Assembly: GCF_053078305.1 (NCBI RefSeq)
Contig: NZ_CP166879.1
Length of the DNA stretch: 64,000 nucleotides
Direction: 5' to 3' (one strand)
Shown: piece by piece, positions 1-64,000 of the stretch
How the letters are laid out: the number at the start of each line of letters is the position of its first letter
How positions within the stretch are numbered: position 1 is the first letter of the stretch
Made by a program: the position numbers and the translations under genes
Notes under the pieces: model-generated
What the model saw: the letters and a program-made list of their open reading frames with translations, nothing else
Database searches by the model: none
Told to the model about the DNA's origin: nothing

Positions 1-111
1 CCCGCTGATATCATGCCGCTCTACCTTTGGCTGATGGGCGATGACAGCCGCCGTAAAACCGGCATGACCTTTGACGCCCAACCGGGCCGTAAACCAGGAA
101 TTTCCCAATGA
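1..111 (+). CDS. yciK: 3' end of upstream gene (partial), probable short-chain dehydrogenase YciK
   Basis: Frame-1 translation ends ...GRKPGISQ with stop at 109-111 overlapping the btuR ATG (ATGA); yciK-btuR adjacency is from recalled K-12 gene order. Confidence 0.55.
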   Translation, partial: PADIMPLYLWLMGDDSRRKTGMTFDAQPGRKPGISQ

Positions 112-698
112 GTGATGAACGCTACCAACAGCGTCAGCAACGAGTGAAAGAGAAAGTAGATGCTCGTGTGGCCCAGGCCCAGGATGAACGCGGTATTATC
201 ATCGTCTTTACCGGCAATGGAAAAGGCAAAACCACCGCGGCATTTGGTACGGCAACACGCGCAGTTGGTCACGGAAAAAAAGTGGGCGTCGTGCAGTTTA
301 TTAAAGGCACCTGGCCTAATGGCGAACGCAATCTGCTGGAGCCACATGGCGTTGAGTTTCAGGTGATGGCAACGGGCTTTACCTGGGATACACAAAACCG
401 CGAGTCTGATACCGCCGCCTGCCGCGAAGTCTGGCAACATGCAAAGCGGATGCTTGCTGATTCCTCACTGGATATGGTTTTGCTCGATGAGCTGACATAT
501 ATGGTGGCGTATGACTATTTGCCACTGGAAGAAGTGTTGCAGGCGTTAAATGAACGTCCACATCAACAGACGGTGATTATCACGGGTCGAGGCTGTCATC
601 GGGATATTCTTGAACTGGCGGATACGGTGAGTGAGTTGCGCCCCATCAAACATGCGTTTGATGCCGGTGTAAAAGCGCAGATAGGGATCGATTATTAA
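108..698 (+). CDS. btuR: cob(I)alamin adenosyltransferase
   Basis: 196 aa ORF with P-loop-like GNGKGKTTAAFG and full-length match to recalled BtuR/CobO. Confidence 0.9.
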   Translation: MSDERYQQRQQRVKEKVDARVAQAQDERGIIIVFTGNGKGKTTAAFGTATRAVGHGKKVGVVQFIKGTWPNGERNLLEPHGVEFQVMATGFTWDTQNRESDTAACREVWQHAKRMLADSSLDMVLLDELTYMVAYDYLPLEEVLQALNERPHQQTVIITGRGCHRDILELADTVSELRPIKHAFDAGVKAQIGIDY

Positions 699-737
699 TC
701 TGTAAAAATGCCGGATATGACGTCCGGCATACTTTGA

Positions 738-1610
738 TTAACCGTTATTACGTCCGCCAGAACGACGACCGCCGCTCACCTGACTGTGACGTTTCACCGC
801 ACGACGAATCTGATTCGCCTTCATGCGACGACGGTCTTTTTCTACAGCGACTTTAGAGCTGGTTTCTGGCGGTAGCTCCACCAGTTCGCGCAGATAGTTA
901 GTCTGGGCGAGGTCCAGCTCCGTCCAGCCACCGCGTGGCAGACCTTTTGGCAGTGGGATATCACCGTAACGAACACGGATCAGGCGGCTCACCTGCACAC
1001 CAACCGCTTCCCACAGACGACGAACTTCACGGTTACGGCCTTCGGTCAGAGTCACGTTGTACCACTGGTTGATCCCTTCGCCGCCGCTGAACTTGATGGT
1101 TTTAAAAGCTGCCGGACCATCTTCCAACTGCACGCCACGACTCAAATCACGCAGTTTCGCGTCGTCAACCTGACCAAATACACGCACGGCATATTCACGT
1201 TCAACTTCACGGCTTGGGTGCATTAAACGGTTTGCCAGTTCACCATCGGTGGTGAACAGCAGCAGACCACAGGTATTAACGTCCAAGCGACCCACGGCAA
1301 TCCAGCGTGCGCCACGCAGTTTTGGCAGACGGTCAAACACCGTTGGACGTCCTTCCGGATCGTTACGGGTACACAACTCACCTTCCGGTTTGTAATAGGC
1401 CAGAACGCGACAAATTTGTTCAGCGGACTCACGTACCGAAATCAGGTGACCATCGATACGGATTTTCAATCCAGGGGTAACTTCAACGCGATCGCCGAGT
1501 TTAGCAATTTTGCCATCAACACTCACACGACCGGCTTCAATAATAGATTCGATTTCACGGCGAGAACCGTGGCCGGCACGCGCCAGCACTTTCTGTAGCT
1601 TTTCGCTCAT
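738..1610 (-). CDS. rluB: 23S rRNA pseudouridine synthase RluB
   Basis: 290 aa ORF, S4 domain plus pseudouridine synthase core and basic C-terminal tail, matches recalled RluB. Confidence 0.9.
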
Positions 1611-1822
1611 AGAGCTTCCTTTTGGTGTCGCCTTCCCAGGCGTCTGATATGCTTTTGTGCAACAGTGAGTCAGAACTTACATCTGACTCACTGATAGTAA
1701 AGTCTGTTTGAACTCTTCAGGCCTTAAGTAAACGACTCGACGTTTTAACTGGCCTGGCTTTGAGGCGCAACATACTACACTATCTTTATGGTTAAAGCTT
1801 GTTTCGATTATCATCAGCTTAA

Positions 1823-2458
1823 TTACCAGCCACCACCGCCTCCGCCACCCGCGCCGCCGCCAGCACCACCACCGGAATAACTTCGCCCCAACAAACTGGT
1901 ATTGGCCCCCAGACTCAGGTGCATCTGTAATGAGAACAAAACGCCACTACGGGCAATTTCCGGGGCGCTAACAGCCGCTGTGAGTGATGGGGTGATACGT
2001 GCTACCCATTCTCTTCCAAGGTTTGCTGAGACTGCCCAACCTGGCAACGCGTAATCCAGTTTCCGTGTTTCCCCTTTCCGCCGCCGCCCACTGTGTGTTG
2101 CCGCCTCTTTACGCGCAAGATAGTTAACGATAGCTTCACCGTGGGCATAACGTTGCTGCCCAGTTTGGGTAAACTTTGGCAGAAAAATATACCCCATACC
2201 AGTGAGATAACCGGTCAGGAAAACAGCGCTAAAATAACCCGCTGGCATATACCAGTAAAAGAATACATCTCCGACATTGATATAGAGAGAATAAAAGGCC
2301 ACGCCTGAACAAATCAGCGGTAAAAACAAAGTGATGATTACACGATTAACGCAAGGCTTGTCATCATCGCGGGCAAACAAAAGCTCAAGGGAGCAAAATA
2401 AAAAAGGAAGAAGCCAGCAGATCATAATAAACATATCGCCCATGTAACCAGGTAAATC
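1823..2458 (-). pseudogene. yciQ: yciQ 3' fragment (C-terminal part of DUF2207-type membrane protein), separated from its 5' part by the prophage
   Basis: ORF with hydrophobic segments and Gly-rich C-terminus; the other half of the same gene is on the same strand at 41765-43030. Junction position approximate. Confidence 0.75.
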
Positions 2459-2459
2459 A

Positions 2460-2616
2460 TTTGATACCGACAAGGGTTTTAGTGAAAGGAGGTGAAATCA
2501 CCTGTAAGATACTGAAATAAAACAGGTGATCGATGATTCTGGAGGTTGTTTAGTTTTGATACTGATTAAATAAAATCCGGTATAAAATTAAGGTATCGGC
2601 AACAAATTTGATACTG
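2460..2616. repeat. left-end transposase-binding repeats (attL-like), copies of GATAC(C/T)G / CGGTATC
   Basis: Seen at 2460-2470, 2555-2566, 2592-2599 (inverted) and 2607-2616; same motif clustered at the right end. Confidence 0.6.
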
Positions 2617-2747
2617 CACATACTGCTTATGGACGTTTTTAAAAGTACTTAAAATGTCTTTTATGCTAAAAAGTTTATATCAATATCGATCTGGTCACAA
2701 ATCAAGTTGAAAGTGCTCGCTAAGTGCATAGCCTGGGCTTCATGGGG

Positions 2748-3266
2748 TTACGCTTTGGCTTCTTTATGGGTTAAATTGAAATGATGCTCCTTGGTTTCAT
2801 CTCCCTCGAAAATCTCTCTAACCTTTTGATCTGATAAATTATTAAGGCTCAATGCTGCCAGGCGTCGAATACCTGTTAAAGCGATCAACTCTTGATTCTC
2901 TTGATTGCAGAATTCCAGCAATTTTTCTACCCCTTTCCTTCTCAAGGTGTAAATAACTAATTCTTGCTCTTCTTGGCTCAAAGTGTCGATGAGTTCGAGC
3001 AACTCGCTATTGCCACCGTTCTTTTGAGGGGGCTGGTGTTTTATTTCTGCACTACCTGTAATGATGGAAACAACATGTGCAGGTAAGTCGCTTAAACGGT
3101 AGGCAAATGCTCTCCCTCTGATACCAGGTGTAGTTACCGAACGTTTTTCCCATCCTTCATTTTTTGCTCGTTTATGAAGCCCAGCCAGAGATGAAGGAAG
3201 ACCTCCAACCCCCAACAAGTCACTGGCAAGGATCCATTCTTGGTCAAGGATCATATCAAACTCCAT
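2748..3266 (-). CDS. Mu c-like repressor
   Basis: Leftward 172 aa ORF at the left end; its N-terminal motif DLxGxGGLPSSLAGLHKRAKNEGW is shared with the transposase N-terminus (DLPSSLAGLHKKAKREAW), as in Mu c and A. Confidence 0.75.
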   Translation of the reverse strand: MEFDMILDQEWILASDLLGVGGLPSSLAGLHKRAKNEGWEKRSVTTPGIRGRAFAYRLSDLPAHVVSIITGSAEIKHQPPQKNGGNSELLELIDTLSQEEQELVIYTLRRKGVEKLLEFCNQENQELIALTGIRRLAALSLNNLSDQKVREIFEGDETKEHHFNLTHKEAKA

Positions 3267-3483
3267 TTGATATTAACTTTTGTTTATATCTTTTATGCGG
3301 TTTATTTCAAAAATAACTCAATAAAAAACAAATAGATACAGAGCAAATTTAAAAATTTGAAATTAACCAGTTGATATTTACTAAGTTAATATCTAACATA
3401 TCAAACATACACTAGTGAGTAACTCAATAGAGTAGCACACATGAGTAATAAAGTTTGCCATAGAAAGTACACAGGGGGCCATT
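3267..3483. promoter_or_regulatory. divergent early promoter/operator region between repressor and ner
   Basis: AT-rich 217 bp intergenic region with reiterated TTGATAT(T)TAC / TTAATATCTAAC / ATATCAAAC half-sites. Confidence 0.5.
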
Positions 3484-3729
3484 GTGAGTCTTATTGAAGA
3501 TTGGTCTTCCGCCGATATAAAGGCAGCCTTAGAAAAACGCGATACCAATTTGTCACGTTTATCAAGGGAAAATAATTTGCAGCCTAGGACTTTGGGTAAT
3601 GCTTTGCGAGTTCCCTACCCTAAAGGTGAAAAGATAATTGCTAGGGCTATAGGTGTAGAGCCACAGGTTATTTGGCCTACTAGATATGAACGACGTGCGC
3701 GGAGGAAATATGTGGGTTGCAATGACTGA
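3484..3729 (+). CDS. ner: Ner-like DNA-binding regulator
   Basis: 81 aa ORF resembling recalled Mu Ner (…LSRLSR…TLGNAL…PKGEKIIA…EPQVIWPTRY), first rightward gene. Confidence 0.8.
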   Translation: MSLIEDWSSADIKAALEKRDTNLSRLSRENNLQPRTLGNALRVPYPKGEKIIARAIGVEPQVIWPTRYERRARRKYVGCND

Positions 3730-5794
3730 ATTGATTTCATTCAGTGACCTACCTAGTTCTTTGGCAGGTCTGCACAAAAAAGCAAAGAGGGAAGCGTGGA
3801 AAACGCGGCTAAAACCAGGGGTAAAAGGGAAAGTTTTAGAGTGTGAAATAGGAGCTTTGCCTTTAACTGTTCAGCAGGCAGTACGCGAACGCCATGCCCT
3901 GCAACTGATGACGCAAAAAGCCGATGAATCACCGGCTCCGGTGGTGACAAAGGCCAGACGCTCACCTGCCGTGGTTGATGCGGTGGAGGCATATCGCGGA
4001 TCACCCCAACTGATGGTCGAACGCCTCAATGCCCTGACTGAAAATCAGCGCCAGGTGGCTGATGCACGAATCGCGATCGTCAGCGAAGTTCTGAAAGTCG
4101 CGCAACAACCTGGTTTCAGCTGTGCGAAGGCTATCCGGTTTATCGTTGACAACCTGGCACGTTCGCAGTTGGACGAGCGCATTGTGGCAATGGTTGAGAC
4201 GGCGAACGCCAAAAAGGGAAACAGCCGCGCGTTAAGTGAAATCACGCTGAAACGCTGGATTGCGGCCTTTAACAAGGCGCAGAACGCCGCTGAACGCCTG
4301 CTTTTACTGGCACCGGGTAAGCGCCAGGAAATAAAAGCCGAAGATATTAACTGGCTGCCCGAATTTCTGGCGCAGTATCGCCAGTCAAACGGCCGACCAA
4401 TGACCGAGGCTTACGAGGATTTTGTCGCTGAATGGCAGCACCGGCACGCCGATGAGCCTTATATGCTCGATATCATGCCGTCTTATGACACCATTCGCCG
4501 CGCAATGAAGAAACTGCCGGAAGTGGTGAAACAAAAAGGCCGGGTGACCGGCAGTGAATACCGCCAGCTTGAGGGATTCACGCGCCGCGACTGGTCAAAA
4601 ATGCCGGTGAATTATGTCTGGATTGGTGACGGTCACGGCATGAAGCTGAAATGCGCACACCCGGTTCACGGTCGGCCATTTGCACCGGAAGTGACCTTTG
4701 TTATCGACGGTGGCACGCGCTTTGTGGTGGGCTGGAGCCTTGACCTGGCTGAAAATGTTTTCGCCGTAGCCGGTGCCATACAGCACGGCATTCGCCATCA
4801 CGGCAAACCGTTTCTGTATTACTCGGATAACGGCTCCGGGGAAACCGCCGACATCCTGGATAAGGAGGTTGTGGGGATACTGCCGCGACTGGGGATTAAT
4901 CACCCGACCGGGATTGCCGGTAATCCGCAGGGACGAGGCATTATCGAACGGCTTAACCGCACATTACCGATGCGCATAGCCCGTAAATACCGCACCTATT
5001 TCGGGAAAGGTGCAGATCGCGAGACGTTACGCAAAACCAACCGCGATTTACGCTCGGCATTTACTGCCCTGCAACAGGGCAAACGGCTGAACGCCCGGCA
5101 GCAGTCAGCGATGCGTGATTTACCGTCCTGGTCTGAACTGATTGATGCCATTCGTGACGGTGTTGAGTGGTACAACAACCGGCCGCACGATGAATTACCG
5201 GTGAAGCCGAACGGCAAGCATTACAGCCCGGCGGAGTTCAGAAAAAAACGCCTGGCGGAAGAGGACACGGAAATTGAATGGCTGTCCGATGTTGAGCTGC
5301 GGGATATGTTCCGGCCGATGGTGGAACGCCCTGTAAGACGCTGTGAAATACGCTGGCTGAATAATATTTACTACGCGCCCGAGCTGCGTGACGAGCATGG
5401 TCGTAAGGTGCTTATCAGCTATGACATTCATGATGCCGAACGAATTACCGTACGTCGCCTGGATGGCAGCGTGATTTGCGAGGCGGTATGGGACGGTAAT
5501 AAACGCGAAGCCTTCCCGGTTAGCGCGGAATACTACAAACAGCAGCAACGCCTTAAAGGCATGCGTAAACGCGCAGAGGAAAAAATCCGTGATGCCGAGG
5601 ATGAGGTTGTCAACGTGCTGGAGCACAAGCCGCAGGAGCCCTGGCTGGAAAACATATACCGCCCTGTGGGTAATACGGTGACCGTTCAGCAACCGGTCGC
5701 TGACGATGAACCTGATGAAGAATACGAGCGTAATTTCCAGCGGGGATTGCAGTTGCTGGAAGCGAAATTAAAAGAAAATGACCCGCTGGCCTGA
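3710..5794 (+). CDS. Mu-type DDE transposase A
   Basis: ~700 aa ORF with repressor-like N-terminal DNA-binding domain; GGAGG at 3701-3705 favours the ATG at 3710 over the in-frame ATG at 3686. Confidence 0.85.
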   Translation: MWVAMTELISFSDLPSSLAGLHKKAKREAWKTRLKPGVKGKVLECEIGALPLTVQQAVRERHALQLMTQKADESPAPVVTKARRSPAVVDAVEAYRGSPQLMVERLNALTENQRQVADARIAIVSEVLKVAQQPGFSCAKAIRFIVDNLARSQLDERIVAMVETANAKKGNSRALSEITLKRWIAAFNKAQNAAERLLLLAPGKRQEIKAEDINWLPEFLAQYRQSNGRPMTEAYEDFVAEWQHRHADEPYMLDIMPSYDTIRRAMKKLPEVVKQKGRVTGSEYRQLEGFTRRDWSKMPVNYVWIGDGHGMKLKCAHPVHGRPFAPEVTFVIDGGTRFVVGWSLDLAENVFAVAGAIQHGIRHHGKPFLYYSDNGSGETADILDKEVVGILPRLGINHPTGIAGNPQGRGIIERLNRTLPMRIARKYRTYFGKGADRETLRKTNRDLRSAFTALQQGKRLNARQQSAMRDLPSWSELIDAIRDGVEWYNNRPHDELPVKPNGKHYSPAEFRKKRLAEEDTEIEWLSDVELRDMFRPMVERPVRRCEIRWLNNIYYAPELRDEHGRKVLISYDIHDAERITVRRLDGSVICEAVWDGNKREAFPVSAEYYKQQQRLKGMRKRAEEKIRDAEDEVVNVLEHKPQEPWLENIYRPVGNTVTVQQPVADDEPDEEYERNFQRGLQLLEAKLKENDPLA

Positions 5795-5865
5795 AATAAA
5801 AAAATAACCCGAGCGGCGACTCAGGTTATTTGATTAAACAAGGTATCAAATGAAAGGTTAATAAT

Positions 5866-6798
5866 ATGACTGATATTAACGATGTAATCAAGACCATTGA
5901 TGAACTTATTGATGGCGGCGTACTGACGCAGTATGCCATCGCCAGAGAGGCGGGAATTTCCGACGGCACATTATCGGCTTTCCGTAAGGGAAAATATAAA
6001 GGCGATAACGCTGCTGTGGCTGCTTCCCTGCGTTCCTGGTATGAGAACTGGAATAAACAAAGCGCACTGCCGGAACCGCCGCAGTTTGTGGAAACGCAGA
6101 CAGTCCAGGAGCTGCGCACACTGTTTCAGGCGGTTCGTCTGATGGGCTGTATTAACGTTATTGTGGGCGTACCGGGTGTGGGTAAAACGGCCACTGCCCG
6201 TAATTACTGCCAGGAGCAACCAAACACCTGGATGATCACCCTGTCACCCGCGCACTCCAGCGTCACGGAGTGTCTGCTGGAGCTGGCCGATGCGCTGGGG
6301 ATTGATTACACCCGCGCGAACAAAGGGGCATTATCCCGCGCCATCCGCCGTCGCCTGATGGGAACGCGTGGACTGGTGATTGTGGATGAGGCGGATCATC
6401 TTGGTATTGACGGTCTGGAGCAACTCCGGGCAATTCAGGACGCCACGGGGATCGGGATGGTGCTTATTGGTAACCCGCGCGGATTGTTTAAAGGTGGACG
6501 CCGCGCCTTTGATGATTTATCGCGCCTGTTCAGCCGTCTTGCCCGTACAAAACAACTTCGCAAGGCCAAAAAGGCGGATGTGCTGGCCATTGCCAGTGCG
6601 TGGGGGATCAGTGGTGAGGCCGAGCTGGCCGTCATGCAGGCTATCGCTGAAAAGCCGGGAGCGTTACGCGTTCTGACACATACGCTTAACCAGGCGTGGC
6701 TCACCGCCAGCGGTGAAGGCGCGGCGCTGACAGAAAAACATATTAATGCGGCCTTTAAAGAGGTTTATACCAACCCTGAATTACTCTCACAGGTGTGA
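5866..6798 (+). CDS. MuB-like transposition ATPase / target DNA activator
   Basis: 310 aa with Walker A GVPGVGKT and Walker B LVIVDEAD, immediately after the transposase. Confidence 0.85.
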   Translation: MTDINDVIKTIDELIDGGVLTQYAIAREAGISDGTLSAFRKGKYKGDNAAVAASLRSWYENWNKQSALPEPPQFVETQTVQELRTLFQAVRLMGCINVIVGVPGVGKTATARNYCQEQPNTWMITLSPAHSSVTECLLELADALGIDYTRANKGALSRAIRRRLMGTRGLVIVDEADHLGIDGLEQLRAIQDATGIGMVLIGNPRGLFKGGRRAFDDLSRLFSRLARTKQLRKAKKADVLAIASAWGISGEAELAVMQAIAEKPGALRVLTHTLNQAWLTASGEGAALTEKHINAAFKEVYTNPELLSQV

Positions 6799-7022
6799 TT
6801 ATGGCGGTATTTAATATTCCTGATATTTACGGACGCTTTTACCTGGTTAATTTCGATAACGTGAAGGTGATTTCACTGGCCGAAAATAAAGAATGTGGCG
6901 ATTTACTTTTTGAATTTAATGACCGCACACGAATGGTGATATCTGCCGGACTTGATCGCGAAGGTGCGACAGACGTTTACAGCGGAATATGCCGTTCTGT
7001 TGGTGCGAAACAAGTCAGCTAA
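6795..7022 (+). CDS. hypothetical early-region protein
   Basis: 75 aa ORF overlapping the B stop codon. Confidence 0.35.
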   Translation: MIMAVFNIPDIYGRFYLVNFDNVKVISLAENKECGDLLFEFNDRTRMVISAGLDREGATDVYSGICRSVGAKQVS

Positions 7023-7289
7023 ATGAGGTGTTATATGAATATGCAATCCTGCGGTAACAAAATGAATTTATTCGACTCCCTGAACAGCGCGCGCCGTCTG
7101 ACCGAACTTGCCGGTGCGGTACTGGAACGCAGTAAGCGCTATCCGCAACGTTTTGCACTGAAAACCACGCCGCCGGTAGGCAACGTGCAGGGAACCGGTG
7201 AAATTGAAATCACCATACAGACCAACGGCCTGCGCCGCCGTGTGAAGGCCACCCGCATCAGCGGCTGCACGGTTTACTGGGAGGTGTGA
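7023..7289 (+). CDS. hypothetical early-region protein
   Basis: 88 aa ORF; true start may be an internal Met. Confidence 0.35.
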   Translation: MRCYMNMQSCGNKMNLFDSLNSARRLTELAGAVLERSKRYPQRFALKTTPPVGNVQGTGEIEITIQTNGLRRRVKATRISGCTVYWEV

Positions 7290-7366
7290 GGTGAAAAAAA
7301 AATCTCATTGCATGGGCGTGGTCGAGTGGTCTTATTGAGTTTGGTTACGTCCTGCCGGAAGGTGCA

Positions 7367-7573
7367 TTGCCGATAGTTGCCGGAAAGCCTGCCACGGTAC
7401 GGCATGTGATTGAGGTTATGGCGCGTCATGGACGTGATGAACAGGAGCAGTTACTGGTTCCGGGGATACCGGAAGCGGTGACGGAGGAAGAAGCCTTTAA
7501 TGCCATGATTCGGTTCTGCCGTGAGGTCAGACGCCGGGTCAGTTATCCAAACAGAACGAGGACCAGAGGATGA
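7367..7573 (+). CDS. hypothetical early-region protein
   Basis: 68 aa ORF, stop overlaps next start. Confidence 0.35.
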   Translation: MPIVAGKPATVRHVIEVMARHGRDEQEQLLVPGIPEAVTEEEAFNAMIRFCREVRRRVSYPNRTRTRG

Positions 7574-7842
7574 GTAAAGTCGTACGCATTATTTTCGAAT
7601 ACAAGGAGCACGTTATCCATAAAAACGCGGATGGAACAGTGCGCATGGGGATAAGTCTGGACATACGTTCAACCGGGATAAAGCAGAAAGGTGATGGACC
7701 TGCCATGATTTTTGGGGTGGTTATGCTCGCGGAAAGCAGAGACTTTGCTGAACTTGTGGCAATGAAAGCCAGTGCGCTCATGAAAGATATGAGCATGCGT
7801 TCCGGGGTTATTAAAGGTAATGAATTTAATCAGCAGGGGTAA
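7570..7842 (+). CDS. hypothetical small protein, tandem paralog 1
   Basis: 90 aa; N-terminus MSKVVRIIFEYKEHV parallels the next ORF. Confidence 0.45.
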   Translation: MSKVVRIIFEYKEHVIHKNADGTVRMGISLDIRSTGIKQKGDGPAMIFGVVMLAESRDFAELVAMKASALMKDMSMRSGVIKGNEFNQQG

Positions 7843-7846
7843 TTCC

Positions 7847-8140
7847 ATGAGCAAAGTACGCGTTATTTTTGAATTTAAGCATGTTTCGCATGACGAAAAA
7901 CCGGCAGGCAATGACTGTGTTGAAGTGCATGAAAAGATTGGTGTGGATGTAAAAACAGAACGTGATACGAATAACAGGCCGACGTCACTCTGTGACGTTT
8001 ATGTAAGTATTCTCCAGTATCACAGTCCTGAAATTATTCAGTTTCTCTCAGCGGAATTTCAGGCATCTGTACAGGCTTTTGGGGCGGATGCCATCATTAA
8101 ACGCCACCGCGTGCATAAAGCATCAGGCACACTGCAATAA
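7847..8140 (+). CDS. hypothetical small protein, tandem paralog 2
   Basis: Starts MSKVRVIFEFKHV at the ATG at 7847 (ORF track start 7820 is further upstream in frame). Confidence 0.45.
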   Translation: MSKVRVIFEFKHVSHDEKPAGNDCVEVHEKIGVDVKTERDTNNRPTSLCDVYVSILQYHSPEIIQFLSAEFQASVQAFGADAIIKRHRVHKASGTLQ

Positions 8141-8151
8141 GGAAAAACAAA

Positions 8152-8682
8152 ATGGCAAAACGCGTTACAAAATTAAAGGCCGCAGCAGAGGCGGCACCGC
8201 AGACCCGTGAAGAGGTCAGCCGCGATATCCGCACCCTGGGCGATATTCAGCGAGAGGCGCTGCGCCTGGAAACAGCGATGAATGATGAAGTGGCAGAAAT
8301 CACCGCCCGTTATACGCCGCAGATTGAAAACCTTAAAAAAGAAATCAAAGTGCTTTTTAAGGGGATTCAGGACTGGTGCAAAACCAACCGTGATGAGCTG
8401 ACGAACGGCGGCAAAACCAAAACTGCCAATCTGACCACCGGAACAGTGTCATGGCGGCTGGGAAATCCATCATGCAGCGTCAGCCGTGATGTGGAAGGTG
8501 TGATTGAAATGCTGCGCCGTATGGGGCTTGAGCGATTCATCCGCACGAAAGAGGAAGTGAACAAGGAAGCGGTCCTGGCGGAGCCGGATGCAGTGAAAGG
8601 CATTGCCGGTATTAAGGTGAATAAAGGCGCTGAAAGTTTTTATGTCGAGCCTTTTGAACAGGACGCCGGACTGAATAAATAA
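8152..8682 (+). CDS. gam: Gam-like host-nuclease inhibitor (DNA end-binding)
   Basis: 176 aa with strong resemblance to recalled Mu Gam (…IGDIQREALRLETAMNDEVAEITARY…NRDELTNGGKTKTANLTTGTVSWR…ERFIRTKEEVNKEA…). Confidence 0.85.
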   Translation: MAKRVTKLKAAAEAAPQTREEVSRDIRTLGDIQREALRLETAMNDEVAEITARYTPQIENLKKEIKVLFKGIQDWCKTNRDELTNGGKTKTANLTTGTVSWRLGNPSCSVSRDVEGVIEMLRRMGLERFIRTKEEVNKEAVLAEPDAVKGIAGIKVNKGAESFYVEPFEQDAGLNK

Positions 8683-8779
8683 CACCGCATTAAATCTTTA
8701 AATATCACATCGTTTTAAGTATGGCGCTCGCGTCAGGGGACTGTCTGCGCCTGTAAACTGAAAATAAGGAACAGGATAT

Positions 8780-9322
8780 ATGGCATATTTTTATTTCAAA
8801 TTAGACCGTGTGCAGACAAATAAATATTTCACCAAATATCAACAGACTGTTTTACCGCTACGCAACAGTATTCTTCGGGCATTACTGAAAAATACAGGCG
8901 CTGCCGGATTGCGCTTAAAGCCGTTTGCCATGGACGTAATCAGTGAGTTTTATTTTTCTGGTACTCTGCCTGCGGGCTGGCGTAAGCGCGATGATGTGGC
9001 TTTTATCGGGGACGGACCGTGCTTTATTGCCAGACCTGATGAGTCATGCCCTGAAGGACCGGCGATTGCCGCAATGATTGAAGCCGCTGAACGCGAGTTA
9101 AGAAAGCGTCCTGATTTCCTTGTCTGGCTCTGTGAAAAGCTGGGGGTAATGAGAATCCCCTCCATGTTTAACATGGACTCCTGGTGGACCCCGTCGCTCT
9201 CCCGTGATGCCCTGTGCGTGGTGTTTAAAGTAGGCGCTTATGGCAGGGAAATAAAAGGGGGTATTCCTGAAGAATGCCAGGAGATTAAACATTCTGAATA
9301 TGTGGCGCTGACGGAGGAATAA
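8780..9322 (+). CDS. hypothetical protein
   Basis: 180 aa ORF, no recognised motif. Confidence 0.4.
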   Translation: MAYFYFKLDRVQTNKYFTKYQQTVLPLRNSILRALLKNTGAAGLRLKPFAMDVISEFYFSGTLPAGWRKRDDVAFIGDGPCFIARPDESCPEGPAIAAMIEAAERELRKRPDFLVWLCEKLGVMRIPSMFNMDSWWTPSLSRDALCVVFKVGAYGREIKGGIPEECQEIKHSEYVALTEE

Positions 9323-9325
9323 TTC

Positions 9326-9859
9326 ATGATTGATGCAAAAGTGCTTGAAGGGGTTAAAAACTGGCTGAGTATTTACGGGCGTCTGACCTGCGGAGTTCTG
9401 GCTGAAAAAATGAATATGCCGCCATCCTCGATGGTTTATTTTCTGCGTGATGCGGTTGATGCCGGGGTGCTGACGGAATGTAACGGTTTTTATGATATTC
9501 CGCGTCCCCGCCCGGTGCAGCCGGTTCGTCGCAAATGCAGCCAGGAGTCTGCGGCTGATGATGTTCAGTGGTGCAGCTTCAGAAAATCCCTGCCGTGGAT
9601 TGAGGGGCATGATATTCCGTCGATGGCGTGGGAATTTGCTCAGGGCATACTGACCTGTGAAACCGTTTATGTGGTGGCTGAAGTTGATGAGCAGGCCATG
9701 AAAGAAGGCGTGCCCCAGTTTGTGATGGCGTATATCGACATACGCCTGGGTGTCATTATCTGCGGTTTAAGCGGCTGGAATATCACCTCGCGCGTTCTGC
9801 GTTACCTGATTGTTGACCGGACGGCCGCGCCTGCCGGGATATCTGCGGAGGTGGCGTAA
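9326..9859 (+). CDS. hypothetical protein
   Basis: 177 aa ORF, tightly spaced after the previous gene. Confidence 0.4.
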   Translation: MIDAKVLEGVKNWLSIYGRLTCGVLAEKMNMPPSSMVYFLRDAVDAGVLTECNGFYDIPRPRPVQPVRRKCSQESAADDVQWCSFRKSLPWIEGHDIPSMAWEFAQGILTCETVYVVAEVDEQAMKEGVPQFVMAYIDIRLGVIICGLSGWNITSRVLRYLIVDRTAAPAGISAEVA

Positions 9860-10374
9860 TGTTCTTTAAAACATCAAACCCTTCCGCGCTGGCCGCGTGG
9901 CAAAAATATCAGCAGGACTGCCAGAAAGTTAAGGATGAGGCAAAACGCCTTGAGGCCGTGCTGAATGTTGCGTGCCGGTCGGTATTTGTATCCGGTATCA
10001 GTGGCTTTTGTTTTAAAGGGCTGCGCTTTATGGATGACAAATATCCTTTTCATCGCGACTTATGGCGAAAACCGACTGCGTCGAATGGCTGGAGCTGCAC
10101 ACCGCGCACATCACGTATTCCCAAAGCCCTGCGCGTTGCCTCTGACGAACTTAACAGTCTGTGGCGTGAATATTCGCCCGTCACGTATGCCAGAACCGAT
10201 GCACTGTTGTTCTGGCTGGGTATTGATTTCTCGGCAATCATGTTTGGCCCTGTGAAGTGGTTCTGCGTTGACGATGTGATTTACCTTGAGTGCGGCGTAA
10301 AACCCGCAAATCAGAAAATGACCGAAATTCTGTCTGATGAGTTTTATGCTGCTGAAAAGCGAGTCAGGGGGTGA
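9859..10374 (+). CDS. hypothetical protein
   Basis: 171 aa ORF, start overlaps previous stop. Confidence 0.4.
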   Translation: MFFKTSNPSALAAWQKYQQDCQKVKDEAKRLEAVLNVACRSVFVSGISGFCFKGLRFMDDKYPFHRDLWRKPTASNGWSCTPRTSRIPKALRVASDELNSLWREYSPVTYARTDALLFWLGIDFSAIMFGPVKWFCVDDVIYLECGVKPANQKMTEILSDEFYAAEKRVRG

Positions 10375-10377
10375 TGT

Positions 10378-10929
10378 ATGATGATTTTACAACCCATGGG
10401 GCGAAAAGGTCAGGCACCTGCTCATGTCCGTGCGTGGACACCTGAAGAAGATGCGCTGCTGATTGCGCTTTATCCATCCACCCCGGTTAAGGATATTGCT
10501 GTCAGGGTAAAAAGAAGTTTCTGGGGTGTACATAACCGGATTGTTTTATTACGCGGTACTTACCCGGAGTTGCTCAAATGCAAACGTCCAAGATTTAAAC
10601 ATGATGAAGATAAATTTATCCGAAAAAATGCCAGAACGATGACCGGTAAGCAAATAGGAGAATATCTGGGGCGAGACCGGGATTCTGTCCACAATCGGGC
10701 GCGATATATTGGCGTAAGCATGAAAAAATACGGAGAATTGCTGCCCTTCACCCGTATACCTGACGATGATGTTCATCTTATTCGTGAATTACGGGATGCT
10801 GAATCACCACGACGTCTTACCTTCCGGGAAATAGGCGAGAAATTTGAATTATCCGAGAGTACGGTGAATTTTATTTATCACCATCGCCGGACTGCCGAGG
10901 ACGCTGTATTACGGGAGTTAACGCCATGA
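10378..10929 (+). CDS. hypothetical protein with three helix-turn-helix-like repeats
   Basis: 183 aa; three similar ~45 aa segments with an acidic turn then basic helix (PEEDALLIALY…, KHDEDKFIRKNA…, IPDDDVHLIREL…). Confidence 0.4.
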   Translation: MMILQPMGRKGQAPAHVRAWTPEEDALLIALYPSTPVKDIAVRVKRSFWGVHNRIVLLRGTYPELLKCKRPRFKHDEDKFIRKNARTMTGKQIGEYLGRDRDSVHNRARYIGVSMKKYGELLPFTRIPDDDVHLIRELRDAESPRRLTFREIGEKFELSESTVNFIYHHRRTAEDAVLRELTP

Positions 10930-11111
10930 TAAAGAGACTTGTATTTTTCGCAATTTTCGTTCCGGTGTTGGGGGTTGGTTTTATATTTGCGATTACAGGA
11001 AACCTGTCCATGATGCCAGATATTTGGTTCTTTATCAGGATGTCGCTCTTCCTGTTTATTATGAATCTTCTTATCGACATATATATCCGTATTACTGGAA
11101 AACATAAATGA
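10926..11111 (+). CDS. small hydrophobic membrane protein
   Basis: 61 aa, two hydrophobic stretches, AT-rich, start overlaps previous stop. Confidence 0.4.
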   Translation: MIKRLVFFAIFVPVLGVGFIFAITGNLSMMPDIWFFIRMSLFLFIMNLLIDIYIRITGKHK

Positions 11112-11482
11112 GAAAAATCACGTCCTTGTCAGAGTTACAGGAGATGAATATGAGTATTGAATTAAGATCGTCTTATGAGTATCGCAAATTTCTTATCGCC
11201 GGAGGCATGAAACCGGAAGATGTGGAAAAAATCGTTTCTTTTATGGATAAGGAATGTGACAAGCGGGATGTGTCAGAAATTATTATGGATGACATGATTC
11301 TGGATTCAGTCGTGGCGTTAAGTCCGTTATGGATTGTGCATTCTCTTGCGGAAATTGCCAAAGGCACCGATAAACAGGCAGCTGTTGCTGCCCTTCAGAC
11401 GCTTAATGAAATGCGTATATCTCCACGCCCGACATTAATACAGATGATTTTGTCCAGTATGGAGGATAAAGCAAATGAATAG
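11108..11482 (+). CDS. hypothetical protein
   Basis: 124 aa, ATGA overlap with previous gene. Confidence 0.4.
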   Translation: MRKITSLSELQEMNMSIELRSSYEYRKFLIAGGMKPEDVEKIVSFMDKECDKRDVSEIIMDDMILDSVVALSPLWIVHSLAEIAKGTDKQAAVAALQTLNEMRISPRPTLIQMILSSMEDKANE

Positions 11483-11672
11483 TCTACCCGCTGGATGGGC
11501 GCGCCCTCTGATGGCTAAGAAGCATCATTTTTTTAAAACTGGCGATAATATCAGTATATGTAGGCGGTGGTTATATCTGGCTCATAATCGCGAGCCGGAT
11601 ACATTTGAAAGCCCTGATGACTGTGCCGAATGTCGCAGAAGACTGAATAAGGAGAAAGATAATGGACAGTAG
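11475..11672 (+). CDS. hypothetical small Cys-containing protein
   Basis: 65 aa with C…C-x2-C spacing (possible zinc ribbon); overlaps neighbours. Confidence 0.35.
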   Translation: MNSLPAGWARPLMAKKHHFFKTGDNISICRRWLYLAHNREPDTFESPDDCAECRRRLNKEKDNGQ

Positions 11673-11958
11673 TTCGCAGTTGTTCTGGTGTTTATATATC
11701 ACATCGTTTTTCGGTGCATTCGTCATTACACGATGGCTGTGCCGGAAAGTTATCAGTATTTTTCATAAAAAATACCTGATTGGGCTGGCGGCGACTTCTC
11801 TGATTAATGCACTTGCCAGATATCATAAGGGGGAATACTACTCAAGAATAAAAACTGATGATGGTTTTAATATTTTTGTGATTCCTCCGGAGTATCGGGT
11901 TCAGCTCGATCGGGAAAGTAATATCTATCATATCAGCAGGAGTGTTGATACAGCATGA
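11662..11958 (+). CDS. hypothetical membrane-anchored protein
   Basis: 98 aa with N-terminal hydrophobic segment; overlaps neighbours. Confidence 0.4.
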   Translation: MDSSSQLFWCLYITSFFGAFVITRWLCRKVISIFHKKYLIGLAATSLINALARYHKGEYYSRIKTDDGFNIFVIPPEYRVQLDRESNIYHISRSVDTA

Positions 11959-12464
11959 GAGGGAAACTGATATCCGCTATTCATGTGGCAAAGCGCGAGC
12001 TTGCCCTGGATGATGAGACCTACACATTCGTACTACTGGCAGCCACCGGCAAAACCAGTTGCCGGGATATGTCACCGGATGAGTTATCCCGCGTGCTGGA
12101 TGTTTTCAAAAAACGCGGTTTTAAAGTGCGTCAGAAACCGGTTAACCGGGCCTTAAAACCGGGTACGGTGACCGCCAAAATTCGCGCCATCTGGAAAGTG
12201 ATGCACTGGCAGGGCTTTATCTCTGATGGTGCGGAAACCGCTCTTAACCGCTGGGTGAAATCGCAGACGGCCGCGCAGAACGGCGGCGAAGGTGTGGCAA
12301 ACTGGCAGTGGCTGGAGCAACACCCCGCCCTGGCCTCAGATGTGCTGGAGCGTCTCAAGCGATGGCACCGCCGCAAAATGCTGGCCGCGATGGGAATGCC
12401 CGAACGCACGCTGATGGGGTATGACGCCGTTTGCAGGCAGTATGAAAAATCACTTCCCCGTTAA
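11955..12464 (+). CDS. GemA-like (Mu gp16-like) protein
   Basis: 169 aa; N-terminus …LISAIHVAKRELALDDETY… resembles the Mu gp16/GemA family as I recall it; sits just upstream of the Mor/C activator. Confidence 0.55.
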   Translation: MRGKLISAIHVAKRELALDDETYTFVLLAATGKTSCRDMSPDELSRVLDVFKKRGFKVRQKPVNRALKPGTVTAKIRAIWKVMHWQGFISDGAETALNRWVKSQTAAQNGGEGVANWQWLEQHPALASDVLERLKRWHRRKMLAAMGMPERTLMGYDAVCRQYEKSLPR

Positions 12465-12533
12465 CCCCAAATCCCGCCACAACGCGGGATTTTTATTTTA
12501 AACTTACCGGGAACGCGAGAACCGGAGGCTGAT

Positions 12534-12959
12534 ATGGCAGAAACTCAGATGAGCATGTTTGGTGGTGACAGTGAGCAACTGCACGCCCTTATCGACCGCC
12601 TTGATGACATCCCTGATGATGTTCTCAAAAAGAACTGGCCGCGTACCCTGTCTGAACTGGTTGAAGTCACCGGCGCAGAACTTCAGCGTCAGGGGATTGA
12701 GCCGGTACTGGCCGGTAAACTGGCACGCAAGGTGGCTGCGGCTCAGGCCGCCTATATGGGCGGACGGGGTTATTACCTGCCGGTCGGGGAATCTCTCTTT
12801 GCCGAGCTGCGAAACAATGAGATATTTTCGCGCTGGGACCGGGGCGAGAAAATTGAATCCCTTCGCCGCCATTACCGGATGTCAGAAACCCAGATTTATA
12901 CCGTCATACGTGAACAGCGCCGTCTGCATCTGGCAAGAACACAACCGCCACTTTTCTGA
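12534..12959 (+). CDS. Mor/C-family transcriptional activator
   Basis: 141 aa with C-terminal HTH and pattern …GGRGYYLPVG…ETQIYTVIREQRR similar to recalled Mu Mor. Confidence 0.7.
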   Translation: MAETQMSMFGGDSEQLHALIDRLDDIPDDVLKKNWPRTLSELVEVTGAELQRQGIEPVLAGKLARKVAAAQAAYMGGRGYYLPVGESLFAELRNNEIFSRWDRGEKIESLRRHYRMSETQIYTVIREQRRLHLARTQPPLF

Positions 12960-13030
12960 TATTCCGCAAAGCCTGCCGCCTTTCCTTCACCGTTACGCTG
13001 ACTCAGAGAACATCATGAGACAGCGTAACA

Positions 13031-13531
13031 ATGCCAAAACTCCCCGCACCACTGCGTAAAAAGCTGATTGCCCTTGTTCTGGCCGGTGCCGGGACGTTCA
13101 CGATTGCCACGCATTACACCGGTTACTGGGAAGGGAAAGAAAACTCCACGTATATCGATCCCACCGGTACACCCACCATCTGTTACGGCCATACCGGCCC
13201 GGATGTGAAACCGGGTATGACCCTGACGGATGAAGAATGCCTGGAACTACTGGAAAAGGACATGAAATGGGCCTTTGCGGCCATTGATCGGCGTGTTCAG
13301 GTGCCGCTTACCCGTGGTCAGACGGTGGCGCTGGCTTCGTGGATCTTCTGGGCCGGTGAAACGAACTTTCGCAACTCCACGCTTCTGCGCCTGATCAATG
13401 CCGGGCAGATGCCCGCGTCCTGTAAGCAGTATATCCGCTGGATTTATTCAAAGGGGGTGAAGCTCCCCGGCCTTGAGGCCCGCCGTTCGGCGGATGAATG
13501 GTTATGTCGCTACGATTTGCCGAAAGTCTGA
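13031..13531 (+). CDS. SAR-type endolysin (phage lysozyme)
   Basis: 166 aa with N-terminal hydrophobic anchor and lysozyme motif GYWEG…TICYGHT. Confidence 0.8.
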   Translation: MPKLPAPLRKKLIALVLAGAGTFTIATHYTGYWEGKENSTYIDPTGTPTICYGHTGPDVKPGMTLTDEECLELLEKDMKWAFAAIDRRVQVPLTRGQTVALASWIFWAGETNFRNSTLLRLINAGQMPASCKQYIRWIYSKGVKLPGLEARRSADEWLCRYDLPKV

Positions 13532-13604
13532 ACCGCTTCTGGCGACCGATCATGATAGCGCTGCTGTGTGCGGTACTGCTGTTACGGGGTGTCCTGTGGC
13601 TGCG

Positions 13605-13994
13605 GTGAATAATGCCTTACCGGCCCTGATTGCCGGGGCGTGCATGGCGGCGCTGGGGATTATCGCTGTACTGGTTGCCGCGATATGGGGAATGCACCAG
13701 AAGACGCAGCGCCTTGAAGACAATAATCAGGTGCTTGTGCGTGAGCGGGATGAGGCGCGTCAGGTGCTGGCAAATCAGCAGCACACCCTGCAACTCATTT
13801 CACAAATCAGTGAGGCGGCCACGAATGAAAAACAACAGAACATTCAGCACAGCGAGGGGCAGCAGAGCGTTGTCCGCCGGTCGCTGGCAGCAGTGCCTGC
13901 GGCCTCTGCCCCTGTTCCTGATGATGTGGCTGATCGGGTGCGCCGGGCCGTCTGTGAAATACGTGCCTGTGAAGCCGGTGCCGATCCCCGCTGA
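13605..13994 (+). CDS. Rz-like i-spanin (putative)
   Basis: N-terminal TM segment then charged, Q-rich probable coiled coil; immediately downstream of the endolysin. Start uncertain (GTG 13605 or ATG 13644). Confidence 0.45.
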   Translation: MNNALPALIAGACMAALGIIAVLVAAIWGMHQKTQRLEDNNQVLVRERDEARQVLANQQHTLQLISQISEAATNEKQQNIQHSEGQQSVVRRSLAAVPAASAPVPDDVADRVRRAVCEIRACEAGADPR

Positions 13995-14196
13995 ATGGCT
14001 GGCTGACTGCCTGGTCCCTCCTGCGCCGGAGCCGTTCACGTTTGGGGCATCGGTCACTTACAACCTGCAACTGCTGGCGGTGATCAAGAACTGCAACGTG
14101 GACAAGGCCAGTATTCGTCGTCTGGAGGCGCGGCGACAACATGAATTTACTGATATGGCCGGAACGCCTGCTGTTCCGGCAGGAAAGACGAAGTAA
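13825..14196 (+). CDS. Rz1-like o-spanin lipoprotein (putative, overlapping)
   Basis: Alternate frame with lipobox-like LIGC and Pro-rich region overlapping the i-spanin 3' end. Confidence 0.4.
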   Translation: MKNNRTFSTARGSRALSAGRWQQCLRPLPLFLMMWLIGCAGPSVKYVPVKPVPIPAEWLADCLVPPAPEPFTFGASVTYNLQLLAVIKNCNVDKASIRRLEARRQHEFTDMAGTPAVPAGKTK

Positions 14197-14206
14197 GGAA
14201 AAAGGT

Positions 14207-14434
14207 ATGGATGATTCAGATCGTGCTCAGGCTGTGATGGAGCGGGGATCAGAACGCGCCCTTTGTAACCGGCTGACACGTAAGCGCCGGGCAGTGGATG
14301 CTCCGGGCAGACGTGTCTGCGCAGACTGTGGCGGAGAGATCCCCGCCGCACGTCTTGTTGCTGTGCCGGATGCCATCCGTTGTGTGAACTGCCAGAACAT
14401 CATGGAGGCCCGTCATGTGGGTCAGCATCGTTAA
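14207..14434 (+). CDS. TraR/DksA-family C4 zinc-finger protein
   Basis: CADCGGEIPAARL…AIRCVNCQ motif; start taken at the ATG at 14207 with a purine-rich SD. Confidence 0.6.
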   Translation: MDDSDRAQAVMERGSERALCNRLTRKRRAVDAPGRRVCADCGGEIPAARLVAVPDAIRCVNCQNIMEARHVGQHR

Positions 14435-14723
14435 AGATTATGTTGTGCCGATCCTTTCGGCGACGGCAACCGCTGGCGGGATATTCATGGCGCTGATGCG
14501 CAAAACGTTTGTCCCCCGCGAGGCCTTTGAAAAACTCTCCGACCGCGTTGAGAAGGTGGAAACCCGCCTGTCGTCACTGCCGACAGAAGCCGAGGTCAAC
14601 CGTCTGAATGTGGAAATCGTGACCCTGCGGGGTGAACTGAAAACCACGAACGCCACGCTCCGCTCTGTCTCCTATCAGAACGAACTGCTGCTGGAGCAGG
14701 CTGTAAGGAAAAAAACGCAATGA
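14415..14723 (+). CDS. hypothetical membrane protein
   Basis: 102 aa, N-terminal hydrophobic segment, coiled-coil-like C-terminus. Confidence 0.45.
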   Translation: MWVSIVKDYVVPILSATATAGGIFMALMRKTFVPREAFEKLSDRVEKVETRLSSLPTEAEVNRLNVEIVTLRGELKTTNATLRSVSYQNELLLEQAVRKKTQ

Positions 14724-15010
14724 GTGATTTCATTACTGAAGATCAGCGTCTGGTCATTCTGCGGTCGCTGGCAGATTACAACGGTGAACTGGGTGAATCC
14801 GTGCTCCAGGACTGTCTGGATGATTACGGCCACCGCGTGTCCCGCGACACCGTTCACACCCACATAGCCTGGCTTGCCGAGCAGGGACTGGTGCGCAAAC
14901 GCGTTCTGATTAACGGTTATTTCATCGCGGAACTGACCGGTCGTGGGCAGGATGTGGCGGAAGGCCGGGCCTGCGTTCCGGGTGTGAAGAAACCACGCGC
15001 AAGGGGGTAA
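14720..15010 (+). CDS. hypothetical protein (possible winged-helix)
   Basis: 96 aa ORF, start overlaps previous stop. Confidence 0.4.
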   Translation: MSDFITEDQRLVILRSLADYNGELGESVLQDCLDDYGHRVSRDTVHTHIAWLAEQGLVRKRVLINGYFIAELTGRGQDVAEGRACVPGVKKPRARG

Positions 15011-15012
15011 CG

Positions 15013-15594
15013 ATGGACAAGCCGACGCGTGGTCGTGTACGCAAGGTGGATTTGCTCCCCGACAGCATCCGTAAGCCGCTGCTGGAAATGCTGCGTGAAA
15101 AACGTCTGACGCAGGTCCAGATCCGCGAGGAAATCAACCGTCTGATCCGTGAGGCGGGCCTGCCGGAAGAGCAGCAGCTTTCACCGGCGGCCATCAGCCG
15201 GGAAGCCTCCCGTAATGAGCTGATTGCCCGTAACCTGCGTGATTTACGCGAGCAGACAAAAGCCATGATGGCCGAACTGGGGGACAAGCCAACCGGTGAA
15301 ACCACAGCGCTGATTCTGGAAATGTCCCGCGCCCTGATGTACCGCCGCCTGCGTGCCGCGACCGAATCTCTGAACAGCGACAGCGACGTGGATATGCGCC
15401 TCATCAAAGACATCCTCCTGTCAGCACAGCGTGCGGAAAGTGCCGCCGAGCGCAGCATTAAGCGTGAAAAAGAAATCCGGGCCGCATTTGCTGAAGAGAT
15501 GGCAAACGCGGTCACCGACGAGCTGCGCGGCGTGGATGGCATGAGCGAGCAGATAGAATTTCGTATCAGGCAGATGCTGCTGGGTAAAGCGTAG
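15013..15594 (+). CDS. putative terminase small subunit (Mu gp27-like)
   Basis: 193 aa basic/helical protein directly upstream of the large terminase. Confidence 0.6.
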   Translation: MDKPTRGRVRKVDLLPDSIRKPLLEMLREKRLTQVQIREEINRLIREAGLPEEQQLSPAAISREASRNELIARNLRDLREQTKAMMAELGDKPTGETTALILEMSRALMYRRLRAATESLNSDSDVDMRLIKDILLSAQRAESAAERSIKREKEIRAAFAEEMANAVTDELRGVDGMSEQIEFRIRQMLLGKA

Positions 15595-15604
15595 GAGGTG
15601 AATC

Positions 15605-15853
15605 ATGGCAACAGATAACCGCTCACTGATGATCTGTGCCCATCAGAAGGCATTCAGTCTTGCAACACAGTTACCTCCTGAAACCATAAAAGTGTGTCGT
15701 GAGTTGACTGAACTCTGCATTGCCGGGGAAATCTCCCTGAAACAACTGCATTCGCTGCTGGCAGAGGCTGTCACTGATGAATTGAGCAGCGTGGACGTGA
15801 TGACTGAAGAGCTTGAGTCCCGAATCAGGGGCATTCTGACAGGTAAAGCATGA
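15605..15853 (+). CDS. hypothetical protein, paralog of the small-terminase C-terminus
   Basis: 82 aa; C-terminus AVTDELSSVDVMTEELESRIRGILTGKA parallels AVTDELRGVDGMSEQIEFRIRQMLLGKA of the preceding gene. Confidence 0.4.
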   Translation: MATDNRSLMICAHQKAFSLATQLPPETIKVCRELTELCIAGEISLKQLHSLLAEAVTDELSSVDVMTEELESRIRGILTGKA

Positions 15854-17517
15854 TGAGCAAAGCCAAAGAAACGTCTCCTTCACTGATGCAAATGACGCCT
15901 CCCCGCAAAATTGATCTGGCCGGTGAAAAAGCCCTGCTGGGCGTGGATGTGCCGGACAGCCTTGATTTACCCGGTGATATGCCGGTGTTTCTGGATTATC
16001 AGGCCCGCTGGTTTGAGGATGAAAGTCAGGTCTGCATCGCGGAAAAATCCCGACGCACCGGGCTGACCTGGGCGGAAGCCGGGCGTAACGTCATTACCGC
16101 CGCAAAGCCTAAGCGTCGTGGTGGCCGTAATGTGTTTTATGTGGGGTCAAAGCAGGAGATGGCGCTGGAATATATTTCTGCCTGCGCCCTGTTCTCCCGT
16201 GCCTTTAACCAGCTGGCAGATGCTGATGTGTATGAGCAGACCTTCTGGGATCGGAATAAAAAAGAAGAAATTCTGACCTACATGATCCGCTTTCCGAACA
16301 GTGGATTCAAAATTCAGGCACTGTCTTCCCGTCCGTCAAACCTGCGCGGCCTTCAGGGGGATGTGGTGATTGATGAAGCCGCGTTCCACGAGTCACTGGA
16401 TGAGCTTCTCAAGGCGGCAATGGCGCTCACCATGTGGGGCGCGCGCGTGCGTATTATCTCCACGCATAACGGCGTCGATAATCTGTTTAATCAGTACATT
16501 CAGGAAGCCCGCGAGGGGCGCAAGGATTACAGCGTCCACCGCATAACCCTGGATGATGCCATTGCGGACGGGCTGTACCGTCGTATCTGTTATGTCACCG
16601 GCCGCGAATGGTCACCGGAAAGCGAGCAGAAGTGGCGTGATGATCTCTACAAAAACGCCCCGACCCGTGAGGATGCCGACGAGGAATACGGCTGTATCCC
16701 GAAAAAATCCGGCGGTGCCTATATTCCTCACGCGCTTATTGAAATGGCGATGCTCCGCGACATCCCGATTCTGACGTTTGAAGCCCCGGACGACTTCATC
16801 AGCCGTGCCGCATGGCTGCGTGAATCGGAGGTTTTAACCTGGTGTGAAGAACATTTAAAACCGCTTTTAGAGGCGTTAAATCCCCGTTCCCGCTTCAGCT
16901 TCGGGGAAGACTTTGCCCGCACCGGTGACCTCTCCTGCTTTGTGCTGCTGGAAATCACTGAATCCCTGGCAAAACGCGAGGTGTTTCGCGTGGAGCTGCG
17001 CAACCTGCCGTATGCCCAGCAGGAGCAGGTGATGATGTACATCCTGACCCGCGTTCCGGCGCTGGTCGGTGCGGCGTTCGACGCCACCGGTAACGGCGGC
17101 TATCTGGCCGAAGCCGCGCTGCTGGCCTTTGGCCCGGACATCATCGACTGCGTGATGTTATCGCCGAAGTGGTACGGCGAGTGGATGCCAAAACTGAAGG
17201 CCGAGTTTGAGGATCAGAATATCCTCGTCGCCCGCCATCAGACCACGCTTGATGATTTGCGCCATGTGAAGGTGGTGAACGGTATCCCGCAAATCGACAA
17301 GGGGCGTACGAAGGACCAGAACGCAACGGCTGTGAACGCCCGCCGCCATGGCGATTTTGCCGTGGCGCTCTGTATGGCAAACCGGGCGTCGTACATGGAG
17401 GGCTTCATCCTGGATGAATCAGCCTGTCAGGCGCTGCCGGAGCGGTCGCGGGCCATGGAGGGCGGTTATCGTGATGACGATGAGGCATATCATGAATTTG
17501 ATCGGGGGTGCTGGTAG
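15850..17517 (+). CDS. terminase large subunit
   Basis: 555 aa ORF at the Mu gp28 position. Confidence 0.8.
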   Translation: MMSKAKETSPSLMQMTPPRKIDLAGEKALLGVDVPDSLDLPGDMPVFLDYQARWFEDESQVCIAEKSRRTGLTWAEAGRNVITAAKPKRRGGRNVFYVGSKQEMALEYISACALFSRAFNQLADADVYEQTFWDRNKKEEILTYMIRFPNSGFKIQALSSRPSNLRGLQGDVVIDEAAFHESLDELLKAAMALTMWGARVRIISTHNGVDNLFNQYIQEAREGRKDYSVHRITLDDAIADGLYRRICYVTGREWSPESEQKWRDDLYKNAPTREDADEEYGCIPKKSGGAYIPHALIEMAMLRDIPILTFEAPDDFISRAAWLRESEVLTWCEEHLKPLLEALNPRSRFSFGEDFARTGDLSCFVLLEITESLAKREVFRVELRNLPYAQQEQVMMYILTRVPALVGAAFDATGNGGYLAEAALLAFGPDIIDCVMLSPKWYGEWMPKLKAEFEDQNILVARHQTTLDDLRHVKVVNGIPQIDKGRTKDQNATAVNARRHGDFAVALCMANRASYMEGFILDESACQALPERSRAMEGGYRDDDEAYHEFDRGCW

Positions 17518-19106
17518 TGGGACGTATAATTGATCTTGACGGAAAACCTTTCTCCTTTGACCCGGAGATGCAGAGTGCCGCGCTGGATATTCCGCAGATT
17601 GCCAGCCGTTATATTGAACATCCGGCCTCGGGTATCACCCCGAACCGGGCGGCGCAGTGCCTTCGCGGGGCTGAACGTGGCGATCTGATTGCCCAGTCCG
17701 ATCTGGCCGCTGACATTGAAGAAAAGGATACCCACCTTTTTGCAGAGCTGGGCAAGCGACGTCTTGCCATTCAGGGGGTGCCATGGAGTATTGAGCCGCC
17801 ACCGAACGCCAGCGCGAATGAGAAAAAGGACGCGGAAATGCTCGACGAATATCTGCATTCCGCCGACTGGTTTGATGCCATGCTGTTTGATGCCACCGAT
17901 GCCATCCTGAAGGGCTATTCCTGCATGGAGATTGAGCACGGGATGCTCGGTAAAATGCACATCATCCGCGCCATCCGCTGGCGTGACAGCGGGCATTTCT
18001 GCCTTAACCCGGATGATTTGAGCGAACTGCGGCTGCGTGACGGCAGCCATGCCGGGGTGGCGTTTCAGCCCTTTGGCTGGATAGTGCATCAGTCGCGTTC
18101 ACGCACTGGCTACGGTGGTGCGACGGGGCTTGTCAGAACGCTTATCTGGCCGTTCATTTTCAAAAACTATTCCGTGCGCGATCTGGCTGAATTTCTGGAG
18201 GTGTACGGCCTGCCGATGAAGGTCGGGAAATACCCGTCCGGGGCAACACCGGAGCAGAAAAGCGCCCTGATGCGGGCGGTGATGGATATCGGGCGACGTA
18301 CAGGCGGGATCATCCCTGCCGGGATGTCGCTGGAGTTTCAGGCAGCCGCGAACGGTCAGGCCGATCCGTTTGAAACCATGATTTCGTGGGGGGAGCGTTC
18401 CATCTCCAAAGCTATCCTCGGCGGCACGCTGACCACGGAAGCCGGAGACAAGGGCGCGCGTTCGCTGGGTGAAGTGCATAACGAGGTGCGCCGGGAAATC
18501 AGGGATTCTGATTTACGTCAGCTGGCCGCCACGCTGAACCGCGATCTGGTGTATCCGCTGTATGCCCTGAACACCGCCCACGCCATTGATATCCGTCGCC
18601 TGCCGCGTATCTGTTTCCAGACCAAAGAGCCGGGGGATATCACCAAAATCACCAGTGCGGTGATGCAGCTCAGTACGGGGATGGATATTCCAGATCCCTG
18701 GGTACGGGAGCAGACCGGTATTCCACAGCCAGCCCCCGGTGAAGCCATCTTCCGTGTCCGGCAGAGCAGTAATGAACCCGCGCAGATCAACAGGGAAACA
18801 CCGCCGGAAAAACAGGAAAAGACAGAGCAGACGGCGCTGTCAGCCCGAGTGCCGGAAGCGAAAAGCAGCCCCCGTGATGAACTGGACGACATGGGGGATG
18901 CGGTGCCTGCCCGCCGGTTACAGGAGGCCATCGACCCGCTACTGGAGCCGGTCATTGATGCCATCAGAACGCGGGGGCTGGCGGATGCGCTGGCAGACCT
19001 GCCTGCCCTTTACCGTGAAATGGATGATTCCCGCCTGATGACGCTGCTCAGTGATGCCATGTTTGCTGCGGAAATGAAGGGGATGCTGGATGGCTCAGGG
19101 GATTGA
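17508..19106 (+). CDS. portal protein (Mu gp29/H-like)
   Basis: 532 aa ORF following the large terminase. Confidence 0.8.
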   Translation: MLVVGRIIDLDGKPFSFDPEMQSAALDIPQIASRYIEHPASGITPNRAAQCLRGAERGDLIAQSDLAADIEEKDTHLFAELGKRRLAIQGVPWSIEPPPNASANEKKDAEMLDEYLHSADWFDAMLFDATDAILKGYSCMEIEHGMLGKMHIIRAIRWRDSGHFCLNPDDLSELRLRDGSHAGVAFQPFGWIVHQSRSRTGYGGATGLVRTLIWPFIFKNYSVRDLAEFLEVYGLPMKVGKYPSGATPEQKSALMRAVMDIGRRTGGIIPAGMSLEFQAAANGQADPFETMISWGERSISKAILGGTLTTEAGDKGARSLGEVHNEVRREIRDSDLRQLAATLNRDLVYPLYALNTAHAIDIRRLPRICFQTKEPGDITKITSAVMQLSTGMDIPDPWVREQTGIPQPAPGEAIFRVRQSSNEPAQINRETPPEKQEKTEQTALSARVPEAKSSPRDELDDMGDAVPARRLQEAIDPLLEPVIDAIRTRGLADALADLPALYREMDDSRLMTLLSDAMFAAEMKGMLDGSGD

Positions 19107-20415
19107 TTTAGGTTATGCCGCCACGCTTCCCTCAAAAGAGGCGGTGGCATACTTCCGCGCCAAAGGGGCGCATATCAGCTGGAACTGGTTCGAAACAGAC
19201 GCGGATGTTCATGCCCGTTCATTCACGGCGGCAAAAGTGGCACGCCTGGACGTACTGACCACACTACAGGCGGAAGTGCAGCGTGCTGTTGATGAGGGGA
19301 TTTCACAGAAAGCATTTATCCGCACACTGACACCCCGCCTGCAAAAGCTGGGATGGTGGGGAAAGCAGATTGTGGTGGACAGTGCCGGTAACGCGGAAGA
19401 AGTGCAGCTGGGCAGCCCCCGCCGTCTGGCGCTGATTTACAACGTGAACACCCGCGTGGCTTACAATGCCGGGCGTTACACGCAGATGATGAACAACACG
19501 GACACGCATCCGTTCTGGCAGTATGTAGCGGTGATGGACAGCCGCACCCGCCCGGCGCATTCCGCCCTTAACGGGCTGGTATTCCGCTATGACGATCCGT
19601 TCTGGAATACACACTACCCACCCAATGGCTGGAACTGCCGCTGCCGTGTCCGGCCATTGTCTCAGGCCCGTCTGGATGCAATGGGGTTATCCGTTTCATC
19701 CGGTCAGGATCATCTTTCCACCCGCAATGTTGAGGCTGGCGTGGATAAGCAGACCGGAGAAGTCAGAGAAATGCCGGTGACCACATATTCAGATGGCACC
19801 AGAACCATGACACCGGATGTGGGCTGGTCATATAACCCCGGTTCGGCGGCGTTCGGCACAGACCAGGCGCTGATCCGCAAGCTGATCGAAGTGAAAAGCC
19901 CGGCGTTACGGGAAATGGTGGTTCAGGAGATGAACAACAGCCCGGAGCGGCAGCTGGCGTTCCGCATCTGGGCAAAAAACATCATGAAAACCCGGCGAGG
20001 CGGTAACGATATCCGCACGCTGGGCTTTATGACCGAAAGTATTGCGCAGGCGGTGGAAAGCCGGACGGGAACGCCACCGGCCCGCCTGCTGGCGATGAGC
20101 GGTAAAAATGTGCTCCATGCGGACAGCGTGAAACATCAGAATGACGGTATCGCCCTGACGCCGGAGGATTTCGCGCAGCTTCCCGCCATGCTGGCTTCCC
20201 CCGATGCCGTGCTGTGGGATCATGTCCATCAGAACCTGCTTTACATCACTGAAACCCGTGACGGAACGGCAAAGATTGCCGTCAATGCGCCTTATGGTGT
20301 GAAGCGCCAGCCGGATAAGCTGGATGTGGTAATTAATGCTTACCGGGTAAATAAATTTGATATTGAAAAAGCAATAGAGGGCGGAAAGCTGGAACTACTG
20401 GAAGGTAAATTGTAA
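19090..20415 (+). CDS. Mu F-like head morphogenesis protein
   Basis: 441 aa ORF in the expected position after portal. Confidence 0.75.
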   Translation: MAQGIDLGYAATLPSKEAVAYFRAKGAHISWNWFETDADVHARSFTAAKVARLDVLTTLQAEVQRAVDEGISQKAFIRTLTPRLQKLGWWGKQIVVDSAGNAEEVQLGSPRRLALIYNVNTRVAYNAGRYTQMMNNTDTHPFWQYVAVMDSRTRPAHSALNGLVFRYDDPFWNTHYPPNGWNCRCRVRPLSQARLDAMGLSVSSGQDHLSTRNVEAGVDKQTGEVREMPVTTYSDGTRTMTPDVGWSYNPGSAAFGTDQALIRKLIEVKSPALREMVVQEMNNSPERQLAFRIWAKNIMKTRRGGNDIRTLGFMTESIAQAVESRTGTPPARLLAMSGKNVLHADSVKHQNDGIALTPEDFAQLPAMLASPDAVLWDHVHQNLLYITETRDGTAKIAVNAPYGVKRQPDKLDVVINAYRVNKFDIEKAIEGGKLELLEGKL

Positions 20416-20495
20416 GCCGGTGACGGGGGTCGAACCCGCATAAACATATGACCCCTGAGGGTTTATGCCGCTTTACCAGTTAAGAGTACACCGGC
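20416..20495 (-). ncRNA. tRNA-like element (acceptor stem and T-arm recognisable; anticodon arm not resolved)
   Basis: Minus strand reads GCCGGTG…GCGGG-TTCGACC-CCCGT-CACCGGC: 7 bp acceptor stem and GGTTCGA-type T-loop; an internal 8 bp helix GCATAAAC/GTTTATGC encloses CCTCAGGGG. No encoded CCA. Confidence 0.3.
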
Positions 20496-20533
20496 CTGTA
20501 TTTATTTTAATCAGATAGTTTTAAGGAGGCAAC

Positions 20534-21007
20534 ATGTCATCCATCGATGCAGCCGTGGTGGTGGACGTTGCGCGTCTCCAGCGGGTCTTTGCCCGGCTTC
20601 AGTTTGTGGGTGGTGGAAAAGACCTGGCCCGCAGTGTGGCGGCGAGTCTTCTGTCATCGTCAGAAATGGCGTTTGAACAGGAAAAAGAGCCGGACGGCGA
20701 ACGCTGGCATGACTGGTCAGATCCTTACCGCAAGTGGCGTACCCGTAAGGGATACATGCCCGGCAAAATCCTGACGCTGAACGGCGATCTGGCCCGACGC
20801 CTGACCACGGATTATGGCGACACCTGGGCGCTGATTGGATCAAATGAGCCTTATGCGGCCATTCATCAGTGGGGTGGCCTGCCCGGTATGCCACCGGGAC
20901 CGGCGGCCATTGGTGCACGTCCGTATATGGGCTTTGATCAGGTGGCAGAGCAGGAGATCATGGACGAAATCAGAAAACGCTTTAAAAAGGCCACAGAAAC
21001 GCCTTAA
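20534..21007 (+). CDS. Mu G-like virion morphogenesis protein
   Basis: 157 aa ORF between F and the protease/scaffold gene. Confidence 0.7.
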   Translation: MSSIDAAVVVDVARLQRVFARLQFVGGGKDLARSVAASLLSSSEMAFEQEKEPDGERWHDWSDPYRKWRTRKGYMPGKILTLNGDLARRLTTDYGDTWALIGSNEPYAAIHQWGGLPGMPPGPAAIGARPYMGFDQVAEQEIMDEIRKRFKKATETP

Positions 21008-21183
21008 TTGTTTAAGGTATGCAAATGCATTACCTTACCCCCTTCAGGCGCGTGTCGTGATTTTCTAACCTGTATTTAACGGGCTTTAAAATCTGCGTGA
21101 AGCGCCTTTGTATTTTTCCCCTGGAAGCACTTCCTGAAATCCCGCAAAACCCGCCCTGAAAATTCCCGGCTTATGCTGCCGGA

Positions 21184-22308
21184 ATGAAGACGAAAAACAC
21201 GCCCAAACTTGCTTATGCCATTCTGAATGCCATCAGCCTGTCCGCAGACGGGGACGGTGACTGGTGTCAGATCATGCCAGCCGGTCGGGTAAAGGCCCGT
21301 GACGGTCGCCCGGAAAAACCGGCTGAAGGCTGGCTGATTAACCGTGCGACCGTTGAGCGCATGGTATCCCGGGTTGTGGCGCTCAATCAGCCGGTAAAAA
21401 TTGACTACAACCACCAGACCCTGATTAAGGGGCATCAGGCACCGGCTGCCGGTTTTGTGATGGCCTCACCGGAGAATTTTCGCTTCAGTGAAGAGCGTGG
21501 CTTCGAGGTGCGCCCGAAGTGGAATCCTCCGGCCCTTGAACATCTGCGTAATAACGAATTCCCCTGGTTTTCACCGGTGATTGGCTATGACGAGAGCACC
21601 GGCGAACCTGTCGAACTTCGGATGCTGGCTATTACCGGTGACCCCGGTCTGACCGGCATGAATCCTGTCGCCGCGCTGTCGGCGGATGACCTTTATAACG
21701 CCTTAAACCCTCCTTTAAAGGATACCTCCATGAATGAGCAATTACGCCAGTTGCTGACGGCGCTCGGTCTGACCGTGGCTGACGGTGACGAATTTACGCC
21801 GGAGCTGGGCACGGCAGCGCTGTCTGCCCTCACCGGGATCAAAACCCGTGCGGATGCACACGACAACCTGAAAACACAGGTTGCCAGCCTGTCGGCAGAG
21901 CTGGAAACCGCAAAAGGCACACCGGCTGGCGGCAGTATTGATCTGACGAAATACGTGCCTGTTGAAACGTATAACGCCCTGCGTACCGAATACGTTGCGC
22001 TGTCGGCGCAGCACGGCAGCACCACGCTGGAGCAGGTGCTGGACAAGGCTGAATCCGAAGGGCGCATCTTCAAAAGCGAACGCGGCTATCTGGAACAACT
22101 GGGCGGGCAGATTGGCGTGGCGGCACTTTCTGCACAGCTTGACGCCCGCCAGCCGGTTGCGGCCCTGACCGGCCTTCAGACCGACACCGTGACCGTGCCG
22201 GATAAAAAGACTGCCACCGCTGTGCTGTCGGCTGAAGATATCGCGGCCGCCAAACTGCTGGGTAAAACCGAAGCCGAGTTCCTGAAAATGAAAGAGGAAA
22301 TGCAATAA
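21184..22308 (+). CDS. Mu I-like head protease/scaffold protein
   Basis: 374 aa ORF directly upstream of the major head gene. Confidence 0.75.
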   Translation: MKTKNTPKLAYAILNAISLSADGDGDWCQIMPAGRVKARDGRPEKPAEGWLINRATVERMVSRVVALNQPVKIDYNHQTLIKGHQAPAAGFVMASPENFRFSEERGFEVRPKWNPPALEHLRNNEFPWFSPVIGYDESTGEPVELRMLAITGDPGLTGMNPVAALSADDLYNALNPPLKDTSMNEQLRQLLTALGLTVADGDEFTPELGTAALSALTGIKTRADAHDNLKTQVASLSAELETAKGTPAGGSIDLTKYVPVETYNALRTEYVALSAQHGSTTLEQVLDKAESEGRIFKSERGYLEQLGGQIGVAALSAQLDARQPVAALTGLQTDTVTVPDKKTATAVLSAEDIAAAKLLGKTEAEFLKMKEEMQ

Positions 22309-23255
22309 TGCCTACCCCGATTACACCGGCGATGATCACCGCCCTGATGACGGGCTACCGTTCTGATTTTCAGGCCGGGATGTCCATGGCCCCGTCGCAG
22401 TACAAAAAAATTGCGATGACCGTGCCCTCCACATCGAAATCCAACACCTACGGCTGGCTGGGGCATGCGCCTCATTTTCGTGAGTGGATTGGTTCTCGTG
22501 TGATCCAGAAAATGAAAGCGCACGGTTATTCCATTGTAAACAAGACCTGGGAAGATACCGTCCCTGTTAATCGTGATGATTTTGAGGACGATAATCTCGG
22601 TATTTACTCGCCTTTATTTCAGGAGCTTGGTCGTGCCGCTGCTGTTCAGCCGGATGAGCTTGTATTTGCTGCTCTGCGTGATGGTCTGAAAAGTGCGTGT
22701 TACGACGGTCAGAACTTCTTTGATACCGAACACCCCGTCTACCCAAATGTGGATGGTACCGGTGATGTGGCGCTGGTCAGCAACATGTTTGTGGCAAAAA
22801 CCGGCTCTGTCGGTGCACAGGCAGATTACAGCGGACCGGCCTGGTATCTGCTCGACTGCTCCCGTGCAATAAAACCCATCATCTATCAGAGCCGCCGCAA
22901 GGTTGAACTGGTTGCACAGACAAAAATTGATGAAGGTCGCGCATTCACTGATAACGAGTTTGTGTTCGGTGCATCCGTTCGTCACAACGTGGGCTACGGC
23001 TTCTGGCAGATGGCCTACATGATGCAGTCACCGCTGACGCTGGATGCGCTGTGGCATGGCTGGTCCGCCATGCGTGAGTTTACCGCTGACGGTGGCCGCA
23101 AACTCGGCATCAAACCCACCCATATTGTTGTCCCCACCTCGCTGGAAAAACAGGCGGTGCAGCTGCTGGAGCGTGAACTGTTCGCAGACGGAAACGCAAC
23201 CGTCTCTAACGAGATGAAGGGCAAGCTGGAGCTGGTTGTCGCGGATTATCTGTAA
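22308..23255 (+). CDS. major head subunit (Mu T-like)
   Basis: 315 aa ORF, start overlaps the I stop. Confidence 0.8.
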   Translation: MPTPITPAMITALMTGYRSDFQAGMSMAPSQYKKIAMTVPSTSKSNTYGWLGHAPHFREWIGSRVIQKMKAHGYSIVNKTWEDTVPVNRDDFEDDNLGIYSPLFQELGRAAAVQPDELVFAALRDGLKSACYDGQNFFDTEHPVYPNVDGTGDVALVSNMFVAKTGSVGAQADYSGPAWYLLDCSRAIKPIIYQSRRKVELVAQTKIDEGRAFTDNEFVFGASVRHNVGYGFWQMAYMMQSPLTLDALWHGWSAMREFTADGGRKLGIKPTHIVVPTSLEKQAVQLLERELFADGNATVSNEMKGKLELVVADYL

Positions 23256-23298
23256 ATGGTGAGCCGGGCTTACGGCCCGGCCCCTGCGGAGGGCAAAT

Positions 23299-23730
23299 AT
23301 GAATGAACATCACACTGTGGCAGCAACAGATGATTCAGGTCTTCAGATCAGTGGTGACAATTCTGTCACGGTGCTGGCAGAAGTGCGTTGCAGTCGTTCG
23401 GCGTTTCGTCGTGCGGGGTTCCTGTTCACGCGTGGACGTCAGCAGGTTGAGGTCACCCCGGAGCAGCTTGCCCGACTGGAGGCGGAGCCATGCCTCACTG
23501 TGCGAATACTACAGACGTCTGCTGATGATGCGGGGAGCGTGGCGGGTGTGGTTCATGCAGTGGCCTGTACAGATTTAGCCGAAGCCGAAGCCGAAGCCGA
23601 AGCCGAAGCCGAAGCCGAAGCCGAAGCCGAAGCCGAAGCCGAAGCCGAAGCCGAAGCCGAAGCCGGACAGGATGCTCCCCGGAAAAAGACCGGTAACAAA
23701 GCGAAACAGGCGAAAAAGGCCCGCGCATGA
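23299..23730 (+). CDS. hypothetical head-region protein with (AE)14 repeat and basic C-terminal tail
   Basis: 143 aa; in-frame hexanucleotide repeat encodes alternating Ala-Glu, then PRKKTGNKAKQAKKARA. Confidence 0.5.
   Translation: MNEHHTVAATDDSGLQISGDNSVTVLAEVRCSRSAFRRAGFLFTRGRQQVEVTPEQLARLEAEPCLTVRILQTSADDAGSVAGVVHAVACTDLAEAEAEAEAEAEAEAEAEAEAEAEAEAEAGQDAPRKKTGNKAKQAKKARA
23581..23664. repeat. perfect tandem repeat (GAAGCC)x14
   Basis: Directly visible, 84 bp, in frame within the CDS at 23299-23730. Confidence 0.95.
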
Positions 23731-24146
23731 ATTACGCCACTGAAACCGATATGCGGGCGCGTTACCGCGAGGATTTGCTCAGGCCGTTACTGGCTGTGCC
23801 CCGTTCGGATGAGCCGGACACGCGCAAGCTGAACCGGGCGCTGACAGATGCGTCAGCCCTTATCGACAGCTATCTGTCCGCCCGTTACACGCTGCCGCTG
23901 GAGGTTATTCCGGCCGTTCTTGTTCAGCACTGTTGCGCGATTGCCTTTTATTACCTGTGCGATCAGCGAGCCTCCGATCAGGCGCGTGACCGTTACCGTG
24001 AAGCGCTGGCCTGGCTGAAAGATGTCATGAACGGCAATGTGCCGGTCGGTGTGGATACGAACGGTGCGGCCCCTGAATCCGGGGATTTACCACAGGTTCT
24101 GTCTGATGCAGCGGTATTCGGGCGCAACCAGAAGGGCTTCATATGA
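23727..24146 (+). CDS. head-tail joining protein (Mu gp36-like)
   Basis: 139 aa ORF in conserved position after the head genes. Confidence 0.55.
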   Translation: MNYATETDMRARYREDLLRPLLAVPRSDEPDTRKLNRALTDASALIDSYLSARYTLPLEVIPAVLVQHCCAIAFYYLCDQRASDQARDRYREALAWLKDVMNGNVPVGVDTNGAAPESGDLPQVLSDAAVFGRNQKGFI

Positions 24147-24703
24147 TTACGGAAACCGAACAGGCATACATCGCCCGTATCCGTGAGTATTTCGGGAATG
24201 AACTGGTGTCTGTTGACACGCATCCCGGCGACTGGAGCGACAGCGTACTGCGCACCATGCTGATTAACGCCCCGGCGATCTACGTTGCCTGGCTGGGTGC
24301 CGGTGAAGGCCGTACCCGTGGTCGTCTGGTCAGTCACTGGGTGTTCTACGTCATCGGCGACATGCTCAACGGGCGTGAGGCCAGCCGTCCCGGACTGTAT
24401 CAGATTGTGGCCCGGCTGATTGCCGTGCTTAACGGCTTCAGAACAGAAAAAACCTCACCGCTTTACTTTGAAAAGGCGGTCAACGGTTACACCGAAACCC
24501 AGGCGGACAGTGGTGCGGTGATGTATGCGCTTTATTTCTCCTGCGAGGAAATGATCGCGCCACTGACGGATATCAGCTCGCTGGACGACTTCCTGCGTCA
24601 TTACGAAACCTTTGTGGAGCCGCCCGGTACGCCGCCGTTTGAGGCACATATTGATTTGCCGGGGAACACGACAACGGCGGTCGAACCGCCGGAGGAACTG
24701 TAA
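24143..24703 (+). CDS. Mu gp37-like protein
   Basis: 186 aa ORF, overlapping start. Confidence 0.55.
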   Translation: MITETEQAYIARIREYFGNELVSVDTHPGDWSDSVLRTMLINAPAIYVAWLGAGEGRTRGRLVSHWVFYVIGDMLNGREASRPGLYQIVARLIAVLNGFRTEKTSPLYFEKAVNGYTETQADSGAVMYALYFSCEEMIAPLTDISSLDDFLRHYETFVEPPGTPPFEAHIDLPGNTTTAVEPPEEL

Positions 24704-24949
24704 ATGAAAACCATCTTTATCAAACCCGCGCCGGGACGCCTGATTCGTGATCCCGACACAATGCGCCCGCTGGCACAGGAGGGGGAGGAAAAGCCCTTCA
24801 CGCCGTTCTGGTGTCGGCGTCTTGATGACGGCGATGTCATTCAGGCTGAAAAAGCCGCTGAAGAGGCTCCGGCTGTATCTGCGGATGCAACGACTGCGAC
24901 AGAAAAACCGGTCGCCCAACCGGCATCCGATAAGGAGAAACCGCAATGA
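24704..24949 (+). CDS. hypothetical small protein
   Basis: 81 aa ORF upstream of sheath. Confidence 0.4.
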   Translation: MKTIFIKPAPGRLIRDPDTMRPLAQEGEEKPFTPFWCRRLDDGDVIQAEKAAEEAPAVSADATTATEKPVAQPASDKEKPQ

Positions 24950-26448
24950 TTAATTTTGACGGGATCGGTAATGACCGCCGTATACCGCTGATTGAGGTTG
25001 AGTTTAATAACTCCATGGCTGTCACCGGCACCCCGGCACAGCGTCAGTGTGTACTGCTGTTTGGTCAGGCGAGAATGAAAGAGAATGCCGTGGACGGTAC
25101 CGGTGTTCTGGATGTTCCGGTCAGGATCACCCGTGCGTCTCAGGCAACAGAACTCTGGGGGCGCGGCTCCATGATTGCCCTGATGGTGGCGGAATTTATC
25201 GCCATCAATCCTGATGCTGAACTGTATGCCATTGCTCAGGGGAATGGCACCGGACAGGCAACGGCTGCGGCCATGAATCTGACCGGAACGGTCACCCGTG
25301 ACGGGATTGTTTATGCCTGCGTGGGGGGGCGGCGTTATACACTCCCGGCACCAAAAGGTAAGAAAGGCAAAGAACTGACCGACGAGCTGGCCGCGCTGAT
25401 CAATGCCGATCCTGACGCGCCCTTCACGGCCTCCTCTGGTGCAGGAAGTGGTGATAATGGCGCAGGTCTGAAAGGGTCTCTGGGGATCACCGCCCGCTTT
25501 ACCGGTGAATGCTCCGTGCATGATGTGCGCCTGAACTATCACGACGGGGAAGCAACCCCGGAAGGAATACAGGTCGCTATAGCCTATCCGAAACAAAAAG
25601 CGGCTAACCCGGATATCACCCGAAGCGTGGCGGGTATGGGCGATCGCCAGTACAACTATGTCGTCATGCCCTATAAGGATGATGCAAACCTGAAAATCAT
25701 CAGTGATGAGCTTCTGAAACGCTGGGGACCGGCCAAAATGTCTGACGGCGTGCTGTGGCTGGCACATACCGGCACGTTTGGTGAGGTGCAGGCATTCGGG
25801 GCAAAACGCAATGATTTTCTGGCGACCTGCACATCCATTCCCAAAGCCCCTGAACCGGATTACCTCTGGGCCGCGGCGGTCTGCGCCACCTGTGCACCCT
25901 CTCTGGGAGCAGATCCTGCGCGTCCGCTTCAGACGCTGGCGCTTCCGTCACGCATGGCCCCGGCTCCGGCCGATCGTCTGACGCGTGAAGAGCGTAACAG
26001 TCTGCTGTGGGGAGGGATTGCCTCGGTCAGTGTGGCTGCCGGTGATGTGGTTCAGATCGAACGTCAGGTGACCATGTATCGCCAGAACGTGTACGGCGAA
26101 AGTGATCCCAGCTATCTGGATGTGGAAACCATCTACACCCTCTCCTGGCTGCGTTATTCCCTGCGTACTTTTATCACACAACGTTTTCCGCGCCATAAAC
26201 TGGCTGATGACGGGACGCCCGTTCGTGCCGGTCAGAATATCGTGACGCCGGAGATCATGAAGCTTCAGTTAATTTCGCTGGGTGAAGAGTGGGTGGAACT
26301 CGGGCTGGTCGAAAATCTGGACACCTTTAAAAAGAATCTGCTTGTGGAGCGTAATGCGTCAGATCGAAACCGTCTTGACGTGTTATGCACGCCGGATCTG
26401 GTTAACCAGTTCCGCTTCCTGGCAGCACAGATCCGTTTCATTTTGTGA
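24946..26448 (+). CDS. tail sheath protein
   Basis: 500 aa ORF followed by a ~120 aa tube candidate. Confidence 0.8.
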   Translation: MINFDGIGNDRRIPLIEVEFNNSMAVTGTPAQRQCVLLFGQARMKENAVDGTGVLDVPVRITRASQATELWGRGSMIALMVAEFIAINPDAELYAIAQGNGTGQATAAAMNLTGTVTRDGIVYACVGGRRYTLPAPKGKKGKELTDELAALINADPDAPFTASSGAGSGDNGAGLKGSLGITARFTGECSVHDVRLNYHDGEATPEGIQVAIAYPKQKAANPDITRSVAGMGDRQYNYVVMPYKDDANLKIISDELLKRWGPAKMSDGVLWLAHTGTFGEVQAFGAKRNDFLATCTSIPKAPEPDYLWAAAVCATCAPSLGADPARPLQTLALPSRMAPAPADRLTREERNSLLWGGIASVSVAAGDVVQIERQVTMYRQNVYGESDPSYLDVETIYTLSWLRYSLRTFITQRFPRHKLADDGTPVRAGQNIVTPEIMKLQLISLGEEWVELGLVENLDTFKKNLLVERNASDRNRLDVLCTPDLVNQFRFLAAQIRFIL

Positions 26449-26456
26449 GGTAACGC

Positions 26457-26822
26457 ATGAGCGGAAAACAGTATCAGGGCACGGCCACTATCCGTGTGAA
26501 CGGTCAGGAATACGAGACGCTTGAGGGGGCTACATTTTCTCCGTCAGGTTTTGAACGTGAAGTGGTGAAAGGCGCGAAAGTCTATGGTTACCGCCAGAAA
26601 CCACGTGAAGCGACGCTGGACTGCAAATTTCCGGCAGGCGGAGAAGGCTCACCAGCCGCTGATGAAATCAACAACTGGACTGCGGTCACCATCGAGTTTG
26701 TGGCGGATACCGGCGAAGTCCACATGATGACGAAGGCCTGGAGCAGTGAACCGGCCTCGCTTGACGGTGGCGGGGAGATCTCCGTGAAGTTCGCCAGCGC
26801 CTCCAGTACCCGTGTTCAGTGA
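26457..26822 (+). CDS. tail tube protein
   Basis: 121 aa ORF after the sheath. Confidence 0.7.
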   Translation: MSGKQYQGTATIRVNGQEYETLEGATFSPSGFEREVVKGAKVYGYRQKPREATLDCKFPAGGEGSPAADEINNWTAVTIEFVADTGEVHMMTKAWSSEPASLDGGGEISVKFASASSTRVQ

Positions 26823-27313
26823 TCAGGAAAAATAAAATGACCACACGTAAGAAAAAAACGGCAGTTTCCGATGCCGCCGTGATGGAGGCAATCCGGGAAG
26901 CACTTGAGGGGGCTGATCCACGCACTGCCGGGCTGACAGAGCAACTGGCAAAGGGATATGTGGATCTGCTTGATGGTCTGCCGTTTGGTGAGACCCGTGA
27001 ATATCGTGTCACGTTCCGGGAACTGACTGCGAAAGACAGTATTGACGCAGAAGCAGAAGCCGAGCGCGTGGTGGAGACAAACAATGGCCCGATGCTGATA
27101 GCGTCTCCGTCGTTACGCGGTGTTGCACTGCTGCGCCGTCAGATTGCCGCAGTGGGAGACATTGAGGGTCCGTTGTCACCCCGTCAGATTGGGCGGTTAA
27201 GCGAGCGCGATCTCTCCCGCCTGATGGCAGCGGTCAGCCTGCTGGATACCGCGCTTGCCGGAAAGCTGGCTGCTGACCGGGGGCGATCAGGCGCAGTGTC
27301 GGGATCAGATTGA
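26819..27313 (+). CDS. tail assembly chaperone-like protein
   Basis: 164 aa ORF between tube and tape measure. Confidence 0.5.
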   Translation: MIRKNKMTTRKKKTAVSDAAVMEAIREALEGADPRTAGLTEQLAKGYVDLLDGLPFGETREYRVTFRELTAKDSIDAEAEAERVVETNNGPMLIASPSLRGVALLRRQIAAVGDIEGPLSPRQIGRLSERDLSRLMAAVSLLDTALAGKLAADRGRSGAVSGSD

Positions 27314-27437
27314 AGAAGCGGCAATTATCCTGGGGATGGTGACAAAAAGCGGCCCGGAATGGGCGCTTAACCTCCCCCTGTCGCAACTTTACCGGCACTG
27401 CCGACAGACAGAAAAAATCATCAGAACGAAGCAGTAA
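27255..27437 (+). CDS. overlapping ORF downstream of chaperone (possible frameshift extension)
   Basis: 60 aa ORF in the +1 frame overlapping the chaperone 3' end and ending just before the tape measure start. Confidence 0.3.
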   Translation: MPESWLLTGGDQAQCRDQIEEAAIILGMVTKSGPEWALNLPLSQLYRHCRQTEKIIRTKQ

Positions 27438-27439
27438 GT

Positions 27440-29515
27440 ATGGCCCGAAATCTCAGAGCATCTCTGATAGTTGATTTGCTCGGCAATATCTCAGCCAAAT
27501 CCCGCCAGTGGTCTCAGGAGCTGGGGGCATTCTCACGCTCCGGCCAGGCGGGGCTGGGTGGTCTGGGAAATGCTGCCCGCCGTGCCGGGCAGGAAACAGA
27601 TGTACTCGGAAGCAGGATGCAGCGCACGCTGGCCGGGGTGCGGGGCAGTATCCGCCATGTCACTTCTGATTTTGACCGTCTTCAGGGCAGTATTACCGGC
27701 ACCATCGGGCGGATCAGCAATCTTTACGGAATGCTGGCCGGTGGTGCTGCTGTATATGGCTTTAACCGGGGATTTATTCGCCCGGCAGCGGAGATGGAAA
27801 CCTATATGATTCGCCTGAACTCCCTTTACAAAGGGGATCGGGCGAAAACGGATGATGTCCGCAGGTGGGCAATACAGAATGCGAAGGAAACCACCTGGGG
27901 GCTGGCTGGCGTCATGCAGGAATATACGTCCAGTCTGGGCTTTGGTATGAGTGACAGGGAGGCCCGAAATTTTGTCACCATGCTTCAGGATCAGGGTGCC
28001 GTGGGCGGCTGGTCACTGTCCGATGCACAGGGGGCATCCCTGCAACTGAAACAGATGTATGCAAGAGGCAGTATTCAGGCGGCGGATGCAAATATTCTTG
28101 CCACCTACGGCATTAATGCCTACCGCGTGCTGGCTGATCGTCTGGGTGTGGACCAGAAAGTGGTCAGAAAACTTGGTGAAAAAGGGCTGCTTGGGCCGGA
28201 CAGTATTCGCCTGTTATTTCAGACGCTGGCGGAACAGGCCAGGGGAGCACAAAAGGACGCAATGAATTCCTGGAGTGGCCTGACGGCCATGATGGGTGAC
28301 GTCTGGGACCAGTTTGCCCGGGATGTGATGGACAGTGGGCCATTTGAAAAACTGAAGGGTAATCTCAGGGGATTTCTTTCATGGGTTGACAGTGCCAAAT
28401 CTGATGGCAGTTACCATTCCCTGGCGGAAAGCACGGCATCAGCCATGAACCAGGGCTTTGAGTATGCCCGTGATGCAGTGACAGGGTTTTATCAGGCGAT
28501 CAGAAAGGTACGCGACACGCTTCAGGCTCTGCGGGATGCGGGCTATGGTGATGCGCTGGATCGCATTGGTCAGGGGGCACAGACTGCCGCGAAATACCTG
28601 CTGTACATGTATCTCGCCACCCGTGCCCTGAAAATGGCGCGGGCTGTCGGAACGGGGATTATACGTCCGGGTGCTGCATTGCTGGGATACGGATTATCAG
28701 CGGCGGCCTTCCTGACTTCACCTTTCCGGCGCTCTCCTCCGGCCGGAACACCACCAGGCACATCTCAGGGACGAGGGCAACGTTTTATGAACTTTCTTAC
28801 CGGGGTAAATCCGGCAGCCGTTCAGCCAGTGCTTGTAACAAACTGGCCCGCAGGAGGACTGTCCGGCACCGGCGCGACCGATACATCCTCAGGCGGACGT
28901 CAGGGACGGGGCCGCAGGAAACGCGGACCGGGGCGCGGAAGACCGGTCACGCCTCCCCTGCCACCGTCCCCTGTACCACCGTCGCCCTCTTCTGGTGGGT
29001 CAGGGTTCTGGGGGCGCATGATGGGGCGCGCCGGTGGGTTGCTTTCGTCTGCCGGTAACCGCATGGGACTGGGGCGTTTCTCCGGCTTTTTCCGCAGTGC
29101 CGGTGGACTGGCTGGACGGCTGGGTGGCGGTGCCCTGTGGGCTGGCGCGATGGCAGCCCCGGTTCTGCTGGATGGCAGCGCCAGTATCACAGACAAGGGA
29201 GAAGCGGTCGGCTCTCTTGCAGGCAGTATTGCCGGTGGTGCGCTGGGGGCGGCAGCCGGACCTGTGGGGATTGCCATTGGTTCTACGGTGGGCAGCTATC
29301 TCGGTAACTATCTGGGGGGGTGGCTGACTGAAGCCTGGCAGAAATTACGGGGCAGTGATAATGAAAGCAGTGGACAGGCGGTACAAAAAGCCTCTGCCCG
29401 TGTGGAGCTGGTTGCCCCGGAAGGGTGGCAGGCTCGCAGTATTGATATTGATGACACGTCCGGTCACGGACTGGATGTGAATGTCTGGAACGGAGGGAAT
29501 TATGGCCTCTGGTGA
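27440..29515 (+). CDS. tail tape measure protein
   Basis: 691 aa with Gly/Ala/Pro-rich low-complexity region, typical size and position. Confidence 0.8.
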   Translation: MARNLRASLIVDLLGNISAKSRQWSQELGAFSRSGQAGLGGLGNAARRAGQETDVLGSRMQRTLAGVRGSIRHVTSDFDRLQGSITGTIGRISNLYGMLAGGAAVYGFNRGFIRPAAEMETYMIRLNSLYKGDRAKTDDVRRWAIQNAKETTWGLAGVMQEYTSSLGFGMSDREARNFVTMLQDQGAVGGWSLSDAQGASLQLKQMYARGSIQAADANILATYGINAYRVLADRLGVDQKVVRKLGEKGLLGPDSIRLLFQTLAEQARGAQKDAMNSWSGLTAMMGDVWDQFARDVMDSGPFEKLKGNLRGFLSWVDSAKSDGSYHSLAESTASAMNQGFEYARDAVTGFYQAIRKVRDTLQALRDAGYGDALDRIGQGAQTAAKYLLYMYLATRALKMARAVGTGIIRPGAALLGYGLSAAAFLTSPFRRSPPAGTPPGTSQGRGQRFMNFLTGVNPAAVQPVLVTNWPAGGLSGTGATDTSSGGRQGRGRRKRGPGRGRPVTPPLPPSPVPPSPSSGGSGFWGRMMGRAGGLLSSAGNRMGLGRFSGFFRSAGGLAGRLGGGALWAGAMAAPVLLDGSASITDKGEAVGSLAGSIAGGALGAAAGPVGIAIGSTVGSYLGNYLGGWLTEAWQKLRGSDNESSGQAVQKASARVELVAPEGWQARSIDIDDTSGHGLDVNVWNGGNYGLW

Positions 29516-30851
29516 CGGTCGTGGTGCGTTCCGTGGTGTGCCGTTCCTCGTCTGGCGTGAGCAGCGCGAACGTGGCGGGCGAAACATTGTCCGTCGGGAA
29601 TATCCGTTACGGGAAACCGGTGGAGCAGACGATCTGGGACCTAAACTGGCTGAATTTACGTTCAGTGTACTTGTGATGGGGGATGATGTTCAGACGCAGC
29701 GAAATCGTCTGCGTGATGCCCTTCGTGCTCCCGGTGCCGGGGAGCTGCTTCACCCGGATTACGGCACGTTAAATGTGCTGATAAACAGCTTTGAAAGTCG
29801 TTATAACGCCGCTGAACAGGGCGTGGTTGAGTTCACCATTAATGTCACGCCGGTAAGTGATGATACCGCACCTGCTGTCACACAGGACACGGCCGCCATT
29901 CTGGAGCAGAAGAGTACCACCGCGCTCGGGCAGGTTTTTGAAACCCTGGAAGCGGGCTGGACGGTGATTTCTGACGGAATGCACGATGTCCAGGCAATGA
30001 CCGAAACCATCAGCGATAAGGTGTCCGCCCTGGAAAATGCCGTTTCCGGCATGGGGATTGTGCAGGATATCAGTGCCTTTACTGCCACGTTCACGGCGCT
30101 GAAAGGGAATGCCACGGCATTACTGACAGCACCTTCCCGCATGGCCTCATCTTTTGCGGGGCTTTTCAGTGCCCTGATCACCCTGCCATCGCTGCCGTCA
30201 CTGTCTTCAGGAGGCCTGAATACCCGGCCCGGTGGCAGTATCGGCCGGACGACATCCGCCGTCTATCAGGGAATGCCGCAACTGTACAGGACATTATCTT
30301 CCCTGCGTTACGTGCTGGATGAGCAGGATAATCCGCAGACTCTCATCGGTCTGACACCGGCAGCACAAAAGAATATTCGTCTGATACGGGCGGTAATGCA
30401 GAGTGCTGCCGTGGTGGCCCAGGCACAGACCGTGGGAAAACTGCTGGATCAGGTTCTCAGTCAGGAAACCCTGCCGGATAGTGACGCAGCCCACCGTACC
30501 TGGCCTGTCTGGCTGGAAAGTTCAGTCGATCTTCAGCGCATTAACCGTGACTTAAGCGAAGCGCTCGAACGGCAGGTGATGACACTGTCCGGGCAGGGGT
30601 ATACCGCCACGGCGCTGACGCTTCGTGATGCCAGACTGGCACTGACAGAGGATCTGAATACACGGGGAGTTCAGCTACCCGGTGCAACAGTAGTGACTGT
30701 ACGTACCACCGAGCCTGCACTGGTGACCCTGTACCGTGCCACCGGGAACAGTACCGGCTGGCAACGTTTTGTGCGCCGTAACGGTATTGTTGATCCGCTG
30801 TTCATTCCCGGAGGCCATTCAGTGGAGGTGATTAGTGAGCAGCAGGGTTGA
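29481..30851 (+). CDS. DNA circularisation protein (Mu N-like)
   Basis: 456 aa ORF following the tape measure. Confidence 0.7.
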   Translation: MSGTEGIMASGDGRGAFRGVPFLVWREQRERGGRNIVRREYPLRETGGADDLGPKLAEFTFSVLVMGDDVQTQRNRLRDALRAPGAGELLHPDYGTLNVLINSFESRYNAAEQGVVEFTINVTPVSDDTAPAVTQDTAAILEQKSTTALGQVFETLEAGWTVISDGMHDVQAMTETISDKVSALENAVSGMGIVQDISAFTATFTALKGNATALLTAPSRMASSFAGLFSALITLPSLPSLSSGGLNTRPGGSIGRTTSAVYQGMPQLYRTLSSLRYVLDEQDNPQTLIGLTPAAQKNIRLIRAVMQSAAVVAQAQTVGKLLDQVLSQETLPDSDAAHRTWPVWLESSVDLQRINRDLSEALERQVMTLSGQGYTATALTLRDARLALTEDLNTRGVQLPGATVVTVRTTEPALVTLYRATGNSTGWQRFVRRNGIVDPLFIPGGHSVEVISEQQG

Positions 30852-31968
30852 ACTGTATCTGGGCGGTGAGATTTTTTCCGGCTGGCTGACGGTGAGTGTT
30901 CGTCGCTCTCTTGAACATCTGGCGGGCTCCTTTGAACTGGGGGTAATGATGCCCGGTGTACGCCTTCCGTCATCCGTCCGTGCCGGTCAGTCTCTGGAAT
31001 TGCGCATTGACGGTCAGCCTGTGATCACCGGCTGGCTGGATCAGGTCCGGCAGCGCATCAGCGCCACGCGTTTTCAGATCACGCTCAGCGGACGGGATAA
31101 AACCGGTGACCTGGTGGACTGTTCAGCCATTCATCCGGGCAGCCAGTGGAGGAACCGTACGCTGGAGCACATTGCTTCAGATTTGTGTGCTCCGTTCGGG
31201 GTCACGGTGCGCTGGCAGGTAAATGATGCAACGGCAGCCCGGCCCTTTTCCACCTTCACACTGGAAAACTCAGAAACCGTGGCAGATGCGCTGACACGGG
31301 CCGCGAGACACAGAGGCGTCCTGGTAACCAGTAATGCCGCCGGTGAACTGGTTTTCACTCAGGCCGGCAGTCAGCGTGGCGACACGCTGACGCTGGGCGA
31401 AAATCTGCTGGATTTGGATCACAACGTGGATCACCGTCTGCGCCACAGTGAATACCGTGTACGGGGGCACGGGCGTGGTGGTGGTCATGCCGGGGATGCA
31501 CTGACAGCCGGAACGCTGGCCGCACCCGTTGGTACGGTGACAGACAGTGCCATCCACCGTTACAGACCGAAAATTGTGCTGGCGGATCATGCTGTTGATG
31601 CAGACGGTGCACGCCAGAGGGCTGTCCGGGAAATGCGCCGGGCGGTTGCCCGCTCTGTGCGCCTGACAGCCACCGTGCGGCACTGGTTTCGGGAGAACGG
31701 CCAGTTGTGGGATATCAACCTGCTGACGGCTGTCACGGCTCCCCGCACCGGAGTGGAAGAGCGTGATCTTCTTGTCTGTCAGGTGGAGTTTTCGCTGGAT
31801 GCAAATCACGGCGAAACCACCCGTCTGATTCTGGCACCCCGTGACGGCTTTATTGTTCCGGCAGAGCCGGACAGCCGGGGAAACAGCGGAAGCGGAAATG
31901 CGGGTGATGTGGACGCCTTCGTGCGGGCACAGATGAAAAAACAGGGGATTAAATTCAATGATGAATGA
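30835..31968 (+). CDS. tail/baseplate hub protein (Mu P-like)
   Basis: 377 aa ORF in conserved order. Confidence 0.7.
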   Translation: MSSRVELYLGGEIFSGWLTVSVRRSLEHLAGSFELGVMMPGVRLPSSVRAGQSLELRIDGQPVITGWLDQVRQRISATRFQITLSGRDKTGDLVDCSAIHPGSQWRNRTLEHIASDLCAPFGVTVRWQVNDATAARPFSTFTLENSETVADALTRAARHRGVLVTSNAAGELVFTQAGSQRGDTLTLGENLLDLDHNVDHRLRHSEYRVRGHGRGGGHAGDALTAGTLAAPVGTVTDSAIHRYRPKIVLADHAVDADGARQRAVREMRRAVARSVRLTATVRHWFRENGQLWDINLLTAVTAPRTGVEERDLLVCQVEFSLDANHGETTRLILAPRDGFIVPAEPDSRGNSGSGNAGDVDAFVRAQMKKQGIKFNDE

Positions 31969-32572
31969 CGAAGTCATCAGCCGCCTTCTGGCCCCCGTGA
32001 TGCGGGGTGTTCGTCTGCTGTTCGGGCGTGGTGTACTGACCGGCACAACGGACACGCTGAAAATCCAGAATGTGCAAATCACCGGTATGGATGGTGAAAC
32101 CTTTGATGACGTTGAGCGCCCCCAGCAGTACGGGCAAATCAGCGTCCCCCTGCCTGGTGCGGAAGTTTTTCTGGCCTGTGCTGGTGGACAACGGGATCAG
32201 GCCGTGGTGCTTGTGGTGGAAGACCGCCGCAGTCGCCCGACCGGACTTACCGCCGGAGATACCGGCGTGTATCACCATGAGGGGCACCGTATACGTCTGA
32301 CAAAGAACGGCCGGATCATTGTGACCTGTAAGACGCTGGAGATTTACGCCGATGAAGGAGTTCAGGTGGATACACCGGAGGCTCACTTTACCGGTAATGT
32401 CACAGTGGATAAGAACCTGCATGTCAAAGGCAATGTGTCCATTGACGGCACCGGAAGATCACAGGGGACGTTCACGATGTCCGAAGCGGTTATTGCCGGG
32501 ATCACCTATTCAGGTCATGTGCATCACGATAACGGTGAAGGCAGCAAAACGGGAGGACCAGAGAATGGCTGA
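31958..32572 (+). CDS. baseplate assembly protein V-like (spike)
   Basis: 204 aa ORF. Confidence 0.65.
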   Translation: MMNDEVISRLLAPVMRGVRLLFGRGVLTGTTDTLKIQNVQITGMDGETFDDVERPQQYGQISVPLPGAEVFLACAGGQRDQAVVLVVEDRRSRPTGLTAGDTGVYHHEGHRIRLTKNGRIIVTCKTLEIYADEGVQVDTPEAHFTGNVTVDKNLHVKGNVSIDGTGRSQGTFTMSEAVIAGITYSGHVHHDNGEGSKTGGPENG

Positions 32573-33002
32573 TATTGCTGTCGTCTGGGATCAGGGTTGT
32601 GGTTCCCTGCAACTGAACGGCGCAGATCTTCTGACGGATAACAGCCTGCTGACTGCGGTCATTATTTCACTGTTTACGGACAGGCGGGCGCTGGATTCCG
32701 ATGAAATCCCTGACGGCACCCGTGACCGTCGGGGATGGTGGGGAGACAGTTTCCGGGAGCGCCCCATTGGCTCCCGTCTCTGGCTGTTAAGCCGTGAAAA
32801 GACGCTGTCCTCCGTGGTCAGCCGTGCACAGGCCTATGCTGATGAAGCGCTGGCGTGGCTGCATAAAAGCGGTGCTGCCACATCCGTGGTATGTCATGCC
32901 ATGCGTGTGGGGCATGATCGCCTTTCGCTTTCCGTGAAAATCACCCTGCCGGACGGAAGCAGACATCCGATGATTTTTTATGCTGATATGAAGGGGGAAT
33001 GA
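32565..33002 (+). CDS. baseplate protein (Mu gp46-like)
   Basis: Start taken at the ATG at 32565 (MADIAVVWDQ…); the longer ORF-track start lies inside the previous gene. Confidence 0.6.
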   Translation: MADIAVVWDQGCGSLQLNGADLLTDNSLLTAVIISLFTDRRALDSDEIPDGTRDRRGWWGDSFRERPIGSRLWLLSREKTLSSVVSRAQAYADEALAWLHKSGAATSVVCHAMRVGHDRLSLSVKITLPDGSRHPMIFYADMKGE

Positions 33003-34084
33003 TGCCTTATCAGCCCTTACCACTGGCGCAACTGATCACACAGACACAACAGGATATCAGCCAGCGCCTGCCCGGTTCGCAGCCGGGCGTGAATGAAACC
33101 ACCCTGAATGCCATTGCGTATGCACTGGCGGGTCTGTCAGCACAGGAGCATGAACATCTGGCCTGGATCTCCCGGCAGATAATTCCGACAGAAGCTGATG
33201 AAGCCGAACTCCTGAAACACTGCGCATTCTGGGGTGTCATCCGTAAACCGGCTTCCCGCGCTGACGGACCGGTACAACTGATGCTGACCACGGATGCAGG
33301 GATCACGGAAGGCGTACTCCTTCAGCGAAGCGATGGTGTTGTGTACCGCATCACCGGCTCTGCGACCGGAAAAGCCGGAACACTGAATGTTAATGTGGAG
33401 GCGGAAAGTGCGGGGCGCGCTGGAAATACCCCGACCGGAACCCGCCTGTCCTTTATCACGCCACAGGCGGGCATCAACCAGACAGCCACGGTCACCGGCA
33501 CGGGACTCACCGGTGGTGCGGATGTGGAAACGGTGCCGGAGTTGCTGTCCAGGCTGGTATTCCGGGTACAGAACCCGCCATCAGGGGGAACACAGTATGA
33601 TTTTGAACGCTGGGCACGGGAAGTACCGGGCGTGACGCGGGCATGGTGTAAGCCTGAATGGCCTGAGGCGGGTAGTGTTGGTGTGACTTTTGTTCAGGAT
33701 AATAACCCTGACATTTTCCCCGGAGAAGGTGATGTGAAGCGGGTGGCGGATTATATCCGCAGTCATGATGATCCGGCGACGGGCCAGCCCGTTGGTCAGC
33801 CACTTGGGCCGACAATCAGCGTGTTTAAGCTGACCAATAAGTCGGTGGCGTTTGAGATCAGGATTGTACCCAAAACGCCGGAAAATCAGGCTGCCGTAAA
33901 ACAGGCATTAACGGACCTGCTTTATAACGAATCGCGGCCGGGTGGACTTGTATTGCCTTCATCATTCTGGCGGGCTGTTGCAGGGGTGAAAGGACTGGAG
34001 GATTTTGAAGTTCGCAGTCCGCTGAAGTCCGTGATGGCCGGAGATACAGAGTTGCTGACCGTGGGGGAAATCACATGGCTGTAA
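32999..34084 (+). CDS. baseplate J-like protein (Mu gp47-like)
   Basis: 361 aa ORF. Confidence 0.7.
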   Translation: MMPYQPLPLAQLITQTQQDISQRLPGSQPGVNETTLNAIAYALAGLSAQEHEHLAWISRQIIPTEADEAELLKHCAFWGVIRKPASRADGPVQLMLTTDAGITEGVLLQRSDGVVYRITGSATGKAGTLNVNVEAESAGRAGNTPTGTRLSFITPQAGINQTATVTGTGLTGGADVETVPELLSRLVFRVQNPPSGGTQYDFERWAREVPGVTRAWCKPEWPEAGSVGVTFVQDNNPDIFPGEGDVKRVADYIRSHDDPATGQPVGQPLGPTISVFKLTNKSVAFEIRIVPKTPENQAAVKQALTDLLYNESRPGGLVLPSSFWRAVAGVKGLEDFEVRSPLKSVMAGDTELLTVGEITWL

Positions 34085-34632
34085 CCCTGACCCCGCATCA
34101 GCGCGCCCTGTTGCAGTTGCTGCCTGACGGGCTGGCATGGGATAAGCGGCCGTCATCCGTTCTTGCAGCTTTGTGCCTGGGCCTCAGTCATTCCACGGAG
34201 CGTGTTTCCTGGACCGGTAACCAGATGCTGGCAGAACGTTTTCCTGATTCATCCCGTCTGCTGCTGGAAGACTGGGAGCGTTATCTGGGGTTGCCGGAAT
34301 GTGATATGACCGGCGCAACCATTCAGGAACGTCAGCGTTATGCCGGGAATAAATACCGGATGAAACCCTCTCTTAACCGTGAATTTTATATCCGGTTTGC
34401 GGCTGAGTTTGGTTATGAAATAGATATCCAGCCATCACCGGAATCACAATGGATCAGTATTGTGACAGTGAAGACGGCGGTGGGATACCGTCACATGAAT
34501 GTACTGGACGATATTCTTACACCACTGCGAATTTATGATGCAAGTGCGCTGGAGTGCATTTTAAACCGTTATAAGCCAGCCTGGCAGACGTTTTTATATC
34601 TGTACGAAAACAGTCATGAGGAGACGGAGTAA
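34075..34632 (+). CDS. tail protein (Mu gp48-like)
   Basis: 185 aa ORF directly upstream of the tail fibre. Confidence 0.6.
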   Translation: MAVTLTPHQRALLQLLPDGLAWDKRPSSVLAALCLGLSHSTERVSWTGNQMLAERFPDSSRLLLEDWERYLGLPECDMTGATIQERQRYAGNKYRMKPSLNREFYIRFAAEFGYEIDIQPSPESQWISIVTVKTAVGYRHMNVLDDILTPLRIYDASALECILNRYKPAWQTFLYLYENSHEETE

Positions 34633-35543
34633 TGTATTTTGTCGACAACAATTCAGGTGTGACCGATATGCCACCACTGGCCCCCTCTCAGGGTACGCAG
34701 GTTAAATGGTTTACTGAAGGTGACGGACGCAAAGGGATCAGCCATATCGGTCAGGACTGGCTGAACATCGTGCAGGCAGAGCTGCTTGCCATTCTGACAG
34801 AAGGAAAGGTTCAGCCGGATAAGGCAAAACTGAACCAGCTGGTGACAGCCATTAAGGCAATCATTGCAGCAAACGCATACAGCCGGAAAAACAACCTTAA
34901 GGAGATTGCGGATGCAGGTGCAGAAGCACAGGCTGCTGCCCGCCGTCATCTGGGGCTGGGAGGATTATCAGGAAAAGACAGTCTGGCTGCTGCTGATGTG
35001 GGAGCACTGGAGAAATCCCGGAATTTTGACGATGTACCGGATAAACCGACGGCCCGCCTGAATCTTGATGTTTACAGTAAGGGAGAAGGCGATGAGCGTT
35101 ATCTGCGCAGGGACCAGAATGGCGCGGATATCCCGGACAAAGGAACCTTTATCGATAACCTCGGTTTACGGGAAACGGTAAATAAGGCTGCTGATGCCCT
35201 GCCATCGGGTGGAACCGCCGTGGCAGCGAATAAACTCGCCACCCCAGTAAATATTAATGGCGTTCCTTTCGACGGAACGCAGGATATCAACATCACGTCA
35301 GGAATGACGCAGTCAACCGCAGATGGCCGGTATGTACAGAATGTTCAGCTTGGAGCACAGAGCTATCATTCACCCGGAGGCAATGAAATGTCATGGAATT
35401 ACAGCGCACCTTCCGGTTGTATGCTTTCCGGTATTAACGTGCAGGAAACCGGCTCCCGGTCTGCGGACAATATCGGTGGGGTCTATTATCGCCCGGTTCA
35501 GATTTATATTAATAATGCCTGGAGAACGGTAAGTTCAGTGTAA
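34632..35543 (+). CDS. tail fibre protein (constant part plus current variable C-terminus)
   Basis: 303 aa; its 3' third overlaps the left inverted repeat of the invertible segment, and its C-terminal ~75 aa are homologous to the inverted fragment at 36179-36400. Confidence 0.75.
   Translation: MYFVDNNSGVTDMPPLAPSQGTQVKWFTEGDGRKGISHIGQDWLNIVQAELLAILTEGKVQPDKAKLNQLVTAIKAIIAANAYSRKNNLKEIADAGAEAQAAARRHLGLGGLSGKDSLAAADVGALEKSRNFDDVPDKPTARLNLDVYSKGEGDERYLRRDQNGADIPDKGTFIDNLGLRETVNKAADALPSGGTAVAANKLATPVNINGVPFDGTQDINITSGMTQSTADGRYVQNVQLGAQSYHSPGGNEMSWNYSAPSGCMLSGINVQETGSRSADNIGGVYYRPVQIYINNAWRTVSSV
35157..35300. repeat. left inverted repeat of tail-fibre invertible segment
   Basis: Perfect 144 bp inverted copy of 36399-36542, checked base by base. 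Confidence 0.85.
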
Positions 35544-35577
35544 ACCACAGAAAAGGGTGCTGAATGCACCCTCTGAA

Positions 35578-36099
35578 TTATTCCGGTTTTTCCGGCCAGG
35601 GAATCGCCTGGTAATGCCCCTCACTGGCAATATCATTAAAGTGCATTTCTTTAAGCTGTCGGATATACGCCATCCAGCGCGTCAGCTGTAATTTATTTTC
35701 ATCGCTAATCATGTCCAGTTTTAATTCCGTTTTCCAGTCATCCACAGTTTCGTTGGCTTCCTGGAGCAGCGATGAGCGGCGCTTTTCAGCAACCGTCTTC
35801 CAGTTTACCGGCACCTTTGATATCAGGCCATCAGAAAACTGCCAGTTACCGTCAATATCCACACCTTCCGGCAGTTCGTCCACTTCAACAACAGTAAAAC
35901 CTGCCGGATATAAAGCAGAGACATCTTCAGCAACAGAGCAGATAATACCCGTTACAGGCGAAATACAGAGTTTGTATTTCTTTGTGAAAAGCGGGAGAGA
36001 TTCATAAAAATCCCTTCCGTCCTCACTCTGGAAATACTGAACATCCTCACCATAGGGTTTGTGTTCCGGGTAATATCGTTTTACGTTAATAAGCTCCAT
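35578..36099 (-). CDS. tail fibre assembly chaperone (U'-like)
   Basis: 173 aa from the ATG at 36099 with AGGTG SD; C-terminal …ISDENKLQLTRWMAYIRQL…PWPEKPE matches the Tfa/U family. Confidence 0.75.
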   Translation of the reverse strand: MELINVKRYYPEHKPYGEDVQYFQSEDGRDFYESLPLFTKKYKLCISPVTGIICSVAEDVSALYPAGFTVVEVDELPEGVDIDGNWQFSDGLISKVPVNWKTVAEKRRSSLLQEANETVDDWKTELKLDMISDENKLQLTRWMAYIRQLKEMHFNDIASEGHYQAIPWPEKPE

Positions 36100-36178
36100 T
36101 ATTTCACCTTGTTTTTGTTGAAAAGACAAAATCATCATATATTTATTCAGATAATCTGTTTTTTGAACTACTGCACTT

Positions 36179-36542
36179 TTATGCGCTGGAAGCTGTTTTC
36201 CACGAACCATTTATCAGAAACTGAACAGGGCGATAATATGCGGTTACCGTTGCATTACCATCACCAGCGACATCAAGCCCTGTAAGTACGCATCCGTCAG
36301 GAACTTCAAAAATATTATATTGCATTCCAATCGTTGACCTTGAACCTCTTCGAATGCTTTGAACATAACGTGAGTCAGCCACAGACTGCGTCATCCCCGA
36401 TGTAATATTGATATCCTGCGTTCCGTCGAAAGGAACGCCATTAATATTTACTGGGGTGGCGAGTTTATTCGCTGCCACGGCGGTTCCACCCGATGGCAGG
36501 GCATCAGCAGCCTTATTTACCGTTTCCCGTAAACCGAGGTTT
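36179..36542 (-). other. alternative tail-fibre variable C-terminal segment (promoterless, usable after inversion)
   Basis: Reverse-strand coding segment homologous to the C-terminus of 34632-35543 (AANKLATPVNINGVPFDGTQDINITSGMTQS…YYRPVQ…), ending at the stop at 36179. Confidence 0.65.
36399..36542. repeat. right inverted repeat of tail-fibre invertible segment
   Basis: Perfect reverse complement of 35157-35300. Confidence 0.85.
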
Positions 36543-36603
36543 CAGGGATGTCGTATATCTGCTTTAAAAGGCATTTTCACCTCTTTTTAAGGAAGGTAAA
36601 TAC

Positions 36604-37164
36604 ATGCTGATTGGCTATATACGCGTATCAACAAATGACCAGAACACAGGTTTACAAAGAAATGCGCTGGAATGTGCAGGATGTAAGCTGATTTTTGAAG
36701 ATAAAATGAGCGGAAAAACAACGCAGCGGCCGGGACTGAAGCGGGCACTGAAGAAACTAAAACCCGGTGACACGCTGATGGTCTGGAAACTGGACAGGCT
36801 GGGGCGCAGTATGCGCCACCTTGTTGCGCTGACAGATGAATTACAGCAACAGGGGATAAATTTTCGTAGTCTTACTGACAACATTGATACGTCAACCCCC
36901 ATGGGGCGCTTCTTTTTTCACATAATGGGTGCGCTGGCAGAAATGGAGCGTGAATTGATTGTCGAACGGACACGGGCTGGTCTTGCAGCTGCCCGTGAAA
37001 GGGGACGAACCGGTGGCAGACCCCGTCGTCTCACGCAGGAACAATACGAGCAGGTCGGGCGTTTACTGGCCGGGGGTGTCAGCCGAAGACAGGTGGCACT
37101 TATTTTTGATATCGGCCTTTCAACCCTTTATCGTTATTATCCTGCAAGCATTTCGGAAAAATAA
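36604..37164 (+). CDS. gin: Gin/Hin/Pin-family serine DNA invertase
   Basis: 186 aa starting MLIGYIRVSTNDQ… with resolvase catalytic domain and C-terminal HTH, adjacent to the inverted repeats. Confidence 0.9.
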   Translation: MLIGYIRVSTNDQNTGLQRNALECAGCKLIFEDKMSGKTTQRPGLKRALKKLKPGDTLMVWKLDRLGRSMRHLVALTDELQQQGINFRSLTDNIDTSTPMGRFFFHIMGALAEMERELIVERTRAGLAAARERGRTGGRPRRLTQEQYEQVGRLLAGGVSRRQVALIFDIGLSTLYRYYPASISEK

Positions 37165-37254
37165 GACGCTCCCTTTGTTGGGCCTTTACTGAATTAACGC
37201 AAAATGGCGTTTATCGGTCTGTGGATATGATAATTCTGTTTATTCAGGAACAGG

Positions 37255-39312
37255 ATGAATATTATGACGTCCAAATGGGTTCAACTATCATCAATGCCCG
37301 GAAACTTTACCGTTAAAGTTTCCGGTGGTACAGCGGCATTTCTTGAGGCTCCTTTTCCTCCGGCTGAAACGAAAGGAGGAATGACATTTGCTGACTGTCT
37401 CATCAGTTTTAATACACAGGATTGCCTGTGGGTAAGGCCAGTATCCGGTGATCCGAACGTGGAAATTACCGGAGCGGGTATTGGTGCTGTCATTCCGTTA
37501 AGTGCTGATGTTGCCGGTACTACTGAACCGTCAGACTGGGATAATGCTGAAACACATACCCGTCCGGCAGGAAATGAAACGGCTTCCAGCTCCCCTTCCT
37601 GGTATTACGTGATTGTTATAGCCGGTCAGTCCAATGCTTCATCTTATGGTGAAGGGTTGCCCCTGCCGGATTCTTATGATCGTCCTGATCCACGTATTAT
37701 GCAGCTGGCACGCAGGAATACACAAACCCCCGGAGGTATTCCCTGCAAATACAATGAAATCATTCCAGCAGATCACTGCCTTCATGATGTTCAGAATATG
37801 AGTCTGCTGAACCATCCAAAAGCAGACCTGAAAAAAGGGCAGTATGGTTGTGTGGGTCAGGGACTTCATATTGCGAAAAAAGTATTACCGGTGATTCCTG
37901 CTGATGCCGGGATTTTACTGGTTCCCTGTGCCCGTGGCGGCTCTGCTTTTACAACCGGCGCAGTTGGCTCATTCGATCCGGCAAGTGGTGCAGCCGAGGC
38001 GTCACTACGCTGGGGAGTGGATACCCCACTGTATCAGGATCTTGTCAGTCGAACGAAAGCGGCACTTGAGGCGAATCCAAAGAATGTGCTGTTATCTGTC
38101 GTATGGATTCAGGGGGAAGGAGACCTTAAAGCGACCCCGGCCCAGCATGGTGCCCAGTTTACTGCGATGGTGAAAAAATTCCGTGCGGATCTTGGTGCTT
38201 TCTCCGGTCAGTGTATTGGTGGTTCATCAGACAGTGTGCCGTGGTTATGTGGTGACACAACCTATGACTGGAAAGAGAAGAACCCGGCGGCATATGAAAC
38301 CATTTATAGCGGATATAAAAACCGGGCTTCCGAGAACATTCACTTTGTTCCACTGATGCACGATGAGTTCGGTAATAAAACCGCGACCAACCTGCCGGAG
38401 CACGACCCGGATATCGCTTCTGCCGGGTATTATGGTGCGGAATCACGGGGAGATGGCAACTGGACAACAGCATCCAGGGCAACCCATTTTAGCTCCTGGG
38501 CGCGCCGTTTTCTGGTCTCAGATCGTTTTGCATCAGCAATTCTTAAATATGCAGGTCTGACCTCTGCATTTATTGCCGGTGTGGCCCCTGATGGTGAAGC
38601 CCTGCCTCAGCCCGCGCCGGGTGGAAAACCGGAAGCTCCGACAGGTAGTCAGCCAGGAAGCAGTGAGTCCCCCCAGCCGACATCCCCGTCACTCCGTACG
38701 CTGCTTTCACTTAAAGCATCAGCAGGGGAAGCCCCGGCTCAGGGATGGAAAATTACAGATGGTACAATCCAGCTGACGGACGAAGGTAAAGCGCTGACCG
38801 TATCCAAACAAAGCGGAAAAACCTGGTCACTTACCCATGCGACCAGTGCTGCCGGAGAGCTGTTGCAGCATGGTGGTCAGTTGACCTGTAAATTCCGTCT
38901 GTCAGGTGAAGTAAAAGAAGGCCAGTTTGCTCTGGGTATTTACCTCCACACCGATACGGTCCCGGAAGGTGTAACCATGAGTGGTACAGGCACACCGTTC
39001 CTGATGGCGTATTATCTCCAGACAACAGGCGGCCAGTTAAATCTGATGCACCATAAAACAGGGGGGAATACGAAACTGGGATCATTTGGAGCCTACAATA
39101 ACCAGTGGCATACACTTGTCCTGAAGTTTACGGCGGGAAGTGCCCAGGTAACGCCTGTGCTGGATGGCACTCCGGGCCAGGCATTCCAGATGGTGAAAGA
39201 TGCACTTTCCCCTGCCAAAGATACGCTGACACTGACAGATGTCACCAAAGGGGCAACTTATGGCGTGTCTTTTGAGAGCGTTGTCCTTGAGGTTAATACC
39301 CCTGCGGCATAA
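37255..39312 (+). CDS. NanS-like SGNH esterase (putative 9-O-acetyl sialic acid esterase) with C-terminal extension
   Basis: 685 aa; residues ~115-430 closely resemble recalled E. coli NanS/YjhS (YYVIVIAGQSNASSYGEGLPLPDS…DTPLYQDLVSRTKAAL…CGDTT…DRF); ~250 aa extra C-terminal domain. Confidence 0.7.
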   Translation: MNIMTSKWVQLSSMPGNFTVKVSGGTAAFLEAPFPPAETKGGMTFADCLISFNTQDCLWVRPVSGDPNVEITGAGIGAVIPLSADVAGTTEPSDWDNAETHTRPAGNETASSSPSWYYVIVIAGQSNASSYGEGLPLPDSYDRPDPRIMQLARRNTQTPGGIPCKYNEIIPADHCLHDVQNMSLLNHPKADLKKGQYGCVGQGLHIAKKVLPVIPADAGILLVPCARGGSAFTTGAVGSFDPASGAAEASLRWGVDTPLYQDLVSRTKAALEANPKNVLLSVVWIQGEGDLKATPAQHGAQFTAMVKKFRADLGAFSGQCIGGSSDSVPWLCGDTTYDWKEKNPAAYETIYSGYKNRASENIHFVPLMHDEFGNKTATNLPEHDPDIASAGYYGAESRGDGNWTTASRATHFSSWARRFLVSDRFASAILKYAGLTSAFIAGVAPDGEALPQPAPGGKPEAPTGSQPGSSESPQPTSPSLRTLLSLKASAGEAPAQGWKITDGTIQLTDEGKALTVSKQSGKTWSLTHATSAAGELLQHGGQLTCKFRLSGEVKEGQFALGIYLHTDTVPEGVTMSGTGTPFLMAYYLQTTGGQLNLMHHKTGGNTKLGSFGAYNNQWHTLVLKFTAGSAQVTPVLDGTPGQAFQMVKDALSPAKDTLTLTDVTKGATYGVSFESVVLEVNTPAA

Positions 39313-39584
39313 TCGTGACGGCCGGGAATTTATCCGGCTGTAACATCAGTTAATAAGAGTGAGGCTTATATGACATATATAAACGTCTGCCTGCTGTATT
39401 TCTGCACGGTGGTTTGTTGTCTGTTGCTTGTCAGCGGTGGTTATAAAATTATTCGCAATTATTTTCGAAATAAAATTGATGCAGCTGCCGAGGAAAAGAT
39501 AAAAAGCGGTGCTGTAATGCCGCAGCCGAAAGACTCCGGTCAGATTTAATTTTTTGTGAACCAGAAAAGGAAAGGAGAATATTC

Positions 39585-39830
39585 ATGCCAGAGATTAAAG
39601 GCACGGTTACTGAAGAGCTTGTCAAACAGGCACTTTATTCTGAAGAAGTGAACCGCGTGCTGAAGGCGCAGGTTCGCAAGGATTTTGAGGCACAAATCGA
39701 CGCATATGTTGATGAAGTGCTGGCCCGAATGGTTGGCCATTCTCCGGCTGAAAACAGCACGGAGAATGAGCCTCAGCCCGTAGAGCAACCAGAGCCGGTT
39801 CAGCCCGGAACTGACAGTGCCATGATGTAA
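39585..39830 (+). CDS. hypothetical small acidic protein
   Basis: 81 aa ORF with strong SD AAAGGAAAGGAG upstream. Confidence 0.4.
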   Translation: MPEIKGTVTEELVKQALYSEEVNRVLKAQVRKDFEAQIDAYVDEVLARMVGHSPAENSTENEPQPVEQPEPVQPGTDSAMM

Positions 39831-39904
39831 CAATACAAACCGACAGCTTCTCCTGTCGGTTTGATTTTCATGGGCGATGTATATACCAGTCAGAGGAAAT
39901 AATC

Positions 39905-40105
39905 ATGGACAAGAACAAAAAGCAGCCCGATACCAAAGGTCTGGAAATATTAAGCGCAGAAATTATCAATGCGCTACGTTCAGGACTTGATGAAAATACA
40001 TTACAGGATCGAAACTTCACCACTGCAATGTGGATAGCGATGCAGATCCTGTGTACCCCAAGATGCGCTATTTTTGCGGTTCGTGAGGGTCAGTTGACTC
40101 GCTGA
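39905..40105 (+). CDS. hypothetical small protein
   Basis: 66 aa ORF, weak support. Confidence 0.3.
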   Translation: MDKNKKQPDTKGLEILSAEIINALRSGLDENTLQDRNFTTAMWIAMQILCTPRCAIFAVREGQLTR

Positions 40106-40298
40106 TTGCCCGAATTACATCAGAAAAGCACGCGTTCCATAATTGCATAGCTGATGAATCACCAGCTGTATGAAAAGAGGTAAAGACACAACTGGTGGAT
40201 GTCATTGCTGCAATTGTGATATCAGCTGCAATTCGCGCAGCCTGTAACTTTTGGTCGGTGGTCAGTTTATCCATTTTCTCCTGCCTGAACAGATGCAT
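40068..40298 (-). CDS. hypothetical small protein
   Basis: 76 aa ORF on the opposite strand overlapping the previous ORF; only one of the two is likely real. Confidence 0.25.
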   Translation of the reverse strand: MHLFRQEKMDKLTTDQKLQAARIAADITIAAMTSTSCVFTSFHTAGDSSAMQLWNACFSDVIRAISESTDPHEPQK

Positions 40299-40529
40299 CT
40301 CTGCTTTACAGGAGGCCGGGGAATATCATAGGATACACCACGAGCTCAGAGTGAAGCATTGATGCAGTTTTTTACAGATTGACCCAGAATAGTTCGCGCT
40401 ATCTGAGTCGCCATTTATGTAGTCCCGAAGTAAAGCATTGATGCAAACTTGTCTAAATCGGCCCAGCATAGTTCCAGCTATGCTGGGTTTCCCTTTTATG
40501 TAGTATCCTGTTGATTTGAAACATACTAC

Positions 40530-40760
40530 ATATACGCGCGATCCTACCTTCACTGGATAAAAAGTCAATAAAATGATCATTTTATGATCGTTTTCACCAC
40601 CTAACTCTTCGTTTTCTTTAAGTAAATAATCACCGCCCTGAATCATTGTTGATGACTTTTCAATCTATTTGTTGTATCAATTAAACAAATCGAATCGATC
40701 GTTTTTGTCGATCGATTGCATGAGAAAGGCATCAACAACAAAGCAGGAGGTTATGCGGCC
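40530..40760. promoter_or_regulatory. putative mom operon control region with clustered Dam (GATC) sites
   Basis: GATC at 40540, 40575, 40586, 40697 and 40710 within ~180 bp upstream of com; Dam-regulated mom promoter in Mu is established knowledge. Confidence 0.45.
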
Positions 40761-40961
40761 ATGTATCGAAACATACGGTGCCGACACTGCAATAAGCTAC
40801 TGGCACGGGCCAGTTTCAGTTATCTGGAAGTAAAATGTCCGCGCTGTAAAACCCTCAATCAAATCACATCTCCGAGCGCCACAGAGCACCCCACATACAC
40901 AAGGAAATCCTGTCGTGGGGAACAGAAAGCAAGTCACATCCCGTATCATCAGCACGCCTGA
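40761..40961 (+). CDS. com: Com-like zinc-finger translational activator
   Basis: 66 aa from the ATG at 40761: [14 protein letters not shown]…[10 protein letters not shown], two CxxC pairs as in Mu Com; 3' end overlaps the mom start. Confidence 0.7.
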
Positions 40962-41652
40962 ACTTATTCGCTATAACGACAATATCGTTGGTTATGGTTC
41001 CCGTGAGTTGCGGGTTGAGACAATAAGTTGCTGGCTGGCCAGACTGGTTATCGTCAATAAACATTACAGCCACCGTTTCGTAAATAACTCCTACCTTCAT
41101 CTGGGCATATTTTCAGAACGGGAACTTGTTGGCGTAATGCAATGGGGTTACGCCCTTAACCCAAACAGTGGTGCACGCGTCGTAACGGGTACGCAGAACC
41201 GAGAATATATGGAGCTGAACCGGCTATGGATGCATGACTGTATGCCGAGAAACTCCGAATCAAGGGCAATCAGTTACGCGCTCAAGCTAATCAGGCAGCT
41301 TTATCCGCAGGTACAGTGGGTTCAGTCGTTTGCAGATGAGCGTTGTGGCTGTCTTGGTGTCGTGTATCAGGCAAGCAATTTTGATTATGTAGGCAGCCAT
41401 GAAACAATATTCTATGAACTTGATGGCGAGTGGTATCACGAGATTTGCAGGAATGCCATTAAACGAGGCGGACAACGAGGTGAACATCTGAGGGCTAATA
41501 TCGACAGAGCCAGTGTGCATAAGTTCCGACAGTTTCGTTACATCCGGTTTCTGAACAAGAGGGCCAGAAAACGCCTCAACACAAAGCTATTCAAAGTCCA
41601 GCCTTACCCAAAACCACAAACAGTTAAAACTGGTTTGAAAGAGAGTGAATGA
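40915..41652 (+). CDS. mom: Mom-like DNA modification protein
   Basis: 245 aa ORF (GTG start) overlapping com and located at the right phage end, the Mu com/mom arrangement; function by position and architecture. Confidence 0.6.
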
Positions 41653-41710
41653 GCGCTTAAAAACTCATTCTAAAACTCAAAAGAAAAGCGCCGATTTAGT
41701 ATCAAATAAG

Positions 41711-41764
41711 TTGCGTATCGGCGTTTTTCAGCGGTATCAAATGAAATGCAAATCGGTATCAAAA
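41711..41764. repeat. right-end transposase-binding repeats (attR-like)
   Basis: CGTATCGG (41714-41721), GCGGTATCAAA (41731-41741), TCGGTATCAAA (41753-41763), inverted relative to the left-end copies. Confidence 0.6.
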
Positions 41765-43030
41765 AAATCGCCGCGCTATACCCACCAGACTCATTCCTGC
41801 CCAGCCTACAGGACTCAGGTTACCGTAAAGAATGACCGCCAATATTGCCAGTCCACCCCATTGCAAAAAAGTATCAGGCCGGTAAAACGAAGACTTTTTA
41901 CGCGGCAGATAAAATTTCTGCATCCGTAAAAATGCCCTGCGTAAGACTCTGTTGCGTCTCCCCGTAAGAACGACCTTATCGCCTTTACGAAATAACGCTT
42001 CCAGTAATAACTGCTCTGCGGGCAGTAATACCTCATTATTTCTGGTCGCGCCTTCATTAACACGAATCAGGATTTGCTGGTTCTTATCATACTGATCTTC
42101 CAGATGAATTTTTCCTTTCACAATCAGATTTACGATATCGGCACAAAACCCTTTATCGTCGTAAACCAGCTTCGCATCGAGACGTAACATGCCGGGCGTG
42201 TAATCTGGCGGAATGACATCGGTTTCAATCACATCTACCGGCGTAAATTGCGGCCTGCGCTTCCAGAGATATAACCATCCACAAACCAGGAATAGACACG
42301 GAAACCAAATTAACAACGATGACGTGGAGGGTAAAAGAAGATGGCTGAAAATATTCGTCGTTTGTGGAGCCGGGGCATTGCTAAGTAACGAGTGAGGCCA
42401 ACGGTAGAGGACCGTGAAATCTTCACGATAAAACGGATCGCTGGATTCAATTCTTCCGTCCTCAAGGATGCGGCCATTTCGATATGTGTCGCCCTCTTCT
42501 CCAGTAAAGAGATCGATTTCGCTAAATGGATTACCCGCGATATCAGGGAACTTGAGTGAAAATCGGGTCTTATAGATTTCAAACGGCCAGTGGTTACCAG
42601 TCACGTTCCAGATTAACAGATCTGAATCTCCCTCACGCAGGAAAGCATTTTTAACCTGATAATGAATTTGATAATGATAGTCGCCTTGGGGCAAGAAACG
42701 TTGTTTATCGCCCACGACAATACTCATTAACCCGATATGCCAGTCAAGATGCCAGGGTTCAGGAATACCATCACGGGTTACGCCAACAATATGATAGTTC
42801 AGCAGTGCTGCGTCCCCATCAGGCTGCATCCAGAGTCGTGGTAAATCACGATAAAATCCGTGCTTAATCTGCTGATTTCGCGCCTGAAAATGAATGTTCT
42901 CTTTGATGTCGAGCACCCCATCCGGTTGCAGAGTGGCTTCAGAAGGGATCTCCGTGTTTTCTGCATAACTTAGAGATGATACAAACAGCCCTGCTATCAA
43001 CAGCAAAATGCAGCGAAACTTCCCTGCCAT
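41759..43030 (-). pseudogene. yciQ: yciQ 5' fragment (N-terminal part), truncated by the prophage; stop codon formed at the junction
   Basis: 423 aa ORF with signal peptide whose TGA (41759-41761) lies inside the phage terminal motif. Confidence 0.75.
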
Positions 43031-43057
43031 AGTCTTCCATCCGTGGAACGCAATTTG

Positions 43058-43678
43058 TTATAAGAAAGGCTTCACATCACCTACGCCTTCACGCACCACG
43101 ACCGGCGTATCATCGGTAAGATCAATAACCGTTGTTGGTTTCTGCCCGAGATAGCCGCCGTGAATGATCAAATCCACCTGTTTTTCCAGACGGTCTTTAA
43201 TTTCTTCCGGATCGGATTCGGTAAATTCGCTGCCTGGCAGCATTAGCGAAGTGGAAAGCATCGGTTCGCCCAGTGCTTCAAGCAACGCCTGCGCAATCGG
43301 GTTAGAAGGCACACGCATACCGATGGTTTTGCGTTTTTCCTGCAACAGACGGCGTGGCACCTCCTTCGTCCCCTTCAGGATGAAGGTATAGTTGCCCGGC
43401 GTGTTGTTTTTCATTAAACGAAACGCAACGTTATCGACAAATGAATAGGTCGAGAGTTCAGAAAGATCGCGACACATCAGGGTAAAGTTGTGACCGTCCG
43501 GCAGCTGGCGAATACGACAAATACGCTCCATCGCGTTTTTATCTTCAATTTTACAGCCGAGCGCATAGCCGGAATCGGTTGGATAAACAATCACCCCGCC
43601 TTTACGCACGATCTCCACCGCCTGGTTGATCAGACGTTGCTGCGGGTTATCAGGATGAATATAAAAAAACTGGCTCAT
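43058..43678 (-). CDS. yciO: Sua5/YciO/YrdC-family protein YciO
   Basis: Matches recalled YciO from MSQFFYIHPDNPQQR…; start taken at 43678 rather than the upstream ORF-track start. Confidence 0.9.
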   Translation of the reverse strand: MSQFFYIHPDNPQQRLINQAVEIVRKGGVIVYPTDSGYALGCKIEDKNAMERICRIRQLPDGHNFTLMCRDLSELSTYSFVDNVAFRLMKNNTPGNYTFILKGTKEVPRRLLQEKRKTIGMRVPSNPIAQALLEALGEPMLSTSLMLPGSEFTESDPEEIKDRLEKQVDLIIHGGYLGQKPTTVIDLTDDTPVVVREGVGDVKPFL

Positions 43679-44556
43679 AATTCCCTCTCTGTGGTGTTCT
43701 GCGGCTGTTCCCATAGCTGCCAGACGCCTTCAACGCCTGCGGGCAGCCAGAGTTTACGACCCAGTTCGATCCACGGGCATGGCTGATGAAAATCAGATCC
43801 TTGTGATGCCCATAAATGGTGCTGGCGGGCAAGCGTCGCCAGCTGGGTACGTTCATTGGGCGATTGCTGGCACTGCGCGACTTCCATCGCGTCGCCGTCG
43901 TGTTCGGCAAAATGCGCAACCAATCTTTTCAGCCATTTAGCACTAAGATTGTACCGCCCAGGATGAGCTAGCACCGCCTTACCGCCAGAATGATGAATGA
44001 CATCAATAGCTTGTTCTATTGTACACCACTGTGGCGGAACGTATCCGGTTTTCCCGCGCGCCAGATACTTTTTAAAGACATCCGCCATTGAACTGGCTTT
44101 GCCGCACTCAACAAGGAAACGCGCAAAATGACCGCGCGTCACTGCGCCGCCCTGCGCCAGTCGTTGTGCGCCTTCCAGCGCCCCAGGTATTTGCGCTTTT
44201 TCAAGTCTTTCGGCAATTTGCTGCGCCCGCTGATTGCGCCGTTCTGTCTGCTGCGCGAGGAACTCACACATTAGCGGATGAGTAATATCAATATTCAGCC
44301 CGACAATATGAATTTCATGATTTTCCCAGACCGTGGAAATTTCCACGCCGGGAATAAGATTCAGCGCCAGTCCCGAACGTGAAATTTCCTCTCTTGCTGG
44401 CGCGATTGCAGCTGTGGTGTCATGGTCGGTGATCGCCAAGGTGCCGACGCGCATCTCGACTGCACGGTGCACCAATGCTTCTGGCGTCAGGCAGCCATCG
44501 GAAGCTGTGGTATGGCTGTGCAGGTCGTAAATCACTGCGTAATTCGTGTCGCTCAA
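43675..44556 (-). CDS. trpH: PHP-domain phosphoesterase TrpH/YciV
   Basis: 293 aa with PHP motifs (HSHTTASDG…), located upstream of the trp promoter. Confidence 0.9.
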   Translation of the reverse strand: MSDTNYAVIYDLHSHTTASDGCLTPEALVHRAVEMRVGTLAITDHDTTAAIAPAREEISRSGLALNLIPGVEISTVWENHEIHIVGLNIDITHPLMCEFLAQQTERRNQRAQQIAERLEKAQIPGALEGAQRLAQGGAVTRGHFARFLVECGKASSMADVFKKYLARGKTGYVPPQWCTIEQAIDVIHHSGGKAVLAHPGRYNLSAKWLKRLVAHFAEHDGDAMEVAQCQQSPNERTQLATLARQHHLWASQGSDFHQPCPWIELGRKLWLPAGVEGVWQLWEQPQNTTEREL

Positions 44557-44631
44557 GGCGCACTCCCGTTCTGGATAATGTTTTTTGCGCCGACATCATA
44601 ACGGTTCTGGCAAATATTCTGAAATGAGCTG

Positions 44632-44665
44632 TTGACAATTAATCATCGAACTAGTTAACTAGTAC
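44632..44665 (+). promoter_or_regulatory. trp promoter and TrpR operator
   Basis: TTGACA at 44632-44637, TTAACT at 44655-44660, palindromic operator CGAACTAGTTAACTAGTACG. Confidence 0.9.
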
Positions 44666-44693
44666 GCAAGTTCACGTAAAAAGGGTATCGACA

Positions 44694-44738
44694 ATGAAAG
44701 CAATTTTCGTACTGAAAGGTTGGTGGCGCACTTCCTGA
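44694..44738 (+). CDS. trpL: trp leader peptide
   Basis: [14 protein letters not shown] with tandem Trp codons. Confidence 0.95.
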
Positions 44739-44780
44739 AACGGGCAGTGTATTCACCATGCGTAAAGCAATCAGATACCC

Positions 44781-44808
44781 AGCCCGCCTAATGAGCGGGC
44801 TTTTTTTT
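44781..44808 (+). terminator. trp attenuator terminator
   Basis: AGCCCGCCTAATGAGCGGGCT hairpin followed by T8. Confidence 0.9.
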
Positions 44809-44829
44809 GAACAAAATTAGAGAATAACA

Positions 44830-46392
44830 ATGCAAACACAAAAACCGACTCTCGAACTGCTAACCTGCGAAGGCGCTTATCGCGACAATCCCACCGCGCT
44901 TTTTCACCAATTGTGTGGGGATCGTCCGGCAACGCTGCTGCTGGAATCCGCAGATATCGACAGCAAAGATGATTTAAAAAGCCTGCTGCTGGTAGACAGT
45001 GCGCTGCGCATTACAGCTTTAGGTGACACTGTCACAATCCAGTCCCTTTCCGGCAACGGCGAAGCCCTGCTGACACTACTGGATAACGCCCTGCCTGCGG
45101 GTGTGGAAAATGAACAATTACCAAACTGCCGTGTGCTGCGCTTCCCCCCTGTTAGTCCACTGCTGGATGAAGACGCTCGCTTATGCTCCCTTTCGGTTTT
45201 TGACGCTTTCCGCTTATTGCAGAATCTGTTGAATGTACCGAAGGAAGAACGAGAAGCCATGTTTTTCGGCGGCCTGTTCTCTTATGACCTTGTGGCGGGG
45301 TTTGAAGATTTACCGCAACTGTCAGCGGAAAATAACTGCCCTGATTTCTGTTTTTATCTCGCTGAAACTCTGATGGTGATTGACCATCAGAAAAAAAGCA
45401 CCCGCATTCAGGCCAGCCTGTTTGCTCCGAATGAAGAAGAAAAACAACGTCTCACTGCTCGCCTGAACGATCTTCGCCAGCAACTGACCGAAGCCGCGCC
45501 GCCGCTGCCGGTGGTTTCCGTGCCGCATATGCGTTGTGAATGTAATCAAAGTGATGACGAGTTCGGTGGCGTAGTGCGTTTGTTGCAAAAAGCGATTCGC
45601 GCCGGAGAAATTTTCCAGGTCGTGCCATCTCGCCGTTTCTCGCTGCCCTGCCCGTCACCGCTGGCGGCCTATTACGTGCTGAAAAAGAGTAATCCCAGCC
45701 CGTACATGTTTTTTATGCAGGATAATGATTTCACCCTGTTTGGCGCGTCGCCGGAAAGTTCGCTCAAGTATGACGCCACCAGCCGCCAGATTGAGATCTA
45801 CCCGATTGCCGGAACACGTCCACGCGGTCGTCGTGCCGATGGTTCACTGGACAGAGACCTCGACAGCCGCATCGAACTGGAAATGCGTACCGATCATAAA
45901 GAGCTTTCTGAACATCTGATGCTGGTGGATCTCGCCCGTAATGATCTGGCACGCATTTGCACCCCCGGCAGCCGCTACGTCGCCGATCTTACCAAAGTTG
46001 ACCGTTACTCTTACGTGATGCACCTGGTCTCCCGCGTGGTCGGTGAGCTGCGCCACGATCTCGACGCCCTACACGCTTACCGCGCCTGTATGAATATGGG
46101 TACGTTAAGCGGTGCGCCGAAAGCACGCGCTATGCAGTTAATTGCCGAGGCTGAAGGTCGTCGCCGCGGCAGCTACGGCGGCGCGGTAGGTTATTTCACC
46201 GCGCATGGCGATCTCGACACCTGCATTGTGATCCGCTCGGCGCTGGTGGAAAACGGTATCGCCACCGTGCAAGCCGGTGCTGGCGTAGTCCTTGATTCTG
46301 TTCCGCAGTCGGAAGCCGACGAAACCCGTAATAAAGCCCGCGCTGTACTGCGCGCTATTGCCACCGCGCATCATGCACAGGAGACTTTCTGA
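44830..46392 (+). CDS. trpE: anthranilate synthase component I
   Basis: 520 aa, matches recalled TrpE. Confidence 0.95.
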
Positions 46393-47987
46393 TGGCTGAC
46401 ATTCTGCTGCTCGATAATATCGACTCTTTTACGTACAACCTGGCAGATCAGTTGCGCAGCAATGGGCATAACGTGGTGATTTACCGCAACCATATTCCGG
46501 CGCAAACCTTAATTGAACGCCTGGCGACGATGAGCAATCCGGTGCTGATGCTTTCTCCGGGGCCAGGTGTGCCGAGTGAAGCCGGTTGTATGCCAGAACT
46601 CCTCACCCGCTTGCGCGGTAAGCTGCCGATTATTGGCATTTGCCTCGGTCATCAGGCGATTGTCGAAGCCTACGGGGGGTATGTCGGTCAGGCGGGCGAA
46701 ATTCTTCACGGTAAAGCCTCCAGCATTGAACATGACGGTCAGGCGATGTTTGCCGGATTAACAAACCCATTGCCGGTGGCGCGTTATCACTCGCTGGTTG
46801 GCAGTAATATTCCGGCCGGTTTAACCATCAACGCCCATTTTAATGGCATGGTGATGGCGGTGCGTCACGATGCAGATCGCGTTTGCGGATTCCAGTTCCA
46901 CCCGGAATCCATTCTCACCACCCAGGGCGCTCGCCTGCTGGAACAAACGCTGGCCTGGGCGCAGCAGAAACTAGAGCCAACCAACACGCTGCAACCGATT
47001 CTGGAAAAACTGTATCAGGCGCAGACCCTTAGCCAGCAGGAAAGTCATCAGCTATTTTCAGCGGTGGTACGTGGCGAACTGAAACCGGAACAACTGGCGG
47101 CGGCGCTGGTGAGCATGAAAATTCGCGGCGAGCACCCGAACGAGATCGCCGGAGCAGCAACCGCGCTACTGGAAAACGCAGCGCCGTTCCCGCGCCCGGA
47201 TTATCTGTTTGCTGATATCGTCGGTACTGGCGGTGACGGCAGCAACAGTATCAATATTTCTACCGCCAGTGCGTTTGTCGCCGCGGCCTGTGGGCTGAAA
47301 GTGGCGAAACACGGCAACCGTAGCGTCTCCAGTAAATCTGGTTCGTCCGATCTGCTGGCGGCGTTCGGTATTAATCTTGATATGAACGCCGATAAATCGC
47401 GCCAGGCGCTGGATGAGTTAGGCGTATGTTTCCTCTTTGCGCCGAAATATCACACCGGATTCCGCCACGCGATGCCGGTTCGCCAGCAACTGAAAACCCG
47501 CACCCTGTTCAATGTGCTGGGGCCATTGATTAACCCGGCGCATCCGCCGCTGGCGTTAATTGGTGTTTATAGTCCGGAACTGGTGCTGCCGATTGCCGAA
47601 ACCTTGCGCGTGCTGGGGTATCAACGCGCGGCGGTGGTGCACAGCGGCGGGATGGATGAAGTTTCATTACACGCGCCGACAATCGTTGCCGAGCTGCACG
47701 ATGGCGAAATTAAGAGCTATCAGCTGACCGCAGAAGACTTTGGCCTGACACCCTACCACCAGGAGCAACTGGCAGGCGGAACACCGGAAGAAAACCGTGA
47801 CATTTTAACACGCTTGTTACAAGGTAAAGGCGACGCCGCCCATGAAGCAGCCGTCGCGGCGAACGTCGCCATGTTAATGCGCTTGCATGGCCATGAAGAT
47901 CTGCAAGCCAATGCGCAAACCGTTCTTGAGGTACTGCGCAGTGGTTCCGCTTACGACAGAGTCACCGCACTGGCGGCTCGAGGGTAA
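46392..47987 (+). CDS. trpD: anthranilate synthase component II / anthranilate phosphoribosyltransferase
   Basis: 531 aa bifunctional protein, start overlaps the trpE stop. Confidence 0.95.
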
Positions 47988-49349
47988 ATGATGCAAACCG
48001 TTTTAGCGAAAATCGTCGCAGACAAGGCGATTTGGGTAGAAGCCCGCAAACAGCAGCAACCGCTGGCCAGTTTTCAGAATGAGGTTCAGCCGAGCACGCG
48101 ACATTTTTATGATGCGCTACAGGGTGCACGCACGGCGTTTATTCTGGAGTGCAAGAAAGCGTCGCCGTCAAAAGGCGTGATCCGTGATGATTTCGATCCG
48201 GCACGCATTGCAACCGTCTACAGAAATTACGCTTCGGCAATTTCGGTGCTGACTGACGAGAAATATTTCCAGGGAAGCTTTGATTTTCTCCCCATCGTCA
48301 GCCAAATCGCGCCACAGCCGATTTTGTGTAAAGACTTCATTATCGACCCTTACCAGATCTATCTGGCGCGCTATTACCAGGCTGATGCCTGTTTATTAAT
48401 GCTTTCAGTACTGGATGACGAACAATATCGCCAGCTTGCCGCCGTCGCCCACAGTCTGGAGATGGGTGTGCTGACCGAAGTCAGTAATGAAGAGGAACTG
48501 GAGCGCGCCATTGCATTAGGGGCAAAGGTCGTTGGCATCAACAACCGCGATCTGCGTGATTTGTCGATTGATCTCAACCGTACCCGCGAGCTTGCGCCGA
48601 AACTGGGGCACAACGTGACGGTAATCAGCGAATCCGGAATCAATACTTACGCTCAGGTGCGCGAGTTAAGCCACTTCGCTAACGGTTTTCTGATTGGTTC
48701 GGCGTTGATGGCCCATGACGATTTGCACGCCGCCGTGCGCCGGGTATTGCTGGGTGAGAATAAAGTATGTGGCCTGACGCGTGGGCAAGATGCTAAAGCA
48801 GCGTATGACGCGGGCGCGATTTACGGTGGGTTGATTTTTGTTGCGACATCACCGCGTTGCGTCAACGTTGAACAGGCGCAGGAAGTGATGGCTGCGGCAC
48901 CGTTGCAGTATGTTGGCGTGTTCCGCAATCACGATATTGCCGAGGTGGTGGACAAAGCTAAGGTGTTATCGCTGGCGGCAGTGCAACTGCATGGTAATGA
49001 AGATCAGCTGTATATCGATACGCTGCGTGAAGCTCTGCCAGCACACGTTGCCATCTGGAAAGCATTAAGCGTCGGTGAAACCCTGCCCGCCCGCGAGCTT
49101 CAGCACGTTGATAAATATGTTTTAGACAACGGCCAGGGTGGAAGCGGGCAACGTTTCGACTGGTCACTATTAAATGGTCAATCGCTTGGCAACGTTCTGC
49201 TGGCGGGGGGCTTAGGCGCAGATAACTGCGTGGAAGCGGCACAAACCGGCTGCGCCGGACTTGATTTTAATTCTGCTGTAGAGTCGCAACCGGGCATCAA
49301 AGACGCACGTCTTTTGGCCTCGGTTTTCCAGACGCTGCGCGCATATTAA
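47988..49349 (+). CDS. trpC: indole-3-glycerol phosphate synthase / phosphoribosylanthranilate isomerase
   Basis: 453 aa starting [21 protein letters not shown]…. Confidence 0.95.
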
Positions 49350-49360
49350 GGAAAGGAACA

Positions 49361-50554
49361 ATGACAACATTACTTAACCCCTATTTTGGTGAGTTTGGCG
49401 GCATGTACGTGCCACAAATCCTGATGCCTGCTCTGCGCCAGCTGGAAGAAGCTTTTGTCAGCGCGCAAAAAGATCCTGAATTTCAAGCCCAGTTCAACGA
49501 CCTACTGAAAAACTATGCCGGGCGTCCAACCGCACTGACCAAATGCCAGAACATTACGGCTGGGACGAAAACCACGCTGTATCTGAAGCGCGAAGATTTG
49601 CTGCACGGCGGCGCGCATAAAACTAACCAGGTGCTCGGTCAGGCTTTACTGGCGAAGCGGATGGGTAAAACCGAAATCATCGCCGAAACCGGGGCCGGTC
49701 AGCATGGCGTGGCGTCGGCCCTTGCCAGCGCCCTGCTCGGCCTGAAATGCCGTATTTATATGGGGGCCAAAGACGTTGAACGCCAGTCGCCTAACGTTTT
49801 TCGTATGCGTTTAATGGGTGCGGAAGTGATCCCGGTGCATAGCGGTTCCGCGACGCTGAAAGATGCCTGTAACGAGGCGCTGCGCGACTGGTCCGGCAGT
49901 TATGAAACCGCGCACTATATGCTGGGCACCGCAGCTGGCCCACATCCTTATCCGACCATTGTCCGTGAGTTTCAGCGGATGATTGGCGAAGAAACCAAAG
50001 CACAGATTCTGGAAAGAGAAGGTCGCCTGCCGGATGCCGTTATCGCCTGTGTTGGCGGCGGTTCGAATGCCATCGGCATGTTTGCAGATTTCATCAACGA
50101 AACCGACGTCGGCCTGATTGGTGTGGAGCCTGGCGGTCACGGTATCGAAACTGGCGAGCACGGCGCACCGCTAAAACATGGTCGCGTGGGCATTTATTTC
50201 GGTATGAAAGCGCCAATGATGCAAACCGAAGACGGGCAGATTGAAGAATCTTACTCCATCTCCGCCGGGCTGGATTTCCCGTCCGTCGGCCCGCAACACG
50301 CGTATCTTAACAGCACTGGACGCGCTGATTACGTGTCAATTACCGATGATGAAGCCCTTGAAGCCTTCAAAACGCTCTGCCTGCACGAAGGGATCATCCC
50401 GGCGCTGGAATCCTCCCACGCCCTGGCCCATGCGCTGAAAATGATGCGCGAAAACCCGGAAAAAGAGCAGCTACTGGTGGTTAACCTTTCCGGTCGCGGC
50501 GATAAAGACATCTTCACCGTTCACGATATTTTGAAAGCACGAGGGGAAATCTGA
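49361..50554 (+). CDS. trpB: tryptophan synthase beta chain
   Basis: 397 aa, matches recalled TrpB. Confidence 0.95.
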
Positions 50555-51360
50555 TGGAACGCTACGAATCTCTGTTTGCCCAGTTGAAGGAGCGCAAAGA
50601 AGGCGCATTCGTTCCTTTCGTCACGCTCGGGGATCCGGGCATTGAGCAGTCCTTGAAAATTATCGATACGCTAATTGAAGCCGGTGCTGACGCGCTGGAG
50701 TTAGGTATCCCCTTCTCCGACCCACTGGCGGATGGCCCGACCATTCAAAACGCCACTCTGCGCGCCTTTGCGGCAGGTGTGACTCCGGCACAATGTTTTG
50801 AAATGCTGGCACTGATTCGCCAGAAACACCCGACCATTCCCATTGGCCTGTTGATGTATGCCAATCTGGTGTTTAACAAAGGCATTGATGAGTTTTATGC
50901 CCAGTGCGAGAAAGTCGGCGTCGATTCGGTGCTGGTTGCCGATGTGCCAGTTGAAGAGTCCGCGCCCTTCCGCCAGGCCGCGTTGCGTCATAATGTCGCA
51001 CCTATCTTCATCTGCCCGCCAAATGCCGATGACGACCTGCTGCGCCAGATAGCCTCTTACGGTCGTGGTTACACCTATTTGCTGTCACGAGCGGGCGTGA
51101 CCGGCGCAGAAAACCGCGCCGCGTTACCACTCAATCATCTGGTTGCGAAGCTGAAAGAGTACAACGCTGCACCTCCATTGCAGGGATTTGGTATTTCCGC
51201 CCCGGATCAGGTAAAAGCAGCGATTGATGCAGGAGCTGCGGGCGCGATTTCTGGTTCGGCCATTGTTAAAATCATCGAGCAACATATTAATGAGCCAGAG
51301 AAAATGCTGGCGGCACTGAAAGCTTTTGTACAACCGATGAAAGCGGCGACGCGCAGTTAA
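50554..51360 (+). CDS. trpA: tryptophan synthase alpha chain
   Basis: 268 aa starting [28 protein letters not shown]…. Confidence 0.95.
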
Positions 51361-51366
51361 TCCCAC

Positions 51367-51394
51367 AGCCGCCAGTTCCGCTGGCGGCATTTTA
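51367..51394 (+). terminator. trp operon terminator
   Basis: GC-rich hairpin AGCCGCCAG-TTCC-GCTGGCGGC followed by ATTTT. Confidence 0.7.
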
Positions 51395-51740
51395 ACTTTC
51401 TTTAACGAAGCCGGAAAAATCCTAAATTCATTTAATATTTATCTTTTTACCGTTTCGCTTACCCCTGTCAAACGTCAACTTACGTCATTTTTCCGCCCAA
51501 CAGTAATATAATCAAACAAATTAATCCCGCAACATAACACCAGTAAAATCAATAATTTTCTCTAAGTCACTTATTTCTCAGGCAATTGTTAATATATCAA
51601 GAACGTTCCTCATAATATATTTTCCCACTTTATTCTCGTTACGCTTAATTTGACTAATTCTCATTGGCGACTAATTTTAATGAGTGTCGACACACAACAC
51701 TCATATTAATGAAACAATGCAACGCAACGGGAGAAATAAC

Positions 51741-51920
51741 ATGGCCGAACATCGTGGTGGTTCAGGAAATTTCGCCGAAGACCGTGAGAAGGCATCCGAC
51801 GCAGGCCGTAAAGGCGGTCAGCATAGCGGCGGTAATTTTAAAAATGATCCGCAACGCGCATCTGAAGCGGGTAAAAAAGGCGGTCAACAAAACGGTGGTA
51901 ATAAATCAGGTAAATCCTGA
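51741..51920 (+). CDS. yciG: KGG-repeat general stress protein YciG
   Basis: 59 aa from ATG 51741 with repeated KGG motifs and SD GGGAGA upstream. Confidence 0.8.
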   Translation: MAEHRGGSGNFAEDREKASDAGRKGGQHSGGNFKNDPQRASEAGKKGGQQNGGNKSGKS

Positions 51921-52005
51921 TTCACCGTTAATTATTAATATCAGCTGATAAAGATAATTGCATCTGCGGGCCATATGGCTCGCAGTGATTCCACTGGAGA
52001 AAAAT

Positions 52006-52506
52006 ATGAATATGAAGACCATTGAAGATGTATTTATTCACCTGCTTTCAGATACCTAAAGCGCAGAAAAACAATTAACCCGGGCACTGGCAAAACTCGC
52101 AAGAGCAACATCAAACGAAAAATTAAGTCAGGCTTTTCATGCGCACCTCGAGGAAACACATGGACAGATTGAACGTATTGATCAAGTTGTGGAATCAGAA
52201 TCGAATCTGAAAATTAAGCGCATGAAATGTGTGGCAATGGAAGGTCTTATTGAAGAAGCTAATGAGGTCATCGAAAGTACCGAGAAAAACGAAGTGCGTG
52301 ATGCCGCACTGATTGCCGCAGCACAGAAAGTCGAGCATTATGAGATTGCCAGTTACGGGACATTAGCGACGCTGGCTGAACAATTAGGTTACCGTAAAGC
52401 AGCGAAGCTTCTGAAAGAAACCCTGGAAGAAGAAAAGGCCACCGACATCAAACTGACTGATCTGGCCCTTAATAACGTAAATAAGAAAGCCGAAAATAAA
52501 GCCTGA
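52006..52506 (+). pseudogene. yciF: yciF (DUF892-type) interrupted by in-frame TAA at 52057-52059
   Basis: ATG 52006 with SD; MNMKTIEDVFIHLLSDT then TAA, after which the same frame continues SAEKQLTRALAKLA… to the stop at 52506; I recall Tyr at this codon in K-12. Confidence 0.65.
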
Positions 52507-52551
52507 AATATGAACTTTAACTTTTAGTCATTTTATAAAGAGGACATTTTC

Positions 52552-53058
52552 ATGAATCGTATTGAACATTATCATGACTGGTTACGTGACGCCCACGCAA
52601 TGGAAAAGCAAGCCGAATCTATGCTTGAATCCATGGCCAGCCGTATAGATAATTATCCTGAACTACGCGCTCGTATTGAACAACATCTTAGTGAAACCAA
52701 AAACCAGATTGTTCAACTGGAAACTATTCTTGATCGTAATGACATTTCACGTTCAGTCATTAAAGATTCCATGAGTAAAATAGCTGCGCTTGGGCAGTCA
52801 ATCGGTGGTATATTCCCTTCTGATGAAATAGTCAAAGGTTCTATTAGCGGGTATGTCTTCGAGCAATTTGAAATCGCCTGTTATACTTCACTATTAGCAG
52901 CAGCAAAAAATGCCGGTGATACAGCCTCAATTCCGATCATCGAAGCGATTTTAAATGAGGAAAAGCAAATGGCCGATTGGCTGATTCAGCATATTCCGCA
53001 AACAACTGAGAAATTTTTAATTCGCTCTGAAACTGATGGCGTAGAAGCGAAGAAATAA
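52552..53058 (+). CDS. yciE: DUF892-type protein YciE
   Basis: 168 aa, paralog of yciF. Confidence 0.9.
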   Translation: MNRIEHYHDWLRDAHAMEKQAESMLESMASRIDNYPELRARIEQHLSETKNQIVQLETILDRNDISRSVIKDSMSKIAALGQSIGGIFPSDEIVKGSISGYVFEQFEIACYTSLLAAAKNAGDTASIPIIEAILNEEKQMADWLIQHIPQTTEKFLIRSETDGVEAKK

Positions 53059-53117
53059 TACCCTTTATGCCATGTCCTTATTGACCCCGTATATTACGGG
53101 GTCGTTTTTGTGCGGAA

Positions 53118-53756
53118 TTAAAAACGATATCCTGCTGAGAACATAAACACCCACGGATCGAGGCGTACGCTATCATGTTGCTGTGCACCGCCCAGTTTAT
53201 AATTGGCGGTGGTATCGATATCCATGTACCACACTGACATGTTAACCAACCAGTCACGGTTAATCAGATAATCAACCCCCACCTGCCCGGCAGCTCCCCA
53301 GGAATCTTTCAGACTGAGATCGGAAAGCCCCGCCTCTTTGCCATGATCGTTAAATCCATTATCAAAGAAGGTGGTGTAGTTAATACCTGCCCCAACATAA
53401 GGACGGAATTTGCTGCTGGCATCACCAAAATACCACTGCGCCATCAGTGTTGGCGGCAGATGATGAACGGTTGCAATCTCGCCGGTCGCCCGGGTGCCGA
53501 TTTTATGGCGGAACGGCGTCGCTGCCAGTAATTCCACACCAATGTTGTCGGTCGCCATATAAGTAAACGTCAGGCCCAGTTGCGTGTTATTGGTCACGCT
53601 GAATCCGCCCAGACTTCCTAACGTACCACCAGCACCTTCTGTTGGACGTACGGTTGCAGAACCTGCACGCATAAAAAATTCGCCTGCTTCATGCGCAAAG
53701 GCACTGCCAGAGAGAAGAGTTGTTACTGCCAAAGCCGCCACTGTTAACTTTTTCAT
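53118..53756 (-). CDS. ompW: outer membrane protein W
   Basis: 212 aa with signal peptide and C-terminal aromatic residue (…GYRF), matches recalled OmpW. Confidence 0.95.
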   Translation of the reverse strand: MKKLTVAALAVTTLLSGSAFAHEAGEFFMRAGSATVRPTEGAGGTLGSLGGFSVTNNTQLGLTFTYMATDNIGVELLAATPFRHKIGTRATGEIATVHHLPPTLMAQWYFGDASSKFRPYVGAGINYTTFFDNGFNDHGKEAGLSDLSLKDSWGAAGQVGVDYLINRDWLVNMSVWYMDIDTTANYKLGGAQQHDSVRLDPWVFMFSAGYRF

Positions 53757-54112
53757 ATCCGCTCCGTCGTTATGGTTATAAAAACGTGACGAATATACCT
53801 ACATTGGAGTAACAAATGATCCTACATAGATCACATTACATATGATAATTCACCATTTATTGATCTTGATTAATTTAGAAGTTGCATTGAGAATCCTGGT
53901 TAATGTGATTTAAATCAATTTTTAAATATTTTCGCTACGCAAATATTAACTCGATCGCCACTTGCCGCGGTTTGCCCACGTCTGAAGGCCAGCAATTACC
54001 TCCGCTTTACAAAGATATGCTTTTCCATACAAGACCTGATGCTGCCACCCGAGGCTTAACCAGGGTACAATTGCCCGCTAATTAACACCTGCATAAAACT
54101 CAAGGAGAGTGC

Positions 54113-54856
54113 ATGTCTATCACGGCGCAGTCCGTATACCGTGACACCGGAAATTTCTTCCGTAATCAATTTATGACCATTCTGTTGGTATCGTTGCTAT
54201 GTGCGTTTATCACAGTGGTGTTAGGGCATGTTTTCTCACCCAGTGATGCACAGCTTGCGCAGCTCAATGACGGCGTGCCCGTTAGCGGCAGTAGTGGGTT
54301 GTTCGACCTGGTTCAGAATATGTCACCGGAACAGCAACAAATTTTGCTGCAGGCTTCAGCGGCGTCCACTTTTTCAGGATTAATCGGTAACGCCATTCTC
54401 GCCGGAGGCGTAATATTAATTATCCAGCTGGTGTCTGCGGGTCAGAGAGTCAGTGCGCTGCGAGCTATTGGTGCCAGTGCGCCGATATTGCCAAAGTTAT
54501 TTATTCTGATTTTTCTGACTACCCTTTTAGTACAGATTGGCATCATGCTGGTGGTCGTTCCGGGAATTATCATGGCCATTTTACTGGCCCTGGCACCGGT
54601 GATGTTGGTACAGGACAAAATGGGCGTTTTTGCCTCGATGCGTAGCAGTATGCGGCTGACTTGGGCGAATATGCGTCTGGTGGCACCCGCAGTACTGAGC
54701 TGGTTGCTGGCAAAAACACTGTTGCTGCTTTTTGCCTCTTCTTTTGCCGCATTAACCCCGGAAATTGGTGCCGTACTGGCGAACACCTTGAGCAACCTGA
54801 TTTCAGCCATATTGCTCATCTATCTGTTCCGCCTGTATATGTTGATTCGCCAATAA
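54113..54856 (+). CDS. yciC: inner membrane protein YciC
   Basis: 247 aa polytopic membrane protein at the expected position. Confidence 0.9.
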
Positions 54857-54885
54857 CCTTAAGCATTTGATTACGGAATCGTAAA

Positions 54886-55425
54886 ATGAAGCAGTTTCTT
54901 GATTTTTTACCGCTGGTTGTCTTTTTCGCGTTTTACAAGATTTATGACATCTATGCGGCTACTGCGGCGCTGATCGTCGCCACGGCGATTGTGCTTATCT
55001 ATAGCTGGGTTCGCTTTCGTAAGGTTGAGAAGATGGCCCTGATCACTTTTGTTCTGGTGGTCGTCTTCGGTGGCTTGACGCTGTTCTTCCACAATGATGA
55101 GTTTATTAAATGGAAGGTTACAGTCATTTATGCTCTGTTTGCGGGAGCCCTGTTAGTCAGCCAATGGGTGATGAAAAAGCCGCTAATTCAGCGGATGCTG
55201 GGTAAAGAACTCACGCTGCCGCAACCGGTATGGTCGAAGCTGAATCTGGCCTGGGCTGTTTTCTTTATCCTTTGCGGTCTGGCAAACATCTACATCGCAT
55301 TCTGGCTGCCGCAAAATATTTGGGTCAACTTTAAAGTCTTTGGCCTGACCGCCCTTACCTTAATCTTCACATTGTTAAGTGGTATCTATATCTACCGCCA
55401 CATGCCGCAGGAAGATAAATCCTAA
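54886..55425 (+). CDS. yciB: inner membrane protein YciB
   Basis: 179 aa membrane protein. Confidence 0.9.
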
Positions 55426-55529
55426 CCAGACTGCCAGTCCTTCGGGGCTGGCGCTGTATCTCCTCTGTTCTCCTCAGGAAAATCATAGTAGCATCGCGCC
55501 TGTGATTTTCCTTTTAAGTCGGTTTTATC

Positions 55530-55928
55530 ATGTCTACAACACATAACGTCCCTCAGGGCGATCTTGTTTTACGTACTTTAGCCATGCCCGCCGATACCAA
55601 TGCCAATGGTGACATTTTTGGTGGTTGGTTAATGTCACAAATGGATATTGGCGGCGCTATTCTGGCAAAAGAAATTGCCCACGGTCGCGTAGTGACTGTG
55701 CGGGTTGAAGGAATGACTTTCTTACGGCCGGTTGCGGTCGGCGATGTGGTGTGCTGCTATGCACGCTGTGTCCAGAAAGGGACGACATCGGTCAGCATTA
55801 ATATTGAAGTGTGGGTGAAAAAAGTAGCGTCTGAACCAATCGGGCAACGCTATAAAGCGACAGAAGCATTATTTAAGTATGTCGCGGTTGATCCTGAAGG
55901 AAAACCTCGCGCCTTACCTGTTGAGTAA
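55530..55928 (+). CDS. yciA: acyl-CoA thioesterase YciA
   Basis: 132 aa hotdog-fold thioesterase. Confidence 0.9.
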   Translation: MSTTHNVPQGDLVLRTLAMPADTNANGDIFGGWLMSQMDIGGAILAKEIAHGRVVTVRVEGMTFLRPVAVGDVVCCYARCVQKGTTSVSINIEVWVKKVASEPIGQRYKATEALFKYVAVDPEGKPRALPVE

Positions 55929-55933
55929 TAATC

Positions 55934-55957
55934 AAAAGCCTCCGGTCGGAGGCTTTT
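55934..55957. terminator. bidirectional terminator between yciA and tonB
   Basis: AAAAGCCTCCGGTCGGAGGCTTTT palindrome flanked by A-run and T-run. Confidence 0.7.
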
Positions 55958-55967
55958 GACTTTCTGC

Positions 55968-56687
55968 TTACTGAATTTCGGTGGTGCCGTTAATTTTAAA
56001 CAGGATATTCACCACAATCCCACTGCCTGGCTTACCCGGCTCATAACGCCATCTGCGCATCGCATTTTTCACCTCACGCTCAAACATGTTCGCAGGCTTG
56101 GCTGAGAGGATTTGTACGTTATCCACGCGACCATCCGGCGTGACGTCAAATTTAACTTTAACCTGCCCTTCAATGCGCAATGCCTGTGCTCGTGCCGGAT
56201 ACTGCGGCTGATTACGGCTTAATGCGCGTGGTCCTGAAGCCACACTGGTAACCGGCTTGCTGGTCGCAGCCGTTGCCGTACTTGATGTCGGGCGTGCCGG
56301 TGCCGTATTTTCAAACGGTGATGCCGGACGCGACTCTACGGGTTTGACATCGCGTTTTGGCTGTTCCTGTACCTTTTTCACCGGCTTCGGTTTTGGCTTA
56401 GGTTTCGGCTTCGGCTTTTCAATGACCACCGGAGCTTCTTTTGGCGGTTCGGGGATCGGCTCAGGTTCCGGTTCTGGCTCTACCACCGGCTCCGGTGGCG
56501 GCTGAACGGCTTGTGGCGGTTCGAGATCAGCAGGCGCAACCATCGTGACAGAAATTGGCTGCGCAGGCGCAGGTAGTTCAATAACCTGATGTACCGAGGT
56601 ATAGAGCAGACCCGCCACAACAGCACCATGAATGCAGACCGAAAGTAACGTCGGCCAGGGGAAGCGGCGAGGTAAATCAAGGGTCAT
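55968..56687 (-). CDS. tonB: TonB energy transducer
   Basis: Start at MTLDLPRR (56687); Pro-rich (EP)n/(KP)n spacer. Confidence 0.95.
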
Positions 56688-56910
56688 TGAAGTCATAATC
56701 ATTTCAGTAGAAAAACCAGGTCTCGATTTTAAATGCAAATAGCAATCATATTCAATAAGGCAAGACGATCAGGATCAGTGAAAATGTCATTTTTGGCGTA
56801 ATTGACCTTACTTTATGCATGGTCTTAACAAAGACATCATCTTTCCGTTGCAGATCTTCGCCCTTTCAAATAACGTACTTTACAACTTTCCCGAACAAGG
56901 AGTTGTGCCC

Positions 56911-57207
56911 GTGTTGTATGTTATTTACGCTCAAGACAAAGCTGATAGCCTCGAAAAACGCCTTTCCGTTCGTCCGGCACATTTAGCACGTTTACAGTTA
57001 CTGCATGATGAAGGTCGTTTGTTGACAGCTGGTCCAATGCCAGCGGTAGACAGTAACGATCCAGGGGCTGCGGGATTTACTGGCTCAACCGTTATTGCTG
57101 AATTTGAATCGCTGGAAGCAGCTCAGGCCTGGGCCGATGCTGACCCGTACGTAGCGGCAGGTGTCTATGAACACGTTTCAGTGAAACCATTTAAGAAAGT
57201 GTTCTGA
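56911..57207 (+). CDS. yciI: YciI-like protein
   Basis: 98 aa from the GTG at 56911 with AAGGA SD, matching recalled YciI ([10 protein letters not shown]…). Confidence 0.8.
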
Positions 57208-57506
57208 ATAGAGATTCAATATTTAAGGGCACGGTTTTTGCAACCGTGTTCTTGTTTGGCCTTTCCTTATAGCCGGTCAGTGCATTCACCACCACAAGCA
57301 GATAATAACTTTATCTGTATTTCTTTATATGATGTGAGCATATTCAGGAAAAATGACCTTTCCTGAGGTACAGTTGCTCGCTCAAAACCTTTGATTACTG
57401 CGGATAAAGTCATCTACTATTGTTTAACACATTCACGCGCTGCATGTATGTTTAGAAAATGTGCACGCTAAGATAATTAAACAAAATTGTGGTTACAGAG
57501 GTATCA

Positions 57507-58761
57507 GTGAGTCACTGGGCTACATTCAAACAAACAGCAACAAATTTATGGGTGACCCTACGGCACGACATTCTCGCGCTGGCCGTCTTTTTAAATGGAT
57601 TGCTTATTTTTAAAACAATCTATGGTATGTCGGTCAATTTGCTTGATATTTTCCATATCAAAGCATTTTCAGAGTTGGATCTCTCCTTGCTGGCAAACGC
57701 CCCACTATTTATGCTCGGCGTCTTTCTTGTCCTGAACTCCATTGGCTTACTGTTCCGGGCAAAGCTCGCATGGGCAATCAGTATCATTTTGTTGTTGATA
57801 GCGCTAATTTACACCCTGCATTTTTATCCCTGGCTGAAATTTAGTATTGGATTTTGCATTTTTACGCTGGTGTTTTTGCTGATACTGCGCAAAGACTTCT
57901 CCCACAGTAGCGCCGCAGCCGGGACAATTTTTGCATTTATTAGTTTCACGACATTACTGTTTTACTCAACCTACGGTGCGCTTTATTTAAGCGAAGGTTT
58001 TAATCCGCGAATAGAAAGTTTGATGACCGCGTTCTATTTTTCGATAGAAACCATGTCAACCGTCGGCTATGGAGATATTGTCCCTGTTTCTGAATCAGCA
58101 CGATTGTTCACTATTTCGGTCATTATTTCCGGCATTACCGTTTTTGCCACATCTATGACCTCAATTTTTGGTCCGCTTATCCGCGGGGGATTCAACAAAC
58201 TTGTAAAAGGAAACAATCATACAATGCATCGTAAAGATGCATTTTATTGTTTGCGGACATTCGATTCTCGCCATCAATACGATCCTGCAACTGAATCAAC
58301 GCGGACAAAACGTAACGGTTATCAGCAACTTGCCTGAAGATGATATCAAGCAACTTGAGCAACGCTTAGGCGATAACGCAGATGTTATCCCCGGTGACAG
58401 TAATGACAGTTCTGTATTAAAGAAAGCGGGAATCGATCGTTGCCGGGCCATTCTGGCGCTGAGTGATAACGATGCAGATAACGCGTTTGTTGTACTCTCG
58501 GCAAAAGATATGAGCAGTGATGTCAAAACAGTTCTCGCCGTCAGTGATAGCAAAAACCTGAATAAGATTAAGATGGTACATCCGGATATCATTCTCTCAC
58601 CGCAACTGTTTGGCAGCGAAATTCTGGCGCGAGTTTTAAATGGTGAAGAGATTAATAATGATATGCTCGTTTCAATGTTGTTGAACTCCGGTCATGGCAT
58701 TTTCAGCGATAACGATGAACAAGAAACGAAAGCTGACAGTAAAGAATCGGTGCAAAAATAG
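57507..58761 (+). pseudogene. kch: voltage-gated K+ channel Kch with apparent +1 frameshift near 58236
   Basis: ORF from GTG 57507 matches Kch up to …NNHTMHRKD then changes frame; the downstream ORF (58237-58761) carries the Kch C-terminus from HFIVCGHSILAIN… An extra base near GATGCATTTT is the simplest explanation; a sequencing error is possible. Confidence 0.65.
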
Positions 58762-58814
58762 AGTTAAAGACGGAAAAGTAAACTTATTGGGCACCGCAAT
58801 GGTGCCCAGAACAT

Positions 58815-58988
58815 TTAGATATTGTAGATCGCAAACAATAACGAGTTACGCTGTTTGTTTAGAATGCACTTCCTGATGCTGTGGATACGCATATTTCGGC
58901 GCGATTGCCCCTCAAGCCAACGCGATTTACGTCGGCTAGCCTGACGCTGCATGCGCCAGCGCCCCACTTCCGTTCTACTCCGCTTCAT
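58815..58988 (-). CDS. small basic protein, possibly YciY
   Basis: 57 aa from the ATG at 58988 (MKRSRTEVGRWRMQRQ…) between kch and clsA; identity from uncertain recollection. Confidence 0.35.
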   Translation of the reverse strand: MKRSRTEVGRWRMQRQASRRKSRWLEGQSRRNMRIHSIRKCILNKQRNSLLFAIYNI

Positions 58989-59130
58989 GTTAACTACTCT
59001 ATGCAATAACAGAATGGTCATTATACCCCCGCCCCCGACGCTGACCAGTGCTTTTCCCGCGTTTTTATTTGCCAGATGAATCCATATGCGTAAACTCATA
59101 ACAATGCGCTTTCAAAAGGATTTCTAATCT

Positions 59131-60955
<1,825 letters not shown>

Positions 60956-60976
60956 ATAATCGCTTTTAGCGTGAAA

Positions 60977-61009
60977 AAGGGCTGACAACTGTCAGCCCTT
61001 ATTGTTTTT
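60977..61009. terminator. bidirectional terminator between yciU and oppF
   Basis: AAGGGCTGACAACTGTCAGCCCTT hairpin followed by a T-run. Confidence 0.65.
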
Positions 61010-62012
61010 AAAGCGGATCGACTTTCAGGCAAGAAACGGCGTGTCTGAAACTCCCCTCCAGAACAGGACGTGTTTTGGCGCACTCTGGACCGGCAATCGG
61101 GCAACGGGTACGGAAAACACAACCGGAAGGCGGGTTGATCGGCGACGGTAATTCCCCTTCCAGTAACTGGATGGTTTTGTTCTTCTCCAGATCCGGATCA
61201 GGTATGGGGACTGCCGACATCAATGCCCTGGTGTAAGGATGTAGTGGATTGTGGTAGACCTCATCATAGGTCCCCAGTTCTACCGCATGGCCGAGATACA
61301 TCACCAACACACGATCGGAAATGTGTTTTACCACGGCCAGGTCGTGAGCGATAAAAATTAATGACAATCCCATCTCACGTTGTAACTGCTGGAGCAGGTT
61401 GACCACCTGCGCCTGAATTGACACGTCCAGCGCCGACACCGGCTCATCACAGATAATCAGCTTCGGTTCAAGAATAAGAGCACGAGCAATCCCGATACGC
61501 TGGCACTGCCCACCGGAGAACTCATGCGGATAGCGGTTAATCAGGTTAGGCAATAACCCGACTTTCAGCATCATCGCCTTCACGCGCTCGCGAACTTCCT
61601 GGCGTGACATTTTCGGATGATAAGTACGCAGTGGTTCAGCGATGATCTCGCCGATGGTCATACGCGGGTTTAGCGATGCCAACGGATCCTGGAAAATCAT
61701 CTGAATATCACTGCGAACGGCACGCCATTCATCGGGCTTCATGCCCAGCAACTCTTTACCTAACCAGGCAACATGACCGTCGGTCGCCTTGACCAAACCG
61801 ATGATGGCGCGAGCAAAGGTGGACTTACCGCATCCCGATTCCCCTACCACACCTAATGTTTCCCCTTCATACAGGCGAAGAGTTACACCATCTACGGCTT
61901 TGAGAGTTTTCGGCGGTTGCCAGAACCACTGTTTGCCATCTTTGATTTCAAAGTGCACTTTCAGATCGGCGATTTCGAGGAGGACTTTTCTTCCTTCGGT
62001 TACAGCATTCAT
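61008..62012 (-). CDS. oppF: oligopeptide ABC transporter ATP-binding protein OppF
   Basis: 334 aa ABC ATPase with Walker A GESGCGKS, signature LSGGQ and Walker B. Confidence 0.95.
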   Translation of the reverse strand: MNAVTEGRKVLLEIADLKVHFEIKDGKQWFWQPPKTLKAVDGVTLRLYEGETLGVVGESGCGKSTFARAIIGLVKATDGHVAWLGKELLGMKPDEWRAVRSDIQMIFQDPLASLNPRMTIGEIIAEPLRTYHPKMSRQEVRERVKAMMLKVGLLPNLINRYPHEFSGGQCQRIGIARALILEPKLIICDEPVSALDVSIQAQVVNLLQQLQREMGLSLIFIAHDLAVVKHISDRVLVMYLGHAVELGTYDEVYHNPLHPYTRALMSAVPIPDPDLEKNKTIQLLEGELPSPINPPSGCVFRTRCPIAGPECAKTRPVLEGSFRHAVSCLKVDPL

Positions 62013-63022
62013 AACAGTTCCTCCACCGGTTTAAAACAAGCACGCAGACGGCCAGGCGTAAACTCTTCCAGCGGCGGTGCGCTACTACAAATTTCCATCG
62101 CATGCGGACAACGTGGCTGGAACGGGCAACCTTTCGGTAATCGCAGCAGGTTTGGCGGATTACCCGGAATAGTCAACATTGTTTCACCTTCCGCATCGAG
62201 ACGAGGCACCGCGTTGAGCAAACCGATAGAATAAGGATGAACGGGTTGATAAAAGACATCGCGCGCGTTGCCATATTCCATCGTGCGCCCGGCGTACATT
62301 ACCAGCACTTTGTCGCAGATCCCCGCCACCACGCCAAGATCGTGGGTGATCATAATGATGGCGGTATTAAATTCCCGCTTCAGTTCATTTAATAGCGTCA
62401 TGATCTGCGCCTGTACGGTGACGTCCAGCGCAGTAGTGGGTTCATCCGCAATCAGCAGCTTAGGCCGACATAGCAATGCCATCGCAATCATGACTCGCTG
62501 ACGCATGCCGCCAGAAAATTCGTGCGGGTACATTTTCATGCGTTTACGCGCTTCCGGCATTTTTACCGCATCGAGCATCCGCACCGACTCTTCAAACGCC
62601 TCAGCTTTGCTCATGTTCTTATGCAGCATCAGCACTTCCATCAACTGCTCACCGACGCGCATATAGGGATTCAACGAAGTCATTGGGTCCTGAAAAATCA
62701 TTGAGATTTGTTCAGCGCGCAGTTTATTGAGTTCACGCTCTGGCAAATTGAGGATTTCACGCCCATTGAAGGTTGCCGATCCGCCAATGCGTCCGTTGGC
62801 AGCCAACAGGCCCATCAACGCAAATGCAGTTTGCGATTTACCCGAACCAGACTCACCTACAATGCCCAGCGTTTCTCCGGCACGTAGGGAAAAATTTAAA
62901 TCATTGACCGCCGTGACGTCGCCGTCCGGGGTACTAAAGGTGACACGCAAATCTTTCACGTTCAGCAGTGCGTCAGCCTGTTGTTGTGCGAGCGGCACAG
63001 TTGCAGTTTCAATTACGCTCAT
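62009..63022 (-). CDS. oppD: oligopeptide ABC transporter ATP-binding protein OppD
   Basis: 337 aa ABC ATPase (GESGSGKS, FSGGMRQR). Confidence 0.95.
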   Translation of the reverse strand: MSVIETATVPLAQQQADALLNVKDLRVTFSTPDGDVTAVNDLNFSLRAGETLGIVGESGSGKSQTAFALMGLLAANGRIGGSATFNGREILNLPERELNKLRAEQISMIFQDPMTSLNPYMRVGEQLMEVLMLHKNMSKAEAFEESVRMLDAVKMPEARKRMKMYPHEFSGGMRQRVMIAMALLCRPKLLIADEPTTALDVTVQAQIMTLLNELKREFNTAIIMITHDLGVVAGICDKVLVMYAGRTMEYGNARDVFYQPVHPYSIGLLNAVPRLDAEGETMLTIPGNPPNLLRLPKGCPFQPRCPHAMEICSSAPPLEEFTPGRLRACFKPVEELL

Positions 63023-63033
63023 GGCTGCACTCC

Positions 63034-63942
63034 TTAACGATCTTTCGGGTCGAGGGCATCACGCAAGCCATCGCCGATAAAGTTGAAACAAAACAGCGTC
63101 ACCACGAGGAATCCCGCTGGGAACAACAGTAACCATGGAGAGACTTCCATCGAGTTCGCGCCATCACTCAGCAATGCCCCCCAGCTGCTTAACGGCTCTT
63201 GCGTACCCAACCCCAGGAAGCTAAGGAAAGATTCAAAGAGGATCATGCTGGGCACCAGTAGCGATGCGTAGACCACCACCACACCGAGTACGTTCGGCAC
63301 AATGTGGCGAATAACAATGCCCGGCGTCGATACACCGCCAACTTGTGCCGCCTCAATAAACTCTTTGCGCTTCAGACTCAGGGTTTGCCCACGCACAATA
63401 CGAGCCATATCCAGCCAGGAAACCATGCCAATCGCCACGAAAATCAGCAGGATGTTTTGGCCGAAAAAGGTCACCAGCAAAATGACGAAGAACATGAATG
63501 GGAAGGAGTTGAGGATTTCCAGCAGACGCATCATTACCGAATCCACTTTACCGCCCAGATAACCGGAAAGCGAACCGTAAAGTGTCCCCACGACCACTGC
63601 CACCAGTGCCGCAGCAACACCGACCATGAGTGAGATACGCCCGCCAATCGCAACGCGCACAAGCAGGTCGCGACCGGATGAGTCAGTACCAAAGTAGTGA
63701 CCGGACTCCATATCCGGGGCGCTGGACATCATCGCCCAGTCAGTATCGTCATAGGCAAACTGCGAAAGCATCGGTGCCAGGATTACAAATAACGCGATCA
63801 GCACCAGCACTATCAGACTGGCAACCGCCGCACGGTTATGCATAAAACGTCGACGTGCGTCCTGCCACAAGCTGCGCCCTTCGACCTCCAGCTTTTCACT
63901 GAAATTTTCCAGCGTCTCGCTGTTTTTCTTACTTAACATCAT
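63034..63942 (-). CDS. oppC: oligopeptide ABC transporter permease OppC
   Basis: 302 aa polytopic permease. Confidence 0.95.
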   Translation of the reverse strand: MMLSKKNSETLENFSEKLEVEGRSLWQDARRRFMHNRAAVASLIVLVLIALFVILAPMLSQFAYDDTDWAMMSSAPDMESGHYFGTDSSGRDLLVRVAIGGRISLMVGVAAALVAVVVGTLYGSLSGYLGGKVDSVMMRLLEILNSFPFMFFVILLVTFFGQNILLIFVAIGMVSWLDMARIVRGQTLSLKRKEFIEAAQVGGVSTPGIVIRHIVPNVLGVVVVYASLLVPSMILFESFLSFLGLGTQEPLSSWGALLSDGANSMEVSPWLLLFPAGFLVVTLFCFNFIGDGLRDALDPKDR

Positions 63943-63956
63943 CGCGAGCTCCAGTA

Positions 63957-64000
63957 TCAGTAACGGATTTTCGGGTCGATAACCGCATATAGCACATCGA
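63957..64000 (-). CDS. oppB: oligopeptide ABC transporter permease OppB (3' end, partial)
   Basis: Reverse translation of the window end gives …DVLYAVIDPKIRY-stop. Confidence 0.7.
   Translation of the reverse strand, partial: DVLYAVIDPKIRY

Follow-up and report, generated by a model that had tools for sequence, protein, structure and literature searches.

A Mu-like prophage of Escherichia coli carries an invertible tail-fibre segment with a single chaperone gene

Results

Prophage context of the locus

The window, by which we mean the whole 64,000-nucleotide stretch of contig NZ_CP166879.1 (GCF_053078305.1) that was analysed, contains a Mu-like prophage of the Sp18 type. This prophage spans 39.3 kb on the plus strand (positions 2443–41780) and is inserted in the E. 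coli gene yciQ. The host flanks are 99% identical to the E. coli segments yciK-cobO-rluB-yciQ and yciQ-rnm-yciO-trpE, and the two host matches around the prophage abut with a 4-bp overlap. The products encoded by the prophage include counterparts, by homology, of Mu C (gene at 12534–12959), Lys, I, N, P, Gin (74% identical), Com and Mom (79% identical).

At 93% identity over its length, the switch locus is most closely related to Mu-like prophages of the Sp18 type from Shiga-toxin-producing E. coli. The window is a mosaic in this respect: inside the invertible segment it shares 99% identity with O157 Sp18, and the constant part of its fibre gene is 70% identical to Sp18 and 95–99% identical to other E. 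coli loci. A scan of genome contigs with this constant fibre part gave no confirmed match, and a search of positions 34500–37400 against Rfam returned zero matches. The Sp18-type element already has database entries and in 2009 was flagged “atypical”, and the invertible host-specificity region of prophage Sp18 in E. coli O157:H7 Sakai has been treated by Asadulghani et al. Sp18 was not induced under the treatment used in the PA20 RNA-seq paper.

Anatomy of the invertible segment

The tail-fibre gene, in its present A form, is an ORF of 303 residues on the plus strand (34632–35543) that reads through the left inverted repeat. Its constant 5′ part (Sc; 34632–35161, plus strand) extends to the crossover point and matches Mu S, with residues 1–198 of the fibre corresponding to Mu S residues 1–191 (PDB 5yvq_A, E = 5e-49). 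The variable C-terminus now fused to it, tip A (35162–35543, plus strand), also matches Mu S, with fibre residues 228–302 corresponding to residues 434–503 of the Mu S tip (PDB 5yvq). By these two matches, the fibre is a shortened Mu S.

Tip A is followed by a convergent gene. The stop codon of the fibre ORF is separated by only 34 nt from that of tfa, and this interval contains a GC-rich hairpin (35552–35574) that is terminator-like for the tfa direction; the same hairpin is found in L017 and L028, two of the homologous loci that we compared. The tfa gene itself (allele T1; 35578–36099, minus strand) encodes a protein of 173 residues and has its own Shine-Dalgarno sequence, AAGGTGA. The Tfa protein matches PHROG 136 over its full length (E = 6e-58) and Mu U (PDB 5yvq_B, E = 2e-15), and homologues 98% identical to it carry the Pfam domain PF02413 (Caudo_TAP). 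It thus belongs by sequence to the Tfa family and shares the two-domain layout of Mu U.

Between the tfa start codon and the stop codon of the next ORF on the minus strand lies an AT-rich spacer of 79 nt (36100–36178). That next ORF is tip B1 (36179–36536, minus strand), a silent alternative C-terminus that would give a fibre of 298 residues after inversion. Both fusion ORFs are intact and in frame, with 303 residues in the A form and 298 in the B1 form. The segment is adjoined by gin (36604–37164, plus strand), which encodes a serine DNA invertase of 186 residues. This protein aligns with Mu Gin over 181 residues at 74% identity, matches PHROG 125 “DNA invertase” (E = 5e-94) and has a serine at position 9 within the motif YIRVSTNDQ; PF00239 and PF02796 are both present in its homologues. 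Compared with Mu gin, the gene shows 72% identity over its first 260 nt, with a well-conserved block at nt 68–112. Fis-like 15-mers are present in the 5′ part of the gene, among which no pair could be assigned with confidence as a recombinational enhancer.

An earlier note, made from the letters of the window, had described the current fibre C-terminus on the plus strand, an alternative C-terminus and one chaperone on the minus strand, Gin next door and no chaperone downstream of the expressed fibre. The ORFs, the PHROG 136 and Mu U matches, the identity to Mu Gin and the short hairpin-containing interval before the convergent tfa stop all agree with this description.

The inverted-repeat arms are 182 nt long and 91% complementary. 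The left arm occupies positions 35157–35338 and is perfect over 35157–35290, and the right arm occupies 36360–36541 and is perfect over 36408–36541, which gives a perfect run of 134 bp. The earlier note was right about where the repeat lies but not about its length, which it gave as 144 bp of perfect repeat. The two fibre forms have 45 residues in common that are encoded by the arms, and the arms end in crossover sites of the Gin type; judged on these features, the repeats are far beyond chance.

Each crossover site is 26 bp long. The left, gix-like site (35149–35174), as read from the sequence, is TTATCGATAACC-TC-GGTTTACGGGAA. The right site (36524–36549) is inverted relative to the left, its reverse complement being ATCCCTGAAACC-TC-GGTTTACGGGAA. 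Both sites end in AACC-TC-GGTTTACGGGAA and both have TC as the central dinucleotide. They are nearly identical to the PacBio-verified Phi1/Phi4 prophage sites of E. coli EC958, TTATCGAATACCTCGGTTTACGAGAA (PMC4134206). An alignment to the invertible regions of Mu, P1 and e14 had been proposed in the earlier note, and the two window sites, like those of EC958, fit the Mu/P1/e14/p15B consensus quoted in PMC4134206.

Inversion in nature

Both orientations of the segment occur in nature. In a search of 5426 complete E. coli genomes, 181 were collinear with the window orientation and 23 with a flipped copy, where collinearity over at least 80% of the locus was demanded and the flipped query was made in silico at the crossover sites. 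The layout as such is carried by about 200 complete E. coli genomes, at a median of 1 place per genome. The O157:H7 strains PA20 and ECP19-198 differ by an exact inversion of 1385 bp; their flanks are collinear and the identity is 99.5%. In its flipped form, in ECP19-198, the segment contributes to an intact, in-frame Sc-B1 fibre ORF followed by tfa. A third haplotype is seen in both orientations across two assemblies (L016 and L017), and SMN197SH3 and 07_3636 each hold two copies in opposite orientations. The repeats are thus not confined to a single orientation; confinement to one orientation was an outcome that, according to the earlier note, would count against its reading. With an invertase, two crossover sites, both orientations in natural isolates and in-frame fusions on either side, the element is a Din-type inversion system.

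RefSeq records mis-call the flipped form of the fibre gene, an observation that bears on annotation.

A single tfa gene throughout the family

We searched the whole prophage by tblastn, using as queries nine Tfa proteins that represent several types, and the sole match was the known tfa. The prophage was found to contain neither a second chaperone gene, which the earlier note had named as a finding that would refute its reading, nor a remnant of a deleted U gene, which it had suggested looking for.

A single tfa is present at every Sp18-type locus that we examined, including three deeply diverged haplotypes in which dS of tfa is saturated. Tip A always lies on the side that has no tfa in its own orientation. 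Its counterpart, which is co-oriented with tfa, is B1 in the window and in O157, B2, which resembles the Mu S tip, in L003–L005, or B3 in L016/L017. The corresponding Tfa proteins fall into alleles T1, T2 and T3, which are 64–68% identical to one another. The T1 allele is found behind tip B1 (window, L001) and also behind the Mu-S-like tip B2 (L004), and so T1 is not tied to one tip. By these comparisons, the one-tfa layout is the norm of the family and not damage to, or an accident of, this genome.

Tip A and its probable chaperone

Between haplotypes, tip A differs at 35–41 of 249 nucleotides and at only 4–7 of 83 residues, which corresponds to a pN/pS of 0.12 (p = 1e-12). This pattern shows tip A to be functional and under strong purifying selection.

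Tips that are 54–64% identical to tip A, among them that of P2-like H, are present in Rac-SA53, PhiR44_2 (P2-like), SfMu, CR3, vB_YpM_44 and pPE4, and these A-like tips are always followed by tfa, at a distance of 1–5 nt. By analogy with these pairs, tip A belongs to a Tfa-dependent class of tips. The N-domain of Tfa, which is the fibre-binding domain according to the part of PMC9608196 that summarises North et al (2019), points in the same direction. In the window Tfa, this domain is closest to that of the Rac-SA53 Tfa (67%), which is paired with a tip 64% identical to tip A, and to that of the CR3 Tfa (44%), for which the corresponding value of the paired tip is 55%. The nearest relative of tip B1, in Hafnia phage yong1, pairs with a Mu-U-like Tfa. 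The single Tfa of the window therefore looks like a partner of A-like tips.

Locked derivatives

We identified a group of related loci (L028–L033, in 7 complete genomes) from which gin and the right crossover site are missing, together with nearly the whole of tip B. They have one common deletion junction. In these locked derivatives a DUF6645 gene that points away from tfa is followed by the spacer, by tfa and by the A-form fibre gene, the last two being convergent. At these loci tfa can never become co-oriented with the fibre gene. The locked prophages have diversified: those of M18 and CI5 are only 92% identical, and the host genes that they disrupt differ. In M18 the prophage lies in the gene for a type I restriction R subunit, and in CI5 it lies in a pseudogene adjoining xdhB (presumably xdhA). 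The fibre tip of the M18 prophage has diverged.

Among the locked loci, tfa shows a pN/pS of 0.18–0.40 (p ≤ 3e-3). The 118-nt spacer upstream of tfa differs at 0–7.6% of its positions, compared with 14–29% of synonymous sites, with p values from 7e-3 to 1e-8 for pairs of locked loci that are not independent of one another. Part of the selection seen on tfa at these loci could stem from alleles that were acquired from invertible relatives through recombination. Since the locked loci keep both tfa and its spacer under constraint, the convergent fibre/tfa module works on its own, and these prophages show that the convergent layout is viable.

The region upstream of tfa

The interval between the tip B stop codon and the tfa start codon is 79 nt with B1, 120–121 nt with B2 and 51 nt with B3, so that it measures 51–121 nt in all Sp18-type loci, as against a fibre-tfa gap of 1–8 nt in nine other fibre-tfa pairs. 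The spacer is AT-rich and leads into a strong ribosome-binding site, and in its B2 type it is more conserved than synonymous sites. Its unusual length makes it a candidate location for a tfa promoter, one that would act independently of orientation. A scan of the spacer for consensus promoters found none. The B1, B2 and B3 spacers fail to align with one another and are not homologous, and no single conserved element common to them could be named.

We also considered several candidate signals that were rejected. A position weight matrix scan for sigma-70 promoters that could serve tfa in the A orientation proposed TTCAAG-19-TATAAT at 36344 and ATGGTA-17-TATTAT at 36261, and ATGACC-18-TACAAT in the B2 loci. 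Such sigma-70-like candidates in the coding ends of the B tips scored no better than composition-matched triplet shuffles (P = 0.26–0.55), and their scores were overlapped by those of the Mu, SfMu, P2-like and Rac controls; we therefore rejected them as evidence. The late promoter motif of the Mu C type, ATAAYCMC-N20-(−10), is absent from its expected places in this phage. The upstream regions of lys and I have ATYCCGCAAARCCYGCC in common, which is the phage's own late-promoter motif and has zero matches within 3 mismatches in or near the segment. An N-extended Tfa of 190 residues, as called by some pipelines, was likewise set aside: it is possible with the B2 spacer only, starts at an ATG without a Shine-Dalgarno sequence and is interrupted by in-frame stops in the B3 spacer.

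Comparison with related systems

The closest classical counterpart is the Mu G segment (S-U/U′-S′, with Gin), along with its equivalents in SfMu and in Yersinia phage vB_YpM_44. The window segment lies in the same place, after a gp48-like baseplate gene and before gin, com and mom. Its crossover falls at the same point of a homologous fibre N-terminus (residues 1–198 against Mu S 1–191), the tip fold is homologous, the invertases are 74% identical and both fusions are in frame. It differs from the G segment in being 1.4 kb long instead of 3 kb, in encoding a fibre of 303 residues that is without the shaft of the 504-residue Mu protein, and in having repeats of 134–182 bp where those of Mu measure 34 bp. 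Upstream of tfa there is a gap of 51–121 nt in this family and of 2 nt in Mu. There is one tfa here and there are two in Mu, and the two tip-chaperone pairs, a defining feature of the G segment, are thus not present. Sp18 of O157:H7 Sakai has an architecture that is identical gene for gene, with invertible contents 99% identical to those of the window and a constant fibre part that, in contrast, is only 70% identical.

Crossover sites of the same 26-bp family and Din-type invertases are shared with e14 P, P1 C, p15B Min, EC958 Phi1/2/4 and a Salmonella P2-like prophage, the last of which also has a Tfa of the same family (53% identical). These mirror-image segments of lambdoid and P2-like prophages have a chaperone or minor fibre gene of their own behind each tip, whereas one side of the window segment has none. 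Tip A and the N-domain of Tfa have their closest relatives in the fixed fibre-tfa pairs of Rac-SA53 (tail1/tail2), phage 186 (K/orf) and Cronobacter phage CR3 (gp028/gp029); unlike the window genes, these are collinear with a gap of 2–5 nt and are found without an invertase or an alternative tip. The K gene of phage 186 retains an annotated relic of a Mu-like crossover site. Considering these likenesses and differences together, we class the window element as a Mu G-type host-range switch in a conserved variant with one chaperone.

Discussion

Invertible fibre segments are a textbook case of programmed host-range switching, and in the accepted design each tip has its own chaperone. The Sp18-type segment has a different layout, in which the only chaperone gene is convergent to one of its two possible client genes. 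As far as we found, published accounts of Sp18 and of invertible segments neither mention nor explain the single chaperone; the new contribution is evidence for an asymmetry that is functional and present by design.

We favour, with a probability of roughly 60%, a Gin/gix host-range switch in which one generalist Tfa is used by both fibre forms. Gin would recombine the two 26-bp crossover sites and thereby flip 1375 bp, and the flip would join the constant N-terminus of the fibre either to tip A, as in the present state, or to tip B1. A single generalist Tfa would then assemble both forms of the fibre. When the segment is in the B orientation, tfa would be co-transcribed behind the fibre gene from the late operon. 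In the A orientation, where the two genes converge, tfa would need a promoter of its own, most likely located in or just upstream of the long AT-rich spacer that precedes its start codon. That tfa is transcribed in the A orientation is suggested by the selection on the gene and by the locked derivatives, and that its product acts on tip A is suggested by the sequence relationships of both proteins.

The alternative that survives best is that tip A is chaperone-free. Tfa would then be made in the B orientation only and would serve only the B tips, the A fibre would fold unaided or with host factors, and the switch would toggle between a Tfa-tipped fibre and a bare one. This reading agrees with the co-orientation of tfa and tip B at every locus, with the lack of a recognisable promoter for the A orientation in our scans and with a tip A that is clearly functional. 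In addition, the Tfa of Mu stays on the fibre tip and aids receptor recognition, as summarised in PMC9608196, so that its presence or absence could itself alter specificity. We nevertheless consider it unlikely. The six other phages with tips 54–64% identical to tip A all have tfa immediately downstream, and the closest relatives of the window Tfa are partners of A-like tips. Furthermore, a tfa that served only B tips would be unusable in the gin-less locked loci, and yet there it is intact and under purifying selection, with a constrained spacer.

The generalist-Tfa reading also has to be weighed against a loss of function. The earlier note had posed two options, a single chaperone that serves both orientations or a current orientation left chaperone-deficient by a deletion; our results favour the first and speak against the second. 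In the latter case, an ancestral second tfa behind tip A would have been deleted, and phage made in this orientation would be without working fibres. Two mirror-image chaperones are indeed the arrangement in Mu, SfMu, vB_YpM_44, the Salmonella P2-like prophage and the EC958 prophages, and tip A in the window is trailed only by the 34-nt interval with its hairpin. Against such a deletion stand the absence of any tfa remnant from the prophage, a layout conserved across three haplotypes so diverged that dS of tfa is saturated, and the pN/pS of 0.12 for tip A. In addition, the A orientation is the commoner one in assemblies (181 against 23), and A-form prophages that are locked have diversified at different host sites. 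Taken together, these observations make a crippled A orientation improbable.

Slightly less probable still is a supply of Tfa in trans, whether from genome copies that flip in the course of lytic replication, from another resident copy in the other orientation or from the tfa genes of other prophages. SMN197SH3 and 07_3636 do hold two copies in opposite orientations and E. coli genomes contain many tfa genes, but the gin-less locked derivatives cannot flip and have nevertheless persisted and spread, and to those present in single copy this reading cannot apply. Moreover, the majority of genomes carry one copy only (a median of 1 place in each), and this phage would not be expected to switch on the late genes of other prophages.

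Returning to the reading with one generalist Tfa, we give about even odds to a broader version of it, in which the tfa of the Sp18 type encodes a universal chaperone and is read from its own orientation-independent promoter. The segment would then combine a fixed tip A with exchangeable B1, B2 and B3 tips, which would be brought into the locus by recombination at two points, the crossover site and the start codon of tfa.

From a widespread family whose one chaperone gene faces one of its client genes in convergent orientation, it follows that broad specificity of Tfa is possible and that the regulation of tfa can be separated from that of the fibre operon. If the universal-chaperone version is true, Tfa would need neither a one-to-one match nor co-transcription with its fibre, and the segment would be a compact cassette in which one chaperone serves many tips. 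A single Tfa that accepts several tips would also simplify the engineering of host range in phages and tailocins. Shiga-toxin-producing E. coli commonly harbour this family, and in them the Mu-like phage is thought to be intact and mobile.

Results and Discussion

The fibre locus of this prophage is strongly mosaic (window 34632-35156 compared with 35157-36541; Sp18-type comparison loci L001 and L003-L005). The constant fibre part, the 5' portion before the crossover point (34632-35156), is 70% identical to that of O157 Sp18 and 95-99% identical to those of L003 and L005, and the contents of the invertible segment (35157-36541) show the reverse pattern of likeness. In L004 a recombination breakpoint falls exactly at the tfa start codon, joining the B2 tip, an allele of the tip co-oriented with tfa, and its spacer to the T1 allele of tfa. 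The repeat arms of relatives are much more divergent, only about 72-89% alike. The perfect 134-bp repeat of the window therefore looks like the product of recent homogenisation, and inversion does not require it. Outside this prophage type, a relic "Mu-like inversion crossover site" is annotated in the tail-fibre gene K of phage 186 (L012 1909-1934) despite the lack of an invertase in that phage, and the N-domain of its Tfa is the second-closest relative to the Tfa encoded in the window (52%).

We also identified a lineage of gin-less derivatives (L028-L033) that are locked in the A orientation, the present state of the window; examples are those of E. coli M18 (NZ_CP010219.1 3408421-3409061), which has a diverged fibre tip and a fibre of 293 aa, and CI5 (NZ_CP011018.1 4273616-4274256). 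These derivatives occupy different chromosomal sites and share one deletion junction, which joins the inside of the 3' end of a recombinase gene to approximately the final 10 codons of tip B.

Automatic annotation is poor at this fibre locus (L014, from O157:H7 ECP19-198, 926-1813; window 36408-36590, +). In the flipped form the full fibre ORF was not called and only a 67-aa fragment was. Other faults are a spurious 60-aa "hypothetical protein" that spans the right repeat and the labelling of silent tips as pseudogenes.

Elsewhere in the prophage, a 17-nt motif, ATYCCGCAAARCCYGCC, is common to 12961-12977 (+) and 21139-21155 (+), which precede the homologues of lys and I, with TTAYGCTG standing 29 nt past the CCGCAAA core of both copies. 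This motif is unlike the Mu motif CATAACCCC. Both sites are probably late promoters under the control of the C homologue of this phage (12534-12959; 39% identity with Mu C). A search for a counterpart at the P and mom promoters returned none that was convincing.

Both prophage ends lie inside yciQ (2425-2480 and 41740-41800). The left end begins TGTAACC, and host yciQ resumes past the prophage with a 4-bp overlap, CCCA. Mu insertion is expected to produce a 5-bp duplication, and here the fifth base differs (G versus A). At the right end, homologues of Mu Com (47%) and Mom (79%) are encoded at 40767-41613, and thus the DNA-modification module has been kept; the regulatory region diverges strongly from that of Mu.

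Between gin and com/mom, a gene at 37255-39312 (+) encodes a 685-aa protein in which DUF6645 (E=1.5e-25; PHROG 143, of unknown function) accompanies a sialate O-acetylesterase domain (SASA, PF03629, E=7.5e-13); it is followed by small DUF1378 and DUF826 genes (39370-39549 and 39585-39830). Mu has no counterpart of this protein at the corresponding position, whereas all Sp18-type loci seen in this analysis have one. It may represent a cargo gene product that targets sugars of the host or of mucus, or an esterase associated with the virion.

Follow-up and report, generated by a model that had tools for sequence, protein, structure and literature searches.

A Probable NanS-p-Family Sialate O-Acetylesterase in the gin–com Interval of Sp18-Type Mu-like Prophages of Escherichia coli

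The Mu-like Prophage and Its gin–com Interval

The window analyzed here, a stretch of 64,000 nucleotides from contig NZ_CP166879.1, contains a Mu-like prophage integrated in yciQ (Table 1). Its left part carries the c repressor, ner, MuA and MuB genes, and its right part carries gin, a nanS-p module and com/mom. An invertible tail-fibre segment is bounded by 182-nt inverted repeats. The left end begins with TG at position 2443, with CCCA present on both flanks, and the right end was defined by an alignment of five independent insertions, in which the flanks differ and the right ends are identical. Except for three variable patches, the prophage is 96–98% identical at the nucleotide level to Sp18 of the Sakai strain. 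With c/ner, MuA, MuB, gin together with an invertible tail-fibre segment, com/mom, varied insertion sites and conserved ends as the defining features, the element is an Sp18-type Mu-like transposable prophage.

The interval between gin and com spans 3.55 kb and contains three plus-strand genes, encoding the esterase, a DUF1378 protein and a DUF826 protein, as well as a degenerate minus-strand ORF. In phage Mu, gin, com and mom occur in the same order and orientation, but only 94 bp separate gin from com, and the nanS-p module is absent. In RefSeq copies of the prophage, gin is annotated either as ‘recombinase family protein’ or as ‘DNA-invertase’.

Table 1. Coordinates of the features of the prophage, the esterase gene and its surroundings in the window.
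Feature	Position	Strand	Basis or remark
Mu-like (Sp18-type) prophage, 39.3 kb, in yciQ	2443..41780	+	ORFs and end mapping
gin-type DNA invertase	36604..37164	+	phrog_125, E 5e-94
Putative Mu-type late (C-dependent) promoter: CTGAATTAACGCAAAATG, 19 nt, TATGAT	37189..37231	+	Motif scan
nanS-p-type sialate O-acetylesterase gene	37255..39312	+	685 aa from 37255; 682 aa from 37264
N-terminal all-beta domain, about residues 4–84	37264..37506	+	Mu-like-lineage-specific; in place of DUF1737
Disordered Thr/Pro/Ser/Asp-rich linker, residues 85–115	37507..37599	+	pLDDT <40; ends in SSSP (111–114)
SGNH type II/SASA esterase domain, residues 116–435	37600..38559	+	Alignment to 3pt5
Ser126 codon	37630–37632	+	Aligned with NanS Ser19 in 3pt5
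His411 codon	38485–38487	+	Aligned with NanS His301 in 3pt5
Second Pro/Ser-rich linker, residues 436–480	38560..38694	+	SSESP and TSPS motifs
Lectin-like jelly-roll domain (DUF6645), residues 481–685	38695..39309	+	6yp6_A, Pfam
DUF1378 small membrane-type protein, 59 aa	39370..39549	+	phrog_494, E 4e-29; RefSeq ‘DUF1378 family protein’
DUF826 protein, 81 aa	39585..39830	+	phrog_311, E 9e-30; RefSeq ‘DUF826 domain-containing protein’
Terminator-like bidirectional G+C-rich hairpin closing the three-gene module	39836..39863	.	11-bp stem, 6 GC pairs; consensus match only
com and mom, DNA modification operon, prophage right end	40761..41652	+	RefSeq annotations of near-identical copies
com	ORF 40716–40961; RefSeq-style start 40761	+	
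mom	40915–41652	+	phrog_1384 Mom-like, E 9e-84

Domain Architecture of the Predicted Esterase

The ORF of 685 aa is present exactly as a preliminary description of this DNA had given it. Its second ATG (MTSKW...) is probably the conserved start, since the first codon reads CTG in Sp18-type copies. The 685-aa protein matches phrog_143 of the PHROGs collection (E 1.5e-273), and UniProt entry A0AAW4EZG5, which has 685 aa and is named ‘Sialate O-acetylesterase’, is 100% identical to it over the aligned N-terminal region. Neither a hydrophobic N-terminus or transmembrane segment nor a signal peptide is found in the protein. Searches of NCBIfam with the whole protein and of PADLOC with the three module proteins (esterase, DUF1378 and DUF826) were both blank, and therefore a reading of the module as a defence system is without support.

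The central part of the protein had been described as NanS/YjhS-like with a GQSNA motif, and this is borne out by alignment. Residues 108–432 match NanS/YjhS (PDB 3pt5_A) with an E-value of 3.6e-110 and 176 identical positions out of 321 (55%), while Pfam SASA covers residues 119–315. The GQSNA motif occupies residues 124–128. Within it, Gln125 is aligned with NanS Gln18; the serine and histidine counterparts are listed in Table 1. In NanS, Gln18, Ser19 and His301 are named as the oxyanion-hole and catalytic residues (PMC9063846). By this alignment, the central SGNH type II domain retains all three residues, with Ser126 predicted to act as the nucleophile, Gln125 in the oxyanion hole and His411 as the base. 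Block IV reads RATH in the window protein, and RSSH, RASH or RPTH in published NanS-p proteins (PMC10462455).

The C-terminal part is a lectin-like domain. Residues 481–682 match the crystallised NanS-p C-terminal domain (6yp6_A) with an E-value of 1.2e-42, and Pfam DUF6645 is found at residues 537–647 (E 1.5e-25), so the domain search proposed earlier returned both SASA and DUF6645. The extra C-terminal domain of about 250 aa in the preliminary description is real, but it consists of a linker of about 45 aa and a domain of about 205 aa. Of the four aromatic residues proposed to bind carbohydrate in the phi24B C-terminal domain, three are still aromatic when mapped from the 6yp6 alignment; F611 falls in a gap, and Y510 is replaced by Phe. 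Identity of the domain is 60% with the lambdoid YYZ-2008 type but no more than 41% with the Sp18 type, which puts it nearer to the former than to the Sp18/phi24B type.

An N-terminal domain of about 85 aa and a linker of about 30 aa are also extra relative to NanS, and were not singled out in the earlier account. The AF2 model of this N-domain is all beta, with pLDDT of about 80 at residues 6–74. In a lambdoid comparator protein, Pfam detects DUF1737 at E 2e-15. In the window protein, Pfam gives no match for the N-domain, and DUF1737 is missing from both the whole protein and the isolated domain even at E ≤ 10. The all-beta model also differs from DUF1737 as described for phi24B, a helix and three strands (bioRxiv 10.64898/2026.04.10.717836). 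The phrog_4772 family comprises stand-alone phage proteins of about 79 aa. Its profile matches the window N-domain weakly (E 0.0038, positions 11–77 of 79) and the N-domain of the Salmonella homologue with an E-value of 6.8e-6 (positions 9–78 of 79). Structural matches in AFDB50 are stand-alone enterobacterial proteins of 75–83 aa with TM 0.65–0.75, one of which carries the name ‘phage tail protein’ (A0A2P5GQN2, A0A633DL65 and A0A2U3ERC9 are examples of the matches), and a BFVD search returned small uncharacterised phage proteins (best E 0.007). A Foldseek search of the PDB produced only weak cupin-like matches, all with E > 0.04, and a PDB profile search produced nothing.

A word-indexed protein search with the N-domain returned E. 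coli fragments only, and the same search with the Salmonella N-domain returned only itself. A HMMER scan of 1.84 billion representatives gave five matches, comprising three fragments from genes of this type (two of them E. coli-like, the third the Salmonella homologue), a 26-residue identical fragment, and a low-complexity repeat protein that was discounted. Among 50,697 phage records, tblastn with both N-domains found only two Stx phages, each of which contains a nested Mu-like phage. Across these phage records and the IMG/VR loci, the N-domain was seen only in Mu-like contexts. Neither the prophage nor Mu nor any other locus compared contains a paralogue that a local N-domain HMM could detect. 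A Mu gp38-like 81-aa protein (24704–24949), considered as a stand-alone relative, was rejected on account of its sequence character and because no HMM match was obtained.

Comparison with Lambdoid NanS-p and Chromosomal NanS

In line with the preliminary description, the literature places nanS-p genes in Stx and other lambdoid-type prophages; in the searchable literature on nanS-p, Mu-like phages are not mentioned as carriers. The lambdoid NanS-p proteins of 933W (z1466/L0105), phi24B (vb_24B_21/gp84) and YYZ-2008 (gp42) share with the window protein a SASA/SGNH type II core with GQSN, QGE and R-x-x-H, a DUF6645 lectin-like C-terminal domain and Pro/Ser-rich linkers. Their genes are likewise prophage-borne and probably late-expressed, and their products similarly lack a signal peptide. 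In Stx phages, nanS-p is followed by DUF1378 and DUF826 (PMC10462455), the same order as in the window module. However, lambdoid NanS-p has an N-terminal DUF1737, whereas the window protein has an unrelated all-beta domain of about 80 aa. The lambdoid gene sits between stx/Q and the holin gene, with pR' as its promoter; in the window, gin and com/mom of a transposable myovirus flank the gene, whose putative promoter is of the Mu-late type.

The chromosomal NanS (YjhS, 3pt5) shares its fold, catalytic Ser/His and Gln oxyanion residue with the window esterase. Unlike the window protein, which is phage-borne and carries extra N- and C-terminal domains, it is a single-domain protein of about 326 aa belonging to the nan regulon.

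Distribution of the Module across Genomes

In 5,426 complete E. coli genomes, com/mom of the window type occurs at 281 places in 232 genomes, and MuA at ≥80% coverage is found in 232 genomes. The N-terminal domain occurs at 242 type-A places (204 genomes) and 39 type-B places (28 genomes); compared as aggregate totals, the places of com/mom and of the N-domain are equal (281 = 242 + 39). Every inspected copy has the order gin, nanS-p, DUF1378, DUF826, com, mom, and 34 of 34 IMG/VR loci share the gin-to-mom context. A Salmonella Mu-like prophage carries a 28%-identical version at the equivalent place. The nanS-p module is therefore fixed in the Sp18-type Mu-like lineage, in which effectively every copy has it. 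Because the same gene is present at the same place throughout the lineage, any acquisition must be old. With dN/dS of 0.10 in the N-domain and about 0.1 in the esterase, the gene has been kept under purifying selection since any acquisition.

These counts change the reading of the locus. Its location beside gin and com/mom on a transposable Mu-like prophage is confirmed, but the presence of an esterase gene there, earlier called unusual, proved to be the rule within the lineage, as all inspected copies have one between gin and com, including ECs_4993 of Sakai Sp18. The suggestion that this particular prophage had acquired the gene as cargo was not supported either, given the lineage-wide counts and the Salmonella relative. 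When right ends are compared, the gene is universal within the Sp18 lineage and is absent from Mu and from the more distant E. coli Mu-like prophage RM9088.

Rearrangement splits the gene in some copies. Two loci beside an integrase fragment (H41 and H42), considered as non-Mu donors, were rejected as rearranged Mu-like prophages with a split gene.

Cassette Replacement in the Window Allele

ECs_4993 of Sp18 (O157:H7 Sakai) occupies the same place, has the same architecture and is followed by the same flanking DUF826, com and mom as the window gene. Its N-terminal domain is near-identical to that of the window protein (96% aa, 3–4 substitutions), but the two proteins are only 60% identical overall. 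At the nucleotide level, identity between the window and Sp18 falls from 97% to 76% at about position 37600 and recovers at about 39600. At synonymous sites, divergence (pS) rises from 0.10 in the N-domain to about 0.75 in the rest. The left breakpoint lies at the 3' end of the first linker, that is, at the boundary between the N-domain and the esterase.

On this evidence, the window allele arose by replacement of a segment comprising the esterase, the C-terminal domain and DUF1378. The cassette, from residue ~116 through DUF1378, is deeply diverged from that of Sp18; 37 of the 5,426 genomes carry it in full (≥80% of the gene), with the window-type gene intact at ≥98% identity. The N-terminal domain follows the phage type, and the esterase and lectin parts are the ones that have been shuffled. 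An N-domain that served as a particle anchor, as newly reported for phi24B, would be expected to show such a pattern.

Upstream Motif and Expression

In Mu late promoters, a C-site element replaces the -35 region, the -10 has the form TAnnnT, and transcription is activated by C. A motif that may be of this kind, with the same spacing, lies upstream of the esterase gene (Table 1) and upstream of lys (12957) and I (21135). The C gene of the prophage is at about 12.5–13.0 kb of the window. In a scan of the 64 kb, only these three sites pass, compared with a mean of 0.52 in shuffles. The motif is positioned equivalently to, and is related to, the conserved element of the phage Mu late promoters Plys and PI, and it is kept in type-B prophages, where the spacer has otherwise diverged. 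A 15-nt core was drawn from the sites of lys and I and is assumed, by positional analogy with phage Mu, to be the C-protein site; the esterase-gene site has three mismatches to it, including the CC of CCGC. A generic sigma-70 scan of the region stayed at chance level, with 7 matches where 7.9 were expected. The esterase gene is probably late-expressed from a Mu-type C-dependent promoter, by analogy with Mu. If real, this promoter would define a fifth late transcription unit in this Mu-like lineage.

Proposed Function and Alternative Explanations

The gene is best explained, with a probability of roughly 0.72, as encoding a three-domain NanS-p-family sialate O-acetylesterase that forms a fixed accessory module of Sp18-type E. 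coli Mu-like phages and has a divergent Salmonella relative. Most likely, the enzyme is late-expressed and released at lysis; possibly, it is also carried on virions. Transcription would start at the C-dependent late promoter and, being late, would yield the esterase alongside lysis and morphogenesis proteins. The extracellular substrate would be reached when the induced cell lyses. The predicted enzyme would act on sialic acids (Neu5,9Ac2, mucin glycans) and remove their 7-, 8- and 9-O-acetyl groups, an activity demonstrated in experiments for lambdoid NanS-p, with specificity extrapolated from proteins about 55–68% identical. Lambdoid NanS-p proteins are active on Neu5,9Ac2 and mucin glycans (PMC8065619, PMC8319020). 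The benefit might be access to sialic acid for sibling lysogens, an advantage for the phage in mucus, or both.

A sharper version of this explanation, possible but doubtful, holds that the lineage-specific N-terminal beta domain fits the Mu-like virion as a docking module, displaying the esterase on the head or tail. The N-domain is the best docking candidate because it lies in the position of DUF1737, the reported capsid-docking domain of phi24B NanS-p. The precedent is gp84 of phi24B, reported to be an abundant capsid decoration protein bound via DUF1737, for which processing at SSP motifs has been proposed (preprint, bioRxiv 10.64898/2026.04.10.717836). In the window protein, DUF1737 is precisely replaced, the allele breakpoint falls at the same domain boundary, and SSSP and SSESP/TSPS occur in the two linkers, resembling the motifs of gp84. 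Purifying selection on the N-domain, its restriction to Mu-like contexts, its relation to phrog_4772 and to 75–83-aa proteins, one of them named ‘phage tail protein’, and the late-promoter-like site upstream point in the same direction. However, the fold matches are weak and concern proteins without assigned function, and between types A and B the N-domain (57–60% identity) is more diverged than baseplate J (~92%), the one structural protein compared. Additionally, the phi24B result comes from a preprint and concerns a podovirus, whose particle, with its T=9 capsid, is of a very different kind.

A broader proposal, held still more tentatively, is that NanS-p proteins in general are modular virion-display enzymes, in which an exchangeable esterase and lectin cassette is mounted on a phage-type-specific docking domain (DUF1737 for capsids like that of phi24B, and a phrog_4772-like beta domain for the Mu-like myovirus particles of the Sp18 type). 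If true, two unrelated morphotypes of gut E. coli phages would have converged on a particle-borne sialoglycan de-O-acetylase, and exchange at the domain boundary would swap binding and esterase specificity while the anchor is retained.

Returning to the released sialate esterase, its substrate might instead be a bacterial surface polysaccharide, such as an O-acetylated O-antigen or capsule (e.g., polysialic acid), with a role in adsorption or superinfection control instead of the use of mucin. This was raised as a possibility for NanS-p in general in a review (PMC8065619); late-gene timing would suit a role at infection or release, and the module adjoins the host-range region of tail-fibre inversion. 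It is nevertheless improbable, as the NanS-p alleles described in publications have free Neu5,9Ac2 and the sialic acids of mucin as substrates (PMC8065619, PMC8319020), and NanS, with which the esterase core shares 55% identity, is an esterase dedicated to sialate.

Very unlikely, and largely refuted by the counts, is the reading, built on the preliminary description, that the gene is an unusual and relatively recent cargo (moron), acquired at the right end from a lambdoid EHEC phage. Absence of the module from Mu and RM9088, the gene order shared with Stx phages (PMC10462455), and the mosaic relation of the esterase and C-terminal parts to lambdoid alleles would agree with it. On the other hand, all copies of the lineage carry the module, as does a Salmonella relative, and the gene comes with a lineage-specific N-terminal domain of its own and with a motif conserved upstream. 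The esterase is 64–68% identical to lambdoid alleles at the amino acid level, nucleotide identity to any of them is only 67–70%, synonymous sites are saturated, and DUF1378 and DUF826 have no detectable DNA similarity to lambdoid phages. Finally, an inactive remnant without current function, to which the split copies might point, is hardly credible for an ORF that is intact at ≥98% identity in 37 genomes, retains its catalytic residues and has dN/dS of about 0.1 in the N-domain and esterase.

Significance for the NanS-p Family

NanS-p has so far been treated as a fitness factor of lambdoid and Stx phages that enables EHEC to use the O-acetylated sialic acids of mucin. The present findings do not overturn this understanding; they add a further type of phage to those that carry the family. 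About 4% of the complete genomes of E. coli contain a Mu-like family with its own fixed NanS-p, which also occurs in many STEC, including O157:H7 Sakai. Since the Mu-like NanS-p is fixed, counts of nanS-p alleles per strain that consider lambdoid prophages alone miss one. In the Sakai strain, the prophage concerned, Sp18, has been reported as intact (PMC2669165).

Catalytic Core and Classification of the Esterase

The preliminary description presented the gene as a NanS-like esterase with an extra C-terminal domain, and both parts were recovered in PDB sequence searches. Residues 108-432 of the 685-aa product match chromosomal NanS/YjhS (3pt5, E 3.6e-110; identity 176/321, 55%), and residues 481-682 match the crystallised NanS-p C-terminal domain (6yp6, E 1.2e-42). 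Pfam places SASA at 119-315 and DUF6645 at 537-647, and the PHROGs assignment is phrog_143 (E 1.5e-273). The catalytic residues, whose possible loss was checked by alignment, are kept. The GQSN motif occupies residues 124-127, and Gln125, Ser126 and His411 align in 3pt5 to Gln18, Ser19 and His301, the oxyanion-hole residue and catalytic serine and histidine of NanS, from which the triad aspartate is naturally missing (PMC9063846). Block IV reads RATH, which, judged by sequence, falls inside the published NanS-p range of RSSH, RASH and RPTH (PMC10462455). Translation probably starts at 37264, since the first ATG (37255) is CTG in copies of the Sp18 type (Sp18 being the Mu-like prophage of E. 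coli O157:H7 Sakai) and the alignment of all alleles begins at the second ATG.

The protein carries the catalytic and C-terminal domains of NanS-p and lacks DUF1737 and a lambdoid location, and is therefore assigned to a variant class of NanS-p. It would work like its lambdoid counterparts, with a different phage chassis and front end. Database names for the gene are 'DUF6645 domain-containing protein', 'sialate O-acetylesterase' (RefSeq, UniProt) and 'hypothetical protein', and full-text literature searches returned no paper tying nanS-p, acetylesterase or DUF6645 to Mu-like phages.

Position and Frequency among Mu-like Prophages

The gene lies, as first described, by gin and com/mom of a Mu-like prophage, the right end of which was set by alignment of five independent insertions. 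Nucleotide identity to Sp18 is 96-98% apart from the immunity region and two further patches, at 38066-39571 and 39859-40426. In Stx phages, DUF1378 and DUF826 genes are reported between nanS-p and holin, in the same order as here (PMC10462455).

Features of the prophage and its flanks, with positions in the window
Feature	Position	Strand	Remarks
yciQ, first part	1823-2473	minus	split by prophage
Left CCCA flank	2438-2447		
Mu-like prophage	2443-41780		39.3 kb, in yciQ; c, ner, MuA, MuB at left
Ala-Glu repeat ORF	23299-23730		head-gene region, just 3' of major head gene
Invertible G-like segment	35157-36541		ends are 182-nt inverted repeats (91% complementary) inside tail-fibre coding sequence
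Tail-fibre assembly gene	35578-36210	minus	the only one
Alternative fibre C-terminus	36179-36478	minus	
gin	36604-37164		ends 90 bp upstream of nanS-p
Late-promoter-like element	37189-37231		gin/nanS-p spacer
nanS-p-type esterase ORF	37255-39312	plus	685 aa
DUF1378 gene	39370-39549		downstream of esterase gene; phrog_494
DUF826 gene	39585-39830		downstream of esterase gene; phrog_311
Bidirectional hairpin	39836-39863		downstream of esterase gene
Degenerate ORF		minus	downstream of esterase gene
Second variable patch versus Sp18	39859-40646	minus	
ECs_4996-equivalent ORFs	40326-40646; 40068-40298		
com/mom	40761-41652		downstream of nanS-p
yciQ, second part	41759-43030	minus	split by prophage
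Right CCCA flank	41776-41790		

The interpretation of the gene as unusual cargo is only partly supported. It holds against phage Mu, where 94 bp separate the gin end from com, so that the window prophage carries 3.55 kb extra, and against the more distant E. coli prophage RM9088 (MuA ~80% nt), where the tail fibre is followed directly by com/mom. Within the Sp18 lineage (the window prophage and its relatives) it does not hold. Among 5,426 complete E. coli genomes, com/mom of this lineage occurs in 232 genomes at 281 places, and MuA, at a coverage of at least 80%, in 232 genomes (a genome count only). The region coding for the N-terminal domain is found as the window form (type A) in 204 genomes at 242 places and as a diverged form (type B) in 28 genomes at 39 places, together 232 genomes and 281 places, which exactly matches com/mom in aggregate totals rather than by place-by-place pairing. 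Gene order is constant in the copies examined, namely O91:H21, O157:H7, mouse strain M1, AST198, an Stx2c-nested Mu-like phage and Sakai Sp18. Because counts and order agree, the gene is, by aggregate counts and examined copies, universally present at this position in the lineage, which the preliminary description had itself named as grounds for rejecting its reading. In other words, nanS-p is the rule within the Sp18 lineage, not the exception. The Sakai counterpart, ECs_4993, is annotated 'hypothetical protein'. All 34 of 34 N-domain loci from IMG/VR share this gene context; in a Salmonella enterica Mu-like prophage, a gene 3' of gin joins an N-domain of 28% identity to an esterase with the GQSN motif, and AFDB lists a Salmonella protein of 777 aa, named 'sialate O-acetylesterase', that has this N-domain too.

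The RM9088 prophage (NZ_CP042298: 2663552-2670448) is without gin and the nanS-p module, and its mom is broken by nested IS21-like and IS66 elements. In the Mu-like phage inside Stx2c phage LC727881 (11235-12486 of the extracted locus), the gene after com encodes a C5 cytosine methyltransferase of the Dcm type (350 aa, GTPCQAFS motif), with mom missing; a second case was found among the E. coli com/mom matches. Since this enzyme stands in mom's place in some Sp18-type phages, the modification gene 3' of com appears exchangeable. One rearranged Sp18-type prophage has a split nanS-p, with the 5' piece by gin and the 3' piece by an integrase fragment and IS66 copies. This arrangement is common to plasmid pO177A1 (NZ_CP024617) and NZ_CP027591 (one chromosome, one 88.9-kb plasmid record); the record deposited as a plasmid also contains espP and chromosomal genes (dusA, pspG).

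A Distinct N-terminal Domain and a Replaced Cassette

Homology of lambdoid alleles to the window protein begins only at residue ~115. Lambdoid YYZ-2008 gp42 consists of DUF1737, SASA and DUF6645, and DUF1737 was not found in the window protein even at E <= 10. Its N-terminus is an ~80-aa all-beta domain (AF2 pLDDT ~80, residues 6-74), which a disordered linker of ~30 aa separates from the esterase. This N-domain is rare, with five matches among 1.84 billion representatives, four being fragments of the same gene type; the fifth, a low-complexity repeat protein, was discounted. In phage records it was found only in two Stx phages with a nested Mu-like phage. It matches phrog_4772, a family of stand-alone 79-aa phage proteins of unknown function, at E 0.0038 (Salmonella homologue, E 6.8e-6). 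Foldseek hits in AFDB50 are uncharacterised enterobacterial proteins of 75-83 aa (TM 0.65-0.75), one named 'phage tail protein', and PDB matches are weak and cupin-like. With a dN/dS of 0.10 against the Sp18 allele and, between types A and B, a pN of 0.23 alongside saturated synonymous sites, the domain is under purifying selection.

Compared with the Sp18 allele, amino acid identity drops along the protein, from 96% for the N-domain through 67% for the esterase to 41% for the C-terminal domain; the last is 60% identical to the lambdoid YYZ-2008 type. At the nucleotide level, identity is 97% before ~37600, drops there to 76% and recovers to ~100% at ~39600, and synonymous divergence (pS) is 0.10 within the N-domain against ~0.75 over the remainder. 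Together, these contrasts indicate that a cassette of esterase, lectin domain and DUF1378 was replaced, with a left junction that coincides exactly with the boundary between N-domain and esterase. The window allele is a minority form (37 genomes with at least 80% of the gene, at least 98% identical among the matches listed), and no donor more than 90% identical was found outside Mu-like contexts.

A Late-Promoter-like Element Upstream of nanS-p

A generic sigma-70 scan of the region was uninformative. The regions directly 5' of lys and of gene I (protease/scaffold), the positions of the C-dependent Plys and PI of Mu, share the element CTGAWATYCCGCAAARCC, 20 nt, TAnnnT, and the gin/nanS-p spacer contains CTGAATTAACGCAAAATG, 19 nt, TATGAT. 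A scan of both strands of the 64 kb, using a 15-nt core from the lys and I sites only, up to three mismatches and a correctly spaced TAnnnT, passed three sites: lys, I and nanS-p (shuffle mean 0.52). Type-B prophages keep the element with one mismatch despite the diverged rest of the spacer, strain M1 keeps it without gin, and in phage Mu itself related sequences occupy this position at Plys and PI (ATCCCGCACCTGCC and TTCCCGCACCTCCC). We infer that nanS-p may be a C-dependent late gene with a putative promoter here, in which case it would resemble lambdoid nanS-p, which is expressed late (pR'; PMC8065619).

In Salmonella enterica GCA_037428405, CACTATTATTCCGTGCCACAC lies upstream of the nanS-like gene (9900-10000 of the extracted locus), 153 codons into which the contig stops. 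Its resemblance to the Mu Plys element CACCATAATCCCGCACCTGCC hints that the late-promoter association may predate the E. coli lineage.

Possible Docking on the Phage Particle

Lambdoid NanS-p enzymes remove O-acetyl groups from Neu5,9Ac2 and mucin glycans, and enable growth on Neu5,9Ac2 (PMC8065619, PMC8319020). With no signal peptide or transmembrane segment found in the window protein, sialoglycans would be reachable only after lysis or on the particle. According to a 2026 preprint (bioRxiv 10.64898/2026.04.10.717836), the NanS-p of lambdoid phage phi24B (gp84) decorates the capsid in abundance. It is reported to sit on the central hexon as a hexamer held by DUF1737; fresh virions carry it at full length, and processing near SSP motifs comes later. 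By analogy, the N-domain might dock NanS-p on the Mu-like particle, a tentative reading with a probability of roughly 0.3. Four features suggest it: DUF1737 is replaced precisely, the breakpoint coincides with the domain boundary, a site resembling a late promoter precedes the gene, and both linkers contain Ser/Pro motifs (SSSP in one, SSESP/TSPS in the other). Against it, the fold matches of the N-domain are proteins of unknown function. What makes the finding valuable is the domain-swap pattern, together with the virion-anchor and late-promoter hypotheses, rather than gene presence alone.

Other Features of the Prophage

In the second variable patch, the 154-aa ECs_4996 (phrog_26524), intact in Sakai, corresponds to two shorter ORFs, and RefSeq flags its equivalent as frameshifted in several strains. 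The G-like segment is inverted in strain FWSEC0008 relative to the window. At the prophage ends, CCCA provides the only four matching bases identifiable. Mu insertion is expected to give a 5-bp duplication. For their Mu-like phage, the depositors of LC727881 annotated a 4-bp duplication. The ORF in the head-gene region encodes ~14 Ala-Glu dipeptide repeats (AEAEAE...), specified by a hexanucleotide tandem repeat.

Follow-up and report, generated by a model that had tools for sequence, protein, structure and literature searches.

Small genes between gin and com of a Mu-like prophage: probably two unrelated pieces of accessory cargo

The interval between positions 39585 and 40298 of the stretch of DNA analysed here (the window, 64,000 nucleotides of contig NZ_CP166879.1 in RefSeq assembly GCF_053078305.1) contains three small open reading frames, which raises the question of whether these are genes and, if so, whether they are one kind of thing. 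All three were present as the initial annotation had listed them, at 39585–39830 and 39905–40105 on the plus strand and at 40068–40298 on the minus strand, and the two on opposite strands did indeed overlap, tail to tail and by 38 nt. An ORF listing returned 53 frames of at least 30 aa within 5 kb, showing that ORFs of this size are abundant by chance; the reality of the three was therefore judged by their substitution patterns. The initial annotation had allowed that none of them might be conserved; when this was examined, all three were found to be conserved and under purifying selection. They could not be sustained as a single class of object, since one is the tail of a widespread module while the other two are orphans in a rare, swappable cassette. 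The interval is probably best read as two unrelated pieces of accessory cargo, lying between gin and com of a Mu-like prophage. That this is accessory right-end cargo, as had been suggested, agrees with the distance from gin to com, which is approximately 3.6 kb here but 94 bp, with no cargo, in Mu. The left edge of the cargo and the module to which the first ORF belongs comprise the following features:

36604..37164, plus strand: gin-like DNA invertase, left edge of the cargo (~70% DNA identity to Mu gin; the RefSeq homologue is a recombinase family protein)
37255..39312, plus strand: predicted carbohydrate esterase with SASA and DUF6645 domains, NanS-p-like, 685 aa, first gene of the module (Pfam, phrog_143)
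39370..39549, plus strand: DUF1378 single-pass membrane peptide, 59 aa, second gene of the module (Pfam DUF1378, phrog_494)
39572..39577, plus strand: Shine-Dalgarno sequence AAGGAG of the DUF826 gene (read from the sequence; 7-nt spacer to the ATG at 39585)
39585..39830, plus strand: DUF826 protein, 81 aa (Pfam DUF826, phrog_311)
39836..39863, both strands: putative module terminator, an 11-bp GC-rich hairpin (terminator scan, folding)

The order of the module in the window (esterase, DUF1378, DUF826) matched that of lambdoid loci. In E. coli chromosomes whose DNA here is near-identical, RefSeq lists these three products too, with a 'DUF826 domain-containing protein' next to a 'DUF1378 family protein'. 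The 685-aa protein matched the Pfam families SASA (1.6e-13) and DUF6645 (6e-26), as well as phrog_143 (1.5e-273), and is predicted from these domain matches to be a NanS-p-like esterase. The 59-aa peptide matched Pfam DUF1378 (9e-24) and phrog_494 (4e-29); it has one hydrophobic segment at residues 4–22 (Kyte-Doolittle 2.46), followed by a basic helix, and is probably a bitopic peptide of the inner membrane, its basic helix lying on the cytoplasmic side. The interval as first delimited leaves out this gene (39370–39549), which forms one module with the 81-aa gene. Downstream of the module, the hairpin at 39836–39863 had a folding energy of -17.0 kcal/mol on the plus strand (z -4.75) and -18.6 kcal/mol on the minus strand (z -4.98), and its plus-strand side was followed by the U-run UUUGAUUUUC. 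This hairpin was interpreted as a likely intrinsic terminator that closes the esterase module.

The 81-aa ORF had been described as acidic and as preceded by a strong ribosome-binding site; both descriptions were accurate, the protein having a pI of 4.36 and a net charge of about -9, and the AAGGAG motif lying 7 nt 5' of the ATG. Nothing had been recognised in any of the three ORFs, which holds for the overlapping pair (no family or fold match) but not for the 81-aa protein. This matched Pfam PF05696 (DUF826) at 56.6 bits, against a gathering cut-off of 25 bits (E = 2.9e-15, profile positions 1–52 of 75), and phrog_311 over its full length (9e-30). An alignment of 21 family members showed M1, T9, V13, K14 and K27 to be invariant, and T9, V13, K14 and K27 are present in the 81-aa protein. 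The AlphaFold2 (AF2) model placed helices at residues 10–17 and 20–50 (pLDDT 79–90), while the tail (51–81) fell below pLDDT 50 and the overall value was 68. The layout is thus one of a helical N-domain of approximately 52 residues, followed by an acidic, disordered tail rich in proline and glutamate that ends QPEP..T..MM. Family members differ in the length of the tail, which abounds in Pro, Glu and Asp, and in those of full length the terminus QPEP-x-T-(M/L)-(L/M) recurs. Among Mu-like alleles the median omega was 0.15 (N-domain 0.12, tail 0.19), and in the first 52 codons 20–22 of the 30–32 differences from diverged alleles were at third positions. The model and the alignment together suggest a soluble, acidic, helical protein with a disordered tail and a conserved C-terminal motif.

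Comparison of the DUF826 protein with the PDB by sequence produced nothing significant, the best match (E = 0.09) being chain 9r2l_A, labelled 'N37', a name that a literature search did not identify; Foldseek comparison of the model with the PDB gave no match either (best E = 9). A 95-aa ORF antisense to the DUF826 gene (39546–39833) was rejected as spurious, with one synonymous change against 22–23 non-synonymous ones. The family also includes a short, tail-less subfamily, located directly upstream of terminase genes where there is no esterase, DUF1378 or holin; in addition, the esterase and DUF1378 are both missing from one or more lambdoid loci with DUF826 (L087).

A DUF826 relative was found at 80 IMG/VR loci, of which 31 were Mu-like and approximately 44 lambdoid, the remaining five having the short, tail-less DUF826 alone. 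The 31 Mu-like loci had the layout Gin, esterase, DUF1378, DUF826, a variable stretch, Com and Mom, while the lambdoid layout was esterase, DUF1378, DUF826, holin, (DUF1327) and lysozyme; in annotated lambdoid loci, antiterminator Q was followed by a NanS-p-type esterase, DUF1378, DUF826, holin, (DUF1327) and lysozyme in turn. In Stx2a phages the DUF826 and DUF1378 ORFs likewise lie between nanS-p and S (PMC10462455). In the window the module occurs between gin and com/mom, and not within a late operon between Q/stx and the holin.

The esterase showed ~67% DNA identity and ~51% protein identity to yjhS/nanS-p of Stx and lambdoid phages, and in a neighbour-joining tree the Mu-like esterase alleles formed a separate, deep clade. 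Because of this divergence and the clade of its own, the module is probably old in the Mu-like lineage, where it appears to have been long resident and diversifying. The alleles of the module were mosaic; a single DUF826 allele occurred next to DUF1378 alleles whose identity was 100, 81 or 59%, and the esterase alleles found with it were 100, 57 or 60% identical. This free recombination of DUF826 relative to DUF1378 and esterase alleles argues against an allele-specific partnership. The shared module gives prophages in one chromosome that are otherwise unrelated a region of homology, which had been used for recombination at two hybrid loci. A literature search found no paper that links nanS-p or an acetylesterase with Mu-like phages, and a search on the 933W locus tags L0105–L0107 produced only unrelated papers. 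To our knowledge, the two small genes that always follow nanS-p esterases have never been studied.

It is tentatively proposed that DUF1378 and DUF826 act jointly at the membrane, in a role tied to the esterase or to late envelope events. DUF1378 might serve as anchor or partner at the inner membrane, and the job of the pair would then go with the esterase, or with late-stage envelope events generally, rather than with a particular holin. Two observations sit uneasily with a membrane pair, namely the recombination of alleles between DUF826 and DUF1378, and the stand-alone DUF826 subfamily. Apparent fusions of the two proteins were not taken to indicate interaction; N-terminal extensions due to a different choice of start codon would explain P0018 and phrog_8301, and P0022 seems to be a lone read-through variant.

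A competing explanation is that the lambdoid holin is what DUF1378 and DUF826 serve, as accessories in lysis timing (antiholin-like proteins or modulators), and that they travel with the esterase as passengers in the Mu-like phage. The approximately 44 lambdoid loci have the pair immediately upstream of a Phage_holin_2_1 gene, and DUF1378, being small and spanning the membrane once, resembles many lysis regulators and has a very weak match to an Rz-like spanin PHROG (E = 0.21). However, the 31 Mu-like loci have the pair far from lysis genes and intact, with omega values of 0.15–0.22 (0.22 for DUF1378 among Mu-like alleles) and alleles down to 59–72% identity; passengers would be expected to decay over such divergence, and the hairpin terminator cuts the pair off from downstream sequence. 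This phage has its own, different lysis cassette about 25 kb away. Because the pair is maintained by selection in a phage with distant lysis genes, its role would not be tied to the lambdoid holin, and the accessory explanation was considered improbable. An intact trio under selection in a Mu-like phage amounts to a natural experiment, and one that points the small genes towards the esterase or late envelope events over the lambdoid holin.

The second piece of cargo is the cassette to the right of the terminator, which contains both overlapping ORFs:

39868..40292, strand not assigned: type A cassette, 425 bp, both overlapping genes (comparison with other E. coli prophages)
39905..40105, plus strand: orf66, 66-aa orphan (GAGGA ribosome-binding site 7 nt upstream; intact loci, omega)
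40068..40274, minus strand: orf68, 68-aa orphan, core of the 76-aa ORF (omega, open frame)

Comparison with other E. coli prophages showed that the slot has sharp boundaries at 39868 and 40292; its limits are the module terminator (39836–39863) and the conserved mom control region. Of 5,426 complete E. coli genomes, 16 contained the type A cassette, which was absent from the plasmids searched; lysogens STEC299 (NZ_CP022279) and STEC2018-607 (NZ_CP075697) have a copy identical to that of the window. In 200 of the same genomes the slot was occupied by type B, an unrelated cassette of 190 bp (as in L002) with a 64-aa minus-strand ORF of CxxC..CxxC type, and in 18 by type C, ~640 bp in length and encoding a minus-strand ORF of 97 aa. 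Types A and B share the right-hand junction at which their minus-strand ORF starts, and each long ORF opens with 'MH', followed eight codons on by 'MDK'. Overall, three or more cassettes can occupy the slot, and a small minus-strand gene from that right-hand junction is present in each. Some relatives differ on the right side, where a Com-linked cytosine methyltransferase stands in place of Mom, and of the cassette these keep the left 296 bp alone, which include orf66.

The evidence that orf66 is a gene came from its conservation. It was intact at all 13 loci that hold it, and comparison with an allele ~8% diverged showed 11 synonymous changes against three non-synonymous changes (omega = 0.06). 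Its AF2 model was helical, with a low pLDDT of 61 that ruled out a useful fold search, and the protein includes a borderline hydrophobic helix (Kyte-Doolittle 1.53).

The start of the minus-strand ORF required correction, from 40298 (76 aa) to the internal ATG at 40274 (68 aa). This start was preferred because at locus L005 the ATG at 40298 reads ATA and a 1-nt deletion separates the two starts. Omega for orf68 was approximately 0.13–0.36, reaching 0.36 across the whole ORF and 0.13–0.20 in the part that does not overlap orf66. In that part, synonymous and non-synonymous codons numbered 7:4 and 11:4 in two comparisons; by substitutions, 7/12 and 11/17 were synonymous, against an expectation of ~23% (binomial p = 0.01 and 0.0003).

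The frame of orf68 also bears on a simpler explanation, that only orf66 is a gene and the minus-strand ORF is a non-coding open stretch, being the 3' UTR of orf66 or an antisense RNA. Locus L001 has a nonsense allele of orf68 (W46*) with orf66 intact, and three loci (L006, L007 and L033) have orf66 without orf68. RefSeq has a 45-codon fragment or nothing at orf68, the AGGAG that might serve it as a ribosome-binding site is merely 3 nt from the ATG, and the higher omega across the whole minus-strand ORF points in the same direction. Against this are the synonymous excess in the non-overlapping part, and the frame itself, which is the only stop-free one there and lacks any stop in three alleles ~8% diverged; all other frames except its mirror showed mostly non-synonymous changes, with stops. 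The simpler explanation was judged unlikely, and orf66 and orf68 were both interpreted, from their substitution patterns, as lineage-restricted orphan genes under purifying selection.

Orphan status was examined widely for both proteins. Among 5.8 billion proteins searched, every relative had at least 83% identity, a tblastn search of 50,697 phage records found none, and comparison with the PDB by sequence gave nothing below E = 1. Neither protein had a match in Pfam, PADLOC or NCBIfam, which includes any known toxin, antitoxin or defence family. Residues 10–34 of the 76-aa minus-strand ORF gave a weak match to phrog_25148 (1.4e-4), and an Rfam scan of 39000–41000 produced one sub-threshold chance match only.

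The region between the cassette and the right edge of the cargo contains the following features:

40326..40646, minus strand: 106-aa ORF, probably not a gene, spanning the terminator units and the mom control region (indels, RefSeq)
40376..40500, plus strand: two copies of a ~79-bp unit, each a hairpin plus T-run, rightward and terminator-like (self-match of ~75% identity)
40761..40961, plus strand: com (Pfam Zn_ribbon_Com 3e-12; the RefSeq Com CDS of 201 nt fits the ATG at 40761)
40915..41652, plus strand: mom, with com the right edge of the cargo (Pfam Mom 3e-77; ~72% DNA identity to Mu mom)

The ~79-bp unit occurs in one or two copies depending on strain and locus, and variant stems keep their pairing. 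The hairpin at 40460–40489 (-21 kcal/mol, z -4.6) is followed by UUUCCCUUUUAU. By these features the units at 40376–40500 look like rightward terminators, which may shield the mom control region from read-through. The 106-aa ORF on the opposite strand was rejected as a gene lying upstream of orf68; it is broken between strains by the change in copy number of the 79-bp unit (not a multiple of three) and by 1-nt indels, its RefSeq homologue is a frameshifted pseudogene, and it matches phrog_26524 at positions 1–75 of 135 only. The sequence from 40500 to 40716 was almost invariant across strains and contains several GATC sites, including a GATC-rich inverted repeat that resembles the one before Mu com. 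At 40568..40541 lies a conserved site, TTGACT-16-TAGGAT, that resembles a leftward promoter; a promoter scan found no convincing sigma-70 promoter for orf66. When the gin-to-mom interval was compared with Mu by blastn there was no match, as only gin and mom align (~70–72% DNA identity), and momP1/momP2 and the C box were not placed. In Mu itself, momP1 and momP2 are divergent promoters, and RNA polymerase occupies momP2 without C (PMC4287176).

By analogy with Mu, orf68 might, in the absence of the late activator C, be transcribed leftward out of the mom control region, as from momP2; that the genes of types B and C share this mode of expression is possible but doubtful. If orf66 were read rightward into the terminator units at 40376–40500, and orf68 leftward, then the two transcripts would be mutually antisense.

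The same arrangement could suggest that orf66 and orf68 form a two-gene conflict system, acting in toxin-antitoxin fashion, in superinfection exclusion or in anti-defence with mom, in which the antisense overlap sets the ratio of the products. Two small conserved genes that overlap tail to tail would suit this, as would a patchy distribution (16/5,426 genomes) in a cassette-swapping slot, which adjoins the anti-restriction gene mom and, in some relatives, the Com-linked cytosine methyltransferase that replaces it; the borderline hydrophobic helix of orf66 fits also. However, no PADLOC, Pfam or NCBIfam match was found, and the two genes do not co-occur obligately, given that orf66 is kept alone at L006, L007 and L033 and remains intact beside the orf68 stop codon of L001. 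Neither orf66 without orf68 nor a knockout of orf68 would be expected if one product neutralised the other, and a conflict system seems very unlikely as an account of the pair, which we continue to regard as two orphan genes.

The NanS-p esterases of prophages are believed to aid pathogenic E. coli in using O-acetylated sialic acids of mucin (PMC10462455). A more ambitious synthesis, speculative and rather improbable as stated, would combine both pieces of cargo. The slot would be a dedicated expression slot, in which a momP2-like promoter, active in the lysogen alone, where C is absent, drives interchangeable small genes (orf68, the 64-aa CxxC..CxxC gene and the 97-aa gene) leftward; in type A, the antisense orf66 and orf68 would constitute a two-state switch, with a novel role in conflict or in modulation of the host. 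Independently of this, DUF1378 and DUF826 would act as membrane anchor and acidic adaptor for the release or activity of sialate esterases that help EHEC to grow on mucin.

Taken as a whole, the cargo is ordinary and its architecture tidy, and contains nothing to surprise a phage genomicist. The DUF826 family is already catalogued and the module has been noted in Stx phages; the cassette of orphan genes is rare.

The locus can be compared with four known systems. With respect to the right end of Mu, gin and mom are ~70–72% identical in DNA, Com and Mom match their Pfam families and a GATC-rich element precedes com in both phages, but the control region here cannot be aligned to that of Mu. With respect to the nanS-p region of Stx and lambdoid phages (in 933W and H-19B: stx, nanS-p, two small ORFs and holin S), gene order is the same, spacing is similar and an esterase with SASA and DUF6645 is common to both; however, the N-terminal DUF1737 of lambdoid esterases is absent here, and there is no Q antiterminator, stx or holin nearby. 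As a member of the DUF826 family (PF05696/phrog_311), the 81-aa protein matches the profile end to end across its N-terminal ~52 residues and is preceded by DUF1378, as are most members. It differs in adjoining com/mom in a Mu-like prophage, where lambdoid members lie upstream of a holin, and in having a shorter tail (81 aa in total, against 89–101 aa in many lambdoid members) that ends ...PGTDSAMM and not ...QPEPGTML.

The last comparison is with phage morons, which are independently acquired accessory genes situated between conserved genes in phages of the lambda/HK97 type, and which in the classical definition have their own promoter. Here too, small and patchily distributed genes lie between conserved backbone genes, terminators flank the cassette on both sides and alternative cargo fills the same position in relatives. 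The own promoter of a classical moron is the point of difference, since no consensus promoter was found for orf66, although the leftward promoter-like site could serve orf68. The orphan pair offers a small and well-delimited example of cassette swapping beside an anti-restriction gene.

In two of the comparison loci, DNA of a Mu-like prophage was joined to that of a lambdoid one within the esterase module, the run of esterase, DUF1378 and DUF826 genes that is common to both phage groups.

Hybrid loci with a junction inside the esterase module
L029, 2666-4639: hybrid locus in IMGVR_UViG_2617270962_000007
L090, 96-5136: hybrid locus in IMGVR_UViG_2617270951_000022

The esterase of L029 was a fusion of a DUF1737-type N-terminus to a Mu-like C-terminus; the genes upstream of it were lambdoid, whereas those downstream (DUF1378, DUF826, Com and Mom) were of the Mu-like type. 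In L090, Gin and a Mu-like esterase preceded lambdoid DUF1378, DUF826, holin and lysozyme genes. Judged from these sequences, the esterase module seems to be a recombination bridge linking unrelated prophages.

A whole Mu-like phage of the window's family was also observed within an Stx prophage in LC727895.1 (locus L004) and LC727881.1; both records were deposited as Stx-converting phages, and the target duplication of the Mu-like insert was annotated in them. Among phage-database records, the DUF826 allele of the window was found in these two only.

A short, tail-less DUF826 subfamily (approximately 55-60 aa) was also observed, having small and large terminase genes immediately downstream and methyltransferase- or glycosyltransferase-like genes upstream; no esterase, DUF1378 or holin gene was found near its five listed members.

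Tail-less DUF826 genes
L067, 824-1027
L072, 958-1119
L073, 5001-5162
L074, 1725-1949
L077, 1072-1293

A sequence search of the PDB with the DUF826 core returned nothing significant, and the sole lead was chain A of 9r2l ('N37', 147 aa), residues 32-82 of which matched the core at a non-significant E of 0.09.

Two alternative cassettes occupied the swappable slot between the module terminator and the mom control region, and their ORFs matched no family in PADLOC or NCBIfam.

Alternative slot cassettes among 5,426 complete E. coli genomes
L018, 5285-5479, minus strand: type B ORF, 64 aa, zinc-ribbon-like (CxxC..CxxC); 200 genomes
L030, 5423-5716, minus strand: type C ORF, 97 aa; 18 genomes

In the window itself, the following features were delimited.

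Window features
40326-40646, minus strand: 106-aa ORF, matching phrog_26524 over positions 1-75 of 135 only
40376-40500: tandem repeat of a ~79-bp unit, copies ~75% identical
40500-40760: stretch near-invariant between strains, with several GATC sites
40568..40541, leftward: promoter-like site, its -10 element overlapped by GATC

Each copy of the ~79-bp unit contained a hairpin and a T-run, resembling a terminator on the plus strand; elsewhere one or two copies were present according to strain, and the stems differed in sequence among strains while retaining their pairing. The 106-aa ORF, a homologue of which is annotated in RefSeq as a frameshifted pseudogene, is probably spurious and lies over regulatory DNA, and phrog_26524 may have been built on miscalled ORFs of the same kind.

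In the otherwise similar Mu-like prophages of L006 and L007, a DNA cytosine methyltransferase gene (5424-6630 in both) took the place of Mom. It still lay downstream of a Com-family gene, which suggests a different payload for DNA modification, subject to control of the com type.

Com in the window most likely starts at ATG 40761, rather than at TTG 40716. The near-invariant stretch included an inverted repeat, AATCGATCGTTTTTGTCGATCGATT, at 40693-40717, which is similar to the GATC cluster that precedes com in Mu.

Follow-up and report, generated by a model that had tools for sequence, protein, structure and literature searches.

Tandem hairpin units between convergent promoter-like elements upstream of com and mom in a Mu-like prophage: a candidate antisense RNA module

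The DNA that we analysed, a stretch of 64,000 nucleotides from contig NZ_CP166879.1 of assembly GCF_053078305.1 (the window), comes from an Escherichia coli chromosome, its nearest genome being that of STEC2018-607 (99.9% identity). Its first two thirds, to about position 41700, consist mostly of a complete Mu-like prophage. Repressor and transposase genes (about 2.7-6.8 kb) are followed by the late genes, gin, a DUF6645/nanS-p-like gene (37255-39312), DUF1378, DUF826, com (40761-40961, plus strand) and mom (40915-41652, plus strand), with host genes 3' of mom. Between gin and mom, the genes of a DUF6645 esterase-like protein, of DUF1378 and of DUF826 form a cassette (37255-39830). We take the DUF6645 protein to be nanS-p-like; in lambdoid Stx phages a cassette of this kind typically follows stx. 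After DUF826, at 39836-39863, a terminator scan reports a hairpin of terminator type that has a T-rich tail on either strand, so that upstream late transcription probably stops before the accessory module described below. Prophages of this family sit in differing host genes (a FimD/PapC usher gene, oppF, bcsA and sorM, from the right flanks of L001, L002, L003 and L143), as the transposition of a Mu-like phage would lead one to expect; among the BLAST matches in E. coli, two fall on plasmid-classed records.

Upstream of com, positions 40350-40507 are made of two tandem units of about 79 nt, with a common layout: a GCATTGATGC box is followed by a U-rich spacer, then by a GC-rich hairpin and lastly by a CCyTTTATGTAGT tail. 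Unit 1 (40350-40428, plus strand) has its box, GAAGCATTGATGCAG, at 40353-40367, then the spacer, a degenerate hairpin homologous to that of unit 2 (40381-92/40399-409) and the tail TTTATGTAGT at 40414-23. Unit 2 (40429-40507, plus strand) comprises the box AAAGCATTGATGCAA at 40432-40446, the spacer, a strong hairpin at 40460-89 and the tail TTTCCCTTTTATGTAGT. The limits set by nhmmer are 40350-40426 and 40428-40507. A sequence-only reading of this DNA had noticed two near-palindromic motifs about 77 bp apart, at 40355-40369 and 40432-40446, each followed by related sequence. The pair is there, its second member exactly as placed and its first two nucleotides further upstream, which makes the spacing 79 bp from start to start. 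The related sequence belongs to a repeat larger than had been noted: 40350-40402 and 40429-40481 are 75% identical over 53 nt, and both units end in CC(A/T)TTTATGTAGT (40411-23 and 40492-504). Elsewhere in the window, whole prophage included, the box and tail motifs occur at chance level only, and conservation of the unit extends over about 215 E. coli records and to diverged phages; the paired repeat is thus far beyond chance.

The perfect 10-bp inverted repeat that had been described in the second copy, with a T-rich tract behind it, is also present. It forms the core of the unit 2 hairpin (40462-71/40478-87), is followed by TCCCTTTTAT, and grows to a stem of 13 pairs with G.U included (-21 kcal/mol). 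The terminator scan, which asks for at least five T in eight, scores this hairpin as terminator-like on the plus strand only, and the U-tract of the window, UUUCCCUUUUAU, passes it. The tract is broken by a CCC interruption (UUUCCCUUUU), and in diverged units it is reduced to UCCCUUUAUG, which by hand count falls below the scan criterion. Termination may therefore have a low efficiency, or processing may generate the 3' end. In unit 1 the hairpin is degraded and a good U-tract is lacking. As a whole, the two-module RNA predicted for the window folds well (z = -3.4). Rfam covariance models, searched over 38000-43000 with E up to 10, returned only chance-level matches (E at least 0.5), none credible in the units; one of these, to tsr24 (40483-40607), touches the tail of unit 2. 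Small leader peptides were sought by reading both strands of the units, with no conserved frame or start codon found, and the same kind of reading found no copy of the Com RNA-binding motif, GAG(N)2CC (PMC6483171). Pairing in trans between the box and the com leader was rejected, as it amounts to 7 bp only and is unconserved in the diverged phage L029.

Is the hairpin itself an object of selection? When the units are simply aligned with MAFFT, indels break the register and RNAalifold does not recover it. When the hairpins of 13 variants are registered by hand, in an alignment that is fitted to the structure, 94.4% of the stem cells are paired, against 27-45% in slid controls. Changes on both sides affect three pairs and eight cells (A-U to G-C or C-G; C-G to U-A), and at pairs 4-5 several variants have lost both partners at once. 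Covariation scores 0.199, as compared with 0.080 in shuffles, none of 500 of which reaches the observed value. The GC-rich stem-loop of the unit is maintained by selection. The clues as to which strand is structured are mixed, as expected if both strands are transcribed. In internal units, all the non-Watson-Crick cells of the core stem are C.A on the plus strand, that is U.G on the minus strand, a hint that it is the minus-strand RNA which is structured there, whereas in terminal units the outer stem gains G.U pairs on the plus strand.

The units lie between two convergent promoter-like elements. Rightward, P(+) (40305-40334, plus strand) consists of TTTACA, 18 nt and TAGGAT, with a predicted start near 40341. 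Its hexamers are invariant around a variable spacer, in a set of 12 diverse modules as in all 20 distinct modules that we collected; the length of the spacer, 18 nt, and a weak -10 are its weaknesses. Leftward, P_left (40568-40541, minus strand) reads TTGACT, 16 nt, TAGGAT. Its counterparts in diverged phages are TTGACT-16-TAAGAT (L029) and TTGACG-16-TATAAT (L030, L090, L100), with unrelated spacers and a consensus TTGAC(T/G)-16-TA(G/A/T)(G/A)AT. In L096 and L098 a leftward ORF takes the place of P_left. Another candidate promoter on the minus strand, with TATGAT (the complement of TATCATA), was discarded as poor, its best -35 being TTTACT at 19 nt. The predicted start of P_left is the first base of a third perfect inverted repeat, TATGTAGTAT...ATACTACATA (40497-506/40523-32, minus strand), the left arm of which is the tail of unit 2, so that the leftward transcript would begin with a 5'-terminal hairpin. 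The arms of this repeat are conserved around a loop varying between 16 and 19 nt, and its only variant pair (in L100) is G.U on the minus strand. At the other end, an inverted partial copy of the unit start, GCATCTCTGCTTTAC (40295-40309), is complementary to GTAAAGCATTGATGC (15 nt, 88%); it overlaps the -35 of P(+) and stands just upstream of the ribosome-binding site of the leftward gene. Finally, a GATC-bearing palindrome, AAAATGATCATTTT, lies in 40570-40590 just upstream of the -35 of P_left, together with a second GATC 11 bp away; to judge from these sites, Dam-dependent control may extend to the leftward promoter.

The leftward gene (40068-40274, minus strand) encodes a protein of 68 aa (MDKLTTDQKLQ...) and has a good ribosome-binding site. 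It is convergent with a small gene on the plus strand (39905-40105), the 3' ends of the two overlapping by 38 nt; both look real, the latter being protein-conserved in L096 and the former having its substitutions concentrated at third codon positions. In relatives the same slot is occupied by the gene of a zinc-ribbon protein of 53-56 aa or of a 101-aa protein, and L096 has no such cargo gene. As substitutions fall at third positions in one, while the cysteines of the zinc-ribbon protein are conserved, the leftward cargo genes are, by these signs, real. Pfam has no family match for the 68-aa and zinc-ribbon proteins, and the PHROG matches of all three cargo proteins are to groups of unknown function, without family assignment.

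This region is present in 213-232 of 5426 complete E. coli genomes (about 4%), many of them STEC. Two units are found in some 7 of 215 E. coli records, and one in the rest (about 97%). The single-unit form corresponds to the 5' part of unit 1 joined to the 3' part of unit 2, with the junction at CCCAG. We collected 20 distinct modules and 15 unit variants from the surroundings of Mom homologues (80 IMG/VR loci) and from one pattern scan. Two-unit modules recur in L030, the Mom of which is about 80% identical to that of the window, and in L090, L096 and L098. Loop types match across phages, with TTCGCG (window) or TTAGCG (L030) in unit 1 and TTCCAG or TTCCAC in unit 2. From this correspondence between diverged phages, the two-unit state appears to be old, and the single-unit forms would be deletions by recombination between units; some hairpins seem to have been exchanged between units as well (L010, L028). 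In the L006/L120 assembly, NN stands exactly at the CCCAG junction between units. This is probably a two-unit repeat that collapsed in assembly, and unit counts from draft assemblies may accordingly be too low.

More distant relatives delimit the family. A search with nhmmer found no units upstream of com in the more distant Mom-encoding loci L031-L083. Of two pattern scans of genome contigs, one gave no match and the other 19, all in unrelated taxa and about the number estimated by chance; a pattern scan of metagenomes gave no match. When a diverged module was compared by BLAST with phages and plasmids, Mu-like inserts in E. coli were the only matches. By these searches, the module is restricted to a small set of Mu-like prophages of enterobacteria. 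In four IMG/VR loci (L090, L096, L098 and L100), with the unit module upstream, com is followed by the gene of what looks by eye like a C5 cytosine DNA methyltransferase, rather than by mom; DNA modification genes of more than one sort may thus be under a translational activator of the Com type.

In phage Mu, the regulatory region of mom comprises the site of the activator C, sites for OxyR and Dam (GATC), and a divergent promoter, momP2. The units share with it a position upstream of com and mom, and the sequence-only reading had taken them for duplicated sites of a regulator, with Mor/C and OxyR as the proteins to assay. That they serve Mor/C or OxyR in the control of mom finds no support in the comparison with relatives. 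Ten IMG/VR loci with a Mom at least 97% identical to that of the window lack the module entirely; in the two of these that were read, L009 and L016, homology to the window begins only at about 40664, and the slot is filled by a different leftward gene (a 97-aa ORF in L016; the L009 counterpart was read in part). Mu itself has 95 bp between gin and com, and no module (AF083977). Furthermore, the units contain no GATC, and the top matches of the whole window to the OxyR consensus (14/20 and 13/20) fall at 40645-40712, beside com and outside the units. The duplication, for its part, is a minority state, as the counts above show.

A control site of the Mu kind would be promoter-proximal, carry GATC and an OxyR-like tetrad, and remain constant with the mom promoter. 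The units, 240-420 bp upstream of com, do not fit this description; the true counterpart in the window is a promoter-proximal region at about 40645-40760 (plus strand), common to module-less relatives from about 40664. It holds a palindrome, ATCGATCG-N7-CGATCGAT (40697-40719), with GATC sites at 40697 and 40710, beside the OxyR-consensus matches. To judge from these comparisons the units do not belong to the mom promoter: the stretch of about 40068-40660 reads as an accessory module, complete in itself and exchangeable, which is inserted after the DUF826 gene and ahead of the mom promoter. Close to its right end, 40637-40659 (23 nt) is 78% complementary to the com leader (40725-40747), part of the Shine-Dalgarno sequence included, and the RNA of 40630-40775 folds with this pairing (z = -4.1). 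The ribosome-binding site of com might thereby be sequestered in transcripts that read in from upstream, a second layer of insulation reminiscent of the fold-back inhibition of IS10.

Experimental evidence for a transcript comes from E. coli O157 Sakai, where the module, with a single unit, lies in prophage Sp18 under the annotated gene ECs_4996. Table EV2 of an RNase E-CLASH study (PMC5286369) lists a hybrid, 'asECs4996', with ascending, hence plus-strand, coordinates (coordinates in the two Sakai genome versions differ by 127 bp). The read, a single table entry, is CAGCTATGCTGGGTTTCAC-AA-ACAGATTGACCCAGCATAGTT and spans the two arms of the hairpin as they stand in RNA of the plus strand. A non-genomic AA follows ...GGGUUUCAC; according to the authors, such tails in RNase E-CLASH reads mark 3' ends present in vivo (PMC5286369), and the end lies here 6 nt past the stem. 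A transcript from the plus strand, which any cis-antisense RNA of this kind supposes, has thus been seen, in this one entry. The unit RNA is absent from the list of Hfq-CRAC (EcOnc) RNAs of Sp18 in Sakai, of which EcOnc37 is the only entry (PMC4104026, supplement). This Hfq-bound sRNA is encoded about 1 kb away on the other strand (NC_002695.1, 5077340-5077410, minus), at the 3' end of the Sp18 DUF6645 gene; its sequence is absent from the window, where the 3' end of DUF6645 differs.

The annotation of Sakai deserves a comment. ECs_4996 (154 aa; NC_002695.2, L143, 5078126-5078590; window counterpart 40268-40646, minus strand) owes its frame to a 1-nt insertion in Sakai, which fused an upstream frame to the zinc-ribbon gene, and in other relatives the frame is broken or unrelated. 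The PGAP calls of a 'frameshifted' or 'incomplete' hypothetical protein pseudogene over the module probably derive from it, and the real leftward genes of 53-68 aa are left unannotated. In the literature on Sp18, ECs4996 or the sRNAs of Mu-like phages we found no description of the unit.

How may these features work together? In the reading that we favour, and in which our confidence is evenly balanced, the unit is a small RNA of the plus strand, running from P(+) to the hairpin and antisense to the leader of the leftward mRNA, its terminator also shielding com and mom. From P(+), a small non-coding RNA would begin near 40341. Its body would, in most relatives, be one unit of about 80 nt, with the GCAUUGAUGC box near its 5' end, the U-rich spacer, the GC-rich hairpin and a U-rich tail, and the RNA would end just past the hairpin, where the 3' end is seen in the Sakai homologue. 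In the window, the hairpin of unit 1 has decayed and a U-tract is missing there; transcription would thus read through to unit 2, giving an RNA of about 160 nt. From the other side the stronger P_left would start an mRNA with a 5'-terminal hairpin (40532-40497), which would run antisense through the unit or units and encode the interchangeable small protein. With transcription converging through the units, the small RNA would be fully complementary to the leader of this mRNA, and would most likely control it by duplex formation and cleavage, by collision of the convergent polymerases, or both. The hairpin would, besides, insulate com and mom: P(+) points at them, and Mom is widely regarded as toxic if made at the wrong time. 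In this respect the earlier suggestion of a terminator insulating the mom operon appears partly right, as a terminator fits the covariation of the hairpin, its T-rich tail, which is confined to the plus strand, and the 3' end seen in the Sakai RNA, while the regulator-binding sites that it was thought to accompany find no support.

Other explanations have to be weighed. The units could act solely within the leftward mRNA, as 5'-untranslated or intergenic structures affecting its stability or translation, the plus-strand RNA being incidental and the hexamers of P(+) conserved for some other reason. The U.G cells of the internal units on the minus strand speak for this, as do the folding of unit 1 of L090 (-14.2 kcal/mol on the minus strand versus -6.0 on the plus strand), the G.U of the sole variant pair in the third inverted repeat, the location of the units of L096 and L098 between leftward ORFs, and the fact that the box pairs with its inverted copy by the ribosome-binding site, which is present only in the minus-strand RNA. 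We nevertheless find this explanation rather unlikely: TTTACA-18-TAGGAT, conserved with a variable spacer, is the typical pattern of a promoter, the T-rich tail belongs to the plus strand only, where terminal units gain their G.U pairs, and an RNA of that strand was captured with an oligo(A)-marked 3' end. That this end lies just past the stem, and that the scan calls the hairpin terminator-like, would also suit a hairpin which simply halts rightward transcription before com and mom, the RNA having no function and the box being a passenger. The general view of unscheduled Mom as toxic supplies a rationale, and the pairing of 40637-59 with the com leader and its Shine-Dalgarno sequence would be a predicted second safeguard. 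Yet conservation is highest in the box and the U-rich spacer, which precede the hairpin and of which a bare terminator has no need, while relatives devoid of the module do without any insulator, which argues that the terminator serves the module's own promoter; on balance an insulator and nothing else strikes us as distinctly unlikely.

Proteins could be the readers of the sequence instead. The box and the GAGCTC motif are DNA palindromes, compatible with protein binding too: GCATTAATGC is a perfect palindrome in several variants, inverted copies of the 15-mer flank P(+), and GAGCTC is conserved at the predicted start, so that the boxes, together with the inverted copy at 40295-40309, might bind a dimeric regulator such as the phage C/Mor or the host OxyR. 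Against such an operator, the window, with the whole prophage in it, contains no further copies above chance, which argues against a phage-wide regulator such as C; OxyR-like sites are best matched outside the GATC-less units; the module is dispensable for the mom promoter; the centre-to-centre spacings of 58 and 79 bp are half-integral numbers of helical turns; and the stem varies in sequence with compensation, as if structure rather than sequence were recognized. The chances of this explanation are, in our view, slim. As for a decayed or frameshifted protein gene of the minus strand (the MIQGGDYLLKENEE... frame), as annotated, with the repeat as an internal duplication, it has for itself the open frame of 154 codons across the region in Sakai and the 'frameshifted' pseudogenes called here by PGAP in other genomes. 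However, the Sakai frame exists only through the 1-nt insertion, its N-terminal part is unconserved in L029 and L030, a 79-nt unit is not a multiple of three, Pfam gives no match, and the pattern of conservation is that of promoters and hairpins. We regard such a gene as scarcely credible.

The antisense reading has precedents. Phages make cis-antisense RNAs from convergent promoters, as with sar against the ant mRNA in P22 and OOP against cII in lambda. These are also short RNAs with a promoter of their own and a hairpin terminator, fully complementary to the 5' part of the opposing mRNA, which is accessory or regulatory, with the promoters facing each other over 100-200 bp. The module differs from them in having no sequence relation to either, in that its RNA overlaps the leader and not the ribosome-binding site, in its function, which is predicted, and in being built of a repeatable body of 79 nt, with variable copy number and an interchangeable target gene. 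With Rho-independent terminators the unit shares a GC-rich stem of 10-13 bp, a loop of 4-6 nt, a T-rich tail on one strand and, by the single Sakai entry, an in vivo 3' end past the stem, but its U-tract is interrupted by CCC and weaker in relatives, and conserved sequence extends well upstream. A type III toxin-antitoxin system (ToxIN-like), which needs repeats of about 36 nt, a terminator and a gene for an endoribonuclease of about 170 aa on the same strand, was considered and rejected: the units are 79 nt long and usually single, and the downstream genes encode proteins of 53-101 aa, mutually unrelated and without a family in the Pfam and PHROG comparisons above. Closer in setting are the moron-associated sRNAs of EHEC, EcOnc01-03, AgvB and AsxR, at moron sites of O157 prophages (PMC4104026). 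They too have a convergent arrangement and end in a terminator hairpin, but they are lambdoid, located downstream of PR', 51-60 nt long, Hfq-bound and active in trans as anti-sRNAs, whereas the prophage here is Mu-like, and they have no sequence similarity to the unit. We found no Rfam family and no paper describing the unit, which in kind resembles both the phage cis-antisense RNAs and the moron sRNAs. One may go further, on decidedly speculative ground, and imagine an undescribed cis-antisense switch of Mu-like phages, variable in copy number and tuned by unequal crossing-over, which would gate interchangeable small genes, possibly with anti-defence roles, beside mom or a com-linked C5 methyltransferase; the odds seem to us to be well against so complete a scheme.

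With reference to genome annotation, these results call for a correction: what is recorded as ECs_4996, and as pseudogenes by PGAP, is better described as a regulatory non-coding module and a small zinc-ribbon gene. They locate the actual mom control region in this family of prophages, and point to a small RNA that is missing from the annotation of a prophage found in the genomes enumerated above, STEC often among them. If the antisense switch is true, it would add a Mu-like example to the moron-associated RNAs of lambdoid phages, and would mark a site at which small genes, their function unknown, replace one another beside an anti-restriction gene.

Follow-up and report, generated by a model that had tools for sequence, protein, structure and literature searches.

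N6-carbamoylmethyl-adenine blocks many restriction enzymes when it is present in DNA. It is formed by Mom, by which glycine from Gly-tRNA(Gly) is put onto the N6 of adenine in dsDNA and then rearranges to N6-carbamoylmethyl-adenine (PMC13219725). In a 2026 structure-function study with mutagenesis of Mom, R111, S124 and R151 were essential, D149 was strongly required, H58, Y59, W48, Y159 and W181 were important for activity, and an HTH-like insertion (about residues 175-209) was indispensable (PMC13219725). The mom gene of phage Mu is controlled by Dam, OxyR, C and Com (PMC3378877), and the GATC sites of Mu are bound by OxyR when unmethylated, according to the works that PMC3378877 cites (its refs 12-14). 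Com of Mu binds a small hairpin adjoining the translation-inhibition structure, the stem of which includes the mom GUG, and GAG(N)2CC was obtained as the SELEX core for Com (PMC6483171).

Two further systems bear on the comparison. In P22 gtr, a GATC pair 13 bp apart within one OxyR half-site suffices for methylation-sensitive OxyR binding (PMC2909390), and at both gtr and agn43 the OxyR sites that overlap or adjoin the core promoter act as repressor sites. Homologues of Mom and of the factors regulating it are encoded by Sp18, a prophage of E. coli O157:H7 Sakai (PMC3299994) that belongs to the same family as the one described here.

Gene identity and prophage setting

An intact copy of the com/mom operon of phage Mu was identified in the window, which here means the whole 64-kb stretch of DNA that was analysed, taken from an E. 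coli chromosome. The operon belonged to a Mu-like prophage of Sp18 type (2443-41780, 39.3 kb) inserted in yciQ. When 2243-2442 was joined to 41785-41984, an uninterrupted yciQ was obtained with 399/400 matches (99.8%), and three independent insertions had common sequence up to ...GCGCTATA at 41780; the prophage bounds were set from this reconstructed empty site and from the end common to the three insertions. A 4-bp target duplication, CCCA, flanked the prophage. Genes for a repressor (2748-3266), a MuA-like transposase (3686-5794), GemA (11955-12464), lysozyme (13031-13531) and a gin-type invertase (36604-37164) were present together with head and tail genes. The layout was that of Mu: the transposase and repressor genes lay on the left and mom on the far right, and the target duplication was short. 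Between the end of mom and the right end of the prophage there were 128 bp (41653-41780) containing repeated GGTATCAAA and resembling transposase-site repeats; com-mom was the rightmost gene pair, as in Mu and as the initial annotation had placed it. About 3.5 kb of cargo genes separated gin from com, while gin abuts Pmom in Mu.

The mom gene (40915-41652, + strand) encoded 245 aa from a GTG start, which was the earliest possible start downstream of an in-frame stop. The product matched the Pfam family Mom (PF25680) with E=3.2e-77 and 259.2 bits against a cut-off of 27.1, residues 31-233 covering profile positions 1-202 of 202, and it matched PHROG 1384 (8.6e-84) and the solved Mom structure, PDB 8bv8 (E=2.1e-123). 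It was 79% identical to Mu Mom and 76% identical to D108 Mom, with 2 aa inserted N-terminally and the C terminus extended by 12 aa relative to Mu. This ORF had been called Mom-like from its letters alone, and formal search clearly bore the call out. Once the comparison was corrected for the numbering offset between PMC13219725 and the 245-aa protein, Y28, W48, H58, Y59, R111, S124, D149, R151, Y159 and W181 (numbering of PMC13219725) were all found to be conserved, the counterparts of the essential and important residues being R103, S116, D141, R143, H50, Y51, Y151, W40 and W173, all of them identical. The region of the HTH-like insertion aligned without gaps to Mu Mom and to residues 4-232 of the 8bv8 chain. 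By homology, the protein would be a GNAT-fold, tRNA-dependent enzyme modifying the adenines of phage DNA, and the anti-restriction function proposed at the outset is right to the same extent.

Upstream of mom, com (40761-40961, + strand) encoded a 66-aa zinc-ribbon protein, a translational activator by homology, which matched Zn_ribbon_Com of Pfam (2e-12, 46.8 bits against a cut-off of 22.9) and the PHROG family "gpCom control of modification" (5e-13). It was 46% identical to Mu Com and 4 aa longer, and the invariant C7, C10, C26 and C29 corresponded to C6, C9, C26 and C29 of Mu; a sequence search of PDB with Com gave no match. The start agreed with the RefSeq annotation in relatives, and a ribosome-binding site AGGAGG (40745-40750, + strand), read from the sequence, lay with the ATG 10 nt downstream and was identical in the related loci L023-L025, L028, L030 and L031. 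The two genes shared 47 nt, compared with 50 nt in Mu, with the mom GUG lying within com in both phages; the overlap of a Com-type zinc-finger ORF with the start of mom had been recognized correctly.

Of 5,426 complete E. coli genomes, 232 carried the com-mom region at 95-99% identity; many of these were O157:H7 or other Shiga-toxin-producing E. coli (STEC), for which the identity was 96-99%. RefSeq already names both proteins in over 200 E. coli genomes, Mom as "protein mom" or "Mom family adenine methylcarbamoylation protein", and Com as a "Com family" regulator. The copy in the window differed from Sp18 by its location in yciQ and, upstream of com, by a rearrangement of 40326-40505 that includes a 79-bp duplication when compared with the O157 version. 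The com-mom call was correct, and the module is an ordinary, already known one in a known prophage family.

Putative Com target and predicted translation-inhibition hairpin

A putative Com RNA target, GCCACAGAGCACCCCAC (40878-40894, + strand), was located within com by alignment with Mu, in which it reads GCCUGCGAGCAUCCCAC, and with L007, L016 and L005; it included GAG(N)2CC, the SELEX core mentioned above. It adjoined a predicted translation-inhibition hairpin (40889-40920, + strand), in which CCCCAC (40889-94) pairs with GUGGGG (40915-20), enclosing the mom Shine-Dalgarno (SD) sequence AAGGA (40901-05) and the GUG start. The CCCCAC/GUGGGG stem was present in the predicted minimum free energy folds of the window, Mu, L007, L016, L005 (Edwardsiella) and L023-25. 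The outermost pair was U-A in Mu, L007 and L016 and C-G in the window, L005 and L023; each of the two changes falls at a third codon position and is synonymous (His in com, Gly in mom). This is a genuine compensatory change, of one pair. Since the fold energy was no better than that of shuffles (z -0.4), the case for the hairpin was built on conservation and not on thermodynamics. Gene overlap, the GAGCACCCCAC motif and the stem sequestering GUG fitted the Com-type arrangement together.

The same translational elements may be placed before other genes. In L023, a close E. coli relative, an identical com and hairpin preceded a C5-cytosine methylase. Com followed by its control element forms a cassette before a DNA-modification gene in the window as in FluMu (Hin1523), Pnm1 (Nma1821) and B3 (ORF48); unlike the com-linked DNA methyltransferases of Mu-like prophages, the cargo in the window is Mom itself.

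GATC sites, OxyR consensus and promoter candidates

Upstream of com, GATC occurred at 40540, 40575, 40586, 40697 and 40710, five sites in 174 bp, and was absent from 40049-40539 (490 bp before) and from 40714-42093 (1,380 bp after). The initial annotation had pointed to five GATC sites within about 180 bp. The sites are there, but their clustering was rejected as significant: the window contained 237 GATC, and when they were placed at random, 52% of trials had one or more groups of five within 174 bp (window-wide P about 0.5), and a second group of five was found in host genes (45892-46057).

Two of the five sites, 40697 and 40710, were set in a palindrome AATCGATCG-N7-CGATCGATT (40693-40717) that was perfect, unique in the 64-kb window and invariant across all E. 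coli variants compared, and no other GATC pair in the window had a spacing of exactly 13 bp. Upstream of Pmom in Mu (L003), GATC sites lie at 3247, 3265 and 3278, spaced 18 and 13 bp, the positions of the OxyR and C sites of Mu being taken from its sequence annotation and secondary citations. The pair in the window aligned to sites II/III of Mu (3265/3278) and shared with them both the 13-bp spacing and the GATCGATT that follows. As judged from this alignment, 40697/40710 are the only sites of the five that are homologous to Mu sites II/III. Site I, which would be 18 bp upstream of the pair, was missing, the nearest GATC upstream of the pair being 40586 at a distance of 111 bp. The 13-bp pair was kept in 10 loci from at least five genera, including Mu, D108, Edwardsiella, Pantoea, Sodalis and other Enterobacteriaceae, and this conservation fell specifically in loci having com. 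A triplet spaced 18-19 and 13 bp was observed in Mu, D108, L007, L016, Pantoea L017 and Sodalis L020, an arrangement of 31 and 13 bp in Edwardsiella L005, and a pair with no third site in the window and its E. coli relatives; the mom loci of Serratia and Yersinia had no GATC pair.

The half-site of the palindrome, ATCG-N7-CGAT, fitted the OxyR geometry ATAG-N7-CTAT, and it closed an array of OxyR-consensus half-sites (40645-40712) with members at 40645, 40667, 40676, 40685 and 40698. In a scan of the 64 kb with the full-site consensus, the best score was 14/20 at 40645; a score of 13 was reached by six sites in the window, three of which were at 40663, 40667 and 40676; the Mu region with its three GATC scored 13 on the same scale, the II/III pair forming its second half-site. 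Dinucleotide shuffling of the local 131 bp gave P=0.0013 for a best score of 14 or more, and four sites of at least 13 appeared in 0/3000 shuffles. OxyR would probably bind this array, and the pair would stand in it as GATC pairs 13 bp apart stand within one OxyR half-site in P22 gtr and agn43. Those two serve the heritable phase variation of surface genes and use two alternative OxyR sites, whereas no second GATC-bearing half-site pair was evident in the window and there was no sign of bistability.

The three distal GATC sites (40540-40589) had no counterpart in Mu. They lay within 40497-40628, a mosaic segment of the Sp18-type variants that two related com cassettes, L023 and L024, do not have; the sites are probably incidental to mom control. 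A minus-strand ORF (40326-40646) covered them; it matched phrog_26524 and had 154 aa in O157. It was not taken as established coding sequence, since its product had close relatives only, of 84 to 154 aa, and a hairpin with covarying arms lay inside it, and the reading of the distal GATC as mere coding sequence of a divergent phrog_26524 gene was not relied on. In relatives, the neighbouring element 40268-40646 carries a pseudogene annotation. The hairpin in question, an intrinsic-terminator-like structure with a T-run (40460-40499, + strand; z about -3), had arms covarying in L029/L030, and would insulate com-mom from rightward transcription coming from upstream. An inverted repeat (40637-59/40725-47) considered as a sequesterer of the com SD was dropped because it was not conserved in L024. 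Rfam gave nothing meaningful over 39000-42000.

From the last GATC to the com ATG there were 51 bp in the window and 54 in Edwardsiella, compared with 78 in Mu and a range of 76-81 for Mu, L007, L016 and L017. The segment missing from the window was that carrying the C-activator box (CAATAACCAC), the T6 run and the TAAGAT -10 of Mu, none of which could be aligned in the window. All four late promoters of Mu have CCATAACCCC about 20 bp upstream of the -10, and this box was not found upstream of com on the + strand. A single activator of the Mor/C family (12534-12959, + strand; Pfam Mor, 2.8e-32) was encoded by the prophage, where Mu has two; its identity was 39% with Mu C and 27% with Mu Mor, and it is a candidate trans-activator. 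The prophage had its own late-promoter signature, CCGCAAARCC-N20-TAYGCT, which was perfect upstream of lysozyme/lys (12964) and of the protease gene (21142), and was not found upstream of com on the + strand, so the late activation that we would infer for mom is not explained by it. An inverted copy of the box (CCGCATAACC, 40749-40758, - strand) lay between the com SD and ATG, and no suitable -10 followed it on the minus strand. The palindrome 40693-40717 was rejected as a late-activator binding site, because it was unique in the window while the lys and protease late promoters shared a different box.

Three candidate promoters were considered for com-mom, all of which failed in a simple sigma-70 scan that returned no rightward promoter in 40340-40760. 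Candidate A (40705-40735, + strand), consisting of TTGTCG, a 19-bp spacer and CATCAA, has a predicted start near 40742 and belonged to the core common to all variants. Its -10 (40730-40735) was 25 nt from the com ATG, similar to the 27 nt of Mu, and it would place the GATC pair at about -45/-32, close to the -46/-33 of GATC3/4 in P22 gtr (PMC2909390). The -10 was weak in the window and read TATCAT in L023 and L025; the long spacer was not accompanied by a T-run. Candidate B (40596-40624, + strand), consisting of ACCACC, 17 bp and TAAGTA with a T-run before it, resembled the Pmom of Mu (ACCACA, 19 bp, TAAGAT) and L007, and was 134 nt from com. Candidate C (40652-40680), with ATGACT, 17 bp and TATCAA, overlapped sequence that belongs to the OxyR region in Mu. 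On these features candidate A is favoured, with about an even chance of being the promoter; candidate B would be a distinctly less probable choice, and candidate C a poor one.

The control of mom by Dam and OxyR as in Mu, to which the five sites had pointed, gained comparative support for the pair and not for the other three sites. Because the C-activator box and site I are missing, the regulatory scheme of Mu is only partly transferable. As read from these comparisons, the upstream control region is arranged somewhat differently from that of Mu, and is a modest regulatory variant.

Proposed control and its meaning

The module is probably a functional Mu-type com-mom operon, in which translation of Mom would be gated by the Com hairpin and transcription by Dam and OxyR through the pair 40697/40710. 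In this model, the mom SD and GUG would be buried in the hairpin 40889-40920 within the 3' end of com, until Com, which is translated from this mRNA too, attaches to the neighbouring GAGCACCCC motif and opens the structure. Host Dam and OxyR would probably gate transcription at the palindromic GATC pair in the OxyR-consensus array, where unmethylated DNA would be bound by OxyR and remain silent. Unlike in Mu, the Dam/OxyR element would abut or overlap the probable core promoter of candidate A, with no C-box between. Mom would then convert adenines of the phage DNA to N6-carbamoylmethyl-adenine, and many restriction enzymes would be blocked. The likeness to Mu and D108 extends to both proteins, the Com target and hairpin, the position as last genes before the right end and GATC II/III with its flank, and, if candidate A is right, to the distance between -10 and ATG.

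A closer copy of the Mu architecture, with candidate B as promoter, the three distal GATC acting as the three of Mu and all five sites being regulatory, is unlikely. In such an arrangement, the proximal pair would lie in a leader of about 127 nt, and OxyR could act there as a roadblock, as at agn43. The T-run and TAAGTA are closely like the -10 region of Pmom in L007 and Mu, ACCAC equals the 3' half of the C-box of Mu Pmom at a similar spacing, and the three GATC lie directly upstream. The minus-strand ORF over the segment is a doubtful gene, and 40497-40640 was nearly invariant among Sp18-type variants, although with E. coli variants 95-100% alike, conservation in the distal region carries little information. 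Against it, L023 and L024, from which the segment is missing, retain com and a modification gene; ACCACC, its -35-like hexamer, was the most variable spot of the segment, and TAAGTA was altered in L025. The distal GATC are spaced 35/11 and not 18/13, candidate B comes without the late-promoter box of this phage, and three GATC within 50 bp are common by chance, being found at four places in the window, three besides 40540-40589. That the GATC sites have no regulatory role at all, so that a plain weak promoter or read-through serves the operon and Com alone gates Mom, is quite unlikely. It would agree with a five-site cluster not above chance, with the Serratia and Yersinia loci, and with no activator box or strong promoter being recognisable near com; but in com-bearing loci of different genera the 13-bp pair keeps both its sequence context and its spacing, and the OxyR consensus is significantly enriched. 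The terminator-like hairpin upstream speaks against read-through, and Com, being co-transcribed with mom, cannot supply timing alone. That the module is left over, inactive, from a defective prophage is highly improbable. Defective prophages are numerous in E. coli, and the pseudogene annotation next to the operon would fit; yet both ORFs are intact with the essential residues all kept, the regulatory RNA elements are kept with a compensatory change, transposase, lysis, head and tail genes are still present in the prophage along with its two ends, and Sp18 is apparently intact by description (PMC2669165).

Within the preferred reading, of a functional operon gated by Com and by the Dam/OxyR pair, a further and more speculative idea, which we hold to be unlikely, is that the Sp18-type control has been rewired: with the C-box lost, a Dam/OxyR gate on the core promoter, maybe bistable in lysogens, would be the main control of mom instead of the late cascade, while com and its hairpin would serve as a portable translational gate, set by this lineage before Mom in one case and before a C5-cytosine methylase in another.

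Beyond what Mu has already taught, the module itself offers nothing new. The shortened control region, in which the Dam/OxyR pair is kept and the activator box is lost, is a natural variant for finding which control parts of Mu mom are dispensable. Through Mom-type hypermodification a transposable phage evades many restriction systems, and in Shiga-toxin-producing E. coli prophages of the Sp18 type are common. With restriction escape and such common prophages, an active mom would widen the host range of Sp18-type phages and of any DNA that they mobilise.

Prophage ends and regulatory genes

The prophage (2443-41780, 39,338 bp) splits yciQ (DUF2207) and is bordered by a 4-bp target duplication, CCCA, at 2439-2442 and 41781-41784, whereas Mu generates a duplication of 5 bp; an independent insertion annotated in LC727881 has 4 bp too. 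The left terminus is TGTAACC... and the right one is ...GCGCTATA.

A late-promoter signature consisting of ATYCCGCAAARCCYGCC, a spacer of about 20 bp and TAYGCT was perfect at two places, upstream of the lysozyme gene (12961-12999) and upstream of the protease gene (21139-21177), and is related to the late-promoter box of Mu, CCATAACCCC. The core of the prophage box also existed as an inverted copy at 40749-40758 (-), between the SD and the ATG of com. Between gemA and lysozyme (11955-13531) a single Mor/C-family regulator was identified (12534-12959), which is nearer to Mu C than to Mor, while Mu has two such regulators, Mor and C, with middle genes between them. One regulator instead of two suggests that the regulatory cascade of the prophage is shorter than that of Mu.

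In the RefSeq annotation of a relative, a 'tRNA-OTHER' was placed between the head-morphogenesis and virion-morphogenesis genes, equivalent to about 20407-20494 (-) in the window. This sequence contains a T-arm-like GGGTTCGACCCCC, and no tRNA was found by ARAGORN over the window.

The region between the invertase and com

Unlike Mu, which has nothing at this position, the prophage carries roughly 3.5 kb of cargo (37255-40298) that separates the invertase gene from com. This stretch encodes a 685-aa SASA-esterase/DUF6645 protein, DUF1378 and DUF826, as well as small ORFs in both orientations.

Next to the cargo, a promoter-like TTTACA, 18 bp, TAGGAT was observed within 40305-40505 (+). Downstream of it comes a roughly 85-nt unit, which closes with a 13-bp hairpin and a U-run (z about -3). 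The unit was present twice, at 40350-40425 and 40429-40505, with 75% identity, and compensatory differences in its hairpin arms were found in two E. coli variants of the com region (L029/L030). No match was obtained for it in an Rfam search. Lying immediately upstream of the com-mom control region, the unit could be a small RNA or a terminator that insulates this region. An ORF at 40326-40646 (-) matched phrog_26524 across its first 77 residues; relatives carry it as an annotated pseudogene, and the O157:H7 version has 154 aa with a CPAC...CPAC motif at the C-terminus. Its status as a gene is doubtful, since only close relatives of variable length were found.

Com and its downstream partners

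The Mom homologues of Serratia and Yersinia (L009, L012-L015) were about 70% identical, and neither a Com-type CxxC...CxxC ORF nor the 13-bp pair of GATC (Dam) sites was found upstream of mom at these loci. Com and the Dam pair travel together, yet by this comparison they are not universal partners of mom, since both are missing there.

The com homologues of L002, L023-L025 and L028 are named 'Com family DNA-binding transcriptional regulator' in RefSeq, whereas Com is described in the experimental literature as an RNA-binding translational activator.

In a close relative, E. coli AST198 (L023, 1634-2840), sequence comparison revealed com, the Com target and the hairpin identical to 40761-40930, while mom was replaced by a C5-cytosine DNA methylase (Pfam PF00145, 1.6e-42) starting at the hairpin GUG, with the switch of the downstream gene about 4 codons past its start. 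Since the identical com and hairpin are paired here with a methylase and not with mom, com plus hairpin apparently behaves as a portable translational gate, which would serve different DNA-modification enzymes.
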